Assembly (NCBI RefSeq): GCF_054482525.1
Contig: NZ_CM137006.1
Reading direction: 5' to 3' (one strand)
Length of the DNA: 64,000 bases
Shown: positions 1-64,000 of the stretch, one piece after another
How the letters are laid out: each line of letters opens with the position of its first letter
How positions within the stretch are numbered: the stretch's first letter is position 1
The notes under the pieces: model-generated
What the model was told of the DNA's origin: nothing
Seen by the model: only the letters and a program-made list of their open reading frames with translations
Databases searched by the model: none
Translations under genes and position numbers: made by a program

Positions 1-134
1 CCAAAGTGCTGCGGCCAGAAGCTGATGCGCTGTTCATCAGGGACTATGGTGGCAACCAGCTGAGGCTGGTCATTCCCTGATGCAGCGGTTACGGAAACAG
101 AAGGAGTGGTGGAATTATGCAAGACGGTTGTCAT
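1..134 (-). CDS. Antirestriction protein (ArdB/KlcA family, YfjX/YafX-like), N-terminal 44 codons; gene continues beyond window start
   Basis: Reverse-strand translation from ATG at 134-132 gives MTTVLHNSTTPSVSVTAASGNDQPQLVATIVPDEQRISFWPQHFG, which I recognise as the N-terminus of cryptic-prophage antirestriction proteins (YfjX/YafX). Runs off the edge. Confidence 0.6.
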   Translation of the reverse strand, partial: MTTVLHNSTTPSVSVTAASGNDQPQLVATIVPDEQRISFWPQHF

Positions 135-225
135 GAGATTATTCCTTATAAAAAGTAAATGAATGGAAGAAATCCCGGGGGAAGGGACAGACGTGAGTCA
201 GAACTGCGCTTTCAGGGAAACGGCA

Positions 226-1044
226 TCAGCGCATACTCTCCAGCAGCGTTTCAGCCATCACCCACAATGCGCGGTTGAGCTTAATGTCGGTGTCGATGCT
301 GTGAATGGCACGGGTATGGATACGTTTTCCTCTGGCACTGCGACCGGAAATCCCGCCTTTCAGCATATTCTCCTGAATGGTCTGATAAGCACTCCACAGG
401 TCCTTACCGTAATCCTCCCGGCGTCGTGGCGTCAGAATGTCGGCGGTGGTGACGGGCCGATGTTCGTCACCATAACGGTAAGTCAGTGCCGCCTGTGCCA
501 GCGCCTGGCGTGCCGGTGGCGGCAGAATCAGCGACTGCATGGCATCACGCTTTTCCTCAATCCGGTCAAAAACCCCCACCACCTCGTAAGCCCCTTCAAT
601 AACTTTCTCCACCACATTTCCCCGGTGCGGAACACGCACTTCCCCCAGAGACTGACCACAGACGCATCCGTTCTGACAGACGAACCTGAAGTAACCCGGC
701 AGCATCTGGTAGCTGGAGGTACCGTCATGGGAGTTGAGCAGAATGATTTCAGGGACATGTTCTCCGTTTATCTCTCCGGCCCGCCGCAGACGCAGCATAT
801 GTTTTGTGTATCCCCGGCGGCCCGGGTCGCGCACACGGGTCTGGCAGGCGAAGAATGGCTGAAAGCCTTCCCGCTGCAGGCTTTCCAGTACGGTGATGGT
901 GGGAATGTACGCATATCGTTTACTGCGGGAAGTATGCCGGTCTTCACCGAAAATACTGGGAACATAGTGCATCAGTTCTTCGTGTGTCAGCGGACGGTCA
1001 CGGCGTATCTGGTTCGTATAACCAAAACGACTGGCTAGTCGCAT
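226..1044 (-). CDS. DUF932 family protein (YfjQ/YafZ-like) of CP4-type cryptic prophage islands
   Basis: 272-aa ORF MRLASRFGYTNQIRRDRPLTHEELMHYVPS...GYFRFVCQNGCVCG, characteristic of DUF932 prophage proteins. The overlapping +strand ORF 163..1038 is judged a shadow ORF. Confidence 0.75.
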   Translation of the reverse strand: MRLASRFGYTNQIRRDRPLTHEELMHYVPSIFGEDRHTSRSKRYAYIPTITVLESLQREGFQPFFACQTRVRDPGRRGYTKHMLRLRRAGEINGEHVPEIILLNSHDGTSSYQMLPGYFRFVCQNGCVCGQSLGEVRVPHRGNVVEKVIEGAYEVVGVFDRIEEKRDAMQSLILPPPARQALAQAALTYRYGDEHRPVTTADILTPRRREDYGKDLWSAYQTIQENMLKGGISGRSARGKRIHTRAIHSIDTDIKLNRALWVMAETLLESMR

Positions 1045-1143
1045 AATTTGCTCCTTATCGGTGGTTAAGATTTACTGGTGTAATAAATGAAAAAGCCACG
1101 TCTCCCGGAGAAGACGCGGCCTGATGGGTGAAATGAATGACGT

Positions 1144-1377
1144 TTATTGTCTGAGAAGACCGTCACTGGCGAGCCGCGTATTAAGCACCTTTCCGGCATC
1201 GGGTTCAGAATTCCGGCAGCGCCAGCGTCGCTGACCTTCCGTGTTGCGGATAATCCGACGGAAATGCATTCCCGGGTCATCCTGGATAAACACATTGCGG
1301 TAAGCTGTTATGACAGCAACCGCCTGCCCGTATGAGAAAGATCCTTCAGCCAGGACATACTCTGTGTAACCCGGCAT
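1144..1377 (-). CDS. Small hypothetical protein, possibly DUF905 (YkfF-like) by position and size
   Basis: 77-aa hydrophilic ORF ([30 protein letters not shown]...). It sits between the DUF932 and antirestriction genes, as the DUF905 gene does in CP4-6. Family assignment is from memory only. Confidence 0.35.
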
Positions 1378-1455
1378 ATCTGTTTTCTCCTGATAAATAA
1401 AAAGCCTCTGCCACGCGTTGTGACAGAGGCTGAAGCATGAAACTGACTTCAGGGA

Positions 1456-1677
1456 TCAGTTAACGTTTTTTCCGGAAACGGTAATTAGCAGTGGATGGTA
1501 GTCCTGGGGATCGAAAACCGATAACGGCAGACTGACACGATGGCCGTTACTTTCTTCAGTTGCTTTAATGATTTCGGTTGTGGCGACATTTTCCACGCAC
1601 TCCGTTTCCAGAAATGCGTCTGTGGTTCGCGTGGCATTACTGTCACCAAAAGCTTCCGTTTCCATTTTTCTGGTCAC
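1456..1677 (-). CDS. Small acidic hypothetical protein (73 aa), translationally coupled (ATGA) to the upstream small secreted protein
   Basis: ORF MTRKMETEAFGDSNATRTTDAF...; its ATG at 1677-1675 overlaps the TGA at 1676-1674 of the preceding ORF. Confidence 0.3.
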   Translation of the reverse strand: MTRKMETEAFGDSNATRTTDAFLETECVENVATTEIIKATEESNGHRVSLPLSVFDPQDYHPLLITVSGKNVN

Positions 1678-1910
1678 CAGCGTCTGACCATATTTGTCTT
1701 TGAGTTGCAGAGTGATGGTGAGGGGCCAAATCCTTCACCGTTTCCGCCATTATCCAGCCGGAACTGGTAAGCACAAATATTTCCCGGGAGCCATATCGTA
1801 TCTGTATTGCGTATACCGATGTAACGTTGATCCTGTGCCCGGAGTGGGGCAGACCACGTTAACCCCAGAATAACGCCAGTAATAATGCAGGTTTTGAACA
1901 GGTGAATCAT
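1674..1910 (-). CDS. Small secreted hypothetical protein (78 aa) with N-terminal signal peptide
   Basis: MIHLFKTCIITGVILGLTWSAPLRAQ is a signal-peptide-like N-terminus. The 4-bp overlap with the next ORF suggests a two-gene unit. Confidence 0.35.
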   Translation of the reverse strand: MIHLFKTCIITGVILGLTWSAPLRAQDQRYIGIRNTDTIWLPGNICAYQFRLDNGGNGEGFGPSPSLCNSKTNMVRRW

Positions 1911-1985
1911 GGTATTTACCTCTCTGAGTCATGACGATGACACTGGCAAATCAGGTGATAAAACCTAAAAGGAGCAGAACACACG

Positions 1986-4508
1986 TTATGCCGGGAGCTC
2001 CGGGGGGAATGCTTCTTCCAGTCGGTTAACCATATTGCCGAGATGGGATGCATCATATTCCATGACGGGGCGTTGCCTGATGATACTGACCACCAGTGGT
2101 TTGATTAACATATTGGTCGCGGCCCGTTGTTGTATACCGGCGGCGAAAATGATCTCCAGAGCATTCTGATCGATAACACGGGCCAGATTCTCGTTCAGAT
2201 TTTCAATCTCATGTCCGGTCAGCAGGAAACTGCCGGCAAGCCATGTCACCTGCTCCTGAATCATTGCCAGAATTTTGACGCGATCTTCTTCAACCAGCGC
2301 TCCGGCAATTTTTCCTGATACAGCGGAGGCAATCATTCCCCCCAGAACACCGCCAACCACACGTCCTGTCAGTGCACCAAATGGTCCCAGTGGACTGAAC
2401 AATATCCCGCCCGCCACTGACCCGACAGCACCACCTGCCACACCGGAAGATGCCACGGCAAGATTCCTGATGAACTGCGCACCGGAGATCCGTCCCCGCA
2501 ACATTTTGATCATGTCAGGGCCGGTTGTGACAGCTACCAGTGCCAGAGATGTTACCAGCGTACCCTTCATTACTTTGTTCAGGGCACTGATATTTCCTGC
2601 ACCGGTCCCCTTCTGAAGAGCCAGTCGGACAGTCGGGCTGGCAGTCGAAAAATCAATGTGCTTCAGCATACCCTGAACAACACTGAGCCGGTGGAGTTGC
2701 TGGGTTGTGACGTAGACAGCCAGTGTGCGGGTGAAGGTTTTTCCTGCCTGGACAGCAGCTGTCTGCAGGGCAGCATCGCGATCGCCGGTGCTGAGCCAGA
2801 AGACCGATGCCGTCAGGGCAAAACTGATCCCTCCGGCCGCCAGACTGACAACCGAACCCTCGGCAATATCATAAGTGACCGATTCGATGGTCCCGAACCG
2901 GGTGATATTACGGGCCTGAGTATAAGTCAGATGTCCCCGACGAATCAGCCGGGACGCTTCTGCGGGATCGGTTACACCGGGTACTTTACCTTCGCGGATC
3001 TTATTCCTCATGGTTTCAACAGCGCCGGCATACTGATCACGGGGGACTTCCAGTTGCATGGGGCCATTATTTCCCATGTAACGATACTGTCCGTTTTGTC
3101 CGTCGAATGCCGCACCGACGCTACGGGCTGCAGTTGAACAATATTTCGTCTGGATTTCTGTTCCGCTGACCAGTCTGTCTGCTCCATTTCTGGCATTATT
3201 ATCACCGAGGATCCGTGCGTTTTTCAGACGGACTCTGTCGACAATATGGTTTCCCCGTTCAGCGGCAAACCCATGTCCCTGCCCTCCGGAAGCAAACATT
3301 TTCTCATTTGTACTCCAGGTTTCCGGCAGTTTCATGAGAATCAGACCATTCGCCGTTGCATCGGAAATAAAGCTGTTGTAAGGGCGTTCATAAATTTCCT
3401 GACACAGTGTTTCTGTTTCGCGACAAAGAGAGGTGCAGTACCATTCCGGATCCAGCTTATGATTTTCCGGGGCATGATGTACTTCTGTCAGCCCGCAGGA
3501 GGCACAGATACGAAGCTCATCCACGTGATGGAATGATACAAAACGGCGACCTTCTGAAAAGGGATACCAGTCACCGCCGTCCAGGCAACGATCGAGAAAA
3601 TCGTCATTCGCTTCCGGTGATAAATTCAGGCGGTTCCGGAAGAGCGTTTTCAGTTCATCAGGTGTGAATGACAGGTTCTCTTTCAACTGTTCGTTAAACC
3701 CTGCCATGTTTCTTTCATACCAGGCATTGTTCAGTAACCAGTTTCCGTCTGCCAGTTCAAATTCCCTCAGCTCTCCCCGGGAAATCCGTTGAGAAATGAG
3801 CGTCAGCCAGATGCGCTCCGTCAGTGAGTCAGGAAGGCTGTAATCGTTTTGCAAACTGGTCAGCCACGATTTACTGTTGAGCACCGGTTGTTCTTCCAGT
3901 GTCTGGCTGATGGCACAGGTCAGTTTTTTCAGCGCCTGGATCTGGCTGGCCGCCCATAGCAGCGTCACTAATGCAGCCAGCCAGTACAACAACCCGCCCC
4001 ACCACATCAGTGACGGTGAAATATCGTACTGTAACGCGATCAATGGTGCGCATGCAGAACACGCCATAAGGAAAAAGGCAGTATAAAAACAGCAGTAATA
4101 CCCGTTAATTTCCTTGCTGATATCTTCTGGTGTGATCCCGTTCTGCTGAATGTTTTTGATCTGCAGGGGAACAGCCAGCAGACCACCGGCGAGAGCGGTG
4201 GTCAGAATAAATTTCACAGAGTCAAAGGTGTGAGCCTCCAGCGCGATATGTTTACCATCAAGTCCCCACATGAAGCTGATGATCATTCCGGCAATCGTCA
4301 GAAATACGCCTGCCAGCCAGCGAATATGGAACAACCGGGTTATGCGTTCGGTGATATAGCCAGCCAGTAAGGCCGGGCCGAACAGACACAGCAATATGAG
4401 CCCTGCCAGCGCAGAAGCCGTGCTGATTAATGCTCTGAACAAAAGGCGAAGAATGGCAAATCCTGCGATCAGCAGGATCAGCGCGCCGACTATCTGTAAC
4501 ATAGTCAC
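1986..4508 (-). CDS. yeeR: Large inner-membrane protein (840 aa), YeeR family, located downstream of flu as in CP4-44
   Basis: N-terminal multi-TM region (MTMLQIVGALILLIAGFAILRLLF...) then a large soluble domain and a C-terminal Gly-rich hydrophobic segment. Position immediately downstream of Ag43 matches yeeR of CP4-44. K-12 yeeR is shorter (about 510 aa by memory). Confidence 0.5.
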   Translation of the reverse strand: MTMLQIVGALILLIAGFAILRLLFRALISTASALAGLILLCLFGPALLAGYITERITRLFHIRWLAGVFLTIAGMIISFMWGLDGKHIALEAHTFDSVKFILTTALAGGLLAVPLQIKNIQQNGITPEDISKEINGYYCCFYTAFFLMACSACAPLIALQYDISPSLMWWGGLLYWLAALVTLLWAASQIQALKKLTCAISQTLEEQPVLNSKSWLTSLQNDYSLPDSLTERIWLTLISQRISRGELREFELADGNWLLNNAWYERNMAGFNEQLKENLSFTPDELKTLFRNRLNLSPEANDDFLDRCLDGGDWYPFSEGRRFVSFHHVDELRICASCGLTEVHHAPENHKLDPEWYCTSLCRETETLCQEIYERPYNSFISDATANGLILMKLPETWSTNEKMFASGGQGHGFAAERGNHIVDRVRLKNARILGDNNARNGADRLVSGTEIQTKYCSTAARSVGAAFDGQNGQYRYMGNNGPMQLEVPRDQYAGAVETMRNKIREGKVPGVTDPAEASRLIRRGHLTYTQARNITRFGTIESVTYDIAEGSVVSLAAGGISFALTASVFWLSTGDRDAALQTAAVQAGKTFTRTLAVYVTTQQLHRLSVVQGMLKHIDFSTASPTVRLALQKGTGAGNISALNKVMKGTLVTSLALVAVTTGPDMIKMLRGRISGAQFIRNLAVASSGVAGGAVGSVAGGILFSPLGPFGALTGRVVGGVLGGMIASAVSGKIAGALVEEDRVKILAMIQEQVTWLAGSFLLTGHEIENLNENLARVIDQNALEIIFAAGIQQRAATNMLIKPLVVSIIRQRPVMEYDASHLGNMVNRLEEAFPPELPA

Positions 4509-4622
4509 TCCGTGATGAATATCATGTTATTGTTAATGCCAGCGAATGTGGCGTTGAAGATCCGTTGCGCCGGTCCGGGTCCCGGTCATGATGACCGGGA
4601 CCACAGAGAGGCGATGGTTCTG

Positions 4623-7469
4623 TCAGAAGGTCACATTCAGTGTGGCCTGACCGTTATACCCTTCAGCGCTGCTGCCGCTGACGCTGTGGGCATAACCGGC
4701 CTGAACGCCCAGGGTGATATTTTCCCGGACACGGGCTTCCAGTCCGGCCTGCAGGTCCAGTGACGTGCCATTCCGGGACGGTGAGAACGTCATGTTACTG
4801 CCGGCTGCGGCTGTACCCATGCTCATGTCTCCCCGGGAGCTGAAGGTGCGGATAACAGAAGGCTGTACCCACCAGTTCACAGGCAGTTCACTCACACCGT
4901 GTTTTGTACTGTCGCGCAGGGTGTCACGGGATGAGGTGCCTTCACCAAAGGTCATATCGTTGTGGCTGCCCAGACGGAAACCGGCACGCACATGTTGTGC
5001 ACTGCCATGCCCGAACTTCACATAACCGGCGTTATCCTGGCCGTCATCCAGGGAAAGTCCCTGCCAGGTATAGTGCAGTTGTGGCTCCAGCATCAGGTTG
5101 TCAGTGATACTGAAGGGCAGACCGGTTTCCAGTGAGCCCAGCCAGCCCCAGCCCCGGGCGCGGAAGTCGTTATTGTCCGATGACGCTTTCATGCTGTGGC
5201 GGGTTCCCTGTGCCACAATGTCAGCCCACAGGCCGGAGGACGTGTGTGTCAGATTCAGGTATCCGCCCAGGCTGCCGGCATCATCCCGGACCGTGCCGGC
5301 GCGGGAACCGTCATCATCCTTAACATCAACGGAAGAATGGCCTGCGGCACCATACACCCCTGTCGTCAGAGACATACCGGCAACCTCTGTTCTCAGCAGG
5401 TCACCCTCCAGACGGACGAAGCCATAGCTGCCGCTGCTTTCCGGCGTGGCTCCACGGGCAATACCGCCGTTGTTATCGTGACCGAGATGACCGCCCTGAA
5501 TGCTGAGACGGACGCTGTTATTTTCACCGTTTACACCGGTCTGATGGCTGCGGGAGCCTGCCAGAATCCGATCATGGTCCATTGCCTGTGTCAGCATGGA
5601 TGTATACAGGGGGACTTCAGCACGATAAGCATTTTCACTGCGCAGGTACCAGTCTTCATCGCTGTCACGGTTCAGGGTGTAGTTAAAGGCGCCGGCCTGA
5701 AGCGGGCGACTCAGGGCAAACGCACCTTCTTCTGTGGTGGCGCCATTCTGTGCATCCACAACCCGGATACCCTGTCCGGAGGTTGCCACCCCGAGGTTAC
5801 TGTTTCCGACATTTGTAAACGCAAGCCAGGTTTTGCCGGTTGCCTGACCACCATTAATCACCAGCTGGTCAGAGGTATTGCTGCCATCAAGGCGAACACG
5901 CATATTGATGGTGCCACCCTGACCGGTGAGGTTACTGGTGGTCAGTTTATGGAACGTTACCGGGGAGTCGCCTTTTGCAACAGCACGGCTCAGCGCGGCA
6001 TCCGGTGTCGTCTGATTATCAAAGCGAATCTCCCCTGCGTTAACAATATCGCCGGTACTGACCACATCGCCATTCAGTACCATGCTGGCACCTTTACTGA
6101 GCTGTGTTCTGCCACTCAGACTTCCCCCGGCAGCCAGCGTCAGTGTTCCACGATGTCCGACAGTGGTGTTGCTGGCCAGTCCTCCGGCATTAACCGTAAA
6201 GCTGCCGCCATTTTCCAGCAGCAGTCCGCTGGCCTGACCGGATGTGCCATCAATACTGAACTTACCGCTGGCATTGGTCCCCTCAACAGTGGCACCACTG
6301 TCTGCAATCAGGGCACTACCGGATGTCATGGTGACATCTGTTGCCTTACCACCGGCAGACACTGCCAGGGTTCCGCCGTCATCCACCCGTGTTTTCCAGG
6401 CTGAATGGCCCTCCAGTACATCCAGGCGACCACCGGACTCCAGAACAACACCGTCAGCATTACCGTTTTCCACAGTGAAATTGCCCAGACGGTTGCTGCC
6501 GGTGACGGTTGCCGCCGTACTGGTGACCAGTGCGCCTCCCTGCTTCAGCGTGACATTCGTGGCTGTACCACCGGCGTTCACCTGCAGTTTGCCTTTCTGG
6601 TTAACGGTGGTGAAATCCGCCAGACCACCTTCCTTGACAATCTGCCAGCCGTCACTGTTCACAACAGTGTCAGAGGCTGTACCGCCGTTGTGCACATACT
6701 GGTTACCGCCGTTCAGTGTGGTATCCAGCGCGTAGCCATGTACAGTCTGGTCGCCGCCGGCATAAACCACAGTGGTATTTGCTGTTCCTTCAGCAGCCAC
6801 AATCTGACGACCATTTTCATTGATAGTGGTACGTACGGCATTTCCGCGAACAAACTGCCCGGTATCACCATTTTCTGCATCCGGTCCCCCTTCCGCGCCG
6901 GTATTCACAACCGTGTCGGTTGCCACTGCGCCGGATTTGATGGCCTGCCAGCCCTTCTCATTAATGACGGTACCCGTTGCAATCCCGCCTTCATGTACCC
7001 ACTGCTCACCGCCGTTCAGAGTGGTATTCACTGCCTGCCCCTGAAGGCTCTGTCCGCCTCCGGCACTGATAACCGTGTCTGAAACGCTTCCTCCGGCATT
7101 CACTCTCTGAAGACCACCACCGGTGACAGTAGTGTTGTTGGCGATACCGCCATTTTGTATCCATTGTCCGCCGGTATTGGCCTCGTTATCCGGCCCATAC
7201 TCCAGACCGGTACTGATGGTCATTCCGTTGGCCGTACCGAAGACAATCTGGTTGTCATGATTTGTCAGTGTTCCGCCGCTCACGGTTTCTCCCGCCTGTA
7301 CGACCGTGTCAGCAGCCAGTACCGGGACTGACGTGACAGCAGCAAGAGACAGCGCAACCGCCACACCGGTGCGTTTTCCCCGTGAGCGCGCCAGTTCGGA
7401 AGCCACCACCAGGGTGCCCGTAATGTGATTCCATACCAGCCTGTAGCTGGTGTTCAGATGTCGTTTCAT
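4623..7469 (-). CDS. flu: Antigen 43 self-associating autotransporter adhesin (949 aa from MKRHLNTSYRLVWNH...; ends ...ATLNVTF)
   Basis: Ag43 signal/N-terminus MKRHLNTSYRLVWNHITGTLVVASELARSRGKRTGVAVALSLAAV, repetitive beta-helix passenger (GGxA/TxNTTVxxGG repeats), C-terminal beta-barrel ending in F. The ORF-track start at 7544 is an in-frame extension; the Ag43-like start ATG is at 7469-7467. Confidence 0.9.
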   Translation of the reverse strand: MKRHLNTSYRLVWNHITGTLVVASELARSRGKRTGVAVALSLAAVTSVPVLAADTVVQAGETVSGGTLTNHDNQIVFGTANGMTISTGLEYGPDNEANTGGQWIQNGGIANNTTVTGGGLQRVNAGGSVSDTVISAGGGQSLQGQAVNTTLNGGEQWVHEGGIATGTVINEKGWQAIKSGAVATDTVVNTGAEGGPDAENGDTGQFVRGNAVRTTINENGRQIVAAEGTANTTVVYAGGDQTVHGYALDTTLNGGNQYVHNGGTASDTVVNSDGWQIVKEGGLADFTTVNQKGKLQVNAGGTATNVTLKQGGALVTSTAATVTGSNRLGNFTVENGNADGVVLESGGRLDVLEGHSAWKTRVDDGGTLAVSAGGKATDVTMTSGSALIADSGATVEGTNASGKFSIDGTSGQASGLLLENGGSFTVNAGGLASNTTVGHRGTLTLAAGGSLSGRTQLSKGASMVLNGDVVSTGDIVNAGEIRFDNQTTPDAALSRAVAKGDSPVTFHKLTTSNLTGQGGTINMRVRLDGSNTSDQLVINGGQATGKTWLAFTNVGNSNLGVATSGQGIRVVDAQNGATTEEGAFALSRPLQAGAFNYTLNRDSDEDWYLRSENAYRAEVPLYTSMLTQAMDHDRILAGSRSHQTGVNGENNSVRLSIQGGHLGHDNNGGIARGATPESSGSYGFVRLEGDLLRTEVAGMSLTTGVYGAAGHSSVDVKDDDGSRAGTVRDDAGSLGGYLNLTHTSSGLWADIVAQGTRHSMKASSDNNDFRARGWGWLGSLETGLPFSITDNLMLEPQLHYTWQGLSLDDGQDNAGYVKFGHGSAQHVRAGFRLGSHNDMTFGEGTSSRDTLRDSTKHGVSELPVNWWVQPSVIRTFSSRGDMSMGTAAAGSNMTFSPSRNGTSLDLQAGLEARVRENITLGVQAGYAHSVSGSSAEGYNGQATLNVTF

Positions 7470-7679
7470 CAGCTTTTCCTTACAGAGGGTGAATAAAAAA
7501 GCCGGTACCCACAAATGTGGATACCGGCAGGTACAAAACAGCATGGTCAGATAAAGTGGTTTTTCCCGGACATAAATGCTTCCCCTCTCTCATCCGCCAG
7601 AGAAGTATCAGTCCGTTGTGTGCAATTCCGTTCTGCATGATGAAGAGATTCAGCTGCCTTTTCGCAGACCATTAACCAC

Positions 7680-7730
7680 TATAAACGATCGATAGCAACG
7701 ATCGATACCTGTTTTATCGATCGTTTTATT
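7680..7730. promoter_or_regulatory. agn43 phase-variation switch: three GATC (Dam) sites overlapping the OxyR operator
   Basis: acGATCgatagcaacGATCgatacctgttttatcGATCg, with GATC at 7687-90, 7700-03 and 7719-22, about 220 bp upstream of the flu start. This matches the known agn43 regulatory architecture. Confidence 0.65.
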
Positions 7731-7840
7731 CTATTAACGACAAGGCGGTCACGCAAGAGAAACAGGAGGAGTATGAGGGGTTTGTGTCATGTTTTCAGTT
7801 GGTTAACGTAATGTTATCAGGCATTTCCCTGGCAGACTGT

Positions 7841-8713
7841 TCAGAAGAAAATCCAGTTCCATACAGCGCGGGCAACAGAGACCACCGTGTCACGGACGGC
7901 ACGCAGAACCGTACGGGCAACAGAGGCAACACAGACGCTCTCCGCCGTGTCAAATATCCGGTCCACCGCACCGGTAAACTGTTCACGGGCCTGAGCGCGG
8001 ACAGATTCCGTGCGCAGCTCGTCCTGCAGGCGGGTCATCAGGGGACTGGCGGCATGGTCGGGAAGTGCTGTCATTAGCGCACTGACCAGCGTATCCAGTT
8101 CCCAGCCGGTGCGGGCCGATACGGCAACAACCGGATGTACGGGCCGGAACAGACGGAATACCGCCTCCGTTTTCTCCCGAATGTTCTGTGCCTGTGCGGG
8201 AGAAGGCTGAATGCCGGCCATATCCCATTCATGGCAGGGCTCCGTTTTGTCGGCCTGCGTCACCACAAACAGCACCTGCTGATGTCCCCGGTGCAGGATG
8301 TGTCGCCAGAAATACTCATCCACAGACAGGGCGCGGTCATCGGCTTTAATCAGCCACAGCACCAGGTCCAGTTCGGGCAGAATGTCACGGTACAGGGCTT
8401 CATACTCTGCATCCCTGTCCCGGCTCTCGCCCACCCCGGGCAGGTCAGTGATAACCATGCTGTGACCATGGCCACTCAGACGGAAGCGCCGTACTTCCCG
8501 GGTGCCGGCGTGAACATCACTGACCGGGGTGACCTCCCCCTGAAACAGTGCATTACAGAGTGAGGATTTACCGGCCCCGCTTTTACCCATAATGCCAATC
8601 ACGGGTTCGTGACTGGTGAGTTTGCGCAGATGTTCCAGGATGTGACGGGAAAGCGAGTAAGGCAGGGAGGAGAGCGGTTTTTCAATTGCCTCAATGGCAT
8701 CAGACGGATTCAT
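7841..8713 (-). CDS. YeeP/YfjP/YkfA-family GTPase (50S ribosome-binding GTPase-like) of cryptic prophage
   Basis: MNPSDAIEAIEKPLSSLPYSLSRHILEHLRKLTSHEPVIGIMGKSGAGKSSLCNALF; Walker A GKSGAGKS and D(L)PG motifs. Start chosen at the internal M (8713) by similarity to YfjP; the ORF track extends to 8752. Confidence 0.8.
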   Translation of the reverse strand: MNPSDAIEAIEKPLSSLPYSLSRHILEHLRKLTSHEPVIGIMGKSGAGKSSLCNALFQGEVTPVSDVHAGTREVRRFRLSGHGHSMVITDLPGVGESRDRDAEYEALYRDILPELDLVLWLIKADDRALSVDEYFWRHILHRGHQQVLFVVTQADKTEPCHEWDMAGIQPSPAQAQNIREKTEAVFRLFRPVHPVVAVSARTGWELDTLVSALMTALPDHAASPLMTRLQDELRTESVRAQAREQFTGAVDRIFDTAESVCVASVARTVLRAVRDTVVSVARAVWNWIFF

Positions 8714-8870
8714 ACATGTATTCCCGGTGAAAAAAGACAAAACCCCGCGCACCGGAAAAGTGGCGGGGGACTCACGGAGATAATATCTGCCTAAAATTAT
8801 TTGGAATGCAGGTATATGCAGCTAATTTGTATCGGCTCATTAGTACAGAACTAAACCTCATCTGACAGTC

Positions 8871-8907
8871 CGCTCTGTGCCAGGAGCAGACATTGCCAAC
8901 GTTATGA
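8871..8907. repeat. 37-bp imperfect direct repeat, copy 1 (cgctctgtgccaggagcagacattgccaacgttatga)
   Basis: About 30/37 identical to copy 2 at 10234-10270. Together they bracket a roughly 1.3 kb segment. Confidence 0.6.
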
Positions 8908-9282
8908 CCCTCGATTACATCAAAGAGCCCTATAGCCGAAACCTGCACCATAGCCATCTCTGTAGAATTCGTCCTAGGGGCTTTTAACAGACCTAGTTGT
9001 ATGGAGCGGAAGGAAATATTAAAGCTCAAGGCGTCAGTCCAGTGCTGTCCTGTTTGCTTACCACACGAAAGAGTGCTGCTTGTACCTGCTAACTAATGGT
9101 ATGCGGAGTGAGGGGGGCGGGTAGAACCAAAAGCACTTACTACGTGTGGCGCTCTCCTGGAAGAGGAGACGTCGAAGTGATAACGCTAACAACAGTCTTA
9201 CTGGTGATGCAAATAATGCTAGCTGGTCTGGTTGCCATCAAGCAACTGACTGGACGCCCGTAAGGGATGGAGGAACTTGATT

Positions 9283-9318
9283 AAAGGCAGGGGGGTTACC
9301 TCCCCTGCCTTTTTTCGT
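9283..9318 (+). terminator. Rho-independent terminator (GGCAGGGGGG-TTACC-TCCCCTGCC + T6)
   Basis: Perfect GC-rich hairpin followed by TTTTTT on the + strand, directly after a short hydrophobic ORF that ends with TAA at 9269-9271. Confidence 0.65.
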
Positions 9319-9378
9319 TTCTGCGCAAGTTAGCTCTGTTATTATAATCCTTACTCACACTGTAAGGACATAGTTCAA

Positions 9379-10062
9379 ATGACTGAATGGCTTAATGCAC
9401 ATTTTGGTGCAGACGCAGCTACCTATCTTAGCTTATTAGTCGGCGTACTGGCACTGTTTGGTATTGGGGGCGGTGTTACATATAGAATCAGACAGCAAAA
9501 CAACATAAAACAGAAGGCAAAGAAAACCGAGGGTGATGTGAACCAGGCCGGGCGGGATATTAATCAGACCACCAACGTTTACCACACATCCAATGAATCT
9601 ACTGAGGACCCTGTAAAAAAAAAGCAAGATGAACATGATCTGAAGATAATCGACCAGATCCTTGAATTGCTGCCTTATGAGGATACTACTCAATGGGTTG
9701 AGCAGAGCTACCTGAGCGGTATACGGCAAGATGTTTGCTTAAACATTGAAAAAGCTGAAAAATTTAGCGGTGAAAAGTATCGGTTATTCAATACTGAAGT
9801 GAATGGTGCGAAAGACGCTTTTTTGGACGCTATGACCGCATACGTAGATAGTACGCTACCATTTATGAGTGTTGATTACCCGAACAGAAAGCCAGTGATG
9901 CTAAGCCTTCCCCATGACTGGAAGAGTAAGAGTGTTGAATCGGAGGCAAACTTCCGCTTTCATCAGCAAAATGTGCGTGAAACATCGGGGGGGATGATTG
10001 CGCGCTATGAGGATTTTGTCAGGACATTTAAGGCTCATGGATTCATAAGCGATAAACTGTAA
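9379..10062 (+). CDS. Membrane-anchored hypothetical protein (227 aa; one N-terminal TM helix, cytoplasmic domain unknown)
   Basis: ORF with plausible SD (taaggacatagttcaaATG). TM segment LSLLVGVLALFGIGGGVTY followed by a Lys-rich linker. No recognisable domain. Confidence 0.5.
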   Translation: MTEWLNAHFGADAATYLSLLVGVLALFGIGGGVTYRIRQQNNIKQKAKKTEGDVNQAGRDINQTTNVYHTSNESTEDPVKKKQDEHDLKIIDQILELLPYEDTTQWVEQSYLSGIRQDVCLNIEKAEKFSGEKYRLFNTEVNGAKDAFLDAMTAYVDSTLPFMSVDYPNRKPVMLSLPHDWKSKSVESEANFRFHQQNVRETSGGMIARYEDFVRTFKAHGFISDKL

Positions 10063-10233
10063 AGGCGCAGTGGGTCAGCGAACACCGCAACGACAGAACC
10101 GCGTAAGCGGTAAAATCAGCTTGTTAACTGGCGAGTTTATAGCCGTCCCTCCGGGGCGGCTTTTTTATGACTATAATCGACAGAATCACCTGAACGTCCA
10201 GGTGGGTTTCCCTGACAGGACGTCAAGGAATGT

Positions 10234-10270
10234 TCGCTTTGTGCCAGGAGCGGACGTTGCCAGCATTGAG
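10234..10270. repeat. 37-bp imperfect direct repeat, copy 2 (cgctttgtgccaggagcggacgttgccagcattgagt)
   Basis: Pairs with 8871-8907. Confidence 0.6.
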
Positions 10271-10416
10271 TTTTCAGTTTTCAAAGGTATATCTTTAGAT
10301 TTAGTTCACTTAGAATGAGCGTGTTAAAGTTTTCGGTTATGTGAGTATATTGAACATAACAAATAAACAATAATTTTTGTATTCCATTTAAGATATAAAA
10401 AAGAGGGATTTGAGTT

Positions 10417-11202
10417 ATGTACGATTATAGTTTTTTACTTACTCCATCTACAGGATTTGTTAAAGGATTATGTGGAGTTTGGTCGAATGATTTCTCTATA
10501 AATGATGATTCTGACTCTGATTTAGGGCAAACAGATATTCATTTACTTTCATCTCCTCATTTGAATATCATATCCGACCCAAATGAATTGGCTTCCAAGT
10601 TAAAAGGTTTGTTGATGCTCATGAACGGCGCACTTAGCGTTCTTTATGGTTTTGAAAGATATCAATCTTTTGGTCCTCTTTCTATTTCTGGAAGTGAAGG
10701 CATTAATTACTCGGAAATATGCGGCTTTAAATCAATGGATGTAACTCAGGTAAATCCCTTTAATTTCCATGACATACAGCAACCACACCCTCGCGCTGAT
10801 AATTTTTCACGATTAATTAATTTATCATCTAAACATGAATCCTTACGTGTTGTTTTAGGTATGTGTGCCTTAGGTTATGATTGGGTTAATCTTTATCGTT
10901 TGTGGGAAACAATTAGAGAATATGTATATGATAAATATGTGAAAGGTATACTAAATTTTCCCGACGCTTATAAAGGCAAGAAATATCAGAGAGATAAAGT
11001 AATTAGCATGGCTTTTAATATTGATGAAAAGGAAATCAGCAGATTCACGGGCACTGCTAATAGCTTTGAACTGTTAGGGTATCTTGCGAGACATGGAAAG
11101 GGAAGTTCCGGAGGGATATTAAAAAATCCGATGTCAAGAGTTGACGCAAGCAATTTCGTACACAAAGCAACTTACAAATATTGTAAGTTATTTTTGATGT
11201 AA
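10417..11202 (+). CDS. Hypothetical protein (261 aa) in a sharply AT-rich segment; orphan accessory gene
   Basis: Long ORF in a low-GC block (10.3-11.3 kb) with RBS-like aaaaagagggatttgagttATG. No recognisable motifs. Confidence 0.45.
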   Translation: MYDYSFLLTPSTGFVKGLCGVWSNDFSINDDSDSDLGQTDIHLLSSPHLNIISDPNELASKLKGLLMLMNGALSVLYGFERYQSFGPLSISGSEGINYSEICGFKSMDVTQVNPFNFHDIQQPHPRADNFSRLINLSSKHESLRVVLGMCALGYDWVNLYRLWETIREYVYDKYVKGILNFPDAYKGKKYQRDKVISMAFNIDEKEISRFTGTANSFELLGYLARHGKGSSGGILKNPMSRVDASNFVHKATYKYCKLFLM

Positions 11203-11363
11203 GTAAAAAGTTGAAGCTATAATACTCAAAGTATCGAAAACTACGTTCGTCGTGCACTCGAAAACAATATGCTTATTGTGTCTGCACTAATTACTCAAGG
11301 TCCGAGAAAAATGGCGAAGCTCATCTTTTTCAGGCTTCGCCAACTTGAGTTATTGGTTAAAAT

Positions 11364-12116
11364 TCATTTAGGAATAATAGAATGCAATTCGTGACTCACC
11401 TGGATTTCATAGTGTTTCAATAGTTCTCCGATGTTAATTCCTACTACCTTACGAACTGCGCCGAGGGAGAAGTTAAGCTCCTCAATGCCCGGCCGATCTG
11501 GCGTTGAATTCATATAGTGTCGGCACGCACGGACAATTGACTCGACGATCAACGATAGCGGAGACTCAGGTGCAATCTCGGAGCGAATCGCCGTAAGAGA
11601 GAGTCGGAGCTCCTTCAAAGAATCCGAGACTCGTGCTGGATCCTCTTGAGCATATGGCAGATAAAGAGAACTCTTGTCTTCCAATAAATGGATCACCCGC
11701 AGAGCAATTTTCTCGTCTGGGCGATGCGATAGAAATTGAAACATTAGCCTCTTTCCTCCCTCCAAGCACTCCTTCATTAGTGATTCGTGGTCACGTTTCC
11801 ATTTTCGCAAATACTCGGCGGGGTAGCCCATACCGCCATTCTTATCAACTAAATCAGCACAAGCTCCGCACAACCATATAGCATTTTTTATGCTCTTCCG
11901 CTCTGTTTCTGACTGAGACATGTCATAGCGCGGTCCGCCAGGGCTCGCCGCGCAGATATGCGCCGCCTCACCCGTCTTGATAGAAAGATTTTCCGCCAAT
12001 TGATCCGGGCCGATTGTTACCCTATGACAAGAGGGATTGCTACAAATATATGTAGCGCGCTCTGCTACCTTACCTACAACGCTTGGAGGAAAGTTGTGCC
12101 TATTTGTCTTGGTCAT
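11364..12116 (-). CDS. HNH-endonuclease-domain protein (250 aa) with uncharacterised C-terminal domain
   Basis: N-terminal CSNPSCHR ... AAHICAASPGGPRYD ... NAIWLCGACADLVD resembles an HNH/zinc-finger nuclease core (CxxC..H..N..CxxC). Confidence 0.5.
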   Translation of the reverse strand: MTKTNRHNFPPSVVGKVAERATYICSNPSCHRVTIGPDQLAENLSIKTGEAAHICAASPGGPRYDMSQSETERKSIKNAIWLCGACADLVDKNGGMGYPAEYLRKWKRDHESLMKECLEGGKRLMFQFLSHRPDEKIALRVIHLLEDKSSLYLPYAQEDPARVSDSLKELRLSLTAIRSEIAPESPLSLIVESIVRACRHYMNSTPDRPGIEELNFSLGAVRKVVGINIGELLKHYEIQVSHELHSIIPK

Positions 12117-12559
12117 AAAAGTTATGCTTCTTTGTTTTTTTCATCTATGTGGGGAGAATAAAATCATACTTTTTATATCTGATCCTAGGTCTGACCAGCA
12201 ACCTATTGATCAAAAAACCAAGATATTAGCTAAAAAAAATCAGCATACTTGAGACCAAGCTCAATGTCCGCTCCTCGCTCAAAGCAGACCATTCGCTCAG
12301 TTAACGCATCAGTGTCGTGCTAAAAGTAGACGTGGTTAACAACAATGTGAGTTAATCAACGGAGAGCAGGTCAACTCTAACCTGTATCAAAAAAACAAAT
12401 GTGTCACAAAGATGCCGCATGCCTTAATTTGAGTATAATTGAGACGGAAGTAGACGGTTTATGGCTAAATATTGTTGATATATAGCTATTTGAAGAGTTG
12501 TAGCGCAAGTGTATAGCCCAAACTAATAACGCTACGCCCCTTACCTTTGACGCCTCTTA

Positions 12560-12868
12560 TCAAAGAGCGGCGATGATGCACAGCCCGCACGAGGCAATAT
12601 TCGCACAAGAATCAGGTTCAGAAATAACCTGATCTGGCATGGTGGGGAGAGTATCACTGAGCAGGCTTTCGGTAAAATGCGGCGGGATGAGGTCGGCGTG
12701 GGTTGCAGCAGTACAATGTCGCCCGCAGAGGGTAAGCCACAGCGCGGGATCCTCGGTTTCTATCAGGGATTCGACGAAGTGGGCGCAGTTGTCGACCAAG
12801 GCGGTGAAATCCATAGTGACATTATAAGGAAACGAACAATAGATCGAGTAAATCGCAGTCAGGGACAA
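12560..12868 (-). CDS. Hypothetical small protein divergent from the hsd operon
   Basis: 102-aa ORF with normal GC. No recognisable family; start uncertain (an internal M gives 84 aa). Confidence 0.25.
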   Translation of the reverse strand: MSLTAIYSIYCSFPYNVTMDFTALVDNCAHFVESLIETEDPALWLTLCGRHCTAATHADLIPPHFTESLLSDTLPTMPDQVISEPDSCANIASCGLCIIAAL

Positions 12869-13089
12869 GGATTGTAGTCATAGAGAAGTCTCCTGTAACG
12901 GTTTTCAGGAAGCTAATCCCGACGCCTGATTTTGCAGGCGCGGAAGGAGAAGATACTGCGGCCATTAATCCGCCACAAGGCATTTACGTGCATAAATCGC
13001 GCAGTCAAATCCGACTCCCACTGTAGTTCTTGAACCTGATACCACATTTAGCTAATTTAGCTAACTTATCTATTATACCAGTGGTTGCC

Positions 13090-13335
13090 ATGAATATGAA
13101 TGAAGACGAGATTTATCGCCATATCCGGCAGGCACTTTCCAGTGCGCCTCGTAACCAGTACACCGTCGAGCTGCACCTGCAAATGATTAAATATGCCGAC
13201 AAACTGGAACACATTACGGCAAAAGCCTTTTGCGAAGGCACTGGTCTGAACCAGAGCCTCGGTACCGAATTCAGCAAAATGCGTAACTTAACCCATCGGT
13301 TAAAGGCCGCCGGTCTGAATACCGATCTGCTGTAA
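13090..13335 (+). CDS. Small hypothetical protein (about 81 aa) immediately upstream of hsdM
   Basis: MNMNEDEIYRHIRQALSSAPRNQYTVELHLQMIKYADKLEHITAKAFCEGTGLNQSLGTEFSKMRNLTHRLKAAGLNTDLL. Co-oriented with hsdM and 40 bp upstream of it. The ORF track extends to 13030. Confidence 0.4.
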   Translation: MNMNEDEIYRHIRQALSSAPRNQYTVELHLQMIKYADKLEHITAKAFCEGTGLNQSLGTEFSKMRNLTHRLKAAGLNTDLL

Positions 13336-13374
13336 CCGACTTACGGCACATTATCGCGCAAAACGAGATATTTA

Positions 13375-15813
13375 ATGGCTATCAAAAAAACCGAACTCTA
13401 TTCTTCCCTGTGGGCAAGCTGCGACGAACTGCGTGGCGGGATGGACGCCAGCCAGTACAAAGACTATGTACTGACCCTGCTGTTTATGAAGTACGTTTCC
13501 GATAAGTATAAAGGCGATCCTTACGGGATGATCGTGATACCCAAAGGAGCCAGCTTTGACGATATGGTTGCGCTGAAAAATGACAAAGAGATCGGCGACA
13601 AAATCAACAAAATCATCCACAAGCTGGCGGAAGAGAACGGCCTGAAGGGCGTCATCGACGAAGCCGACTTTAACGACGAAGATAAGCTCGGCAAAGGCAA
13701 GGAAATGATTGACCGCCTGAGCAAGCTTGTCGGTATCTTTGAAGGGTTAAATCTCTCCAGCAACCGGGCCGAAGGCGACGATCTGCTGGGCGATGCCTAT
13801 GAATATCTGATGCGTCACTTCGCAACCGAATCCGGTAAGAGTAAAGGGCAGTTTTACACTCCAGCGGAGGTGTCACGTATTCTGGCGAAGGTGATTGGTA
13901 TTACTCCCGATACTCCGCAAGATGCAACGGTTTATGACCCAACCTGTGGCTCTGGTTCGCTGCTGTTGAAAGTGAATGATGAAGCCCGGCGCGGACTGTC
14001 GATTTTCGGCCAGGAGATGGATAACGCTACCAGTGCGCTGGCGCGGATGAACATGATTCTGCATAACAATGCCACCGCGAAAATCTGGCAGGGCAATACG
14101 CTGAGCGATCCGCAGTGGAAAGAGGCGAACGGCAAACTGAAAGCCTTCGATTTTGCCGTGGCGAACCCGCCTTTTTCCAATAAAAACTGGACCAACGGGC
14201 TGACGCCGAAAAAAGATCCGTTTGAACGCTTCGGCTGGGGTATTCCGCCGGAAAAAAACGGCGATTATGCTTTTTTGTTGCATATCATTAAAAGCCTGAA
14301 AAGTACCGGCAAAGGCGCGGTGATCCTGCCCCACGGCGTACTGTTTCGCGGTAACGCCGAAGCGAATATCCGTGAAAATCTAATCAAGCAGGGCTATATC
14401 AAAGGCGTTATTGGTTTGCCAGCCAACCTGTTTTACGGCACCGGCATCCCGGCGTGCATCATTGTGATTGATAAAGAGCACGCCCACAGCCGCAAAGGCA
14501 TTTTTATGATCGACGCCAGCCGGGGCTTTATCAAAGATGGCAACAAGAACCGCCTGCGTAGCCGAGATATTCACCGCATTGTGGACGTGTTCAACCATCA
14601 GCGAACGGTACCTGGCTACAGCCGGATGGTGCCCTCCAGCGAGATCGCCGGAAATGATTACAACCTGAATATTCCTCGCTATATCGAGAGCGGCGAGCCG
14701 GAAGATTTACACGATCTGACCGCGCACTTACAGGGCGGTATTCCGGCACGCGATGTGGATGCTTTGCAAGATTACTGGCGGGTATTCCCTGCCCTGCGCA
14801 ACGTGCTGTTTGCTGACGACCGTCCCGGTTACTGTCGGGCGCAGGTGAACGCGCAACAGGTGAAACCGACCATTCTGGCGCATCAGGAGTTTAAGGATTT
14901 TGCCACCCGCAGCCTGCTACCGTTTAAAGCGTGGGTGAAAGAGGCAAGTCTGGAAGAGATTCGCAAAGGTGATAAACCCAAAGCGCTAATCCACGATATC
15001 AGCGAAATGCTATTGGCGCAGTACGCCAACAGTGAGTTGCTGAACAAATACAGCGTGTACCAGATCCTGATGGATTACTGGACTGATGTCATGCAAGACG
15101 ATGTGTATGCGATTATGCAGGATGGCTGGCAAGCCGCCGCGCAAATCCGCGAGCTTCAGCCGGTGAAAGGCAAAGATGGCAAAAACATCTGGAAAGAAAC
15201 GCACGATTTCGAGTTTACCAAACGGCGCTACAAGGCCGATGTGCTGCCCCGTTCGCTGGTGGAAATTCGCTGTTTCCCGGAACTGCTGGATGCGCTGAAC
15301 CGCGCGCAGGAGCGCAGTGAAGAAGCCAGTCGTCAGCTAGTGGAATTCATCGAGGAGCAGGCAGGTGAAGAGGATCTGCTGGCCGAGGCGAAGAACGATA
15401 AAGATAAGGTGACGCAAAAGCTGGTGAATGCCCGTCTAGCACAGTTAAAGAAAACCACTGCCGGCCCAGATGAGCTGGCAGTGCTGAACCGCTGCCTGGC
15501 GCTAATTAAGGCCGAAGCCAGTGCGAAAAAAGCGCTGAAAGCCGCACAAGAAGCGCTGGATCGGGCGGTGTTTAAACATTATCCCACGCTGGATGAAGCA
15601 GCGATTAAAACGCTGGTAGTGCAGGATAAGTGGCTGGCAACGTTGCAGGCAGGGATCAAGGCGGAGATTGAGCGTATTACCCAGCAACTGGCGTCGCGCG
15701 TAAAGGAGCTGGAAGAGCGTTATGCTGAACCGTTGCTAGCGCTTGAAGCCTCCGTTGAGGCGTTGAGCGAGAAAGTGGCCGAGCATTTGCGGGCGATGGG
15801 GCTGGAGTGGTGA
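13375..15813 (+). CDS. hsdM: Type I restriction-modification system methyltransferase subunit M (812 aa, with long C-terminal coiled-coil extension)
   Basis: HsdM N-terminal domain (YKDYVLTLLFMKYVSD), SAM motif DPTCGSGSLL, catalytic NPPF (FAVANPPFS). About 300 extra C-terminal residues rich in A/E/K/L. Confidence 0.9.
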   Translation: MAIKKTELYSSLWASCDELRGGMDASQYKDYVLTLLFMKYVSDKYKGDPYGMIVIPKGASFDDMVALKNDKEIGDKINKIIHKLAEENGLKGVIDEADFNDEDKLGKGKEMIDRLSKLVGIFEGLNLSSNRAEGDDLLGDAYEYLMRHFATESGKSKGQFYTPAEVSRILAKVIGITPDTPQDATVYDPTCGSGSLLLKVNDEARRGLSIFGQEMDNATSALARMNMILHNNATAKIWQGNTLSDPQWKEANGKLKAFDFAVANPPFSNKNWTNGLTPKKDPFERFGWGIPPEKNGDYAFLLHIIKSLKSTGKGAVILPHGVLFRGNAEANIRENLIKQGYIKGVIGLPANLFYGTGIPACIIVIDKEHAHSRKGIFMIDASRGFIKDGNKNRLRSRDIHRIVDVFNHQRTVPGYSRMVPSSEIAGNDYNLNIPRYIESGEPEDLHDLTAHLQGGIPARDVDALQDYWRVFPALRNVLFADDRPGYCRAQVNAQQVKPTILAHQEFKDFATRSLLPFKAWVKEASLEEIRKGDKPKALIHDISEMLLAQYANSELLNKYSVYQILMDYWTDVMQDDVYAIMQDGWQAAAQIRELQPVKGKDGKNIWKETHDFEFTKRRYKADVLPRSLVEIRCFPELLDALNRAQERSEEASRQLVEFIEEQAGEEDLLAEAKNDKDKVTQKLVNARLAQLKKTTAGPDELAVLNRCLALIKAEASAKKALKAAQEALDRAVFKHYPTLDEAAIKTLVVQDKWLATLQAGIKAEIERITQQLASRVKELEERYAEPLLALEASVEALSEKVAEHLRAMGLEW

Positions 15814-17147
15814 TGGTGGATTTAATGGTGAATGAGCAACGGTCGAGTACGGCGGGGAAAGATGTGCCTGCGGGGTATAAACTGACTGAGGTGGGCGTGA
15901 TTCCTGAGGATTGGGATTGCGTACCATTTGGTAATCTGTTTAAAACAAACACAAAGAAAAAAAAAGTCAGCGATTATGAGCTAGTTTCATTTATTGGGAT
16001 GCAAGATGTTAGTGAAGATGCACAATTAAAAAATAATACTCAACTTCCTTTTAAAGAAGTTAAAAGTGGTTTTACTTACTTTGAAAAAGGGGATGTTTTA
16101 TTAGCTAAAATAACCCCTTGTTTTGAAAATGGAAAAGGATGTCATACCGCTGATTTACCTACTAATGTAGGTTTTGGGAGTACGGAATTTCATGTATTAA
16201 GGGAAAATGAAGACTCCGATTCTCGCTTCATCTATTTTTGGACAACTGATAAAAAATTCAGAGCATCACTGGAATCTGAAATGGTGGGAAGTGCGGGACA
16301 CCGTCGTGTGCCGCTAGTTGCTATAGAAAAATATTTGATTCCATGTCCCCCAAATTTGCAAGAGCAAAGTGCTATTGCTGATTCATTATCTGATATTAAT
16401 AATTTTATTCTAGCTCTAGAAAAGCTTATCGTTAAAAAACAAGCCATTAAAACCGCTACTATGCAGCGACTACTGACTGGTAAAACCCGTTTGCCACAGT
16501 TTGCGTTGCGCAAAGATGGCTCTGCTAAGGGATATAAAAAGAGCGAGTTGGGGGAGATTCCTGAAGATTGGAATTGTATTAATCTTGGTGAGCTAGGTAA
16601 TTGCATTATTGGGTTAACTTACAAACCTGAAGATACATCTGATTATGGTACATTGGTATTACGCTCATCCAACATTCAAAATAATCACTTAGCTTATGAT
16701 GATAACGTCTTCGTCAGCATAGAACCACCTGAGCGCACAATTGTGAAAGAAGGTGATATCTTGGTATGTGTAAGAAATGGCAGTCGCCAACTTATTGGCA
16801 AATGCGCATTAATTGACAAAAATGCGCAGGGCTCAGCATTCGGTGCATTTATGTCAGTATTCCGAACTGATATATATGGATTTACATTTCACCAATTCCA
16901 GTCTGATATTATTCAAAAGCAAATCGCTGAAGTTATGGGTGCCACTATCAATCAGATAACTAACAAAGATATGTTGGGCTTTAAAATCCCATTACCTGAA
17001 AATACAGAAGAACAAGCCGCCATCGCCGCCATCCTCTCCGATATGGACAAGGAAATCCAGATCCTGCAACAGCGTCTGGACAAAACCCGCCAGCTTAAGC
17101 AAGGGATGATGCAGGAACTGTTAACCGGGAAAATCCGCTTAATATAG
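15807..17147 (+). CDS. hsdS: Type I R-M specificity subunit S (two target-recognition domains)
   Basis: Conserved central and C-terminal repeats ...ATMQRLLTGKTRLPQF... and ...MMQELLTGKIRLI typical of HsdS. Start overlaps the hsdM stop. Confidence 0.85.
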   Translation: MVMVDLMVNEQRSSTAGKDVPAGYKLTEVGVIPEDWDCVPFGNLFKTNTKKKKVSDYELVSFIGMQDVSEDAQLKNNTQLPFKEVKSGFTYFEKGDVLLAKITPCFENGKGCHTADLPTNVGFGSTEFHVLRENEDSDSRFIYFWTTDKKFRASLESEMVGSAGHRRVPLVAIEKYLIPCPPNLQEQSAIADSLSDINNFILALEKLIVKKQAIKTATMQRLLTGKTRLPQFALRKDGSAKGYKKSELGEIPEDWNCINLGELGNCIIGLTYKPEDTSDYGTLVLRSSNIQNNHLAYDDNVFVSIEPPERTIVKEGDILVCVRNGSRQLIGKCALIDKNAQGSAFGAFMSVFRTDIYGFTFHQFQSDIIQKQIAEVMGATINQITNKDMLGFKIPLPENTEEQAAIAAILSDMDKEIQILQQRLDKTRQLKQGMMQELLTGKIRLI

Positions 17148-17159
17148 AAGGGAAAGCAC

Positions 17160-17816
17160 ATGGCTTATGATTACAGCGCCAGCCTCAACCCGCAAAAAGC
17201 TCTGATCTGGCGTATCGTCCATCGGGACAATATCCCGTGGATTCTGGATAACGGGCTGCACTGCGGCAACAGTCTGGTGCAGGCGGAAAACTGGATCAAT
17301 ATCGGCAACCCGGAGCTGATCGGCAAGCGTGCCGGGCATCCGGTACCTGTCGGAACGGGCGGGACACTGCATGACTATGTGCCGTTTTATTTTACCCCCT
17401 TCTCGCCAATGCTGATGAACATCCACAGCGGGCGCGGCGGCATTAAGCAACGCCCCAATGAGGAGATCGTTATTCTGGTCAGCAACTTGCGAAACGTGGC
17501 AGCACACGACGTACCCTTCGTGTTTACCGACAGCCATGCTTACTATAACTGGACCAACTACTACACCAGTCTGGATAGTCTGGACCAGATCGACTGGCCC
17601 ATTTTGCAGGCACGGGACTTTCGCCGCGATCCAGACGATCCGGCTAAATTTGAACGCTATCAGGCAGAGGCGCTAATCTGGCAACACTGCCCGATCTCTC
17701 TGCTGGATGGGATAATTTGTTACAGCGAAGAGGTCAGGTTACAATTAGAACAATGGCTGTTTCAGCGTAATCTAACAATGTCCGTTCACACACGGGCTGG
17801 ATGGTACTTCTCATGA
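17160..17816 (+). CDS. darT: DarT DNA ADP-ribosyltransferase toxin (DUF4433)
   Basis: 218 aa, [38 protein letters not shown].... Matches the DUF4433/DarT family as found in EPEC E. coli (from memory). Followed with an ATGA overlap by a macrodomain gene. Confidence 0.75.
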
Positions 17817-18880
17817 TCACATATACACAAGGCAATTTACTGGACGCACCGGTGGAAGCTCTGGTGAATACGGTTAATACCGTCGGTGTCATGGGGAAAG
17901 GCATCGCGTTGATGTTTAAAGAGCGCTTCCCCGAAAATATGAAAGTCTATGCCCTCGCCTGCAAACAAAAGCAGGTGATCACCGGCAAAATGTTCATTAC
18001 CGAAACCGGGGAACTGATGGGACCGCGCTGGATTGTTAATTTTCCGACCAAACAGCACTGGCGCGCTGATTCCCGCATGGAGTGGATTGAAGATGGCTTG
18101 CAGGACTTACGCCGCTTTTTGATTGAAGAGAACGTGCAGTCCATCGCCATTCCACCACTGGGCGCAGGCAACGGTGGTTTGAACTGGCCGGACGTTCGGG
18201 CGCAGATTGAATCTGCCCTTGGCGACCTTCAGGACGTTGATATCCTGATTTACCAACCGACTGAAAAATACCAGAACGTTGCCAAAAGCACTGGCGTAAA
18301 AAAGCTCACTCCCGCCAGAGCCGCCATCGCTGAACTGGTGCGTCGCTACTGGGTATTGGGGATGGAGTGCAGCCTACTGGAAATCCAGAAACTGGCCTGG
18401 CTGTTACAACGCGCCATTGAGCAGCATCAACAGGACGATATCCTCAAACTGCGGTTTGAAGCTCACTATTATGGCCCCTATGCGCCCAATCTGAACCATC
18501 TGCTTAATGCGCTGGACGGCACCTATCTTAAAGCCGAGAAACGCATCCCGGACAGCCAACCGCTGGATGTGATCTGGTTTAACGATCAGAAAAAAGAACA
18601 CGTTAATGCGTATCTGAACAACGAAGCCAGAGAGTGGCTACCTGCGCTGGAGCAGGTCAGCCAGTTAATTGACGGCTTTGAATCGCCGTTTGGTCTGGAG
18701 TTGCTGGCAACCGTAGACTGGTTGCTGAGCCGTGGCGAATGTCAACCAACGCTGGATTCCGTTAAGGAAGGGCTGCACCAGTGGCCTGCGGGCGAACGCT
18801 GGGCCAGCCGTAAGTTGAGGCTGTTTGATAATAATAATCTGCAATTTGCCATTAACCGCGTAATGGAGTTCCATTGCTGA
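17813..18880 (+). CDS. darG: DarG antitoxin (N-terminal macrodomain ADP-ribosylglycohydrolase + C-terminal DarT-binding domain)
   Basis: [40 protein letters not shown]... is a classic macrodomain N-terminus. The ATG at 17813 overlaps the darT TGA at 17814-17816. The ORF track starts at 17801. Confidence 0.75.
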
Positions 18881-18898
18881 GGGTTTAAGGAGCGCCTT

Positions 18899-21800
18899 TT
18901 GAGTACCGTGGGCCAGCGCGAACGCGCCACACAGCAGCGTCTGATTCAGTTTTTTGTTGAAGATTTAGGTTACCGCCATCTGAGTCACCGCACCGGGTAC
19001 ACCGGGAACAGCAACATCGACACTAATATACTGAGCGCGTGGCTAAAACGGCGCGGCGTTAATGATACGTTGATCACCCGGGCGTTGCGGCAACTGGATT
19101 CCGCCGCCGCTCTGGGCGAAGGCAAAAAACTCTATTACGCCAATAAAGAGGTCTATCGCCTGCTGCGTTACGGCGTGAAAGACAAAGAAGGCGCAGGCGA
19201 GCAGAACCAAACCGTGTGGCTGATTGACTGGGCCAACCCACAAGCCAATGATTTCGCCATCGCCGATGAGGTGACGGTCAAAGGCGAGTACTGCAAGCGC
19301 CCGGATCTGGTGCTGTACGTTAACGGCATTGCGCTGGGCGTGATTGAACTTAAGCGTTCGTCAGTGCACGTCAGCGAAGGCATCCGGCAGAATCTCGATA
19401 ATCAAAAGAAAACCTTTATCCGCGATTTCTTCACCACTATGCAGTTAGTGATGGCGGGCAACGATACGCAGGGCCTGCGCTACGGCACCATCGAAACCCC
19501 GGAAAAATACTATCTGGAGTGGAAAGAAGATAATCCAGGCGACTATACACATAAACTCGACTTTCATTTAAGTCGTCTGTGTAGCAAATCCAGGCTGTTG
19601 GATATCGTCCATAATTACATTGCCTTTGATGTCGGGGTGAAAAAACTCTGCCGCCATAATCAGTTCTTCGGCGTCGAGGCGGCTAAACAACATATTGCCC
19701 GTCGTGAAGGCGGTATTATCTGGCACACACAGGGATCGGGTAAAAGCCTGACGATGGTCTGGCTGGCGAAGTGGATCCGTGAAAATGTGCCAAACTCCCG
19801 CGTGTTGATTGTGACTGACCGCACCGAACTGGATGAACAGATCGAAAGCGTGTTTATGGGCGTGAATGAAGATATTTATCGCACCTCCAGCGGCAACGAT
19901 CTTATCGCAACGCTCAATCATCCTAACCCGTGGCTCATTTGCTCGCTGGTGCATAAATTTGGTCGTCGCAGCGAAGCTGAAGACAATGCGGCTACCGACG
20001 CCTTTATCACCGAATTACAGCAGTCCCTGACGAAAACATTCCGCGCCAAAGGCGATCTGTTTGTTTTTGTGGACGAGTGCCACCGCACACAATCCGGCAA
20101 GCTGCATAACGCCATGACTGCCATTCTGCCGGACGCCCTGTTTATCGGTTTTACCGGCACACCGCTGATGAAGAAAGATAAGAAGAAGTCGGTTGAGGTG
20201 TTCGGCCCTTATATCCATACCTATAAATTTGATGAAGCGGTGGCCGACGGTGTGGTGCTGGATCTGCGCTACGAGGCACGCGATATTGACCAGTATCTGA
20301 CATCAGAGAAAAAGGTCGATGACTGGTTTGAAGCCAAGACTCGCGGTTTGTCGAATTTAGCCAGGACCCAGCTTAAGCAAAAGTGGGGATCAATGCAGAA
20401 GCTGCTCTCCAGCAAGTCGCGGCTGGAGCAGATCGTTAACGACATTTTGCTGGATATGGATACCCGTCCACGCCTGATGGACGGGCGCGGCAACGCCATG
20501 CTGGTATGCAGCAGTATCTATCAAGCCTGCAAGGTTTACGAGATGTTCAGCCAGACCGAGCTGGCAGGAAAAGTAGCGATTGTGACCAGCTATCGCCCCG
20601 ATGCCGCCAGCATCAAAGGCGAAGAAACGGGCGAAGGGTTAACGGAGAAACTCTCTAAACACGCCACCTATCGTAAAATGTTGGCTGACTATTTTGAACA
20701 AAGTGAAGAGAAGGCCGCCGCACGCATTACCGAGTTCGAGCGGGAAATGAAACAGCGTTTTATTGAAGAGCCGGGGCAAATGCGCCTGCTTATCGTGGTG
20801 GATAAGCTGCTGACTGGCTTTGACGCGCCGTCCGCCACCTATCTCTACATTGATAAAACCATGACCGACCATACGCTGTTTCAGGCGATTTGTCGGGTGA
20901 ACCGGCTGGACGGTGAGGATAAAGAGTATGGCTATATTATCGATTATAAAGATCTGTTCCGTTCGCTGGATAAAGCGATTACCGATTACACCACGGGCGC
21001 GTTTGATGATTACGATCGGGACGATGTGGCCGGGTTGCTGAAAGACAGGCTGGAGCAGGCGCAACTGGATCTCGACAGCGCGCTGGAGATGGTTCGCAGC
21101 TTATGTGAACCCGTCAAAACCCCGCGCAGCCTGCTGGACTATCAGCACTATTTTTGCGGTGAATCAGGAGAGAATCAGACTTCGTTAAACGAAAAAGAGG
21201 CGCTGCGCCTGACATTTTACCAGTGCGTCGCCCGTCTGCTACGCGCTTATGCCAGCATCGCCAATGAAATGCCGGAAGCAGGCTACACTGCCGAAGAGGT
21301 AGAGAGCATTCGCGCCGAAGTCGCTGAATTCGAAAAACTGCGCTATGAGATTAAGCTGACCAGCGGCGATCTTCTGGATATGAAGCGCTTTGAACCCGCT
21401 ATGCGTCATTTACTGGATATGTATGTTCGCGCCGATGGTAGCGAAGTGCTGATGGATTTTGAAGAGTTAAGTCTGATTGAACTGATTGTCGAGAAAGGCT
21501 TGGCGGCGACCGTCGCCCTGCCGGATGATATCCGTAATAATCAGGATGCGATGGCGGAAACCATCGAAAACAACGTGCGCAAAACCATCGTGGATGAAAA
21601 CCCGGTTAACCCAAAATACTATGGACGCATGTCGCAGCTGCTGGATGAACTGATTACCCTTCGCCGACAAAATGCGCTCAATTATCAGCAGTATCTGGAA
21701 CGTATCCGCGATTTGTGTAAACAGGTCATCCGCCCGGAGCAAACCGCCGGAGCGTGCTACCCTGCCACCATGGATACACAAGCAAAGCGCGCCTTCTATG

Positions 21801-21994
21801 ATAACTTCGGCCACGACGAGGTACTGGCGACCCGCATAGATACGACGATTCGCTATACCAAAAGGGCAGAGTGGATTGGCGATCGTTTTAAAGAACGGGA
21901 AATTGCCAACGCATTACGTGAAGAGACCGCCAGCTATAATATTGATATTGATGAGGTGATAGCGCTTGCCCGTCAGCAGAAGGAATATCACTGA
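18899..21994 (+). CDS. hsdR: Type I restriction enzyme R subunit (SF2 helicase/translocase + nuclease)
   Basis: 1031 aa; Walker A TQGSGKSLTM, DEAH box VFVDECHRTQ, helicase motifs III-VI. TTG start at 18899 with AGGAG 7 nt upstream. Confidence 0.9.
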   Translation: MSTVGQRERATQQRLIQFFVEDLGYRHLSHRTGYTGNSNIDTNILSAWLKRRGVNDTLITRALRQLDSAAALGEGKKLYYANKEVYRLLRYGVKDKEGAGEQNQTVWLIDWANPQANDFAIADEVTVKGEYCKRPDLVLYVNGIALGVIELKRSSVHVSEGIRQNLDNQKKTFIRDFFTTMQLVMAGNDTQGLRYGTIETPEKYYLEWKEDNPGDYTHKLDFHLSRLCSKSRLLDIVHNYIAFDVGVKKLCRHNQFFGVEAAKQHIARREGGIIWHTQGSGKSLTMVWLAKWIRENVPNSRVLIVTDRTELDEQIESVFMGVNEDIYRTSSGNDLIATLNHPNPWLICSLVHKFGRRSEAEDNAATDAFITELQQSLTKTFRAKGDLFVFVDECHRTQSGKLHNAMTAILPDALFIGFTGTPLMKKDKKKSVEVFGPYIHTYKFDEAVADGVVLDLRYEARDIDQYLTSEKKVDDWFEAKTRGLSNLARTQLKQKWGSMQKLLSSKSRLEQIVNDILLDMDTRPRLMDGRGNAMLVCSSIYQACKVYEMFSQTELAGKVAIVTSYRPDAASIKGEETGEGLTEKLSKHATYRKMLADYFEQSEEKAAARITEFEREMKQRFIEEPGQMRLLIVVDKLLTGFDAPSATYLYIDKTMTDHTLFQAICRVNRLDGEDKEYGYIIDYKDLFRSLDKAITDYTTGAFDDYDRDDVAGLLKDRLEQAQLDLDSALEMVRSLCEPVKTPRSLLDYQHYFCGESGENQTSLNEKEALRLTFYQCVARLLRAYASIANEMPEAGYTAEEVESIRAEVAEFEKLRYEIKLTSGDLLDMKRFEPAMRHLLDMYVRADGSEVLMDFEELSLIELIVEKGLAATVALPDDIRNNQDAMAETIENNVRKTIVDENPVNPKYYGRMSQLLDELITLRRQNALNYQQYLERIRDLCKQVIRPEQTAGACYPATMDTQAKRAFYDNFGHDEVLATRIDTTIRYTKRAEWIGDRFKEREIANALREETASYNIDIDEVIALARQQKEYH

Positions 21995-22710
21995 TGCCAA
22001 TCATGCAAATAGGCTCGTTACACTTGCTGGTCAACCGTAAGGCGATTAAGAATCTGCATATCAGCGTGCTGCCGCCTGATGGCAAAGTACGCGTTTCAGC
22101 GCCGGAACATATGACGGAGACGGCGATTCGTATGGCGGTTGCTTCACGCTTTCGCTGGATCAGAAAACAGCAGCAGGATTTCGCCAGACAGCCTCGTCAA
22201 TCAGAGAGGGAAATGGTCAGCGGAGAGTGCCACTATCTTTGGGGCCGAAGATATCGCCTACTTGTGATTGAGCGTCACGGGCGTCACGAAGTAAAAGTTG
22301 CAGGAAATAATAAGCTCCAGCTTTATGTTCAACCAGGAACCCGTGATGAAAATAAGGCATTGGCGTTAAGTGAATTTTATCGACATGAACTAAAACAGCA
22401 GGTGGCTAAGCTTCTACCTGAATGGCAGGACCGAATCGGTGTTCCCCTAACATTCTGGGGCATCAAAAAGATGAAAACCTTTTGGGGCACCTGTAACACT
22501 ACAACAAAACGAATCTGGCTCAATCTGGAGCTAATTAAGAAGCCGCCGGAGTGTCTGGAGTATATTCTGGTGCATGAACTGGTTCATCTTCTGGAACGTC
22601 ACCATAATGCTCGCTTCCGGTTGCATATGGATCGGTTTATTCCTGACTGGCGTGAGCGTCGGGATTTGTTAAATAATATGCCGTTAGCGTTTGAGGCATG
22701 GGAGTATTGA
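21994..22710 (+). CDS. M48-family/YgjP-like (DUF45) zinc metallopeptidase commonly associated with type I R-M operons
   Basis: HExxH motif (LVHELVHLLERHH). Start overlaps the hsdR stop (TGATG). Confidence 0.7.
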   Translation: MPIMQIGSLHLLVNRKAIKNLHISVLPPDGKVRVSAPEHMTETAIRMAVASRFRWIRKQQQDFARQPRQSEREMVSGECHYLWGRRYRLLVIERHGRHEVKVAGNNKLQLYVQPGTRDENKALALSEFYRHELKQQVAKLLPEWQDRIGVPLTFWGIKKMKTFWGTCNTTTKRIWLNLELIKKPPECLEYILVHELVHLLERHHNARFRLHMDRFIPDWRERRDLLNNMPLAFEAWEY

Positions 22711-22799
22711 TTGAGCCTGTAACTGTTTTTTGTCCATAAATTAACCTTCATTTGATGCTGGATTGAACATATCAAAATCAGACAATTACACAAATCTAT

Positions 22800-23027
22800 G
22801 TACAGGCTCTTCAATTTGTTTTTGATCGCTGATGTGACTGACAACAAACGCTCACGGAACACTAAATCCCGCTCTTCAGACGTTAACTCGCCTCGCTCAA
22901 TAAGCTCTCTGATAGAATCTCGTGGCGTTGGCGTGACTACTTCAAAACAAAAAGTCTCACCATTTTTCTCGGCGACAAAGTCTGGTCCAGCATCCTTGCT
23001 TTTAATGTCGCTAAAGCCCATCTCCAT
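22800..23027 (-). pseudogene. Truncated ORF (N-terminal about 76 aa of an unknown protein); distal part degenerate
   Basis: MEMGFSDIKSKDAGPDFVAEKNGETFCFEVVTPTPRDSIRELIERGELTSEERDLV... is followed by low-complexity read-through that overlaps the M48 gene's 3' end on the other strand. Confidence 0.3.
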
Positions 23028-23059
23028 AAGGTAGCCTGAGTTTAACGGACACTCCTTCG

Positions 23060-23701
23060 TAAGGACGCTGTAAGCAGAAACGCAAGTTCAGAGCGACTAC
23101 GAACTCGAACCACAATCTGCCAGTTGCGCCAAATCTGCTGAACCAGACGTTCGCTCCTACAGCACCAAATCAGGTCTGGGTGGCGGACCTGACGTATGTT
23201 GCCACACAGGAGGGATGGTTGTACCTCGCTGGCATCAAAGATGTTTATACGTGCGAAATTGTCGGCTACGCCATGGGAGAGCGCATGACAAAAGAGCTGA
23301 CAGGTAAAGCCCTGTTTATGGCGCTCAGGAGCCAGCGCCCACCTGCCGGGCTAATCCATCACTCTGATCGAGGTTCACAGTACTGCGCATACGATTACCG
23401 GATCATACAGGAGCAGTTTGGTCTGAAAACGTCAATGTCGCGTAAAGGTAACTGTTACGACAACGCTCCGATGGAAAGCTTCTGGGGAACGCTGAAAAAT
23501 GAGAGCCTGAGCCACTATCGTTTTAATAACCGGGATGAAGCCATCTCAGTAATACGGGAATACATTGAGATTTTCTACAATCGTCAGCGTCGTCACTCTC
23601 GTCTGGGGAATATCTCCCCGGCAGCCTTCAGGGAAAAATATCATCAGATGACTGCTTAAAAAAGAACAAATGGTAGTGTCCGCTATTGCCAGTACACCTC
23701 A
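23060..23701 (+). mobile_element. IS3-family (IS600-like) element remnant: 5'-truncated orfB transposase fragment plus right inverted repeat
   Basis: Frame encodes ...KQKRKFRATTNSNHNLPVAPNLLNQTFAPTAPNQVWVADLTYV...DRGSQYCAYDYR...NCYDNAPMESFWGTLK... (DDE transposase C-terminal half). There is no start codon, no orfA and no left end. The right end is ...GTGTCCGCTATTGCCAGTACACCTCA (IS3-type IR ending at about 23701). Confidence 0.7.
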
Positions 23702-23901
23702 GGTATCAAAAAGCGATAGATGCAGCTAATACACGACATAACCAAGAAATAAATCATTAAACGACAACACTTAATACCATATTGTGAAGATGTTCAGACA
23801 TGGCGGAATTCCCCTATTCTTTGTTGGCACTTACAACAGACTATATTCCGCCATATCTGTCTTTATTGTGTATAAACCATCGATACTGATGTTTGATAGT
23901 G

Positions 23902-25200
23902 CTAAATAATCATTGGCGCAATCACAAAGCCTAATGCCACTCCAGCAATAATTCCCCCCAACCCAGGCAGCATAAATGGATGATTCAGCACATATTTGCC
24001 TACACGAGTTGTGCCGGTAGTATCAAATTCCATGGCAGCCAGTGATGTTGGATACGTTGGCAGTACAAATACTCCGGTGACGGCCACATAGGACGCCAGA
24101 ATTGCCCAGGTGGGCACGTCAAGCGCGACGGCAAGCGGGATAATTAACGGCGTGGTCGCACCTTGCGAGTAGAGCAGCGCGCAAGTGCCAAAAAGAACCA
24201 GCGCCAACAACATCGGATACGCCTGCAAAATATCACCAGCAATATCTTTAATCTCAGTTAAATGCGCATCAATAAAAGTGGTGCCTAACGTTACAATGCC
24301 GAGAATTACCGCCAGCGAACTCATCCCCGCACGGAATGTGGAGGTGAGAATAATGGCATCGGTCGCCGTCTTACACAGCACCACCATCAGGCAGGCGGCA
24401 GAGAGCATACAGATAATAATGATATCGCGTGTTTCCATCGGTTTACCGATATCAAAACCCGGACGCAGTTGGGGGAAGGCAGCAAGAATAACAATAGCGA
24501 CCGTCGCCAGCAGGAACAATCCGACGGAGAGCGTCGCACCTGGCTTGATGCTGCTATTATTCTCGTATTTTTGCACCAGTCCTTTTTGCAGGCGCTCAAG
24601 GTAGACCTCGTCATCCTGCAACTCACATCCCTGTCGGGAAGCAATAAAAGCGGCGACCATCGCGGCAGCAAAAGAGGTGGGAAGACATACCGACATCACT
24701 TGAATAAAACTGACACCGTTTACCTCCATAATAGTGAGCATAGCCGCCATTGCGGCGCTGATCGGCGAACCGGAAATCGCAACCTGCGAAGCGACAACCG
24801 AACCGGCAAGCGTGCGGGAAGGACGGATACCGGACTCTTTCGCCACTTCAGCAATCACCGGCAGCGTGGAAAAAACAATAAACCCAGTACCGGCCATAAT
24901 GGTCATAGACCAGGTGATAATCGGCGCGATTATGTTGATATATTTCGGGTTACGCCGCATAAAATTACCAGCGACGCATACCAGATAATCCATTCCGCCT
25001 GCGGCCTGTAAGGCTGAGGCCGCCACAACAACGGTCATAATAATCAGGATCACGTCGACTGGCGGCGACCCCATAGGCAGACCAAATCCCAGAGTCAGAA
25101 TGGCAAGCCCAAGCCCGCCACATAAACCAATACCGATTCCCCCCTGGCGAATACCAAAAAATATTGCACCAAGTACTACGATAATTTCCAGCCAAACCAT
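23902..25200 (-). CDS. DcuA/DcuB-family anaerobic C4-dicarboxylate (aspartate/fumarate/succinate) transporter paralog
   Basis: 432 aa polytopic membrane protein; MVWLEIIVVLGAIFFGIRQGGIGIGLCGGLG...RRNPKYINIIAPIITW...PVIAEVAKE...LYSQGATT...LPTYPT...DDTGTTRVGKYVLNHPF parallels E. coli DcuA/DcuB nearly throughout. Confidence 0.8.
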   Translation of the reverse strand: MVWLEIIVVLGAIFFGIRQGGIGIGLCGGLGLAILTLGFGLPMGSPPVDVILIIMTVVVAASALQAAGGMDYLVCVAGNFMRRNPKYINIIAPIITWSMTIMAGTGFIVFSTLPVIAEVAKESGIRPSRTLAGSVVASQVAISGSPISAAMAAMLTIMEVNGVSFIQVMSVCLPTSFAAAMVAAFIASRQGCELQDDEVYLERLQKGLVQKYENNSSIKPGATLSVGLFLLATVAIVILAAFPQLRPGFDIGKPMETRDIIIICMLSAACLMVVLCKTATDAIILTSTFRAGMSSLAVILGIVTLGTTFIDAHLTEIKDIAGDILQAYPMLLALVLFGTCALLYSQGATTPLIIPLAVALDVPTWAILASYVAVTGVFVLPTYPTSLAAMEFDTTGTTRVGKYVLNHPFMLPGLGGIIAGVALGFVIAPMII

Positions 25201-25265
25201 AATGTTCTCCGTTATAAATATAATTCAGTTAAAAGCGAATAACTTTCTGGCTGCGATTTAAATGA

Positions 25266-25985
25266 TTATTGGGTTAAAAGATAATGTTTACCGACACGAT
25301 TTTCGTACCATTTTATTCCGGCACGAACGAGTGACGCCGTTGAGTCAATATAGCGGGAAGGCTGCTCTTTAACGGCTTGCGCCAGAATAACCGGAATTTC
25401 TGTACAACCAAGAACAAGGATTTCTGCACCGCGAGAAAATAATATTTCAGCCTGCTCATTCATCAACTTTTGTGCGTGCGCTATATTGCCAGCTTTCAAG
25501 GAATAAATACTTTCCATCACTTTTTTCTGACCGTCGGCATCGGGGCTGACACAGGTAAATCCCAGCGACTCAATTCCTTTTTGGTATAAACCCATATATA
25601 GCGTGGCATTGGTGGCTAACAAGCCAATTCGGGTTTTACCACAGGCGCGAACTTCATTGATCGTAGTTTCTACGATACTTAATATATCAATATGACAAGC
25701 ATCTTTTAATTCTTTGAACCAGTAATGCGCGGTATTACAGGGAATAACAATACATTCTGCCCCGGCATCTTCCAGCTTATGCATATAATCACGCATAACG
25801 GGTAATGGTGAACGCCCATGATGCATTAATGCATCGGTACGGTCAGGAATATCCGGGATCGAAGAAATAATTAAAGGAATATGTTCCTGATCACATTGTG
25901 CAGCGGTAAAAGTTACAAATTTATTAAACAGGTCGACGGTAGCTGCCGGCCCCATTCCACCGAGTACACCAATTAAACCTTTCAC
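25266..25985 (-). CDS. Asp/Glu/hydantoin racemase-family protein (aspartate racemase-like, YgeA-like)
   Basis: 239 aa; GVLGGMGPAAT...IPCNTAH...LGCTE motifs of the aspartate/glutamate racemase family. Co-oriented with the DcuA-like transporter, consistent with an aspartate-utilisation module. Confidence 0.7.
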   Translation of the reverse strand: MKGLIGVLGGMGPAATVDLFNKFVTFTAAQCDQEHIPLIISSIPDIPDRTDALMHHGRSPLPVMRDYMHKLEDAGAECIVIPCNTAHYWFKELKDACHIDILSIVETTINEVRACGKTRIGLLATNATLYMGLYQKGIESLGFTCVSPDADGQKKVMESIYSLKAGNIAHAQKLMNEQAEILFSRGAEILVLGCTEIPVILAQAVKEQPSRYIDSTASLVRAGIKWYENRVGKHYLLTQ

Positions 25986-26329
25986 AATACCTGCCTCTCA
26001 AAACGTTAATGACAATACGCGGTAAATAACTGCTGCTCTCTTTTTTAACAGTCGAAATGGGCGATGAGAAATGCAAGGTTGTACAAGGCGATGCAAGACA
26101 CGCATGATGCAGCTATGGAACATTCCGCTTATTCACCATAGTGATGATGTATTCTGGTTATCTGACGGAAAAATTTCGTTTTTTTGGCGAAATGTGATAT
26201 CAACGTCAATACCGGAAATGAAGGAGTTATGCACAAAACGAATGATAAAGGCCAGGTTGTGCTAATTGAGAACATTATTTTTATTGCCGGGATGTTTTAT
26301 TATGTCTTTGGATTGAAAATACAGGTGCC

Positions 26330-27274
26330 ATGGTAATGAAGAATATCGAGACAAAATGGTTATACGATTTCCTGACACTGGAAGCCTGTCGCCATTTTTC
26401 TCAGGCGGCAAAAGAGCGTAATCTTTCGCAACCCGCATTCAGCCGACGAATTAAGGCGCTGGAGGCAGCGATCGGCGTTGTTTTATTCGATCGCACGACC
26501 ACCCCTTTACAATTAACCGAAGAGGGCAAGCTCTTTCATTCCCAGACTCGCAGCTTATTACAGCAGCTTGAATGCAATTTGGGGGAGTTAAACGGCCAGA
26601 GTTTACTCGGCGTTCCCAACATTAAAATTGCAGCCGCGCACTCACTATCCCTGAGCGTATTACCCAAACTGGTGCATTCACTTACCGCCTATGGCGGAGA
26701 ATTTGTCTATCATGTTGAAGCAATTGATGTTGTCCAGGCCGTAAATACGTTACGCGAAGGCAAGAGTGACTTTATTATTTCGTTTCGCGATGAAGATCTT
26801 ATGCAATCGCCTTTTTGCTGCCTGAAACTGTTTGAATCTGAGTTGTACCCGGTATGTGCCGCCGACGCACAGGGGCACCCTGTATTCGATATCACTCAGC
26901 CCCAGGTTCCTTTGCTCAACTATACCGCCACATCTTATATGGGCAGGTTGGTCAATCGTCATCTGGCAGAGGTTGGAGGTATTACCGGGCGCACGATATT
27001 TATCTCTTCGATGAGCGAGTTATTAAAGAATATGGCGCTCAACGGATACGGCATTGCCTGGTTACCGATCTGGTCGATCGTCGATGAACTACAGACCAAA
27101 CGTCTGATATGCCTTGATGCTGCTAAATTGACAGTCCCCATTCAGGCTTATATTTACCGAATGAACACCCGACTGAATAGAACCGCCGAGAACCTCTGGC
27201 GTATTTTACAGGAACATATGCCAGACGATTTAATCCAGCAGATATCAATGGAAGAGCCAGCACGCCGCAATTGA
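26330..27274 (+). CDS. LysR-family transcriptional regulator (divergent from the racemase-transporter pair)
   Basis: N-terminal HTH (LEACRHFSQAAKERNLSQPAFSRRIKALE) plus LysR substrate-binding domain. Confidence 0.8.
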   Translation: MVMKNIETKWLYDFLTLEACRHFSQAAKERNLSQPAFSRRIKALEAAIGVVLFDRTTTPLQLTEEGKLFHSQTRSLLQQLECNLGELNGQSLLGVPNIKIAAAHSLSLSVLPKLVHSLTAYGGEFVYHVEAIDVVQAVNTLREGKSDFIISFRDEDLMQSPFCCLKLFESELYPVCAADAQGHPVFDITQPQVPLLNYTATSYMGRLVNRHLAEVGGITGRTIFISSMSELLKNMALNGYGIAWLPIWSIVDELQTKRLICLDAAKLTVPIQAYIYRMNTRLNRTAENLWRILQEHMPDDLIQQISMEEPARRN

Positions 27275-27349
27275 CGACGTGCAATAAATATCCTCCGGCA
27301 TAGCCGGAGGTTTTTCAAATGCGCCTATAAGGCTCTCTTACCAGCCGCG

Positions 27350-28065
27350 CCCTAACAGGCGCACACGATCTGACATTTGCATCCAACTTCGTTACTTACG
27401 GTCCGTAAACGGGCTGCCCGGACAGGGAATCGATAACTGCTCTCCCATTTTATCCTCTTCAAGCTGGTGCTTTATGTAATCCTGTATCTTCGCCGTGTTC
27501 TTACCCACTGTATCGACGTAGTCCCCCCTGCACCAGAACTCCCTGTTCCTGTATTTGAATTTCAAATCACCAAACTGCTCGTAAAGCATCAGACTGCTTT
27601 TCCCTTTCAGATATCCCATAAACCCGGATACGCTCATTTTGGGCGGGATCTCCACAAGCATATGGATATGATCTGCACAGCATTCAGCTTCCAGAATCCG
27701 TACGCTTTTCCACTCACACAGCTTTCTCAAAATACTGCCTGTTGCTCTACGCTTCTCTCTGTAGAACACCTGTCTTCGGTATTTTGGCGCAAAAAACTAT
27801 GTGATATTTACAGTTCCATCGGGTGTGCGCTAAGCTCTTTTCGTTCCCCATTGGGACCCCCTTTTGATTTCTTGTTTGACACTTGCAGTTGCCAGACCGC
27901 AAGGTGTTTTAACAAATCAAAAGGGGTTTTAATAACTGGCTCAAAGCTGAAAGCTTTCCGGAACCCCCAGCCTAGCTGGGAGTTTTCTGTGCACAAAAAA
28001 ACCCTGTAAAAAACTTACAGGGGTATAAGGCTTAGCCTAACTTGCGTCTGTTGCATGGTGCCGGG
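27350..28065. mobile_element. IS200 copy (IS200/IS605 family), boundaries approximate
   Basis: Contains a Y1 transposase TnpA gene on the - strand and a leader hairpin (ccctgtaaaaaacttacaggg at 28003-28024). Size is consistent with the roughly 0.7 kb IS200. Confidence 0.65.
27392..27851 (-). pseudogene. tnpA: IS200 tnpA (Y1 HUH transposase) inactivated by a +1 frameshift
   Basis: From ATG at 27851: MGNEKSLAHTRWNCKYHIVF. A single extra T in a T-run (gttttttgcgcc) shifts the frame. The downstream frame restores ...PKYRRQVFYREKRRATGSILRKLCEWKSVRILEAECCADHIHMLVEIPPKMSVSGFMGYLKGKSSLMLYEQFGDLKFKYRNREFWCRGDYVDTVG..., i.e. canonical IS200 TnpA. Confidence 0.7.
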
Positions 28066-28620
28066 TGCCTCCCGGTGAATTCAGTCGGTGTCACTGAACC
28101 CGCGTAGGCTTCGCTCATAACATAATAAATGCTATGTACACCAGTCGCCCCACCGCACAGGGGGATTCACCACACGGCGCACTTTTTAACAAATATCCCT
28201 CCGGCCAGACAATAATAAACATAATGAATTGTGATCTTCTTAACAGTTTTAAAGTGTTACAGATAACATGCCAAGTAATTGCTTGTTTTTTCATCAATAG
28301 GAAGACCACACCAACAACCCCAGCTATCAGCCAGAACCGACATTATCCGGCTGATAAAATCTACCATCACTCCAACACCAATCACCGCCTGTGCCAGATC
28401 GCGTTTCTCAAACTTTTTAATCTCTGTTGCCACTCTGCGGGTTTTCTTTTTGAATTTTGAAAATACCAAATATCGTGACGTTTCTTTGGGGGATGAGCTA
28501 TCAAGCGGGAACGATCTGCCTACAGAGAAAGTCAGCCAGACCACTCTGCAAATTATCCCCGAAAGGCTCTGTGGCTGATATGCGCCGGGCATGGCGCAAT
28601 GGGCCAGTGGCAGTGTGTGA

Positions 28621-28693
28621 TGGTGGCCCTTACTGGATTTGAACCAGCGACCAAGCGATTATGAGTCCTCTTACCACTGAGCTAAAGGGTTGG
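28621..28693 (-). pseudogene. Degenerate tRNA-Ile2 (ileX/ileY-type, CAU anticodon) relic
   Basis: Reverse complement AACCCTTTAGCTCAGTGGTAAGAG-GACTCATAATCGCTTGGTCGCTGGTTCAAATCCAGTAAGGGCCACCA matches tRNA-Ile(LAU). It lacks about 5 nt (CAGGC) at the D-stem/anticodon-stem junction and has two mismatched bases at the 5' acceptor end, so it is probably non-functional or an att remnant. Confidence 0.5.
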
Positions 28694-29462
28694 AGAACGC
28701 AATATCACCTGTCTTATATGATTACACCCAGAATTTCCCGGACTGTCTTGTCAAAACATTCAGTCTCCAATTCCCACCAATAGCAAGACGGTCACTATGA
28801 CAGCATCTCCGGAATGAGCTCAGGGCACGGGGGTTTACCGAGGTTACTTTTCCAACGAAGTTTCTCAAACGCAGGCGTGATAACATTCAAACTTAGGATC
28901 TCAGTTGCTATCTTTTCCCATGTCTTACGGATTAATGTCATCGGTTGCATACAAATCGCTACAAGCTGCATCAAGGCACATGCTTCATATGTACAGTACA
29001 CCAAGATGGATAGGTGTTTCACCTAATCCTAGCTCATTTCAGGCAGGCTCAACAGGCTGCAGCCCGCATGTTTAAGGGCGCAGGTTATCAGCAGGTTATA
29101 AGCTGACCGGATACATTCCGGCAAAGAAAAACCTTGCAGCGATGAAAGCCGTTTCGGTAATGCAATGACGATAAAGCTGTCCTGTATATATGTGCTTCGC
29201 CTCAAACGCTTGCCGTTTTGGTATTGTGCACATGCCGTCTGAACGATGTGGAGCCAGAAAAATGGATGCGTTATGTCATTGAGCATATCTAGGACTGGCC
29301 GGCAAACCGGGTACACGATCTGTTGCTCTAAATAGTTGAGCTGGCCTCTCAGTAAATATCAATACGGTTTTGGTGAGCCGCTTACCACTGAAGCATCACT
29401 TCGGCAGGTAGATTTCTGCAGGCAGAATGGCGCTTACCTTAGCGATAAGCGCGTAAATGTGG

Positions 29463-30476
29463 TTATTCAATACCTGTGGTGACTGTAAAAGTGCGCGTTT
29501 GCTGCGGTGCAACCTGAATCAGCGTGCCATTACGTTGCGCGGCAAGATACCCCTCAGGTCGACAGGTTGCTGGTAATGCAAAGGCGGCTACCTGTTGCTC
29601 GCCGTTATAAAGGATCCAGCGTGTCACATAATTTAGTTCAGCACTGGAGAAACGAGTAACAAACGTAGTGCCATCGGGAGCGATCATGCGAAACTCTGGC
29701 TGATCTGTGTAAGCGTCCAGTTTGTCTGCAAAGAAGACTATTTCTGGATCATAAAATTCCGGTTGATTCAGCGTCGACAGAGAGGCTTCTCCCTGCATAA
29801 TCCGTTGATTAAACGCCAGCCACTGGGCGGTGGGATTAACATGCGAAGGTACTGATTCACGCAACCTTAATATTTCGTCCGGTATATTCTGGCTGAACGT
29901 AGCATTTGGTATATATGCATAATTCATGTGGCACATATATTGTAGTGGCATATCTACAGAAGCCAGATTGGTTACGGCCATCTTAATATCGAACAATGTA
30001 GAGGATTTGTGAAGGACCACTGTTGGCTGAGCCAGATAATGATGCCCGAACCCCATTACATACTCGTAACGCCCGGTAAGGCGTAACATATCTCCCTCTA
30101 ATTCCATCCATGCTTCATCCATCGCGGCACAGGCCATTTCACCGTGTAGCAGATGAGTATCTTCCGCAGATGGGCAGCCATTAGCCAGCAAACCTGAATG
30201 AAAGGCAAAACAGCCATAGGTCTCTATCACCTCTGTCGCCGGTTTAGGCTGGCGAAACATATTGCACATGGTGAGACTGTGTCCATCAAATTGCGCATCC
30301 CAAATCATCTGCCCCATCCAGGGAAGAATAATTAAATGTCCACGACTGTTTGCAATTTTAAGCCCCTCGACACCACTGTCATAGCGAAAAGACGTGACAG
30401 TAAAATCACTATTTTCCAGCAAGATACGAGGTTTTTCGCCAAAAAGCGCCCGCCACAAATAAATACGCGTACTCAT
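29463..30476 (-). CDS. deoX: Deoxyribose-operon mutarotase/epimerase-like protein
   Basis: 337 aa. Third gene of a ribokinase-permease-X unit arranged like the Salmonella / pathogenic-E. coli deoQKPX locus. Assigned by synteny with deoK/deoP/deoQ. Confidence 0.55.
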   Translation of the reverse strand: MSTRIYLWRALFGEKPRILLENSDFTVTSFRYDSGVEGLKIANSRGHLIILPWMGQMIWDAQFDGHSLTMCNMFRQPKPATEVIETYGCFAFHSGLLANGCPSAEDTHLLHGEMACAAMDEAWMELEGDMLRLTGRYEYVMGFGHHYLAQPTVVLHKSSTLFDIKMAVTNLASVDMPLQYMCHMNYAYIPNATFSQNIPDEILRLRESVPSHVNPTAQWLAFNQRIMQGEASLSTLNQPEFYDPEIVFFADKLDAYTDQPEFRMIAPDGTTFVTRFSSAELNYVTRWILYNGEQQVAAFALPATCRPEGYLAAQRNGTLIQVAPQQTRTFTVTTGIE

Positions 30477-30487
30477 AACGATTCTCC

Positions 30488-31804
30488 TCAGGACTCTGTG
30501 ACTTCAGCCAGTGCATTACGTACTTTGCTTTCACGCCAGAAGTAGACACCGACATAGACAAAACAGAGCATAGAAACCAGGAATGAAAGCTGTAGTGAGT
30601 GGAACATATCTGCAATATACCCCTGAATTGCCGGAACCACCGCTGCGCCAACAATAGCCATAACAATGACTGCTCCTGCCATTTCTGTATGTTGGTTATC
30701 AACTGTATCCAGTGTTCCTGCATAGATCGTCGCCCAGCAAGGGCCAAACAAAACACTTACCAGGACGGCGACATAGACCGCGCTGAAACTTGGAGCCAGT
30801 GCAACATATGCCAGAAACAGCGCCCCTATAACGGAATAGAGAATTAGGACTTTTTCCGGATTAAAACGTGTCATAAGGATGTTGGCTATAAACTTGCCAA
30901 TAAAGAAGCAGGCAAAGCTGTAGACCATGAAGTTTGAAGCATCACGTTCGTTGATATCGCCCAACTCCAGTGCCAGACGGATGGTAAATGACCATACTGC
31001 GACCTGCATACCCACATAAAGGAATTGAGCCACAATACCACGACGAAAGCGCGAATTTTTAGCCAGATAGCGCAGCGTATCCATTGCTGACGGGCGTTTA
31101 TGGTGACTTGTCTGTGCCACTTTACAGGTTGGGAAGCGGGTTAAAAGGAACAACACCATGACCACAACAAGAATCATAATCATATACTTATACGGTTCAA
31201 GGGTGTTCTCTAACATCAGCACCTTAAAGTTGTGAATTTGCTCGGCGTTCATTCCGGACATCTGCTTCTCAAGGCTTTCCCCCTCGGAGAAAACCAGATA
31301 TTTGCCCAATAAAATACCAGACGCAGCACCAATCGGATAAAAGGTCTGGCTGATATTGAGCCGCAATGTGGCATAGGCTTTTGGACCGATCATTGAACTG
31401 TATGTGTTCGCTGCAGTTTCAAGGAAACTCAGGCCAATCGCAATCGCAAAAATAGCTGCAAGGAACATAGTGTAGGTTGCCATATGCGAGGCAGGGAAAA
31501 AAAGTGTACAACCACCAATATACAGCGTCAGGCCAATTAAAATTGCCACCTTATAACTGGTCTTTTTAATCACAAGGGATGCTGGTATTGCAATTAAAAA
31601 ATAACCTCCATAAAATGCGCTCTGCACCAATGCTGAAGCAAAGTTACTTAGCGAAAATACACTTTTGAATTGAGTGATTAATATGTCATTTAATGCAGCT
31701 GCGCATCCCCATAGCGGGAATAAACACGATAACAAAATAAACTGGAACAAGGGAGTCTTATTCAGATACCCATCAGGCATCTGAATGATGTTTTTATCGT
31801 TCAT
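30488..31804 (-). CDS. deoP: FucP-family sugar:H+ symporter (deoxyribose permease)
   Basis: 438 aa, 12-TM MFS of the L-fucose permease subfamily, similar in outline to E. coli FucP. Lies between the ribokinase-like and mutarotase-like genes. Confidence 0.7.
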   Translation of the reverse strand: MNDKNIIQMPDGYLNKTPLFQFILLSCLFPLWGCAAALNDILITQFKSVFSLSNFASALVQSAFYGGYFLIAIPASLVIKKTSYKVAILIGLTLYIGGCTLFFPASHMATYTMFLAAIFAIAIGLSFLETAANTYSSMIGPKAYATLRLNISQTFYPIGAASGILLGKYLVFSEGESLEKQMSGMNAEQIHNFKVLMLENTLEPYKYMIMILVVVMVLFLLTRFPTCKVAQTSHHKRPSAMDTLRYLAKNSRFRRGIVAQFLYVGMQVAVWSFTIRLALELGDINERDASNFMVYSFACFFIGKFIANILMTRFNPEKVLILYSVIGALFLAYVALAPSFSAVYVAVLVSVLFGPCWATIYAGTLDTVDNQHTEMAGAVIVMAIVGAAVVPAIQGYIADMFHSLQLSFLVSMLCFVYVGVYFWRESKVRNALAEVTES

Positions 31805-31831
31805 AGTGCTACCTTTAACTGTGCAGGATGA

Positions 31832-32752
31832 TTATTCGTTTAAGGTTAAAAATTCATTAAATTGTTCAATACTCGGATAAGATGATTGCGTACCTTTCCC
31901 TGTGACGCTGAAAGCGGCAAAGAGAGCGGCTTTTTTCAAAGCGGCTTCAACATCACCGCTTTGAACATAATAATGGGAAAAGCAACCAATAAATGCGTCA
32001 CCAGCGCCACTAGTATCAACAGCATTTACTTTGAATGCAGGAACATGGACTTCCTGATCGCGGGTCATCCATAATGCGCCTTTTTCGCTCATGGTAACAA
32101 TAATATTGTTCAGCCCTTTATCAACTAACGAACGTGCGGCCAAACGAATATGATCATAAGTATCAACCGACATACCGGTTAATATTTCCAGTTCTGTTTC
32201 ATTCGGGATAAAGAAATCACATTTGCAGGCATAAGACATATCTAACTCACGCAATGCCGGAGCCGGATTTAATAACACTTCAATACCATTTTTCTTACCA
32301 AACTCAATCGCGTGGTAAACTGTTTCCAGTTGAACTTCCAGTTGTAAAACGATCAATTTGCATTTTTTCAGATCTTCTGCAGCTCGATCGATATCTTCCG
32401 GGGAAAGAAATTTATTCGCTCCCTTAATTATTAATATACTATTGCTCGAGTTGGCATTAACAAAGATCGGTGCAACACCACTGCTGGTACAGGGGACCTT
32501 CTCAACATAAGTGATATTAATTCCCCATGATTCGAGATTACGAATAGTATTATCCGCAAAAATATCATCACCTACTTTAGTCAGCATCAGGACTTTTGAA
32601 TTCAATTTAGCCGCCGCCACCGCTTGATTAGCACCTTTCCCACCACATCCGATTTTGAAGGCAGGTGCTTCCAGAGTTTCTCCTTCTTTAGGCATCTGAT
32701 TAGTGTAAGTAATGAGATCCACCATATTGGAACCAATAACTGCAATGTCCAT
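31832..32752 (-). CDS. deoK: Deoxyribokinase (ribokinase/PfkB family)
   Basis: MDIAVIGSNMVDLITY...GGKGANQAVAAAKL...DTSGAGDAFIGCF. Start chosen at the M with AGAGG SD 8 nt upstream; the ORF track extends 9 codons further. Confidence 0.75.
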   Translation of the reverse strand: MDIAVIGSNMVDLITYTNQMPKEGETLEAPAFKIGCGGKGANQAVAAAKLNSKVLMLTKVGDDIFADNTIRNLESWGINITYVEKVPCTSSGVAPIFVNANSSNSILIIKGANKFLSPEDIDRAAEDLKKCKLIVLQLEVQLETVYHAIEFGKKNGIEVLLNPAPALRELDMSYACKCDFFIPNETELEILTGMSVDTYDHIRLAARSLVDKGLNNIIVTMSEKGALWMTRDQEVHVPAFKVNAVDTSGAGDAFIGCFSHYYVQSGDVEAALKKAALFAAFSVTGKGTQSSYPSIEQFNEFLTLNE

Positions 32753-33054
32753 TTCACTACCTCTTATAAACTTTCGCATAACAATGGTATTTAAATAACA
32801 TTAGCATGTTACTTTTGCATCATTTGTGACTGAGATCGCGATTAGCACATCAACCCGATGTTTATTTAATAGACTTCCAGTCTCATCACTCAGGCCAACA
32901 CGATCTAATCATAAGCAACCTAACAGGATTAATACCGAAAACTCAGCAGCCTATACCCTTTTCATTTCAAAGGGGCGGTCGTATAGTATGGTAATGAAAA
33001 CAATGTTTACTAACGCCAAAATGTTATTTTTATAACATTCTTACGGAGAGAGAG

Positions 33055-33840
33055 TTGATGGAAACGAAGCAAAAAGAGCGTATCCGACGTTTGATGGAAC
33101 TGCTTAAGAAAACCGACAGAATCCATTTGAAAGACGCAGCGCGAATGCTGGAAGTTTCTGTAATGACTATTCGTCGCGATCTCCATCAGGAAGATGAACC
33201 TCTGCCACTGACCCTACTGGGTGGCTATATTGTAATGGTGAATAAACCCGCGCCATCCATGCCAGTAATCCATGACGTTCCAAAAAATCATCGTGATGAC
33301 TTACCTATTGCAATTCTGGCTGCCGGAATGGTTAATGAAAATGATCTGATCTTCTTTGATAATGGTCAGGAGATACCACTCGTTATAAGCATGATCCCGG
33401 ATGCAATCACCTTCACCGGTATCTGTTACTCACATCGCGTCTTTGTTGCGTTGAATGAAAAGCCTAATGTAACAGCAATACTTTGTGGTGGTACGTATCG
33501 TGCCAGAAGTGATGCTTTTTACGATGCCAGTAACTCTTCGCCATTAGACTCTCTCAATCCGCGAAAAATATTTATTTCCGCCAGCGGTGTGCATAATCAC
33601 TTTGGCGTCAGCTGGTTTAACCCTGAAGATCTTGCCACTAAGCGTAAAGCGATGAACCGTGGACTACGGAAAATTTTGCTCGCCCGCCACGCGTTGTTCG
33701 ATGAAGTGGCCTCTGCCAGCCTCGCACCGATCTCTGCATTTGACGTTCTGATTAGCGATCGTCCGTTACCGGCAGATTATGTTACGCACTGCCAGAATGG
33801 TTCTGTAAAGATCATTACACCTGATTCAGAAGACGAATGA
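33055..33840 (+). CDS. deoQ: DeoR-family transcriptional repressor of the deoxyribose operon
   Basis: N-terminal DeoR HTH (RIRRLMELLKKTDRIHLKDAARMLEVSVMTIRRDL). Divergently transcribed from deoKPX. Confidence 0.7.
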   Translation: MMETKQKERIRRLMELLKKTDRIHLKDAARMLEVSVMTIRRDLHQEDEPLPLTLLGGYIVMVNKPAPSMPVIHDVPKNHRDDLPIAILAAGMVNENDLIFFDNGQEIPLVISMIPDAITFTGICYSHRVFVALNEKPNVTAILCGGTYRARSDAFYDASNSSPLDSLNPRKIFISASGVHNHFGVSWFNPEDLATKRKAMNRGLRKILLARHALFDEVASASLAPISAFDVLISDRPLPADYVTHCQNGSVKIITPDSEDE

Positions 33841-35040
33841 CTTACTGAAAAAACACCACAATCTTGTTAAACATCGTCGGATTGGACTGATTACGTTGCA
33901 CTTTCACCACATATTCCAGCTTATCTATTTGGCTTATCACCTACTCCAGACGCTGGTCATCCTTGACCAGTAGCCAGATATGGCTTTTGTCGCAGTCCTG
34001 AATCGGCAGGCAGAGAATGTCTTCAACGTTAAGAGCGCGACGGGCAAAAGCCCACAAAGGTGAGTCATTACACCCGGATGGTAAACAGGCACTTCCTTGT
34101 TGTAGAAGCCGTTATATTGTCCATAATGTCTGGGTTTTTAATGCATACTGGGTAACAACCGGACGAATCTTCGAATATCACTGGCGCTGCCAGCCGGTTT
34201 GAATTCATCTCACAACCCTGCATAGAGCGAATCTCCTGCCTGCACGTCACTCCACTCCATGGTATCAACTTCACACTCTTTATCTGCGGCTAGTTTCAGC
34301 CACCAGATAAGCATCGACTATGAAAGATGAGCCATGACAACATAACGTTGGTAACGCTCTGACGCCTTAATGGAAGATGCCTGCCACCATAGGGAATGTA
34401 AACGACTGAAGTGTGGCCTTTAATGCCGTGAACGGCTCATGGTCTCCTGGCACGGTTGCCGCCCCAACCTGTAACAACATTCCACAGTACAATGTCTGTC
34501 AGAGTCAGAGCCTCCCATGCTTGTTGTAGTAACTCTACCAGTTACGAACATCCTTCCTCAAAATTGTTGTCATATCTCGCATGGAAGAAAAGATCCTGGC
34601 TAAGGAGCAACACACAACGTATTGCGGAACTTGCATATTTTTCCTGTAACTAGTGTATTACCACATATGGTAATAGCTACCTGTGTGGTTTCGCTGGATA
34701 GCAAGGGGATTTATTCGCAAGTAAAATGCCTGATAAAATACACGAATCTAGTAATCATCAATATTTACTCTGGTCGAATGACGCGTGAAGTGGACTGCCA
34801 GCAGACGCGGCCAGTGGTCCACCGCCTGCTGAACAAAACGCCAGATATCTCCCGGCTCTGAAAGTAACGCTTCGGTTATTTGCACGGAATACTACTCCTT
34901 CAGACTCTGTTAAGTTTTGTTTGTTAAACCGGTGCAGACCTGCAGGAAAGCATGCCAGCACCGGCACTGTACGATATAAACATCCGGTACCGGGGATACG
35001 AATGGAATGACGAATACGCCAGAAAAGGGATAACAACCTT

Positions 35041-36204
35041 CCTCATAATGGTGAAATCATTCGCTATCGGTTACACGGTACGCGATGTCGCCAAAGGCAG
35101 CTGGATCGACGAATCCACGGTCACGCTACCGAAAGCGCCGCCGCTTAACACCCTGCCTCGGGCGACCAAAGTGCCGGAGCCGCAGCCGCCGCAGGAAGAT
35201 TACACCTTTGAAGGTTACCGCAACGCCGACGGCAGCGTGGGCACCAAAAACCTGTTGGGTATTACCACCAGCGTGCACTGCATGGCAGACGTTGAGGACT
35301 ACGTGGTTAAAATTATCGAACGCGACCTGCTGCCGAAATACCTGAGCATCGACGGCGTGGTCGACTTGAACCACCTCTACGGCTGTGGCGTAGCGATTAA
35401 TGTACCGGCCGCCGTGGTGCCAATTCGCACCATCCATAATATTGCGCTGAACCCAAACTTCGGTGGCGAAGTGATGGTGGTGGGCATGCAGTGCGGTGGC
35501 AGCGACGCGTTCTCCGGCGTTACCACTAACCCCGCGCTGTCGGCTACGACTCTGACCTGCTGGTGCGCTGCGGCGCAACGGTGATGTTCTCCGAAGTCAC
35601 TGAAGTACGCGACGCCATTCATCTGTTAACGCCACGCGCCATCAATGAAGAAGTGGGCAGGCGTCTGCTCGAAGAGATGGCCTGATACGATAACTATCCC
35701 GATATGGGCAAAACCGACCGCAGCGCCAACCCTTCGCCGGGCAACAAAAAGGGCGGCCTCGCCAACGTGGTAAAGAAAGCACTCGGCTCCATTGCTAAAT
35801 CGGGTAAAACCGCAATTGTTGAAGTGCTGTCGCCCGGTCAACACCCGACTAAACGCGGATTAATTTACGCCGCGACGCCAGCCAGCGATTTTGTCTGTGG
35901 CACGCAACAGGTGGCTTCGGGTATCACCGTGCAAGTGTTTACGACCGGCCGTGGTACGCCGTACGGCCTGATGGAGGTACCCGTCATTAAAATGGCGACC
36001 CGCACCGGGCTGGCGAACCACTGGTTTGATTTAATGGATATTAACGCAGGCACTATCGCTACCGGCGAAGAAACCATTGAAGAGGTGGGCTGGAAGTTGT
36101 TCCACTTTATTCTCGACGTCGCCAGCGGGAAGAAGAAAACCCTCTCGGATCAATGGGGATTGCATAACCAACTGGCAGTGTTTAACCCGGCACCGGTGGC
36201 CTGA
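35041..36204 (+). pseudogene. garD: Galactarate dehydratase gene with multiple lesions (5' truncation, about 90-codon internal deletion, frameshift, TGA nonsense)
   Basis: Segments ...RDVAKGSWIDESTVTLPKAPPLNTLPRATKVPEP...NPNFGGEVMVVGMQCGGSDAFSGV..., then out-of-frame, then [34 protein letters not shown] and [23 protein letters not shown]...[11 protein letters not shown] all match E. coli GarD, but not as one reading frame. Confidence 0.75.
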
Positions 36205-36266
36205 TATTCTCTTCATACATTAAGTTGTATTATGCCCGATAACGCTTGTTTATCGGGCATAGTGAA

Positions 36267-37091
36267 TCACAGCGAAGACGCGAGCTCCCCGACCAGAATC
36301 ACTTCAACCCCAGCCTTTCGCAAGCCTTCCAGACTATCCGCAGGAATGCCTTCATCAACAATGATCATGTCGATACGTTGAGTATCAATGATCTTATGTA
36401 AACTGGAACGATTGAACTTACTGGAATCGGTGACCACGATGATCCGTTCCGCAACTTCGCACATCCGGCGGTTTAAACGGGCTTCATCTTCATTATGCGT
36501 GCTGACGCCGCGCTCCAGATCGATCGCATCTACACCAAGAAACAGCATATCGAAGTGGTAATTTTGCAGCGATTGCTCAGCCTGATCGCCGTAAAAAGAT
36601 TGCGACTGACGGCGCAAATGCCCGCCGGTCATCAGCAGCTCAACGCCTTCCGCTTCCAGCAACGCATTAGCCACGTTCATACCGTTGGTCATCGCAATTA
36701 CGTCAGTGTGCTTGCGCATCAGACGAGCAATCTCAAAAGTGGTGGTCCCGGAATCGAGGAGCACCCGATGACCTGGCTGAATCAACTCAACGGCAGCTTT
36801 CGCAACGCTGCGTTTCATCGCGGTGTTCAGTGCGCTTTTGTCTTCCACTGATGGCTCGACTGACGGCGTCGTGCTATCGCAGATCAACGCGCCACCATAG
36901 GCACGCACAGCGATCCCCTGCTTTTCCAGAAACGCCAGATCGTTGCGGATCGTCACAGTAGATACGCCATACAATGCCGACAGATCGTTAACCTGCACAC
37001 TCCCTTGCTGTCGCAGACGCTGAATGATCTGTTCTCGTCGCTCGCTGGTGCCTGTCACTCGCTTCTCACCTGAAGCGTCGGTATTACTCAT
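36267..37091 (-). CDS. agaR: DeoR-family repressor of the N-acetylgalactosamine (aga) operon
   Basis: [59 protein letters not shown]..., matching E. coli AgaR as I recall it. Confidence 0.8.
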
Positions 37092-37389
37092 AGTAAGTCC
37101 TTTCGTAAAACTTTCGTTTCATTTCGTTTTGCCTATTAACGCCTTTCTATTAAGCAAATGCAAGCCCACCTTGCCCATTGGCGCAAGCTACTCTCGTTTC
37201 ACTGACTTTCATTATGTTTCTTTTGTGAATCAGATCAGAAAACTATTATCTTTCGTTTTATTTTTATCTCACCATGACGCAGTATCAACTGAAACAAAAC
37301 GAAAGATTAATATCGCAGCAATCTGAACTGGAGAGGAAAGTGAAACATCTGACAGAAATGGTGAGGCAGCACAAAGCGGGCAAAACAAA

Positions 37390-37678
37390 TGGAATTTATG
37401 CCGTTTGTTTTGCCCGCTTTGTGCTGCATGGGGCGAGCGATGTGCCGGATGAGTATGTTCGTCGCACCATTGGGCCAGGCGTCTGCAAAGTCAACGTTGC
37501 AACCGAGTTGAAGATCGCCTTCTCTGACGCTATCAAAGCTTGGTTTGCTGAAAATCAGCAGAGCAACGATCCGCGCTTTTACATGCGGGTTGGCATGGAC
37601 GCCATGAAAGAGGTGGTCAGAAGCAAAATCGCCGTCTGCGGCTCGGCAAATCGATTACGGCTACCGGCGGAGGCCTGA
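37390..37678 (+). pseudogene. kbaY: 3' fragment of tagatose-1,6-bisphosphate aldolase gene (class II aldolase C-terminus)
   Basis: ...[76 protein letters not shown] is the KbaY/GatY C-terminus; the N-terminal two-thirds are missing. The ORF-track start at 37274 is non-homologous read-through. Confidence 0.6.
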
Positions 37679-37791
37679 TCCAACAGCGTATTACCTCAAT
37701 ATTTCAAAATAATTATAAGTCCCACAAATATGAAGGCGCGTCCTTAAACCGGGTAGTGCCTTCCATTATCCTAAAATTCGAGGAGCCCTAT

Positions 37792-39363
37792 ATGACACAA
37801 AAAAAATCTTTTAAATCAAAATTATGGGAATTTTTACAAAGTCTGGGGAAAACCTTTATGTTCCCGGTTTCGCTTCTTGCCTTTATGGGATTGCTGCTGG
37901 GTATCGGTAGTTCAGTCACCAGCCCTTCCACCATTACTAGTTTTCCCTTTCTGGGCGGCGAATTTACCCAGTTGACCTTTGGCTTTATCGCTATGGTCGG
38001 TGGCTTTGCTTTTACCTATCTGCCGCTGATGTTTGCCATGGCGATCCCCATGGGGCTTGCCAAGCGCAACAAAGCGGTCGCTGCCTTTGCCGGGTTCGTT
38101 GGCTACATGCTGATGAACATGAGCATTAATTATTACCTGACGGCTACCCACCAGCTTGCCGACCCCGCCACCATGAAACAGGTAGGACAATCGATCGTGC
38201 TGGGCATTCAAACCCTGGAGATGGGGGTATTAGGTGGCATTGTGGTTGGGGTTATCACCTATTTTCTGCATGACCGTTTTCAGGACACGGTTCTGCATGA
38301 CGCCTTCGCCTTCTTTAGCGGCATTCGTTTCGTGCCGATTATTACCGCGCTCACCCTGTCGCTGGTGGGTCTGTTCATTCCCATGCTGTGGGAATACGTC
38401 GCGCTGGGCATCGCGGGCATTGGGCATATCATCCAGAGCACCAGCGTTTTCGGCCCCTTCCTCTACGGCGTAGGCGTGCTGCTGCTTAAACCTTTTGGTC
38501 TGCACCACATCCTGCTGGCGATGGTGCGTTTTACCCCAGCAGGCGGCATTGAAATGGTAAATGGCCATGAGGTCGCCGGGGCGCTGAATATCTTCTACGC
38601 CGAGCTCAAAGCCGGCCTGCCGTTTAGCCCGCACGTTACCGCGTTTCTGTCACAAGGGTTTATGCCGACCTTTATCTTCGGTTTACCCGCCGTGGCTTAC
38701 GCCATCTACCGCACCGCGCGTCCGGAAAATCGGCCGGTCATTAAGGGGTTGCTGCTTTCCGGCGTGCTGGTTTCCGTCGTCACCGGTATTTCAGAGCCGA
38801 TTGAGTTCCTGTTCCTGTTTATCGCCCCCGCGCTTTACGCCTTCCATATCGTCATGTCTGGCCTGGCGCTGATGGTAATGGCCCTGCTGGGAGTGACCAT
38901 CGGCAATACCGACGGCGGCATTCTGGATCTGCTGATTTTCGGCGTGATGCAGGGAATGTCGACCAAATGGTATCTGCTGTTCCCGGTTGGTATTGCCTGG
39001 TTTGCCATCTACTTCTTTGTCTTCCGCTGGTACATCCTCAAACACAACATCAAAACGCCGGGCCGCGAGGTGGATGTTCAGGGGGCACAGCAAGCCGTCG
39101 AGGCGAACACCCGCGCGCGCGGAAAATCAAAATACGATCACGAGCTTATCCTACGTGCGCTCGGAGGTAAAGAGAACATTGAGTCGCTTGATAACTGTAT
39201 TACCCGCTTGCGTCTGGTGGTGAAAGATATGGGCCTTATCGATCAGCAGGCGCTGAAAGCGGCAGGCGCGTTGTCAGTGGTGATGCTTGATGCGCATAGC
39301 GTGCAGGTGATCATCGGACCGCAGGTACAGAGCGTCAAAACCGGCATTGAAGCCTTAATTTAA
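37792..39363 (+). CDS. PTS glucose/maltose-family EIICB component (MalX/PtsG-like)
   Basis: MTQKKSFKSKLWEFLQSLGKTFMFPVSLL... parallels the MalX/PtsG N-terminus. C-terminal EIIB with the phospho-cysteine motif NCITRLR. GGAG SD 7 nt upstream of this ATG. Confidence 0.8.
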   Translation: MTQKKSFKSKLWEFLQSLGKTFMFPVSLLAFMGLLLGIGSSVTSPSTITSFPFLGGEFTQLTFGFIAMVGGFAFTYLPLMFAMAIPMGLAKRNKAVAAFAGFVGYMLMNMSINYYLTATHQLADPATMKQVGQSIVLGIQTLEMGVLGGIVVGVITYFLHDRFQDTVLHDAFAFFSGIRFVPIITALTLSLVGLFIPMLWEYVALGIAGIGHIIQSTSVFGPFLYGVGVLLLKPFGLHHILLAMVRFTPAGGIEMVNGHEVAGALNIFYAELKAGLPFSPHVTAFLSQGFMPTFIFGLPAVAYAIYRTARPENRPVIKGLLLSGVLVSVVTGISEPIEFLFLFIAPALYAFHIVMSGLALMVMALLGVTIGNTDGGILDLLIFGVMQGMSTKWYLLFPVGIAWFAIYFFVFRWYILKHNIKTPGREVDVQGAQQAVEANTRARGKSKYDHELILRALGGKENIESLDNCITRLRLVVKDMGLIDQQALKAAGALSVVMLDAHSVQVIIGPQVQSVKTGIEALI

Positions 39364-39374
39364 CAGGAGGAGTG

Positions 39375-40550
39375 ATGTTTGATTTCGACAAAATCATTGA
39401 GCGTCAAAGTGATAAGTGCCGTAAATGGGACCATACCTTTGTTTGCTCGCGTTTCGGTGACGTCCCGGAGTCCTTTATCCCCCTATGGATAGCCGATATG
39501 GATTTCACCTCACCACCTGCGGTGATTGACGGTTTCCGGCGCATCGTGGAGCACGGCACCTTTGGTTATACCTGGTGCTTTGACGAATTCTACGACGCGG
39601 TCATTGCCTTCCAGCGCAAACGTCATCAGGTTGAGGTGGAAAAGTCGTGGATCACGTTGACCTACGGCACCGTATCCACGCTGCACTACACGGTTCAGGC
39701 ATTCTGCAAACCGGGTGACAGCGTGATGATGAACACGCCGGTCTACGATCCTTTTGCGATGGCGGCACAGCGCCAGGGCGTGCAGGTACTGGCTAACCCG
39801 CTGCGCGTGGAGGAAAACCGCTATCAGCTTGATTTTAATCTGATAGAAGAACAGCTCAAAACCCACCGTCCAACGCTGTGGTTCTTCTGCTCGCCACATA
39901 ACCCGTCCGGCAGGATCTGGCGCGAGGAAGAAATACGCCAGGTGTCCGATCTCTGTCAACGCTACGGCACGATTCTGGTGGTCGATGAGGTTCACGCTGA
40001 ACACATTCTGGATGGCAAATTCGCCAGTTGTCTCACCTCTGGCTGTGCCGCCCAGGACAACCTGATCGTGCTCACATCGCCCAACAAAGCGTTCAATTTG
40101 GGCGGGCTGAAAACCTCCTACTCCATGATTCCAGACGACTCGCTGCGCCAGCGCTTCCGCCAGCAGCTCGAGAAGAACTCCATTACCTCGCCCAATTTGT
40201 TCGGGGTATGGGGAATCATTCTGGCCTATCAACACGGTCTGCCCTGGCTCGACGCGCTGAACGGTTATCTGCAAGGCAACGCCCGGTATCTGGCGGATGC
40301 CCTCCAGACCCACTTCCCGGCGTGGAAGATGATGAACCCGGAATCGTCGTATCTGGCGTGGATAGACGTAAGCGCGGATGAGCGTAGCGCAACGCAGCTA
40401 ACCCAACATTTCGCACGGCAGGCAGGCGTGGTCATAGAAGACGGCAGCCACTATGTACAAAACGGCGAAAACTACCTGCGGATTAATTTTGGCACCCAGC
40501 GCTACTGGCTGGAGCAGTCCATTAACCGAATGCTGAAAAATGACAAATAA
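39375..40550 (+). CDS. MalY/PatB-like PLP-dependent C-S beta-lyase (aminotransferase class I/II fold)
   Basis: 391 aa; pairs with the MalX-like PTS gene as malX-malY does. AGGAGG SD before the ATG at 39375 (the ORF track starts at the GTG at 39372). Confidence 0.7.
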   Translation: MFDFDKIIERQSDKCRKWDHTFVCSRFGDVPESFIPLWIADMDFTSPPAVIDGFRRIVEHGTFGYTWCFDEFYDAVIAFQRKRHQVEVEKSWITLTYGTVSTLHYTVQAFCKPGDSVMMNTPVYDPFAMAAQRQGVQVLANPLRVEENRYQLDFNLIEEQLKTHRPTLWFFCSPHNPSGRIWREEEIRQVSDLCQRYGTILVVDEVHAEHILDGKFASCLTSGCAAQDNLIVLTSPNKAFNLGGLKTSYSMIPDDSLRQRFRQQLEKNSITSPNLFGVWGIILAYQHGLPWLDALNGYLQGNARYLADALQTHFPAWKMMNPESSYLAWIDVSADERSATQLTQHFARQAGVVIEDGSHYVQNGENYLRINFGTQRYWLEQSINRMLKNDK

Positions 40551-40563
40551 GGATCTTACCCCG

Positions 40564-42453
40564 ATGAAGAAAGTGCTCACTCTCTCACTGCTGGCTCTCT
40601 GCGTTTCTCATGGTGCAGCGGCAGCAAACTACGCGCTCAATAACGACAATATTGCCCTCTTGTTTGATGATACAAACTCAACGGTCGTGGTGAAGGACAA
40701 CAAGGCTAACCATCCGCTCACGCCGCAGGAGTTGTTCTTTCTGACGCTGCCGGATGAGAGTAAAATCCACACCGCGGATTTCAAAATCAAGCACGTCGAA
40801 AAGCAGGATAACGCGATTGTCATCGACTTTACGCACCCGGATTTTAACGTCACGGTGAAGCTGAACCTGGTGAAGGGAAAATACGCCAACATCGGCTACA
40901 CCATTGCCGCCGTGGGGCAGCCGCGCGACGTCGCTAAAATCACCTTCTTCCCGACCCAAAAACAGTCTCAGGCCCCTTACGTAGACGGCGCAATCAATAG
41001 CTCTCCGATCGTTGCGGACTCGTTCTTTATCCTGCCGGATAAACCGATCGTGAATACCTACGCCTATGAAGCCACCACCAATCTCAACGTAGAGCTGAAA
41101 ACGCCGATTCAGCCAGAGGCGCCGGTCAGCTTTACTACCTGGTTCGGCACTTTCCCGGAAACCAGCCAGCTGCGCCGCAGCGTGAACCAGTTTATTAATG
41201 ACGTACGTCCACGCCCATACAAGCCTTATCTGCACTACAACAGCTGGATGGATATCGGCTTTTTCACTCCCTACACTGAACAGGATGTGCTGGGGCGTAT
41301 GGACGAGTGGAACAAGGAGTTCATTACGGGCCGCGGCGTGGCGCTGGACGCCTTCCTGCTGGATGATGGCTGGGACGATCTGACCGGACGCTGGCTATTT
41401 GGCACGGCATTCAGAAACGGTTTTAGCAAAGTACGGGAGAAAGCCGACAGCCTGCACAGCTCCGTTGGGCTATGGCTTTCACCGTGGGGTGGCTACAACA
41501 AACCGCGCGACGTTCGCGTTTCGCATGCAAAAGAGTATGGGTTCGAAACCGTGGACGGCAAACTGGCGCTGTCGGGAGCGAACTACTTTAAAAACTTCAA
41601 TGAGCGGATCATCAAGCTTATCAAAAACGAGCACATCACCTCATTTAAACTCGACGGGATGGGTAACGCCAGTTCGCATATCAAAGGCAGCTCGTTCGCC
41701 TCAGATTTCGATGCATCAATCGCCCTGCTGCACAATATGCGCAGCGCAACCCCGAATCTGTTTATCAACCTGACCACCGGCACCGACGCCAGCCCGTCCT
41801 GGCTGTTCTACGCTGATTCTATCTGGCGTCAGGGAGATGACATTAACCTGTATGGTTCCGGTACGCCGGTGCAGCAGTGGATGACCTACCGCGATGCCGA
41901 GACGTACCGCTCCATTGTCCGTAAAGGCCCTCTGTTCCCGCTGAACTCGCTGATGTACCACGGGATAGTCAGCGCCGAGAATGCCTATTACGGGTTAGAG
42001 AAGGTGCAAACGGACAGCGACTTTGCCGATCAGGTCTGGAGCTACTTCGCGACCGGCACCCAGCTGCAGGAGCTGTATATTACCCCGTCCATGCTGAACA
42101 AGGTGAAGTGGGATACGCTGGCGAAGGCTGCAAAATGGTCGAAGGAAAATGCCAGCGTGCTGGTTGATACCCACTGGATTGGCGGCGACCCAACGGCGCT
42201 TGCCGTGTACGGCTGGGCATCCTGGAGCAAAGACAAAGCCATTCTCGGTTTGCGCAACCCATCGGATAAGCCACAGGCCTACTATCTGGATTTGGCTAAG
42301 GATTTCGAAATACCGACAGGAGACGTGGCGCAGTTTAGTCTGAAAGCGGTATACGGCAGCAATAAAACCGTGCCCGTTGAGTATAAAAACGCGACGGTGA
42401 TTACGTTGCAGCCGCTGGAAACGCTGGTGTTTGAGGCGGTGCCCGTTAACTAA
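40564..42453 (+). CDS. Secreted protein with signal peptide, glycoside-hydrolase-like (function uncertain)
   Basis: MKKVLTLSLLALCVSHGAAAANY is a signal peptide. A large domain follows with DDGWD and other TIM-barrel glycosidase-like segments. The call is tentative. Confidence 0.45.
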   Translation: MKKVLTLSLLALCVSHGAAAANYALNNDNIALLFDDTNSTVVVKDNKANHPLTPQELFFLTLPDESKIHTADFKIKHVEKQDNAIVIDFTHPDFNVTVKLNLVKGKYANIGYTIAAVGQPRDVAKITFFPTQKQSQAPYVDGAINSSPIVADSFFILPDKPIVNTYAYEATTNLNVELKTPIQPEAPVSFTTWFGTFPETSQLRRSVNQFINDVRPRPYKPYLHYNSWMDIGFFTPYTEQDVLGRMDEWNKEFITGRGVALDAFLLDDGWDDLTGRWLFGTAFRNGFSKVREKADSLHSSVGLWLSPWGGYNKPRDVRVSHAKEYGFETVDGKLALSGANYFKNFNERIIKLIKNEHITSFKLDGMGNASSHIKGSSFASDFDASIALLHNMRSATPNLFINLTTGTDASPSWLFYADSIWRQGDDINLYGSGTPVQQWMTYRDAETYRSIVRKGPLFPLNSLMYHGIVSAENAYYGLEKVQTDSDFADQVWSYFATGTQLQELYITPSMLNKVKWDTLAKAAKWSKENASVLVDTHWIGGDPTALAVYGWASWSKDKAILGLRNPSDKPQAYYLDLAKDFEIPTGDVAQFSLKAVYGSNKTVPVEYKNATVITLQPLETLVFEAVPVN

Positions 42454-42512
42454 ACGCTTGTCCCAATGAGCAGACCGGGTAAGGCGCAAGCGCCACCCGG
42501 CAAAACCGGCAG

Positions 42513-42830
42513 CAGGGGCTTATTCCCCCTGCTGTTCCAGCGCATACTTATACAACGCATTCTTCTTCACTCCGTGGATTTCTGCCGCCAACGCCGCCGC
42601 TTGCTTCAACGGCAGCTCAGCCTACAACAGCGCCAGCGTACGCAGCGCATCGGCGGGCAGTTCGTCATCCTGGGCTTTATGGCCTTCAATAATCAGCACC
42701 ATCTCGCCTTTGCGAGGGTTTTCATCTTCTTTGATCCACGCCAGCAGTTCGCCGACCGACGTGCCGTGGATGGTTCCCAGGCGGGTGTTCATCACATAAC
42801 GGTATAGGGCATCATTCAGCGGAGCCATTA
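42513..42830 (-). pseudogene. rsmI: 3' fragment of 16S rRNA 2'-O-methyltransferase gene (nonsense codon, 5' truncated and divergent)
   Basis: ...[83 protein letters not shown] matches the RsmI (YraL) C-terminus except for a TAG replacing Gln. Upstream residues are only weakly RsmI-like. Confidence 0.5.
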
Positions 42831-42932
42831 ACAGGCAGCACGCGTCAACCCAGTTGGAGAGTAACGCCGTCATTGGGTTATTTCTTTCCATAAAAATACG
42901 CAAACATGCCCCATACCTCCTGTTCCAACAGC

Positions 42933-44369
42933 TCAACCTTTCTTAATCATTGCCGAAATTGCGCCACAGTCATGAAACTTATCAAAACCAGTGGTGCCTT
43001 TGATATATTCAGTAACCAGAGTACCAATAATCTTAACCGTTTCTTTGTTCGTTGTGATAAAGCCCAGTGGCATCGTTACAGGCAATATTTCGGGTTGAGA
43101 AATATGATAGATAACGGCAGATAACTCATCCTCAAGATGAAGGATCTCAACATTACCATCTAACAGCCCCTCAACTAGTCCTTTAGCGTACTCATGGAAT
43201 TGCCCAAGTTCATACTTCCACTGTCTGGCAACCCGAGCATCAGCTGCATCCCGGACAGGTACGTACAGCACCGGTTTATACAGCTGCTTATCCTTCGTAG
43301 CCGACTTGCTAAGAAAATTGCTCAGGCTTGAGATAAATCGAATGCTTTTTGACCAGTAGGGATCTGATGGTGCCACCCAGATGAACGGGCTACCTCCATA
43401 ATCAGTTTTATCTCTGATACGCTGATTGAGCGCTGGTGCCAGAGCTTTCTGCAGCTTTTCCCAGTTGTTTTTAGAATAAACCGGACCTAAAAAAGTCGTT
43501 CTGCCTGAGGACGAGTATTCTTCCAGTGCTTGCATATCTTTGATAAACAACGGATTAAGTCGATTCGTTTTAGAGTCAAACAGCTTAAGCGTAAGGTCAT
43601 CGTTAATGGATTGCATGGCCTTAAAAATACTCATGGTATTGTTATGCCGTGATAACCTGGCTATCTCAACAGCCATTAACTCATGAACACATTCCGAACT
43701 ATTTAACTGTTCATAGTCTTCACGCTCGACAGCCTTACCATCGCTATCCATTTTAAATTCCGTTGTTAAACGGAGTGGTATTTGCCGCAGCTTATTAACA
43801 GAATTAACGGTATAGATAGAAGGTTGTTCTTTTCCGACCTGAACCTGCAGGTGAGACAGGTAACCTTTATCCAGGATTTGATTAAACTGGTATTGAAAGT
43901 GCTTCTCAACCAGTTTCTCACTTTGAGAAATGTTGTTGTCATCAACCTTTAATGTTACCCCTCCCCTCCAGTGGTCCTGAAAAGCCTGGTTGCTGAAGCA
44001 ACTAAATGTGGCTAAATCAAAGGATAAGGTACAGCCACTGTCCTGAATAGTTGAAAGATGCGGTATCTCGCCAACCTCTGAAAAATAGCCATTTGATTTG
44101 TCTGTTAAGGCCAGTCTGCCGTCTGAGGAGAGCGTCAATTCGCCACGCTGCACAAGATCGGAAATCGCCTCCTCTGTCTCACGGTGGGTCAGGCCGAAAT
44201 AGGTTGCTATTTGTGCTTTGCTCATCGAAGCTACATGAACAAGTCTCAGCACAAACTCCCGGATAAATGGCAGCCCCTTCTGGGAAACATAGGAAAACTG
44301 AATGTTAAACCTCTGTGCTGGCAGCAGGAAGTCAACCTCATGATAGGTAACTTTGTTATCAGATATCAT
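42933..44369 (-). CDS. Hypothetical 478-aa protein with N-terminal winged-HTH-like region; distal gene of the NERD-kinase-helicase operon
   Basis: ATG at 44369-44367 overlaps the TGA of the upstream giant ORF (ATGA coupling). Residues about 40-90 ([46 protein letters not shown]) look like a wHTH. I see no catalytic motif and no HxK PLD motif. Confidence 0.55.
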
Positions 44370-47300
44370 TTCTTTTTGCCTCCCTGCTGAGCAGAGAGGA
44401 ACCTGTATCCAGCTTCCTGACCTCGCTCAGCCATATAACTTACAACGTAGCCTAATGGCAATTCTTTATTGTTTCCCTTCCAGATATCGGCATTACCCAC
44501 AATCAACAGTCGATCCATTGCGCGTGACATCGCGACATTTATACGGTTTGGAACGCGTAAGAAACCTGGGCTATGCTGCTTATCCGAACGCGTCAGTGAC
44601 AGGATAATGATCCGATTTTCCTTTCCCTGATAACTGTCAACAGTGTCAATTTTAACAATGTCCTTAAATCCCTCGCTCCAGATTTCCTGATTGAATTTCT
44701 GACGGAGTAACCGCTTTTGTTCGGCATACATACATATCACGCCGATAGCGGCTTCATCTTTGCTAACAAGTTTTGAAAGCTTAGCGACAAATTCTTCATT
44801 CTCTGACACCTGTTTAAGAACAGAAATAATCTCGTCAGCTTCACATCGGTTGTAAATGCTTGTTCCGCGATCTTCAAGATGATGTGCTCGGTGGCCCTGA
44901 TTAGCAGTATCAAGCCAGGTTACAACGCTACGTAACGCTTCCGGAGCTTGCTGATAGACATCCGGAATTGCCCGTACTCCATTCAGAAGCTTCCCGTCAT
45001 AAAACGTCTTCGATACGAGATTACCAATCGGTGGAGCCATACGATACTGGGTCATCAAAGCTGCACTCGTCTGCGCACCATAAGCAGAGTTGAAGGCTCG
45101 GGCAAAGTCACTTCGTAATACCTCGTCAATTTCAGTGCGGGAGTTATTGATACCCAGCTTCCTCGCTAATGCCGCCTTGTGGGCATCTGAGTACAATGGA
45201 GGAAGCTGCATGTGGTCACCCACCAACAGGACACGCCGGGCTGACTGCATTGCAATGGCCAGCTCACTTGAAATCGAGCGCGCCGCCTCATCAATAATCA
45301 CCCAGTCATAGATATTCTCCTGAATGCCAATGTGCCCTTGTCCAATACCAACGCATGTGCCAGCCACTAACTGCCTGGAGCGCGAATAAAACTCGTCCAG
45401 GTTCACTCGCTCTCCCGACATAGCATCCTGCATATCACGGGATATTTTAGCTAATGCTTTTACTCGTCTTGCCTCATCAGGTCTGACACCATACTCTGTA
45501 CATAGCTTGGAAATCAGAATGTCTTTTGCTGCTGAGACCTTCACGCCATTGTCCAAGTTAATCCCATACTCCTGACTCAGCTTAGAGCGGATGGAAAAAT
45601 CGAGTTCGACTGCAATATCTTTCAGTTCATTGCTCTCATTTGAATCCGTTAAATTGTTAACCTGATAGAGCAATTTCTCAAGGTGATCGATTTGTCTGAA
45701 CAAATTGAGCTCTGCAAGAACAACACCCGAAATAAATCCCGGCTCAAGACCAATAGCTTCACTCAATGCTTCAACACGGTACTTAATTTCAGCATTGAAG
45801 AGTTCGCGCTTCTCTGTTGTGATTGCGTGTGAGTACACATCTTTTAAGCCAGGGGAAACGGCTCCCTCTCGGTTGCTGAACCTGACAACGTCCAACTCTG
45901 TACCAAGCCGGGAACAATGCTTTCTGATACGCTCGGCCGCTGTATTCACAGCCTCGTGTGACTGGCTGACCAGTAAAATGCGTTTGGTATTCTGTTTCTC
46001 GATCAGGTAGTGAACAAAGGCCGCGATGAACTCGGTTTTACCGGTCCCCGGTGGCCCCTGAAGCAGGGAGAGAGGGCCATTATTGACCAGTTTGTTAAAC
46101 GCCTTTCTTTGCTGTTCATTCAGACTGATCTTGTTTCCGTGCTGATCTTCACGGTCGTATCTGGCAAAATCGGTATCGCTGAGAGTGATACCATAATTTT
46201 GAGCCGCCTGTTTGCAGGATGGATCGAACAAGTCAATTAAGTCAGGCAGCACACTTTCTCGATCTAGGAGACGTTCCAGTGCGCGTTTACGTTTCTGATA
46301 AGATGCACGAGTCGGCCTTGTACGGAAGAAGACAATATCAGAATCCTTCAGCTTGAAGGCTGCTGAACTAACTTTGACAAGACGAATCTCTTTGAGCTCT
46401 GACTTCTTAAGTGACACTTCACCAATAAATCGCTCAACACCTTCCTGATCGACCTGTAAGGCTTCGACTTCATCACTACTTCTGAAAGCACCGAGTGGAT
46501 CAACATCAGCAGAGTAAGGGAGAAGAAGCTCTCCATGAGCATCTGCAACCGGGACCACTTCACCGCTGATTTCAATGTTTGGATAAGATTCTGTTTCAGT
46601 ATCCAGAATGGCGCGCCACAGTTTCACTGTTGGGATTTCCAGCACTTCTCTTAAAGAAGGTTCAAGCGTCTGCTTATCAAGCCTTGCAAAGGTATCTTTT
46701 AGCTGAAGCGTAAGTGGCTCTTGTACCTGAACATCTTCAGTTGCGGCAATCAACTCGATTGCCCGCGCAAAAGATTCTTCTTCATTAAGCAATACTGTCA
46801 ACGCCGACAGATCCTGCGGACTGCCGGGAATAATCTTGATGCCAGTATCAATTTCGAACTGGCTTTCATCAATATCTTGCTTACGAATTGTGACGCGAGC
46901 CCGTGGCCTGAAGCCATGAACCAGCGTCTTCTGATCTTTGTTGAACACCGCAGTAAAACTGCCACCAATCCCAGAGAAAGTCACATTTACTTCAGCTGGC
47001 GCTTTAGGATTTGACTTAACTTTGACATACAGATGCCCGTTATCAGGCAGAATAGAGATTATTTCATCGGCATTTCCTGCAGTAATCTCTATCAGGTCTT
47101 GTTCTGGCACCAGGTCATTACTATCTATCGCTTTTTTAAAGCGGCCTAAATCCTTAAACCCAAAAACCGGATCTTCCAGCTCTGCTCGGATAGCATTCGC
47201 GATTGTCGGATAAATGTCTGATTCCAGCCCCCATGACATGCCTAGCAACTCGCAGGACATCTTCATCACTGCATAGTTGTCACGTTCAAAAGAAGTACAA

Positions 47301-47557
47301 TTATCAATGTATTCAGGGCTGTAACTGTGATTTTTAGGTTCGTCACCGGACGGTGAAAAATCGGGGATATCGATGAGAAAAAGCAAACGGCTCTGTGTCT
47401 CAAATATCACATTGCCAGGGTGGATGTCCCCGTGAGAAACACCCAGACCATGTAAGTGCTCAACGGCGGCGACAAACTTACCAATGAGGTCGATTTTTTC
47501 ATCATCGGGGACCGCTATTTTATCCCAGGTTTCTCCCTGTACCTGATCCGTGACCAT
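44366..47557 (-). CDS. C-terminal 1063-aa portion of an IS629-interrupted giant gene: end of an HGD-type kinase-like domain, linker region, Upf1-like SF1B helicase (AAA_11/AAA_12)
   Basis: HGDIHPGNVIFE and LIDIPDF (kinase catalytic loop / DFG-like). Helicase motifs: Walker A LLQGPPGTGKT (about 46040-46070), Walker B VIIDEAARS, III LLVGDHMQLPP, IV YRMAPPIGN, V VDSYQGKENRIIILS, VI RVPNRINVAMSRAMDRLLIVGN. Reading upstream through 47558-47682 is stop-free and joins the frame of ORF 48993-50649. Confidence 0.7.
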   Translation of the reverse strand: MVTDQVQGETWDKIAVPDDEKIDLIGKFVAAVEHLHGLGVSHGDIHPGNVIFETQSRLLFLIDIPDFSPSGDEPKNHSYSPEYIDNCTSFERDNYAVMKMSCELLGMSWGLESDIYPTIANAIRAELEDPVFGFKDLGRFKKAIDSNDLVPEQDLIEITAGNADEIISILPDNGHLYVKVKSNPKAPAEVNVTFSGIGGSFTAVFNKDQKTLVHGFRPRARVTIRKQDIDESQFEIDTGIKIIPGSPQDLSALTVLLNEEESFARAIELIAATEDVQVQEPLTLQLKDTFARLDKQTLEPSLREVLEIPTVKLWRAILDTETESYPNIEISGEVVPVADAHGELLLPYSADVDPLGAFRSSDEVEALQVDQEGVERFIGEVSLKKSELKEIRLVKVSSAAFKLKDSDIVFFRTRPTRASYQKRKRALERLLDRESVLPDLIDLFDPSCKQAAQNYGITLSDTDFARYDREDQHGNKISLNEQQRKAFNKLVNNGPLSLLQGPPGTGKTEFIAAFVHYLIEKQNTKRILLVSQSHEAVNTAAERIRKHCSRLGTELDVVRFSNREGAVSPGLKDVYSHAITTEKRELFNAEIKYRVEALSEAIGLEPGFISGVVLAELNLFRQIDHLEKLLYQVNNLTDSNESNELKDIAVELDFSIRSKLSQEYGINLDNGVKVSAAKDILISKLCTEYGVRPDEARRVKALAKISRDMQDAMSGERVNLDEFYSRSRQLVAGTCVGIGQGHIGIQENIYDWVIIDEAARSISSELAIAMQSARRVLLVGDHMQLPPLYSDAHKAALARKLGINNSRTEIDEVLRSDFARAFNSAYGAQTSAALMTQYRMAPPIGNLVSKTFYDGKLLNGVRAIPDVYQQAPEALRSVVTWLDTANQGHRAHHLEDRGTSIYNRCEADEIISVLKQVSENEEFVAKLSKLVSKDEAAIGVICMYAEQKRLLRQKFNQEIWSEGFKDIVKIDTVDSYQGKENRIIILSLTRSDKQHSPGFLRVPNRINVAMSRAMDRLLIVGNADIWKGNNKELPLGYVVSYMAERGQEAGYRFLSAQQGGKKK

Positions 47558-47736
47558 ATATAGGCTTGATGATTTTGATGCGATACCGAATTCACGAATT
47601 TGAGGTAGATACGTTGTTTTAACTGAAGAAAGCCGCTCAACCTGCTTTAAAAACTTCAGAACCTGGAAATTAATTGACGGATTGAACCGCCCCGGGAATC
47701 CTGGAGACTAAACTCCCTGAGAAAGAGGTAAACAGG

Positions 47737-48063
47737 ATGACTAAAAATACTCGTTTTTCCCCCGAAGTCCGTCAGAGGGCGATTCGTATGGTTCTGGAAA
47801 GTCAGGGCGAATATGACTCACAGTGGGCGGCAATTTGTTCCATTGCCCCAAAGATTGGCTGTACACCGGAGACTCTGCGTGTCTGGGTACGCCAGCATGA
47901 GCGGGATACCGGAGGCGGTGATGGCGGGCTCACCACCGCTGAACGTCAGCGTCTGAAAGAGCTGGAACGTGAAAATCGTGAACTGCGCCGCAGTAACGAT
48001 ATCCTTCGCCAGGCTTCCGCTTATTTTGCGAAGGCGGAGTTCGACCGCCTCTGGAAAAAATGA
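47737..48063 (+). CDS. IS629 OrfA (HTH transposase N-terminal protein)
   Basis: [60 protein letters not shown]..., as I recall IS629/IS1203 OrfA. Confidence 0.8.
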
Positions 48064-48950
48064 TGCCACTGCTGGATAAGCTGCGTGAGCAGTACGGGGT
48101 CGGACCGCTATGCAGCGAACTGCATATTGCCCCGTCAACGTATTACCACTGTCAGCAACAGCGACATCATCCGGATAAACGCAGTGCCCGTGCGCAGCGC
48201 GATGACTGGCTGAAGAAAGAGATACAGCGCGTATACGATGAAAATCATCAGGTGTACGGTGTGCGTAAAGTCTGGCGTCAGTTGTTACGGGAAGGTATCA
48301 GAGTGGCCAGATGCACTGTGGCACGTCTCATGGCGGTTATGGGACTTGCCGGTGTTCTCCGGGGTAAAAAGGTCCGTACGACCATCAGCCGGAAAGCCGT
48401 TGCCGCAGGCGACCGCGTAAACCGTCAGTTCGTGGCAGAACGACCTGACCAGCTGTGGGTGGCTGATTTTACTTACGTCAGCACATGGCGGGGCTTCGTC
48501 TATGTGGCGTTCATCATTGATGTGTTTGCCGGATACATCGTGGGGTGGCGGGTCTCATCGTCTATGGAAACGACATTCGTGCTGGATGCTCTGGAGCAGG
48601 CGTTATGGGCCCGTCAACCGTCCGGCACAGTCCATCACAGTGATAAAGGTTCTCAGTATGTATCGCTGGCCTACACACAGCGGCTTAAGGAAGCCGGATT
48701 ACTGGCATCAACAGGAAGTACTGGTGACTCGTATGACAACGCGATGGCGGAGAGCATCAATGGCCTTTACAAAGCGGAGGTAATACACCGTAAGAGCTGG
48801 AAAAACCGGACAGAAGTGGAGCTGGCCACACTCACGTGGGTGGACTGGTATAACAATCGACGATTGCTGGAAAGGCTGGGCCATATCCCACCGGCAGAAG
48901 CAGAAAAAGCTTATTATGCTTCCATCGGAAACGATGATCTGGCAGCCTGA
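48060..48950 (+). CDS. IS629 OrfB (DDE transposase catalytic domain)
   Basis: ...[36 protein letters not shown]...[11 protein letters not shown]...[17 protein letters not shown]... are DDE motifs of IS3-family OrfB. Confidence 0.8.
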
Positions 48951-48992
48951 GTTCACAGATAAAACACTCTCCAGGAAACCCGGGGCGGTTCA

Positions 48993-64000: not shown

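What the first reader, a model, noticed from the sequence alone, without database searches (positions are those of the whole stretch)
8871..10270. About 1.3-kb segment bracketed by 37-bp imperfect direct repeats
- cgctctgtgccaggagcagacattgccaacgttatga (8871-8907) and cgctttgtgccaggagcggacgttgccagcattgagt (10234-10270) are about 80 percent identical.
- They flank a block holding a terminator-capped small ORF region and the 227-aa membrane protein.
- This looks like a site-specific insertion or cassette with decayed att-like or target duplications, or a recombination scar at the end of the CP4-like island.
Basis: seen in the sequence. Interest (0 to 1): 0.45.

Follow-up and report, generated by a model that had tools for sequence, protein, structure and literature searches.

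The report
Gene cassettes bounded by palindromic recombination sites
The two repeats are copies of a short palindromic crossover site, and the 1.36-kb block between them is a gene cassette inserted at that site; the same site flanks variable cargo genes in P2-type phages, other prophages, plasmids and genomic islands, where it marks the points at which cargo is swapped.

Summary
The repeats are real: 8868-8903 and 10232-10267 are 83% identical, with none expected by chance. Each contains a 24-bp palindrome, GTCCGCTC-TGTGCCAG-GAGCGGAC. A third, inverted copy with spacer TGAGCGAG lies at 12266-12289.

- 205 complete E. coli genomes, including Nissle 1917, carry an "empty site" with one palindrome.
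- Other strains have the 1363-bp block inserted there, and the two junctions are reciprocal hybrids of the site.
- The next block (10256-12265) is likewise present or absent exactly at these sites.
- Both blocks occur at about 99.4% identity in a P2-like prophage (tail-fibre/sheath hotspot) and at the end of a lambdoid prophage. The first block's tail also lies on an F-like plasmid.

This is the inverted repeat that flanks fun(Z) in phage P2, for which site-specific exchange was proposed in 2004. That part is known.

Beyond that, the sites are dispersed across Enterobacterales. They follow a strict layout: a TGTGCCAG-type site, cargo, then an inverted TGAGCGAG-type site. A conserved 200-aa tyrosine recombinase gene is itself bracketed by half-canonical copies of both sites, but it is absent from this window. 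The recombinase link is inferred, not shown.

The parts
8825..8867 (+). Conserved flank upstream of the YeeP-family GTPase gene. It is homologous to the sequence just downstream of the tail-fibre-assembly gene G in P2-like phages and ends in ATCTGACA.
   Evidence: Homology to about 4200 E. coli genomes runs from the GTPase gene to window 8882-8899 and stops there. Similarity to the P2-like left flank is seen.
8868..8891 (+). Site copy 1, C-type: GTCCGCTC-TGTGCCAG-GAGCAGAC. This is the left junction of cassette A. The repeat extends to about 8907.
   Evidence: It is a hybrid site: the left arm matches the empty site and the right arm (A at position 21) travels with cassette A in every context.
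8892..10231 (+). Cassette A. It holds a 490-nt leader with a small hydrophobic ORF (GTG 9178-9263) capped by terminator 9283-9312, a 227-aa gene for a protein with an N-terminal hydrophobic segment (9379-10062), and terminator 10141-10161.
   Evidence: No Pfam, PHROG, NCBIfam or PADLOC match. Present or absent as a unit relative to the empty site. Also found in P2-like and lambdoid prophages, and its tail on an F-like plasmid.
10232..10255 (+). Site copy 2, C-type: GTTCGCTT-TGTGCCAG-GAGCGGAC. This is the right junction of cassette A and the left junction of cassette B.
   Evidence: Strain 144 and its relatives diverge from the window immediately after GAGCGGAC. GC content falls from 0.48 to 0.30 here.
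10256..12265 (.). Cassette B: a 261-aa gene (10417-11202, + strand) and a 250-aa gene for an HNH-like DUF6650 protein (11364-12116, - strand). Likely a defence candidate.
   Evidence: The 250-aa protein matches PADLOC PDC-M68A (6.6e-24) and HNH effector models, and DUF6650. The unit is present in CP042901 and absent in A-X alleles, with boundaries at C-type sites.
12266..12289 (-). Site copy 3, G-type, read on the - strand: GTCTGCTT-TGAGCGAG-GAGCGGAC. This is the right end of cassette B.
   Evidence: (I1). Homology to about 250 other E. coli genomes on the right-hand backbone begins at 12263-12267. Strain N1131 carries a different 1.15-kb cassette between the same two sites.
12290..12331 (-). 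An 18-nt linker (CGTTAACTGAGCGAATG-like) followed by a possible decayed C-type partner. By my own count it matches 13 of 24 positions. Together with copy 3 it would form a back-to-back doublet.
   Evidence: Read directly from the sequence and compared with the 42-nt-spaced doublets and their linkers seen in other genomes. Weak evidence.

Best explanation
The repeats are copies of a short recombination site. Its core is two inverted 8-bp arms (GTCCGCTC / GAGCGGAC) around an asymmetric 8-bp spacer. In the empty site the arms are perfect over 12 bp: GACAGTCCGCTC-TGTGCCAG-GAGCGGACTGTC.

The site comes in two kinds. The C-type has spacer TGTGCCAG and the G-type has spacer TGAGCGAG. Cargo units are normally laid out as a C-type site, the cargo, then an inverted G-type site. 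Neighbouring units are joined by a G/C back-to-back doublet with a fixed 18-nt linker.

Window 8868-12289 holds two such units. Cassette A lies between two direct C-type sites. Cassette B lies between a C-type site and an inverted G-type site.

Shown:
- Cassette A is a precise 1363-bp insertion relative to an empty site that carries one palindrome.
- Its two junctions are reciprocal hybrids of that site.
- Cassette B, and alternative cassettes, are present, absent or swapped exactly at these sites.
- Cassettes A and B occur nearly identical in unrelated mobile elements.

Inferred:
- The exchange is conservative, reciprocal, site-specific recombination within or next to the spacer, with a circular cassette integrating or excising by C x C recombination.
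- The different C and G spacers prevent inversion or deletion between the two ends.
- The enzyme acts in trans.

My candidate enzyme is a conserved 200-aa Fim/Xer-like tyrosine recombinase (WP_001305361.1), called int200 here. Its gene is bracketed on one side by a G-like site and on the other by a C-like site. In both, only the spacer and the arm facing away from the gene are canonical. int200 is not encoded in this window.
For: Insertion and empty site:
- The empty site occurs in 205 genomes, and the listed matches are single pieces at 98-99.5% identity.
- Junction sequences: empty site GTCCGCTC-TGTGCCAG-GAGCGGAC|tgtcc; left junction ..GAGCAGAC|attgcc; right junction aat|GTTCGCTC..GAGCGGAC|tgtcc.
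- The B unit (cargo, inverted G-type site, 18-nt linker and C-type site; 2076 bp) is inserted at the C-type site that precedes the next cassette in CP042901.
- In strain N1131 a different cassette sits between copy 1 and copy 3 on a 97.7-99.97% identical backbone.

Same cassettes in other elements:
- Cassettes A and B are 99.4% identical in a P2-like prophage between genes G and FI, and at the end of a lambdoid prophage. The outer arms are context-specific and the inner arms are constant.

Breakpoints:
- Homology to thousands of genomes ends at copy 1. Homology begins at copy 3 in about 250 genomes.

Site layout, after removing duplicates:
- Convergent pairs in species-representative genomes: 43 C/G, 1 G/G, 0 C/C.
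- 21 divergent C/G doublets, most of them spaced 42 nt.

Sequence rather than structure is conserved:
- The variable stem pair shows no covariation.

Recombinase link:
- int200 homologues occur in 12 of 240 motif-seeded loci.
- In E. coli, Proteus, Idiomarina and marine gammaproteobacteria, where the proteins are 81-100% identical, the stop codon is followed about 20 nt later by ..CAGCCC-TGTGCCAR-RAGCGGAC. In E. coli and Proteus the start is preceded by a G-like half-site; this is less clear or absent in the marine and Idiomarina loci.
- The roughly 705-bp int200 unit breaks at exactly those sites in hundreds of E. coli genomes, and 908 of 5426 genomes carry it.

Literature:
[quoted passage not shown] 2004 (PMC8987985).
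- P2 fun(Z) is indeed flanked by a C-type site and an inverted G-type site.
Against: - No enzyme activity has been shown.
- Reciprocal hybrid junctions would also arise from homologous recombination across the 17-24 bp of shared sequence.
- The informative polymorphisms place the crossover only within positions 4-20 (A insertion), 9-20 (lambdoid context) and 4-8 (B junction). A single exchange region requires position 8 to lie inside the overlap region.
- The window encodes no int200.
- A more distant homologue in Parvibaculum (61% identity) has no adjacent site.
- The marine and Idiomarina loci carry few or no other canonical sites nearby.
- The predicted circular junction of cassette A was not found in metagenome or viral contigs.
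- The three copies in the window fold poorly as hairpins (-3.7 to -5.8 kcal/mol), so cruciform-dependent mechanisms are not favoured here.
- I could not read Nilsson et al. 2004, so identity with their published repeat rests on position and on a one-sentence summary.
Confidence: 0.7

Rival explanations
1. The palindromes are only short conserved sequences. Cargo is exchanged by general or phage-encoded homologous recombination (RecA, Red, RecET) using them as micro-homology anchors. No dedicated recombinase is involved.
For: The junctions are compatible with crossover anywhere in 17-24 bp of identity. Homology sometimes extends beyond the palindrome: about 45 nt are shared between the P2 and CP4-like left flanks. 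Lambdoid prophages carry recombinases. No enzyme is encoded in the window.
Against: From general knowledge, 24 bp is at or below the minimum efficient length for RecA-dependent recombination. This model does not explain the strict C/G end rule (43:1:0), the fixed 42-nt doublets, the conservation of a 12-8-12 palindrome across orders, or a recombinase gene bracketed by half-sites of both kinds.
Confidence: 0.2
2. The element is a REP/BIME-like dispersed extragenic palindrome. It would be spread as 66-bp doublets by a transposase, and it marks block boundaries only because such repeats sit in intergenic regions. The apparent cassettes would then be ordinary genes lying between repeats.
For: The element is dispersed in many Enterobacterales, and related forms occur in Alphaproteobacteria, with non-conserved flanks. 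Inverted doublets have fixed spacing. Copies often lie immediately after stop codons. An IS110-family element is inserted inside one copy, as is known for REP targets. Pantoea megaplasmids carry up to 14 BLAST-detectable copies.
Against: The element is low-copy in E. coli (median 1, maximum 6) and is confined there to mobile elements. Randomly oriented doublets would give many C/C and G/G convergent pairs, which are essentially absent. Precise presence/absence alleles with hybrid junctions exist. No Y1/HUH transposase was found nearby, although the search was of limited sensitivity. The 5' GTAG-type tetranucleotide is absent.
Confidence: 0.07
3. The hairpins are transcription terminators, insulators or RNA-stability elements kept by selection at the edges of cargo. 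Their position at junctions would be incidental.
For: They have palindromic form and sit next to stop codons and at operon ends. The P2 copy follows the last gene of the V operon.
Against: There is no T-run. P2 has a separately annotated terminator about 300 nt further on. Stems show no covariation. The window copies fold weakly. Rfam has no match. This model does not explain hybrid junctions or cassette transfer between replicons.
Confidence: 0.03

Closest known systems
Inverted repeats flanking fun(Z) in the G-FI locus of P2-like coliphages (Nilsson, Karlsson and Haggard-Ljungquist 2004, Mol Biol Evol 21:1; summarised in PMC8987985)
   Same: Same sequence family and same layout. P2 fun(Z) lies between a C-type site (P2 15335) and an inverted G-type site (P2 17432). 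The window's cassettes A and B occur in exactly that locus in P2-like prophages. Exchange between phage and bacterial genomes by site-specific recombination was already proposed.
   Different: The site here lies in a CP4-like island next to a YeeP-family GTPase gene. There are two cassettes with an internal direct C-type site. An empty-site allele and hybrid junctions are documented. I could not read the 2004 paper, so I do not know whether it reported the C/G distinction, the arrays or a recombinase.
Integron cassettes (IntI, attI, attC)
   Same: Compact and very diverse cargo units held in arrays. A unit is inserted by recombination at a single site, which leaves one site copy per unit. A tyrosine recombinase gene sits next to a half-canonical primary site. 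The composite inter-cassette junction is about 66 bp. Defence genes are frequent cargo.
   Different: No IntI-type integrase: the candidate is 200 aa. The sites have no RYYYAAC/GTTRRRY cores. Cassettes lie in either orientation and carry their own terminators. There are two site types, and the candidate recombinase gene has a site on each side. Arrays occur inside phages, islands and plasmids.
pdif (XerC/XerD) modules of Acinetobacter plasmids
   Same: Discrete modules are bounded by inversely oriented short recombination sites and are found in different replicons. The recombinase acts in trans.
   Different: The sequence is unrelated to dif. The spacer is 8 bp, not 6 bp, and the arms are identical instead of distinct XerC and XerD halves. 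No evidence points to Xer.
Simple tyrosine-recombinase sites (loxP and FRT, 13-8-13) and cassette exchange between heterospecific sites
   Same: A 12-8-12 perfect palindrome with an asymmetric 8-bp spacer at the empty site. Two spacer variants sit at the two ends of the cargo, which would block recombination within a unit but allow exchange.
   Different: The resemblance is architectural only. Binding, cleavage positions and spacer dependence are untested.
REP/BIME elements and REPIN-RAYT systems
   Same: Short palindromes of two subtypes in inverted doublets with a fixed linker. They are dispersed, extragenic and targeted by an IS110-family element.
   Different: Low copy number in E. coli. 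Strict two-ended polarity around cargo. The associated gene is a tyrosine recombinase, not a Y1/HUH transposase.
Promoter-early stem-loop mobile regulatory cassettes of T4-type phages (PMC2839356)
   Same: Repeated short stem-loop sequences flank novel ORFs in hyperplastic phage regions and mark the ends of insertions, deletions and replacements.
   Different: Those are promoter-containing repeats thought to act through homologous recombination within one phage group. Here the sites are shared across unrelated replicons, and a recombinase is associated with them.

Membership tests
P2 fun(Z)-locus inverted repeat family | An inverted repeat pair brackets the variable segment between genes G and FI of P2-like phages | tested here: met
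   P2: C-type site at 15335 (+) and G-type site at 17432 (-) around fun(Z). L-413C and other Peduovirus genomes diverge immediately after GAGCGGACATT.
P2 fun(Z)-locus inverted repeat family | The same repeats flank cargo in bacterial (pathogen) genomes outside P2 | tested here: met
   Window copies 1 to 3. CP4-like islands of thousands of E. coli genomes end their conserved GTPase-upstream segment in the site. The window's cassettes A and B are shared with P2-like prophages.
P2 fun(Z)-locus inverted repeat family | Sequence identity with the repeat as published in 2004 | not testable with these tools
   The paper is not held in the library. Only a one-sentence summary was available.
Site-specific (att-like) cassette insertion | An empty site with a single copy of the repeat exists on the same backbone | tested here: met
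   205 genomes cover at least 80% of the chimeric query, and the listed matches are single pieces at 98-99.5% identity. Sequences shown.
Site-specific (att-like) cassette insertion | The two junction sites are reciprocal hybrids of the recipient and donor sites | tested here: met
   Position 3 (C or T) and position 21 (G or A) segregate reciprocally. The outer arm is context-specific in the lambdoid prophage (GACTGCTT), while the inner arm is constant.
Site-specific (att-like) cassette insertion | The crossover is confined to a fixed short overlap region, and a recombinase catalyses it | tested here: inconclusive
   The intervals 4-20, 9-20 and 4-8 are compatible with one region only if position 8 lies within the overlap. 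Catalysis cannot be tested here.
Integron gene cassette | attC with R''/L'' and L'/R' boxes (RYYYAAC ... GTTRRRY) | tested here: not met
   The site sequence GTCCGCTC-N8-GAGCGGAC lacks these cores.
Integron gene cassette | An IntI-type integrase (about 320 aa with the extra domain) lies adjacent to attI | tested here: not met
   No integrase lies in this part of the window. The associated candidate is 200 aa and scores far below the Xer/integron-integrase cut-offs (58 bits against 220).
REP/BIME-RAYT | Hundreds of copies per host genome | tested here: not met
   E. coli: median 1, maximum 6 places per genome. Copy number in other genera could not be measured on whole genomes.
REP/BIME-RAYT | An associated Y1 (HUH) transposase gene flanked by the repeats | tested here: inconclusive
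   tblastn with an IS200 TnpA found only IS200 itself. Sensitivity for distant RAYT proteins is low.
Transposon target-site duplication | Direct repeats created from the target on insertion, unrelated between independent insertions | tested here: not met
   The same conserved palindrome is present at empty sites, in donors and at unrelated loci.
XerC/XerD dif-like module | A 28-bp 11-6-11 site resembling dif | tested here: not met
   The spacer is 8 bp and the arms are unrelated to GGTGCGCATAA/TTATGTTAAAT. The comparison is with the dif consensus from memory.

The most novel reading that the evidence does not exclude
The palindromes are the recombination sites of a so far uncharacterised cassette system that works like an integron. 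A 200-aa tyrosine recombinase gene carries a half-canonical G-like site on one side and a C-like site on the other. It captures, excises and exchanges single-gene to few-gene cassettes. This would stock the defence hotspots of P2-like phages, lambdoid prophages, CP4-like islands and plasmids, and build chromosomal cassette arrays in many Gammaproteobacteria.
Probability: 0.35. Interest if true: 0.85.

Novelty: new member of a known kind. Interest (0 to 1): 0.6.

Why it matters
The hotspots of P2-like phages and their satellites are a major reservoir of anti-phage systems. The authors who catalogued them state that the mechanism behind the very high rate of gene exchange there is unknown (PMC9122126).

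This window gives a clean natural experiment on one backbone: an empty site, one cassette, and two cassettes, plus the same cassettes in three other kinds of mobile element. It narrows the exchange to a 24-bp palindrome.

Together with a conserved recombinase gene bracketed by the same sites, this turns the question into a bench test with defined substrates. If the recombinase link holds, it would also give a rule (C-type site, cargo, inverted G-type site) for mining new defence and accessory genes from genomes.

Tried and rejected
- Known RNA: Rfam at E<=1 over 7400-13500 found nothing at the repeats.
- Remnant of a coding sequence: two reading frames show conservative-looking substitutions. 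However, the motif occurs in more than 240 unrelated contexts with non-conserved flanks, so I rejected this.
- Target-site duplication: rejected, because the empty site already carries the palindrome.
- Intrinsic terminator: there is no T-run and the copies fold weakly.
- LexA box, sigma-54 promoter or P2 Ogr site (TGT-N12-ACA): on inspection the spacing or key bases do not fit.
- Empty site for the window's own right-hand backbone: none in 5426 E. coli genomes. The empty site was found on the sister backbone instead.
- Cassette B without cassette A: not found. All 14 genomes with B also have A.
- Y1/HUH transposase near the sites: none found.
- Stem covariation: none.
- Literature search for the exact sequence: 0 papers. 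Searches for a described recombinase/cassette system found nothing relevant.
- Nilsson et al. 2004 and two other papers could not be opened.
- Predicted circular or tandem junction of cassette A: 0 hits in metagenome and viral contigs.
- Function of the cargo proteins: no Pfam, NCBIfam or PHROG annotation for the 227-aa and 261-aa proteins.
- int200 has no sequence relative in the PDB at E<=0.001.
Full report
**Context.** The window is 100% identical to E. coli strain AH65. It covers a CP4-like island:
- an Ag43 adhesin gene (4623-7544, - strand);
- a YeeP/YfjP-family GTPase gene (7841-8752, - strand);
- to the right, variable cargo: three hypothetical genes, then a type I restriction-modification operon with DarT/DarG embedded in it.

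The finding lies in the first 1.5 kb of that cargo region. It is not at the end of the island.

**Observation.** The best ungapped repeat is 8868-8903 versus 10232-10267, 36 nt at 83% identity. A degenerate core pattern hits only these two places in 64 kb, and 100 shuffles gave none. Each copy is built round a palindrome, GTCCGCTC-TGTGCCAG-GAGCGGAC. A third copy lies inverted at 12266-12289 and has a different spacer, TGAGCGAG. I call the two kinds C-type and G-type. No further copies in the window rise above background.

**The repeats are breakpoints.**
- About 4200 of 5426 complete E. coli genomes share the GTPase-upstream segment, and their homology to the window stops at 8882-8899, inside copy 1.
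- Strain 144 and about 16 others share 8700-10255 and diverge immediately after the palindrome of copy 2. GC content drops from 0.48 to 0.30 at that point.
- About 250 genomes share the right-hand backbone, and their homology starts at 12263-12267, the edge of copy 3.
- Strain N1131 has the same backbone on both sides (97.7% and 99.97% identity). Between copy 1 and copy 3 it carries a different 1.15-kb cassette, again bounded by a C-type site and an inverted G-type site.

**The blocks move between replicons.** The segment from about 8845 to 12289 occurs at 99.4% identity in two other places:
- in a P2-like prophage, exactly between the tail-fibre-assembly gene G and the tail-sheath gene FI (L003, L258);
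- at the end of a lambdoid prophage next to icd' or ymgL (L004, L259).

The tail of the first block, with copy 2, also lies on an F-like plasmid. There it is followed by a GNAT acetyltransferase gene bounded by a C-type site and a G-type site. In each context the outer arm of the terminal palindromes follows the recipient and the inner arm follows the cargo. For example, the outer arm is GACTGCTT in the lambdoid prophage and GTCCGCTC in P2 and the island.

**The empty site.** I built a chimeric query joining the GTPase-upstream segment and one palindrome directly to the DNA that follows copy 2 in strain 144. In 205 genomes, including Nissle 1917, a match covers at least 80% of it, and the listed matches are single pieces at 98-99.5% identity.

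| Allele | Sequence |
|---|---|
| Empty site | ..aatctgaca GTCCGCTC TGTGCCAG GAGCGGAC tgtccaaccc.. |
| Occupied, left junction | ..aatctgaca GTCCGCTC TGTGCCAG GAGCAGAC attgccaacg.. |
| Occupied, right junction | ..caaggaat GTTCGCTC TGTGCCAG GAGCGGAC tgtccaaccc.. |

The insert is 1363 bp, which is cassette A plus one site copy. The two junctions are reciprocal hybrids of the empty site and a donor site GTTCGCTC-TGTGCCAG-GAGCAGAC. This is the signature of conservative reciprocal recombination across the palindrome.

In the empty site the arms are perfect over 12 bp (GACAGTCCGCTC / GAGCGGACTGTC), with -14.4 kcal/mol and z = -5.3 as a DNA hairpin. The window's hybrid copies fold weakly.

A third allele (CP042901) has A, then B, then the same downstream cassette. 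Relative to the A-only allele it has gained exactly 2076 bp: the B cargo, the inverted G-type site, an 18-nt linker and a C-type site, inserted at a C-type site.

**What is already known.** In P2-like phages one C-type copy follows gene G, and genomes diverge immediately after GAGCGGACATT. In P2 itself, fun(Z) lies between a C-type copy and an inverted G-type copy. [quoted passage not shown] 2004 (PMC8987985). I could not open the 2004 paper. The study that catalogued P2 and P4 defence hotspots says the mechanism of exchange is unknown (PMC9122126). The phenomenon is therefore known in outline, and this window is a new and unusually informative instance of it.

**Wider distribution and layout.**
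- The genome hits are mostly Enterobacterales: Pantoea, Erwinia, Enterobacter, Kluyvera, Ewingella, Yersinia, Pectobacterium, Proteus, Serratia.
- Related forms with other spacers occur in Alphaproteobacteria, and hits also occur in Idiomarina.
- Flanks are not conserved.
- 69 of the 120 viral loci are P2-like.
- In plasmids, 2761 records match, mainly from Klebsiella. Pantoea megaplasmids have up to 14 places.
- In E. coli the site is rare: median 1 and maximum 6 places per genome.

With up to 4 mismatches allowed, 82 of the 120 species-representative genome loci plus 12 earlier loci, 132 in all, hold two or more copies. After removing duplicates, consecutive far-apart pairs in species-representative genomes are:
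- 43 convergent C/G pairs;
- 1 convergent G/G pair and 0 convergent C/C pairs;
- 18 direct C/C pairs, the arrangement seen at window copies 1 and 2.

Close pairs are divergent C/G doublets (21), most of them spaced 42 nt start to start. Randomly oriented repeats would not give this pattern. The units are two-ended: a C-type site, cargo, then an inverted G-type site.

**Cargo.** 219 ORFs inside such units fall into 145 families. They include LysR, MFS, TetR, GNAT, ASCH, alpha/beta-hydrolase and ArsB proteins. In phage contexts they include Gabija, ThsB, PD-T7-1/5, LmuB, AbiL and TIR proteins.

**Stem variation.** The variable stem pair shows no covariation: C-G 228, T-G 91, C-A 41, T-A 19, which is as expected under independence. 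The sequence is conserved, not a fold.

**A candidate enzyme (inferred).** In the sister islands a 200-aa tyrosine recombinase gene (WP_001305361.1, int200) follows the last cassette.
- By my reading of the sequence printed, it retains the Arg, His-x-x-Arg, His and Tyr catalytic motifs.
- It is the size of FimB/FimE. It scores well below the cut-offs of the Xer, integron-integrase and invertase models.
- It has no PDB relative by sequence.
- Homologues occur in 12 of 240 motif-seeded loci. From the E. coli frequency of 976 places in 5426 genomes, I estimate about 0.1 would be expected by chance.
- The family is large and unusually conserved: at least 7998 clusters, and 76-96% identity among the 120 best hits, which span Enterobacterales, Proteus/Providencia, Idiomarina, Pseudoalteromonas and Cycloclasticus.

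In E. coli, Proteus, Idiomarina and marine gammaproteobacterial contigs, the stop codon is followed about 20 nt later by ..GGGCTG-N5-CAGCCC-TGTGCCAR-RAGCGGAC. In E. coli and Proteus the start codon is preceded by GTCYGCTC-CTCGCTC.., followed by a hairpin that contains the ribosome-binding site; the marine and Idiomarina loci show this less clearly or not at all. These are a C-like site and a G-like site in which only the spacer and the arm facing away from the gene are canonical. This is reminiscent of attI next to intI in integrons.

In hundreds of E. coli genomes, the homology of this roughly 705-bp unit breaks at exactly those two sites, and different cargo follows. In Proteus, a DUF4160 cassette ending in a perfect G-type site sits directly after the C-like site.

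The window itself has no int200, so any action on it would be in trans. 908 of 5426 E. coli genomes carry the gene.

**Mechanism and its limits.** My best reading is conservative site-specific recombination at a lox-like site.
- C x C events integrate or excise circular units.
- The two-base difference between the C and G spacers prevents inversion or loss of the cargo between its own ends, while still allowing exchange with another replicon.

The informative polymorphisms bracket the crossover to positions 4-20, 9-20 and 4-8 of the palindrome. One exchange region fits all three only if position 8 lies inside the overlap. Homologous recombination over 17-24 bp would give the same junctions and cannot be excluded. 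It does not explain the site layout or the bracketed recombinase gene. I did not find the predicted circular junction in metagenome or viral contigs. A REP/BIME-like transposition model and a terminator or insulator model fit fewer observations (see rival explanations).

**Verdict.** The interpretation as an att-like cassette insertion is supported. The sequence family and the idea of site-specific exchange date from 2004, so the finding is a new member of a known kind. The allele series, the C/G layout and the recombinase association go beyond what I could find described, and they make the mechanism directly testable.

Noticed in passing
L004 about 6510-8000 (E. coli Z1323PEC0014); L253 8218-9239 (plasmid pSCU-111-1): In L004 an IS110-family element (412-aa transposase) is inserted inside the C-type palindrome, between ..TGTGCCAGG and AGCAGAC... 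A second IS110-family pseudogene lies next to decayed palindromes on the plasmid. This IS family may target these sites, as related elements target REP sequences or transposon ends.
   Followed up: partly
window 9096-9312: A small ORF inside cassette A. GTG at 9178 is preceded by GGAGA and encodes MITLTTVLLVMQIMLAGLVAIKQLTGRP. A strong terminator follows at 9283-9312. This could be a type I toxin-like peptide or a small membrane protein. No Rfam match.
   Followed up: no
window 7488-7724 (-) and 12880-12954 (-): Rfam IS102 (IsrC-like) sRNA lies between the Ag43 and GTPase genes (73 bits, above the gathering score). Matches to isrK and to the c4 antisense-RNA target (a1/b1) fall below the gathering score and lie just right of the cassette region.
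   Followed up: no
window 13375-21994: DarT and DarG toxin-antitoxin genes are embedded between hsdS and hsdR of a type I restriction-modification operon, which is followed by an M48 peptidase gene.
   Followed up: no
window 12207-12232: TTGATCAAAAAACCAAG resembles one half of a hix/gix-type DNA-invertase crossover site. It lies at the inner end of cassette B, which elsewhere sits next to tail-fibre genes. It may be a relic, or chance.
   Followed up: no
L257 8356-9063 (E. coli; also Nissle 1917, L267): A roughly 705-bp unit encodes a conserved 200-aa tyrosine recombinase. A hairpin that contains the ribosome-binding site (ACTCAAATCTCC..GGAGATTTGAGT) lies immediately before the ATG. The unit is present in 908 of 5426 complete E. 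coli genomes and accounts for 42 plasmid places.
   Followed up: partly
L025, L027, L057, L131 (Alphaproteobacteria): Related palindromes with spacers TGGGTCAG, TGGGCCAG and TGCGCCAG occur as direct tandem copies 45-46 nt apart. This arrangement differs from the inverted doublets of Enterobacterales.
   Followed up: no
E. coli K-12 ydfV (Qin prophage), e.g. NZ_CP009685.1 2049273-2049303: A weak match (87% over 31 nt) to the palindrome lies inside or next to ydfV. From my memory of the K-12 gene order, this is near the relBE and hokD modules.
   Followed up: no

What the first reader, a model, noticed from the sequence alone, without database searches (positions are those of the whole stretch)
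9379..12116. Cluster of three uncharacterised genes immediately upstream of the R-M/DarTG locus
- The genes are a membrane-anchored 227-aa protein, a 261-aa protein in a sharply AT-rich block, and a convergent 250-aa protein with an HNH-like nuclease N-terminus.
- Anomalous GC, proximity to hsd/darTG and a nuclease domain are the usual hallmarks of defense-island cargo. None matches a family I can name.
Basis: inference. Interest (0 to 1): 0.5.

Follow-up and report, generated by a model that had tools for sequence, protein, structure and literature searches.

The report
Three stacked single-gene phage-defence cassettes
The three "uncharacterised" genes are not one system but separate cargo genes in an E. 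coli genomic island: the middle one is an already published anti-phage gene (DS-29), and the other two are untested defence candidates, one of them an unusual nuclease fusion.

Summary
The three ORFs are real and sit at the stated coordinates, but they are not one cluster. Comparison with other E. coli genomes shows two cassettes, each inserted at a 24-nt GC-rich hairpin: A alone (8892-10255) and B+C (10256-12289). They lie in the cargo zone of a CP4-44-like island at tRNA-Ser.

- **B** is 100% identical to WP_061089765.1. This is DS-29 of DefensePredictor (Science 2026), a single gene shown to block Bas60, T4, Candy and RB69. Its fold is HEPN-like. Across distant relatives the only invariant residues are R225-H226.
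- **C** fuses a Cap5/SPARHA-type HNH domain to a C-terminal DUF6650-like helical domain. [quoted passage not shown] The general-base His, the Asn, the zinc-binding cysteines and the Asp95 equivalent are conserved. The Mg-binding "last His" is Ala/Ser in the whole family. C relatives are solo genes with no TIR partner. C is a published prediction but untested.
- **A** is a one-TM protein from a tiny family. Its Vibrio relative is a single integron cassette. It is also predicted but untested.

The defence-cargo interpretation is right. The three-gene unit and "no nameable family" are not.

The parts
8868..8891 (.). Hairpin repeat copy 1 (GTCCGCTC TGTGCCAG GAGCAGAC). It marks the junction between the island backbone (GTPase side) and the cargo.
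   Evidence: Pattern search found 3 copies in the window against 0.14 expected. The same junction in strains lacking A is followed directly by DS-38 or by metabolic cargo.
8892..10255 (+). Cassette 1: gene A with its terminator and one hairpin copy. It is a precise hairpin-to-hairpin insertion.
   Evidence: L109 has backbone | one hairpin | DS-38. L003 has backbone | hairpin | A | hairpin | DS-38. blastn breakpoints fall at window 8891 and L003 10232.
9379..10062 (+). Gene A, 227 aa. Layout: conserved N-terminal motif, one TM helix (aa ~13-35), a low-complexity GDV-QAGRDIN linker, then a conserved ~140-aa C-terminal domain.
   Evidence: ORF. TM segment. Only 16 homologue clusters and no Pfam, PADLOC or NCBIfam hit. 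Alignment A3. The Vibrio homologue is a single integron cassette. DefensePredictor log-odds 5.34, untested.
10141..10168 (+). Intrinsic terminator of A: 9-bp GC-rich stem followed by a T-run.
   Evidence: Terminator scan.
10232..10255 (.). Hairpin repeat copy 2 (GTTCGCTT TGTGCCAG GAGCGGAC), the boundary between the A cassette and the B-C cassette.
10256..12289 (.). Cassette 2: B and C, about 2.03 kb, found as a unit in at least 4 genomic contexts.
   Evidence: The empty site in strain 144 versus the filled site in F41. Klebsiella loci in three contexts match window 10236/10240-12289/12290 at 94%. Present in 14/5426 E. coli genomes, always at this site.
10417..11202 (+). Gene B, 261 aa, = DS-29 (working name HEP3). 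A validated single-gene anti-phage system with a HEPN-like helical core and an invariant R225-H226.
11314..11341 (-). Stem-loop (GGCGAAGC...GCTTCGCC) followed by a T-run on the minus strand. Likely terminator of C in the B/C convergent gap.
   Evidence: Read directly from the sequence. The consensus scan did not report it, because the loop is 12 nt.
11757..12116 (-). C, N-terminal HNH (His-Me finger) domain, aa 1-120. Key residues: H53 general base, N78, Zn ligands C25/C30/C83/C86, D91-K92-N93. A87 occupies the position of the Mg-binding His.
   Evidence: PADLOC and PHROG hits. PDB profile hits 9om4, 8ysq, 7rwk, 7rwm and 8fm1 with alignments. Family alignment A1. Residue roles in PsCap5 from PMC12141522.
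11364..11756 (-). C, C-terminal DUF6650-like all-helical domain (aa ~121-250) plus the stop codon. Invariant residues: E158, R171, R199, M202-N203, R222-K223.
   Evidence: Precomputed PF20355 hits on all 120 listed homologues and in neighbourhood tables. PGAP names an allele 'DUF6650 family protein'. The local PF20355.3 model gives sub-threshold hits at aa 126-206. AF2 pLDDT is 85-95. Only generic helical-bundle fold matches. Weak HMM match to a type VI ThsG.
12266..12289 (.). Hairpin repeat copy 3, a variant-loop copy (GTCCGCTC CTCGCTCA AAGCAGAC). It is the right end of the B-C cassette.
   Evidence: In F41 it is followed, after 18 nt, by a perfect copy and then DS-38.

Best explanation
The interval holds three independently acting accessory genes. 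They are carried on two small cassettes that were inserted one after the other at a 24-nt hairpin site (GTCCGCTC-N8-GAGCGGAC). That site marks the backbone/cargo junction of a CP4-44-like island at tRNA-Ser.

**Cassette 1 carries A.** A is a membrane-anchored protein of unknown biochemistry and can function as a stand-alone unit. I infer that it is a single-gene defence candidate. Its mechanism is unknown.

**Cassette 2 carries B and C, convergently transcribed.**
- B is DS-29, for which single-gene anti-phage defence has been shown. I infer that it is a HEPN-like ribonuclease that uses the invariant R225-H226 dyad and acts by abortive infection or translation shut-off.
- C is inferred to be a self-contained effector. 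Its C-terminal DUF6650-like helical domain would oligomerise and/or bind a phosphorylated small-molecule or phage-derived cue through its invariant Arg/Lys residues. That would bring the Cap5/SPARHA-type HNH domains together into composite active sites that degrade DNA non-specifically.
- C would use a non-canonical metal site: H53 as general base and D91 as ligand, with no His91 equivalent.

**Shown versus inferred.**
- Shown: gene structures, cassette boundaries, B's identity with DS-29, C's domain composition and residue conservation, and the absence of conserved partners.
- Inferred: the catalytic roles, the activation mechanism, a defence role for A and C, and site-specific recombination at the hairpin.
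For: **Separability**
- A occurs without B-C in about 260 of 274 matching genomes.
- Nested configurations exist: backbone|hp|DS-38; backbone|hp|A|hp|DS-38; backbone|hp|A|hp|B-C|hp|DS-38.
- A has its own terminator.
- The B-C cassette has identical ends in 4 contexts.
- B occurs alone in a Pantoea plasmid at 92% nt identity.
- More distant B relatives have no DUF6650 neighbour.
- 20 loci with full-length C relatives have no B homologue and no recurrent neighbour family.
- C relatives appear as solo prophage morons or solo genes.

**B**
- Its sequence is identical to DS-29, which was cloned as one CDS, found defensive and replicated.
- It gives HEPN-fold hits.
- R225-H226 are the only invariant residues across 60 members at 20-30% identity.

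**C**
- HNH homology to Cap5 and SPARHA, both oligomerisation-activated nucleases.
- Invariant H53, N78, four Cys and D91-K92-N93.
- PF20355 hits.
- DUF6650 is the 2'cADPR-responsive, hexamer-modelled ThsG domain with positive pockets. It is also part of the single-gene system DS-27.
- Invariant Arg/Lys in C's helical domain.
- DefensePredictor log-odds 5.48.

**A**
- Its Vibrio homologue is a one-gene integron cassette sitting among TA and defence-type cassettes.
- DefensePredictor log-odds 5.34.
Against: - No experiment exists for A or C; neither is in the tested table S6.
- C lacks the His that binds catalytic Mg in PsCap5 (His91 becomes A87, and Ala/Ser family-wide). Nuclease activity is therefore not assured.
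- Direct homology between C's C-terminal domain and a type VI ThsG is only weakly supported. The HMM score is 9.6 bits, reached by 0/1000 shuffles, but hhalign gives a probability of 0.3%. The local PF20355.3 model is below its gathering score.
- B and C do travel together at 94% identity across four contexts. A functional link between them is therefore not excluded.
- One C relative sits inside a UvrD-helicase/PDDEXK operon, so some family members may work in multi-gene systems.
Confidence: 0.62

Rival explanations
1. B and C form one two-gene defence system, for example a HEPN-like sensor/toxin paired with an HNH-DUF6650 partner. In this view the cassette is the functional unit.
For: B and C are kept together with identical spacing (a 160-bp convergent gap) at ~94% nt identity in four different contexts across E. 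coli and Klebsiella. Both score as defensive in DefensePredictor.
Against: - The genes are convergent, so they are not an operon.
- B alone gave 5-6 logs of protection.
- B occurs without C at 92% nt identity in Pantoea, and at 45-62% aa identity elsewhere.
- C relatives in 20+ loci from many phyla have no B-like gene nearby.
Confidence: 0.12
2. C is a type VI Thoeris-like effector (an HNH-armed ThsG). It is activated in trans by 2'cADPR, or another TIR product, made by a TIR protein encoded elsewhere in the genome.
For: C's C-terminal half carries PF20355/DUF6650. DUF6650 effectors respond specifically to 2'cADPR. C has invariant basic residues, consistent with a nucleotide pocket. In one Klebsiella context a TIR_2 gene lies two genes upstream of the cassette (L081).
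Against: - No TIR gene is adjacent to C here, and none is annotated anywhere in the island.
- No type VI ThsB-like sequence occurs in the window or in 90 loci.
- Two other Klebsiella contexts of the same cassette lack the TIR gene.
- The Thoeris survey lists only 'DUF6650' and 'DUF6650 and TM' effectors and never mentions HNH.
- DS-27 shows that a DUF6650 fusion can defend as a single gene.
Confidence: 0.15
3. C is not a signal-activated suicide nuclease. It is either a restriction-like HNH enzyme (type IV/II-like) whose helical C-terminal domain recognises DNA, or a catalytically impaired HNH protein that only binds DNA.
For: DefensePredictor's HHblits match for C was to a type II REase-class HNH. 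The Mg-ligand His is missing family-wide. HNH domains are commonly recruited by DNA-reader domains (PMC12738770). The basic conserved residues could equally bind DNA.
Against: - The best HNH matches are the oligomerisation-activated effector class: PDC-M68A, SAVED-HNH/Cap5 and SPARHA.
- The strict invariance of H53, N78 and D91-K92-N93 across phyla argues for a working active site.
- There is no cognate methyltransferase beside C relatives.
- The C-terminal domain has no fold match to a known DNA-reader domain.
Confidence: 0.15
4. A is not a defence gene. It is a membrane protein with another accessory role, or a remnant related to a phage structural protein.
For: - A has no hit in PADLOC, Pfam, NCBIfam or PHROGs.
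- The only outside similarity is a weak profile hit (25 bits, E 8.6e-5) to the tail-tube initiator/baseplate hub gp11 of Vibrio phage XM1.
- Its DefensePredictor score of 5.34 is moderate, and it was not tested.
Against: - tblastn of A's C-terminal domain against 50,697 phage records finds nothing at E<=1.
- Every context is accessory: the island cargo zone, a Vibrio superintegron cassette among TA cassettes, and a Salmonella plasmid-like contig.
- The sequence is well conserved at 37-65% identity with 40 invariant positions.
Confidence: 0.3

Closest known systems
DS-29 ('HEP3') of DefensePredictor (DeWeirdt et al., Science 2026, PMC13092281)
   Same: Gene B is the same protein (WP_061089765.1, 261 aa, identical sequence). 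It comes from the same kind of locus, with A and C as its neighbours on the source contig NZ_RRWI01000012.1.
   Different: Nothing differs in sequence. The paper gives no mechanism beyond a weak HEPN-like call. This analysis adds three things: the invariant R225-H226 dyad, a superfamily of about 1180 clusters, and the cassette context.
CBASS Cap5 (HNH-SAVED) and SPARHA HNH-APAZ effectors
   Same: C's N-terminal domain is the same HNH subtype. It shares the GxAAHI general-base strand, GGPR, N..LLC and LxD, plus the Zn site. Those effectors are switched on when a sensor domain drives HNH tetramerisation.
   Different: C has no SAVED or APAZ domain and no CD-NTase or pAgo partner; its C-terminal domain is DUF6650-like. 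The 'HH' of LLCxxHHxLID is 'C[AS]' in C's family, so the zinc-ligand His is replaced by Cys and the Mg-ligand His is lost.
Type VI Thoeris effector ThsG and DS-27 (SMEK-DUF6650)
   Same: All share the Pfam DUF6650 (PF20355) helical domain as the C-terminal module, with a variable N-terminal module (TM helices, SMEK, and here HNH). DS-27 shows that a DUF6650 fusion can act as a single-gene defence.
   Different: C has no adjacent TIR (ThsB). An HNH N-terminus is not described for ThsG. Direct sequence similarity to a type VI ThsG is marginal.
PADLOC candidate PDC-M68 (protein A)
   Same: This is the best PADLOC hit for C (6.6e-24).
   Different: Only profile positions 5-113 of 253 align, which is the HNH domain. 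The C-terminal halves differ. No literature on PDC-M68 was found.
Integron gene cassettes / attC recombination
   Same: Promoter-poor one- or two-gene units are stacked head-to-tail and separated by a hairpin-forming repeat that is duplicated on insertion. A circularised B-C unit (as in F41) would reconstitute exactly one hairpin. A's Vibrio homologue is a genuine integron cassette.
   Different: The E. coli repeat is only 24 nt, with no R/L boxes of attC type. No IntI gene is present; only a truncated 'site-specific integrase' lies beyond DS-38 in some strains. Recombination at the hairpin has not been demonstrated.

Membership tests
DS-29 (DefensePredictor) | Protein sequence identity with WP_061089765.1, the tested single-CDS construct. 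| tested here: met
   The 100% identical locus in NZ_CP075062.1 annotates B as WP_061089765.1. The sequence printed in Table S8 equals the window ORF.
DS-29 (DefensePredictor) | Confers anti-phage defence on its own. | not testable with these tools
   Taken from the paper: defensive TRUE, replicated TRUE, with EOP reductions for Bas60, T4, Candy and RB69.
HEPN superfamily (for B) | Four-helix up-and-down HEPN fold. | tested here: inconclusive
HEPN superfamily (for B) | Catalytic Rx4-6H motif. | tested here: not met
   The invariant residues are the adjacent R225-H226 in ARHG. No conserved His lies 4-6 residues after a conserved Arg. There is no Pfam HEPN hit at E<=1. B is therefore filed as 'HEPN-like' only.
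HNH / His-Me finger nuclease, Cap5-SPARHA subtype (for C) | General-base His at the end of the first beta strand (PsCap5 His56). | tested here: met
   H53 is invariant in 20 diverse members and aligns to the AHI His of 9om4, 8ysq and 7rwk.
HNH / His-Me finger nuclease, Cap5-SPARHA subtype (for C) | Structural Asn and a zinc-binding Cys/His cluster. | tested here: met
   N78 is invariant, and so are C25, C30, C83 and C86. The cluster is CCCC here and not CCCH.
HNH / His-Me finger nuclease, Cap5-SPARHA subtype (for C) | Mg/Mn-binding His on the alpha helix (PsCap5 His91, the 'last H' of HNH). | tested here: not met
   The aligned position is A87 in C and Ala or Ser in all 20 aligned members. Cap5 and SPARHA have His here.
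HNH / His-Me finger nuclease, Cap5-SPARHA subtype (for C) | Second metal ligand Asp, one helical turn later (PsCap5 Asp95). | tested here: met
   D91 is invariant, followed by invariant K92 and N93.
CBASS Cap5 | C-terminal SAVED sensor domain and an adjacent CD-NTase gene. | tested here: not met
   PADLOC and PDB matches stop at about aa 120. There is no SAVED or CD-NTase in the neighbourhood.
Pfam DUF6650 (PF20355) | Significant match to the family model. | tested here: met
   Precomputed PF20355.5 hits are recorded for all 120 listed homologues and appear unmarked (E<=1e-5) in neighbourhood tables. PGAP names allele WP_000169362.1 'DUF6650 family protein'. Caveat: the older local PF20355.3 model finds nothing for C itself and scores two C relatives at only 13-16 bits, against a cut-off of 27.
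Type VI Thoeris (ThsB TIR + ThsG DUF6650) | Adjacent TIR (ThsB) gene in the same operon. | tested here: not met
   There is no TIR next to C in the window or in the island. No type VI ThsB-like hit was found in the window or 90 loci. Neighbourhoods of C relatives lack TIR.
Type VI Thoeris (ThsB TIR + ThsG DUF6650) | Effector homologous to validated ThsG. | tested here: inconclusive
   An HMM of C's C-terminal domain (126 sequences) scored against the ThsG of an E. coli type VI operon (L106) gives 9.6 bits, reached by 0/1000 shuffles. hhalign gives a probability of 0.1-0.3%.
Type VI Thoeris (ThsB TIR + ThsG DUF6650) | Activation by 2'cADPR; homo-hexameric tube. | not testable with these tools
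   No multimer prediction or ligand assay was available.
PADLOC PDC-M68 | Full-length match to PDC-M68A plus its partner protein(s). | tested here: not met
   Only positions 5-113 of the 253-position profile align. B and A have no PADLOC hit.
Integron cassette array (for the hairpin-bounded units) | attC sites of 57-141 nt with R/L boxes, and an IntI integrase with attI. | tested here: not met
   The E. coli repeat is a 24-nt simple hairpin. No intI gene is in the island. By contrast, A's Vibrio homologue is flanked by ~125-nt VCR-like repeats.

The most novel reading that the evidence does not exclude
Two linked ideas remain open.

1. HNH-DUF6650 proteins such as C may be a widespread class of stand-alone, ligand- or oligomerisation-gated DNases. 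They would use a reduced metal site (His-Asn-Asp, with no 'last His'). That would make DUF6650 a portable sensor/assembly module comparable to SAVED or APAZ, able to work without a dedicated TIR partner.

2. The 24-nt hairpin may be the attachment site of an unrecognised integron-like system that exchanges cassettes. Such a system would stack single-gene defence modules (A, DS-29+C, DS-38) in the cargo zone of CP4-44-type islands of E. coli and relatives.
Probability: 0.2. Interest if true: 0.7.

Novelty: new variant of a known kind. Interest (0 to 1): 0.4.

Why it matters
- **B.** B needs no discovery claim, because it is DS-29. Its mechanism is unpublished. The invariant Arg-His dyad and the ~1180-cluster superfamily give a direct mutational handle.
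- **C.** C joins two recent lines of work. One is Cap5/SPARHA-type HNH effectors that fire on oligomerisation. The other is the DUF6650 domain, just shown to be a 2'cADPR-responsive Thoeris effector whose killing mechanism is unknown when no TM segment is present. A DUF6650 domain fused to a nuclease and living as a solo gene suggests DUF6650 is a general assembly/sensor module. It also offers an easily assayed read-out (DNA cleavage) for studying what DUF6650 senses.
- **The hairpin.** The precise hairpin-to-hairpin stacking of cassettes suggests how defence genes are shuffled within this very common island family.

Tried and rejected
- **Pfam and NCBIfam scans of A, B and C** gave no usable hit. 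Pfam missed C because the local PF20355 model is an older version.
- **A three-gene operon or system** was rejected on comparative grounds.
- **B as a conserved partner of C** was rejected. tblastn and blastp of B against 70 loci and 160 neighbour ORFs found nothing, and no neighbour family recurs.
- **C as Cap5, Shedu or PDC-M68** was rejected, because only the HNH domain matches.
- **C as a type VI Thoeris effector in an operon** was rejected, because there is no TIR.
- **Direct comparison of C with DS-27 and with ThsG by hhalign** gave no signal. TIR-adjacent genes in Listeria and Priestia were not recognisable as DUF6650 by Pfam. The E. coli plasmid copy of the Thoeris operon was frameshifted.
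- **Fold searches of C's model** gave only generic four-helix bundles in the PDB and nothing significant in BFVD. AFDB50 was unavailable. The HNH half of the model was low-confidence, so active-site geometry could not be read from it.
- **B against PDB sequences** gave nothing. Ten distant B-family members have no Pfam domain.
- **A against the phage collection by tblastn** gave nothing. The gp11 hit is kept only as a weak lead.
- **The hairpin as a REP-like dispersed repeat** was rejected, because there are only 1-4 copies per genome.
- **Literature on PDC-M68**: none found.


Full report
**1.

The window contains the three ORFs exactly as reported:
- A, 9379..10062 (+), 227 aa
- B, 10417..11202 (+), 261 aa
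- C, 11364..12116 (-), 250 aa

GC drops to 0.33-0.34 over B, against about 0.50-0.55 in the neighbouring hsd genes. A has one hydrophobic segment of TM grade at aa ~13-35; B and C have none.

The surroundings, in order, are:
- an Ag43-type autotransporter
- a YeeP-like GTPase
- A, B and C
- a small HTH gene
- hsdM-hsdS-darT-darG-hsdR
- an M48 peptidase gene

The window is 100% identical over this stretch to E. coli EC_J_9. There it lies in a ~60-kb island at tRNA-Ser, between ghrA and ycdU/pga. The island has a CP4-44-like backbone: CbtA/CbeA, RadC-like, antirestriction, Ag43 and GTPase.

**2. The three genes are not one unit**

Only 14 of 5426 complete E. coli genomes hold A+B+C. About 260 more hold only the A region. 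Annotated comparisons give a nested series:

| Strain | Arrangement |
|---|---|
| Seattle 1946 | GTPase remnant, hairpin, DS-38 |
| 144 | GTPase, hairpin, A, hairpin, DS-38 |
| F41 | GTPase, hairpin, A, hairpin, B-C, hairpin' plus hairpin, DS-38 |
| This window | As F41, but the DS-38 side is replaced by the hsd/darTG module |

The gene after the last hairpin in F41 and strain 144 is 99% identical to WP_001313577.1. That protein is DefensePredictor's validated DS-38.

Breakpoints fall exactly at a 24-nt GC-rich inverted repeat, GTCCGCTC-TGTGCCAG-GAGCGGAC. Copies lie at 8868, 10232 and, with a variant loop, 12266. That is 3 copies against 0.14 expected by chance.

The B-C segment recurs at 94% identity in Klebsiella in three unrelated contexts:
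- a plasmid leading region next to an IS110
- an smpB-adjacent islet
- an SRAP/umuDC locus

In each case the boundaries correspond to window 10236/10240 and 12289/12290.

In F41 the insert, relative to the empty site of strain 144, starts with loop plus right stem and ends with a left stem. A circular form would therefore carry exactly one hairpin. This is the logic of site-specific cassette insertion, but recombination itself is inferred, not shown.

The hairpin is low-copy, at 1-4 per genome in 1674 genomes, and always intergenic. It is therefore island-associated and not REP-like. The perfect copy folds well as single-stranded DNA (-8.8 kcal/mol, z = -4.05); the degenerate copies fold less well.

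A has its own strong intrinsic terminator at 10141-10161. A stem-loop with a T-run on the minus strand at 11314-11341 probably terminates C.

**3. Gene B is already known: DS-29**

B is annotated as WP_061089765.1. That accession, with the identical sequence, is the tested transcription unit 'HEP3' of DefensePredictor (Science 2026, PMC13092281). It was cloned as a single CDS, was defensive and replicated, and was named DS-29.

Reported reductions in plating, in logs:

| Phage | Reduction |
|---|---|
| Bas60 | 6.3 |
| T4 | 5 |
| Candy | 3.7 |
| RB69 | 1.3 |

The source contig has A and C as neighbours, so it is the same locus type. The paper offers no mechanism beyond an HHpred call to the 'HEPN-like integron domain' at probability 0.59.

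My own analysis adds the following:
- The word-indexed search found only 32 Enterobacterales clusters.
- A full profile search found 1180 representative clusters, nearly all 230-290 aa. None of ten sampled members has a Pfam domain.
- Across 60 members at 20-30% identity the only invariant residues are R225 and H226. N215, G227, F210 and Y160 are nearly invariant.
- This is not the canonical Rx4-6H motif, so I call B 'HEPN-like' and do not file it as a HEPN.

The most likely mechanism is an RNase using the Arg-His dyad and acting through abortive infection. This is inferred.

**4. Gene C is a Cap5/SPARHA-type HNH fused to a DUF6650-like domain**

*HNH half.*
- The N-terminal ~120 residues match PADLOC PDC-M68A, CBASS SAVED-HNH effectors and SduA. 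They also match several PHROGs of unknown function.
- Among solved structures they match the SPARHA HNH effector 9om4 (7.7e-14) and Cap5 proteins.
- In every case only the HNH domain aligns.

*Active site.* In PsCap5, His56 is the general base, His91 and Asp95 bind the catalytic Mg, and Glu53 bridges dimers (PMC12141522). SPARHA uses the same architecture and is activated by HNH tetramerisation (PMC12738770).

| PsCap5 residue or feature | Role | In C's family |
|---|---|---|
| His56 | General base | H53, invariant |
| Structural Asn | Fold | N78, invariant |
| Zn cluster | Zn binding | C25, C30, C83, C86, all invariant |
| His91 | Mg ligand | A87; Ala or Ser in all 20 aligned members |
| Asp95 | Mg ligand | D91, invariant, followed by invariant K92-N93 |
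| Neighbouring Zn-ligand His | Zn binding | Cys |

So one of the two protein metal ligands is missing family-wide, while everything else is under strict conservation. I read this as a modified but probably functional site. Other His-Me nucleases manage with a single protein ligand, a point that rests on my general knowledge and was not tested here. Activity is unproven.

*C-terminal half.*
- It is confidently modelled at pLDDT 85-95 and is all-helical.
- It resembles only generic helical bundles.
- All 120 listed homologues carry precomputed PF20355 (DUF6650) hits. PGAP names an allele 'DUF6650 family protein'.
- The older local model finds nothing for C itself. On two C relatives it places the domain at aa ~126-206 but scores below threshold.

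*What is known about DUF6650.*
- It is the effector domain (ThsG) of type VI Thoeris. That effector responds to 2'cADPR and is modelled as a hexameric tube with positively charged pockets. Its killing mechanism is unknown when no TM helix is present (bioRxiv 10.64898/2025.12.03.692087).
- It is also the C-terminal domain of the single-gene system DS-27.

C's helical domain has invariant R171, R199 and R222-K223. These fit a phosphate-binding pocket.

I located an E. coli type VI operon, which sits in a P2-like prophage hotspot, and compared its ThsG with C. A 126-sequence HMM of C's domain scores 9.6 bits, reached by 0 of 1000 shuffles. hhalign is non-significant. This is weak support only.

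**5. C is a solo gene**

- Twenty full-length relatives from Proteobacteria, Bacteroidota, Cyanobacteria, Firmicutes and Acidobacteria have no B homologue nearby and no recurrent neighbour family.
- An E. coli relative at 54% identity is a moron between the Q antiterminator and the holin genes of lambdoid prophages.
- One relative is isolated.
- One lies between a UvrD-like helicase and a PDDEXK gene.
- No type VI ThsB-like TIR occurs in the window, in the island or beside any relative.

C is therefore not a member of type VI Thoeris as defined, although it may work like its effector. DefensePredictor scores C at log-odds 5.48, but it was not tested.

**6. Gene A**

- A belongs to a family of only 16 clusters, from E. 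coli/Shigella, Salmonella, Vibrio and Pseudoalteromonas. It has no hit in any library.
- It has 40 invariant positions, including an N-terminal W-x-N...G-x-D-x-A-x-Y motif before the TM helix. A GDV-QAGRDIN linker follows, repeated in one homologue, and then a conserved C-terminal domain.
- In Vibrio alginolyticus it is a single integron cassette flanked by VCR-like repeats, in an array rich in toxin-antitoxin cassettes. It is therefore a self-sufficient unit.
- Its profile weakly matches the hub/tube-initiator protein gp11 of Vibrio phage XM1, at 25 bits and E 8.6e-5. A tblastn search against phages finds nothing.
- DefensePredictor log-odds is 5.34, and it was not tested.

The function remains open. 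A membrane-anchored single-gene defence role is the best guess.

**7. Verdict**

- The middle gene is already a published, validated system.
- The 'cluster' is really two cassettes with three independent genes.
- The HNH domain has a non-canonical metal site.
- The parts worth follow-up are C, as an undescribed HNH-DUF6650 architecture, and the hairpin-mediated stacking of cassettes.

Noticed in passing
window 8868-8891, 10232-10255, 12266-12289; L002 12308-12331; L109 4501-4524; L110 4501-4524: A 24-nt GC-rich hairpin (GTCCGCTC-N8-GAGCGGAC) marks the backbone/cargo junction of CP4-44-like islands and is duplicated around each inserted cassette. Strains form a nested series with 0, 1 or 2 cassettes. 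Cassette starts share RTTGCCARC immediately after the hairpin. The hairpin occurs 1-4 times per genome in 1674/5426 E. coli genomes. This suggests an unrecognised site-specific cassette-exchange mechanism.
   Followed up: partly
L002 12374-13474 (-); L003 10298-11398 (-); L109 4567-5667 (-): In strains lacking the hsd/darTG module, the gene directly after the last hairpin is DS-38 (WP_001313577.1 or a 99% identical allele), another validated DefensePredictor HEPN system. It is followed by a truncated 'site-specific integrase' and a dynamin-family gene pair.
   Followed up: partly
window 12880-12954 (-): Sub-gathering Rfam matches to isrK (42.3 bits against 50) and to the a1/b1 target of the phage C4 antisense RNA (40.9 against 46.7). 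They lie in the spacer between C's cassette and the HTH/hsd module.
   Followed up: no
window 9283-9312 (+): A very strong terminator-like hairpin (13-bp stem with 8 GC pairs, then a T-run) lies about 70 nt upstream of A's start codon. It lies inside the A cassette, and no annotated gene ends there. It could be a small RNA or a transcriptional insulator.
   Followed up: no
window 13375-21994: darT-darG sits between hsdS and hsdR within a single type I R-M gene array. The array is preceded by an HTH_73 small gene (13030-13335) and followed by an M48 peptidase gene (21994-22710) that overlaps the hsdR stop.
   Followed up: no
window 9379-10062 (A aa 66-180) vs PDB 7kh1 gp11 aa 68-186: A weak but formally significant profile hit (E 8.6e-5, 25 bits) links A's C-terminal domain to the insertion region of the tail-tube initiator/baseplate hub protein of Vibrio phage XM1. 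tblastn against phage genomes did not reproduce it.
   Followed up: partly
L084 4562-5290 and L074-L077 5141-5896: DUF2971 genes sit immediately upstream of a distant B relative in Klebsiella aerogenes and two cassettes upstream of the A homologue in the Vibrio superintegron. A DUF2971-like protein is DefensePredictor's DS-45. These small genes seem to circulate together as defence cassettes.
   Followed up: no
L092-L096 2643-6898; L014 5615-8910: Some C relatives are embedded, with 4-12-nt gaps, between a UvrD-like helicase and a PDDEXK_1 nuclease gene. This hints at a multi-gene system that uses an HNH-DUF6650 component.
   Followed up: no
L106 1616-2964 (E. coli APEC E19025) and 41 other E. 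coli genomes: The type VI Thoeris operon (TM-containing ThsG plus ThsB TIR) lies in a P2-like prophage hotspot next to the portal and terminase genes. The current local Pfam DUF6650 model does not detect this ThsG.
   Followed up: partly
L081 4117-4899; L079 4785-5756: In one Klebsiella context a TIR_2 gene lies two genes upstream of the B-C cassette. In the plasmid context an IS110-family transposase ends 65 bp before the cassette's left end.
   Followed up: no
window 10070-10318 (+): This 82-aa ORF spans A's terminator and the hairpin repeat. It is not annotated in RefSeq and is almost certainly not a gene.
   Followed up: yes

Follow-up and report, generated by a model that had tools for sequence, protein, structure and literature searches.

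What is a toxin-antitoxin pair that targets DNA doing inside a type I restriction-modification (R-M) operon? The question is raised by an Escherichia coli chromosome (NCBI RefSeq assembly GCF_054482525.1, contig NZ_CM137006.1), of which a stretch of 64,000 nucleotides (the window) was analyzed and in which darT (17160-17816) and darG (17813-18880) are placed between hsdS (stop at 17147) and hsdR (TTG start at 18899), all on the plus strand. Judged by its sequence, the locus is an E. coli copy of an already known system, the RRDM island (RptR-RMS-DarTG2-M48), characterized and phage-tested in EPEC O127:H6 E2348/69 (Zhang et al., Nucleic Acids Res 2025; PMC12255303). Very probably, it works as one operon providing layered defense, in which the restriction of unmethylated DNA is combined with abortive infection through the ADP-ribosylation of thymidine in single-stranded DNA (ssDNA). 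This reading is based here on which genes are present, how they are ordered and spaced, the intactness of their motifs, their close identity to the tested EPEC proteins, and linkage across the population; the promoter, RptR repression, phage protection, and DarT/DarG biochemistry are taken from the EPEC literature.

Organization of the island and comparison with EPEC

The island comprises seven genes in the order rptR-hsdM-hsdS-darT-darG-hsdR-M48, all on the plus strand. The gaps on either side of the toxin-antitoxin pair are 12 nt (hsdS-darT) and 18 nt (darG-hsdR), and three gene pairs overlap at their start and stop codons, namely hsdM/hsdS (TGATG), darT/darG (ATGA, 17813-17816), and hsdR/M48 (TGATG). 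A preceding sequence-only reading of this DNA had placed the hsdS stop at 17147, the beginning of darT at 17160, the darG stop at 18880, and the hsdR start at 18899, all of which are correct, and its description of an ATGA-coupled darT-darG pair co-oriented inside the hsd unit is borne out by the positions of the open reading frames (ORFs). The unit is larger than that reading proposed, with rptR and its operator/promoter upstream and a gene for an M48/YgjP-like protein downstream also belonging to it. Seven such tightly packed and co-oriented genes most likely constitute one operon.

An IS600 remnant lies just downstream of the island and a CP4-like island lies upstream; an integrase gene, CP4-like genes, and further IS copies are found elsewhere in the window, making the region a mosaic.

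In a gene-by-gene comparison with the EPEC reference (NC_011601.1), the locus agrees with it in the seven genes, their order and orientation, and all three overlaps, and the gap between darG and hsdR matches base for base. DarG and M48 are 100% identical to their EPEC counterparts, followed by HsdR (99.5%), DarT (98.6%), HsdM (97.7%), and RptR (96.2%); the TAGCTA operator and both promoter boxes (-35 and -10) are also shared. In contrast, identity falls to 36.8% for HsdS, in which both target-recognition domains have been exchanged, the EPEC operator contains three TTTAGCTAA repeats whereas the window contains two, and the EPEC island is flanked by IS3, IS100, and IS66 instead of a CP4-like island and an IS600 remnant. 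The earlier statement that DarTG inside hsd loci has been reported in E. coli is correct; the exact seven-gene island has been published as phage-defensive (PMC12255303). RefSeq already annotates darT and darG in a chromosome record of E. coli strain AH65, which over 17160-18880 is identical to the window.

The DarT toxin and the DarG antitoxin

The darT gene (17160-17816, plus strand), the start of which is preceded by AAGGGA, encodes a 218-aa protein assigned by profile matches and EPEC identity as a DarT2 toxin, a predicted ssDNA thymidine ADP-ribosyltransferase. It matches the Pfam DarT profile (PF14487) over positions 1-201 of 201 (E = 3e-53), the PADLOC DarT profile (E = 2e-74), and the Thermus DarT structure 7omv (E = 1.6e-26). 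The three differences from EPEC DarT, at positions 97, 139, and 213 (Q97, D139, and A213 in the window allele), fall in columns that are not invariant (alignment A1), and residues H21, G49, R57, Y77, and E170 are intact. E170 lies within a QAEAL motif and aligns with the alanine of the Thermus E160A crystal construct; in the biochemically characterized EPEC enzyme, E170 and G49 are the residues changed in the mutants E170A, which is catalytically dead, and G49D (PMC7003065). Where E. coli DarT has R18 and H21, the Thermus and Mycobacterium tuberculosis (Mtb) proteins have histidine at each of the two aligned positions. The intactness of DarT is judged by near-identity to the active EPEC enzyme and not by mapping the histidine of the ARTD H-Y-E motif (R18/H21). 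A PDB sequence search with an additional DarT-like paralogue from other species gave no match.

The darG gene (17813-18880, plus strand) encodes a 355-aa protein which, based on profiles, structures, and EPEC identity, is a putative DarG2 antitoxin comprising an N-terminal macrodomain, a DNA ADP-ribosylglycohydrolase, and a DarT-binding domain at the C-terminus. A longer ORF could be read from ATG 17801, but ATG 17813 is the start in RefSeq and also the point from which PDB and PADLOC entries align. DarG matches Pfam Macro (E = 3e-21) and, over its full length, the PADLOC DarG profile (E = 1e-127); like those of DarT, these matches lie far above chance. Its macrodomain aligns with structures 5m31 (E = 4e-55) and 5m3i (E = 1.5e-53), and residues 183-351 align with the Mtb DarG C-terminal chain 7yk3_B (E = 5e-13), the corresponding domain of EPEC DarG being known to bind DarT (PMC7003065). 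K80 (within FPTKQHW; numbered K54 in the older, 330-aa version of the EPEC protein) and GAGNGG are both intact, and the whole protein is identical to EPEC DarG (WP_000634203.1).

The sequence-only reading had held that loss of the catalytic glutamate of DarT or a degenerate DarG macrodomain would count against a functional pair. The glutamate (E170) is kept in a full-length DarT (PF14487) closely matching that of EPEC, and the macrodomain, with K80, GAGNGG, and the C-terminal domain present, is not degenerate. With identities of 98.6% and 100% to tested EPEC proteins, the window DarT is expected to be toxic and to ADP-ribosylate thymidine in ssDNA, and DarG is expected to reverse the modification.

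DarTG systems differ in their antitoxins, which contain a macrodomain in DarTG2 and a NADAR domain in DarTG1 (PMC11543638). With a PF14487 toxin bearing E170, a macrodomain antitoxin bearing K80, and adjacent co-oriented genes, the window system is by sequence a DarTG2 system. Of the two relatives suggested earlier for comparison, EPEC DarTG2 proved to be the matching one, whereas the E. coli C7 system is DarTG1. The C7 toxin is also a DarT-family ADP-ribosyltransferase that acts on ssDNA in phage defense; however, it targets guanosine and is paired with a NADAR antitoxin, in contrast to the thymidine target and macrodomain antitoxin in the window. The macrodomain antitoxin rules out DarTG1 as the type of the window pair. 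The DarTG2 systems of Thermus aquaticus and M. tuberculosis (7omv, 5m31, 5m3i, 7yk3) share with the window pair the DarT ADP-ribosyltransferase fold with its catalytic glutamate, the DarG macrodomain with K80, the C-terminal DarT-binding domain, and the order of toxin then antitoxin. They differ in that Thermus DarT is distant in sequence (as its E-value reflects), in the histidine in place of Arg18 in Thermus and Mtb DarT, and in the ssDNA motif, which is TTT/TCT for EPEC DarT and TNTC for Thermus DarT (PMC7003065).

The type I R-M genes and the M48 peptidase

The R-M genes surrounding the pair are complete and their motifs intact; darTG is, as first read, nested in a complete type I R-M system. 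HsdM (13375-15813, plus strand; 812 aa), the methyltransferase subunit, matches Pfam N6_Mtase (E = 7e-104) and HsdM_N and the full-length PADLOC MTase_I profile, with motifs DPTCGSG at 188 and NPPF at 264. The specificity gene hsdS (15813-17147, plus strand) encodes 444 aa from ATG 15813, with an in-frame GTG at 15807, and its product matches Pfam Methylase_S in two stretches and PADLOC Specificity_I (E = 3e-131). HsdS resembles its EPEC counterpart in conserved segments at the N-terminus, in the center, and at the C-terminus, and departs from it in both target-recognition domains; therefore, the recognition sequence is expected to differ and the EPEC site is not transferable. The restriction endonuclease/translocase subunit HsdR (18899-21994, plus strand; 1031 aa) matches Pfam HSDR_N, SWI2_SNF2, and T1R_D3-like and the full-length PADLOC REase_I profile; AAGGAG precedes its TTG start by 6 nt, and HSDR_N aligns from residue 6 onward. 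HsdR carries PD..ELK (135-152), QxxxY (191), GSGKS (279), and DECH (392), and its nearest solved relative is EcoR124I HsdR (E = 2e-35). Together, hsdM, hsdS, and hsdR are predicted to encode what defines a type I R-M system: a methyltransferase, a subunit with two target-recognition domains, and a PD-(D/E)xK nuclease joined to an SF2 translocase.

The last gene of the island (21994-22710, plus strand) encodes an M48/YgjP-like zinc metallopeptidase (Pfam YgjP-like, E = 1.4e-61) identical to EPEC WP_001122107.1. In other species, the M48 gene accompanies hsdR even where no rptR was detected.

Promoter, RptR operator, and transcription

The putative island promoter and RptR operator (13030-13064, plus strand) were recognized by direct reading and by homology to the EPEC promoter. 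They comprise a -35 box TTGAAC (13030-13035), a -10 box AGCTAATTT (13050-13058), and two 9-bp direct repeats TTTAGCTAA (13047-13055 and 13056-13064), each containing the TAGCTA palindrome and together overlapping the -10 box. Downstream, rptR (13096-13335, plus strand; Pfam HTH_73, E = 3.5e-28; the same CDS in RefSeq) encodes the 79-aa transcriptional repressor of the island, the counterpart of EPEC WP_000343040.1. In EPEC, experiments have defined the elements of the promoter and the binding of RptR, which represses the promoter; two operator repeats are enough for both binding and repression (PMC12255303).

Except for the number of repeats, promoter and operator are conserved base for base with EPEC. 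Among 40 sampled of about 248 E. coli copies, the promoter match equals the 131 nt of the query in every full-length row, and therefore none of these carries a 9-bp third repeat; within this sample, the two-repeat operator looks like the usual E. coli form. With two repeats instead of three and a different HsdS, both the strength of repression and the target sequence may differ from those in EPEC.

In EPEC, the hsdM transcript increases upon phage infection, hsdM being the only transcript measured and the wording being "native promoter(s)" (PMC12255303). We infer that darTG and hsdR are transcribed from the promoter upstream of rptR, with co-transcription extending beyond hsdM. A consensus scan for promoters or terminators inside the island, which could uncouple darTG or hsdR from the genes ahead of them, gave promoter-like sites (13; shuffled sequences, 11.9 +/- 3.9) and terminator-like sites (15; shuffled sequences, 11.9 +/- 3.7) at chance frequency and none of either in the gaps between island genes, a weak negative and not proof. 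Weak internal sigma-70-like matches, also at chance frequency, occur for example at 17717-17745 inside darT, upstream of darG, and may include real promoters.

Distribution and linkage

The darTG pair, the promoter, and the whole island are each present in 247-248 of 5426 complete E. coli genomes (about 4.6%), and the pair is at least 99% identical in 243 of 249 E. coli records. In strain STEC2017-197 (hit H155), the darT region is shorter by about 225 nt, so inactivation does occur. An hsd backbone with an empty slot was searched for with a query joining the 3' end of hsdM to the 5' end of hsdR, the two halves being allowed to join within about 2 kb. Such a cargo-free backbone was rejected for E. 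coli, since in all 263 records with a match the hsdM and hsdR parts stayed unjoined at that distance. Hence, nothing points to a recent insertion or excision of darTG in this species.

In other species, 9 of 26 loci with DarT relatives are embedded in hsd genes and 17 are not, the latter defined by the lack of anything resembling HsdM or HsdR within 10 kb; the DarT proteins from these hsd-free loci include some with 80-83% identity to that in the window. DarTG2 thus works without an hsd partner. Embedding itself recurs in at least two hsd families, RRDM and a distant one with 31-34% identity, found in an Aquabacterium metagenome-assembled genome (locus L020).

Discussion

The favored reading of the island is a layered defense locus, as the sequence-only reading had proposed, and the apparently intact DarTG2 and type I R-M genes and the near-identity to the phage-tested EPEC island support it. 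A sigma-70 promoter upstream of rptR would drive all seven genes, and RptR dimers would bind the TAGCTA repeats over the -10 box and repress it. In the first layer, HsdM2S would methylate host DNA at a site set by the strain's own HsdS, and HsdR2M2S would translocate along and cut unmethylated incoming DNA. In the second, DarT2 would use NAD+ to ADP-ribosylate thymidine in ssDNA (TTT/TCT for the EPEC enzyme) and thereby block replication. In an uninfected cell, the DarG macrodomain, with K80 playing a key role, would strip off the adduct while the C-terminal domain sequesters DarT; infection would upset the DarT/DarG balance, so that replication stops and the infection aborts. The two layers presumably act independently of each other.

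It is unlikely that darTG serves mainly as an addiction module, with post-segregational killing keeping the hsd genes in place inside a mobile, mosaic genomic island and phage defense coming second. In favor of this reading, DarTG is a true toxin-antitoxin pair, EPEC clones without control by RptR were toxic (PMC12255303), the surroundings are mosaic (IS600 remnant, CP4-like genes, integrase, and other IS copies), and darTG and the hsd backbone never occur apart in E. coli. However, robust phage defense by DarTG2 introduced into E. coli is reported (as cited in PMC11543638 and PMC12255303), the whole EPEC island protects against phages by up to seven orders of magnitude (PMC12255303), and type I R-M systems are by themselves somewhat resistant to loss. 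Addiction and defense are not mutually exclusive, which makes addiction more a complement than a rival. That darTG has decayed into an inactive passenger, leaving R-M alone functional, is hardly credible, even with the shortened darT of STEC2017-197 and the three residues separating the window DarT from the tested protein. Pseudogenization was rejected on the full-length ORFs with end-to-end profile matches and the intact catalytic residues (E170, R57, Y77, and H21 in DarT; K80 and GAGNGG in DarG); moreover, the three substitutions lie in non-invariant columns, DarG is identical to the tested protein, and darTG is almost uniformly conserved among the E. coli records.

The position of the pair also recalls EcoprrI, in which the slot between the hsdS and hsdR homologs of a type I R-M locus is occupied by prrC, encoding an anticodon nuclease. 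PrrC is not known to have a dedicated antitoxin and is reportedly kept latent by the R-M complex. By analogy, HsdMSR or M48 could control DarT or the DarT-DarG balance, with DarTG firing specifically when a phage anti-restriction protein disables R-M. The shared slot with its second, suicidal effector, the recurrence of embedding in at least two hsd families, the sensing of the anti-restriction protein Ocr by other defense systems, and the M48 peptidase that travels along are in line with such coupling, which we nevertheless consider very improbable. Unlike PrrC, DarT has a dedicated antitoxin with two neutralizing mechanisms; all domains of DarT and DarG are accounted for, with none spare to dock onto Hsd subunits; and 17 of the 26 related loci are hsd-free, including those encoding the 80-83% identical DarT proteins. 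The locus is not filed with the PrrC-type guardians because DarT has its own DarG and because of these hsd-free relatives; it shares with them the position and not an antitoxin-free, R-M-dependent latency. Slightly less improbable, and still unlikely, is a functional embedding in which DarTG2 serves as a back-up when anti-restriction disables HsdMSR, or in which M48 connects the two layers, perhaps through cleavage of RptR or DarG upon infection.

As an identification, the analysis of this locus adds little, since the island has been published, validated experimentally, and annotated in RefSeq. Its value is that of a natural variant, which shares DarTG2 (with DarT at 98.6% identity), HsdR, and M48 with the EPEC island and differs in its predicted HsdS specificity and in its two-repeat operator. 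The prevalence of about 4.6%, the lack of a cargo-free backbone in E. coli, and the frequent hsd-free darTG loci elsewhere could guide experiments on cooperation between the two layers.

Identity and organization of the RRDM island

The window carries the genes of the RptR-RMS-DarTG2-M48 (RRDM) island in the order rptR-hsdM-hsdS-darT-darG-hsdR-M48, all on the + strand in the list of ORFs as well as in the raw sequence. These two sources place the hsdS stop at 17147, darT at 17160-17816 (218 aa), darG at 17813-18880 (355 aa, ATG start), and the TTG start of hsdR at 18899, in full agreement with the sequence-only reading, which had also proposed the shared orientation of the genes and the ATGA coupling, visible at 17813, where the darG ATG lies within the darT stop. 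At the remaining junctions, TGATG overlaps join hsdM to hsdS and hsdR to M48, 12 nt separate hsdS from darT, and 18 nt separate darG from hsdR, with an AAGGAG motif 6 nt 5' of the hsdR TTG. Identical gene boundaries and the names darT and darG are found in the RefSeq annotation of E. coli AH65 (NZ_CP058302.1), which differs from window positions 1-36800 by 28 mismatches, none of them in 17160-18880.

The nesting of darTG in a type I restriction-modification (R-M) system, as read earlier, is borne out by Pfam matches of HsdM (N6_Mtase, E = 7e-104), HsdS (two stretches of Methylase_S), and HsdR (HSDR_N, SWI2_SNF2, and T1R_D3-like), as well as by motifs present in HsdM (DPTCGSG, NPPF) and HsdR (PD..ELK, QxxxY, GSGKS, DECH). 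The small gene before hsdM, rptR, encodes an HTH_73 protein (E = 3.5e-28), and the gene after hsdR, M48, a YgjP-like metallopeptidase (E = 1.4e-61).

DarT matches the whole Pfam DarT profile (PF14487, E = 3e-53) and PADLOC DarT (E = 2e-74), and DarG matches Pfam Macro (E = 3e-21) and, over its full length, PADLOC DarG (E = 1e-127). Among solved structures, DarT matched Thermus DarT (7omv, E = 1.6e-26) and M. tuberculosis DarT (7yk3_A, E = 2e-15), the first 152 residues of DarG matched the DarG macrodomains 5m31 and 5m3i (E = 4e-55 and 1.5e-53), and DarG residues 183-351 matched the C-terminal DarT-binding chain of M. tuberculosis DarG (7yk3_B, E = 5e-13). In EPEC (E. coli O127:H6 E2348/69) DarT, the E170A mutant is dead and G49D is attenuated (PMC7003065); both G49 and E170 are present in the window protein, and the alanine of the Thermus E160A crystal construct aligns with E170. 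The catalytic lysine of DarG is K80 (PMC11543638), which by residue count equals K54 in the older 330-aa EPEC numbering starting at M27; it is present in the window DarG together with GAGNGG. Neither a lost catalytic glutamate or motif nor a degenerate macrodomain, the findings named beforehand as telling against the system, was encountered, and a decayed darTG pair was rejected on the full-length profile matches and intact catalytic residues. The system is assigned to DarTG2 because its predicted antitoxin is a macrodomain protein.

Comparison with the published EPEC island

The RRDM island has been described in EPEC (Zhang et al., Nucleic Acids Res 2025; PMC12255303), and this near-identical precedent supports the earlier interpretation of the locus as a defense locus of known biology. 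Protein-by-protein comparison with the EPEC locus (NC_011601.1) gave 100% identity for DarG and M48, 99.5% for HsdR, 98.6% for DarT, 97.7% for HsdM, and 96.2% for RptR. The three DarT differences (positions 97, 139, and 213) fall in non-invariant columns of a six-sequence DarT alignment. The earlier suggestion to compare the pair with those of EPEC and E. coli C7 thus held for EPEC but not for C7, whose DarTG1 has a NADAR antitoxin and a guanosine target, whereas the window antitoxin is a macrodomain protein.

Within an island otherwise 96-100% identical to EPEC, HsdS (15813-17147) shows only 36.8% identity: its N-terminal, central, and C-terminal segments are kept, whereas both target-recognition blocks are replaced. 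Because both target-recognition domains differ, the window strain should recognize a DNA sequence different from that of EPEC. In Xenorhabdus vietnamensis (L011), the best tblastn segment of the hsdS region is up to 89% identical to the window allele.

Promoter, operator, and transcription

The EPEC promoter has TTGAAC as its -35 box and, 14 bp 3' of that, AGCTAATTT as its functional -10 box; its operator consists of three 9-bp repeats TTTAGCTAA, each with the RptR-binding palindrome TAGCTA (PMC12255303). Read against EPEC, the window has its -35 box at 13030-13035 and its -10 box at 13050-13058, whereas the operator (13047-13064) holds two TTTAGCTAA repeats instead of three, a clean 9-bp difference in the alignment. 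Since two repeats suffice for RptR binding and repression (PMC12255303), regulation is expected to be retained in the window copy. A 131-nt promoter-region query matched 248 E. coli genomes; every full-length row among 40 sampled across the ranking spans 131 nt in the record, and only 10 promoter-match records fall at 90-95% identity, the band expected for a match with a 9-bp gap. Two repeats thus seem to be the usual state of this operator in E. coli, with the three of EPEC in the minority.

In a consensus scan, promoter-like and terminator-like sites within the island occurred at chance frequency, and none lay in its short intergenic gaps, which makes co-transcription from the rptR promoter the most economical reading; we infer it, as the transcript measured in EPEC was that of hsdM only (PMC12255303).

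Distribution of darTG and the hsd backbone

At least 80% of the 9.8-kb island is covered in 247 of 5426 complete E. coli genomes, and darTG alone was found in 248, with 243 of 249 matching records at least 99% identical. When the 3' end of hsdM, fused to the 5' end of hsdR, was used as a query, no complete E. coli genome gave a joined match; therefore, the RRDM hsd backbone in E. coli always carries more than about 2 kb of cargo between these genes. One darTG match (H155; NZ_CP075663.1 1216167-1217656, E. coli STEC2017-197) falls in two pieces with 88% query coverage and spans ~225 nt less in the record, where darT is annotated only as 'DarT family protein'; it may be a natural darT deletion.

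A cross-species DarT scan, one genome per species, gave 31 loci (L numbers), 26 of which had enough flanking sequence for tblastn with the seven window proteins. darTG lies between hsdS and hsdR in 9/26: the full RRDM set including rptR occurs in six Enterobacterales loci (L003, L005, L007, L011, L013, L014), the RRDM hsd family with further cargo in L017 and L024, and a distant hsd family (31-34% identity) in an Aquabacterium metagenome-assembled genome (L020). No HsdM- or HsdR-like sequence was detected within 10 kb in 17/26, in a search with one hsd family that very divergent R-M genes could escape. Some DarT proteins of these hsd-free loci are 80-83% identical to the window DarT, and embedded and free-standing darTG interleave along the identity scale, which argues for darTG2 as a mobile two-gene cassette that works without hsd and was captured between hsdS and hsdR on more than one occasion. 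Repeated capture agrees with the presence of darTG2 in 12/54 RptR-associated type I systems and the suggestion that this slot is a hotspot (PMC12255303).

Between hsdS and darT, L005 (Enterobacter sp. MGH 24) and L013 (Dickeya oryzae) have an extra 191-aa ORF (9423-9998 in each), that of Dickeya known from coordinates and length only. The Enterobacter protein is a divergent DarT-family member (Pfam DarT E = 2e-19, PADLOC DarT E = 1e-33; 22% identity to DarT) that keeps the glutamate aligned with E170 and had no match in a PDB sequence search. These islands may hence pair two DarT-like toxins with one DarG. The more distant RRDM-type hsd copies of L017 (1644-9780) and L024 (7014-9986) carry a YhcG/DUF1016 PD-(D/E)xK protein (PADLOC PDC-S02) between hsdM and hsdS; L024 also has a MazF/PemK toxin, and the hsdS-darT interval of L017 encodes two GmrSD-like (DUF262) proteins, a DUF1810 protein, and a NERD-domain protein.

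Genomic surroundings

A Mokosh-type defense system occupies 42933-50649 (- strand) of the same genomic island: mkoB (42933-44369, PADLOC MkoB E = 2e-151) and mkoA, present as two ORFs (44366-47557 and 48832-50649) because an IS3-family insertion of 1310 bp (47683-48992; HTH_Tnp_1 and rve ORFs), containing an ALIL pseudoknot (48018-48134), interrupts it, whereas AH65 mkoA is intact (1652 aa). Directly upstream of the RRDM island, 9379-12116 holds three unannotated genes. The N-terminus of the 250-aa ORF 11364-12116 (- strand) resembles an HNH endonuclease (PADLOC PDC-M68A, E = 7e-24); this ORF also matches CBASS/SAVED-HNH effector models, with no Pfam match. ORFs 9379-10062 and 10417-11202 matched nothing in Pfam or PADLOC. 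The stretch 27861-28691 (- strand) has Rfam STnc490 (143 bits) and STnc100 (136 bits) matches adjoining a frameshifted IS200/IS605 tnpA. A tRNA-like match at 28624-28691 is marginal (30.7 bits, gathering score 29) and has no ARAGORN call; ARAGORN found no tRNA genes in the window. The AH65 match ends at ~59788, shortly beyond the gene for a tyrosine integrase (about 58184-59386, - strand), followed by a single CRISPR-DR4 repeat (59843-59870), clpA (60084-62375), and clpS (62391-62711); the stretch 59788-62711 looks like the edge of the large genomic island in which the defense genes lie.

Proposed role of the island

The evidence best supports a model in which a single operon under RptR control provides two independent defense layers. 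The type I enzyme would restrict unmethylated DNA, and DarT2 would ADP-ribosylate thymidine in single-stranded DNA, leading to abortive infection, with DarG countering it by hydrolysis and sequestration. A role of DarTG in addiction would fit this model as well. A PrrC-like guard, with DarTG coupled to the Hsd complex, is unlikely, because many darTG loci are hsd-free and DarT has its own antitoxin. Guard coupling, or a role of the M48 peptidase in the island, is a possible reading; M48 accompanies hsdR in other species even where tblastn did not detect rptR.

The system itself is already known, being experimentally characterized in EPEC and annotated in RefSeq. Absent from the literature consulted are the different HsdS allele of the window, the two-repeat operator as the seemingly prevailing type in E. 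coli, and, within this species, the strict association of darTG with the hsd backbone.
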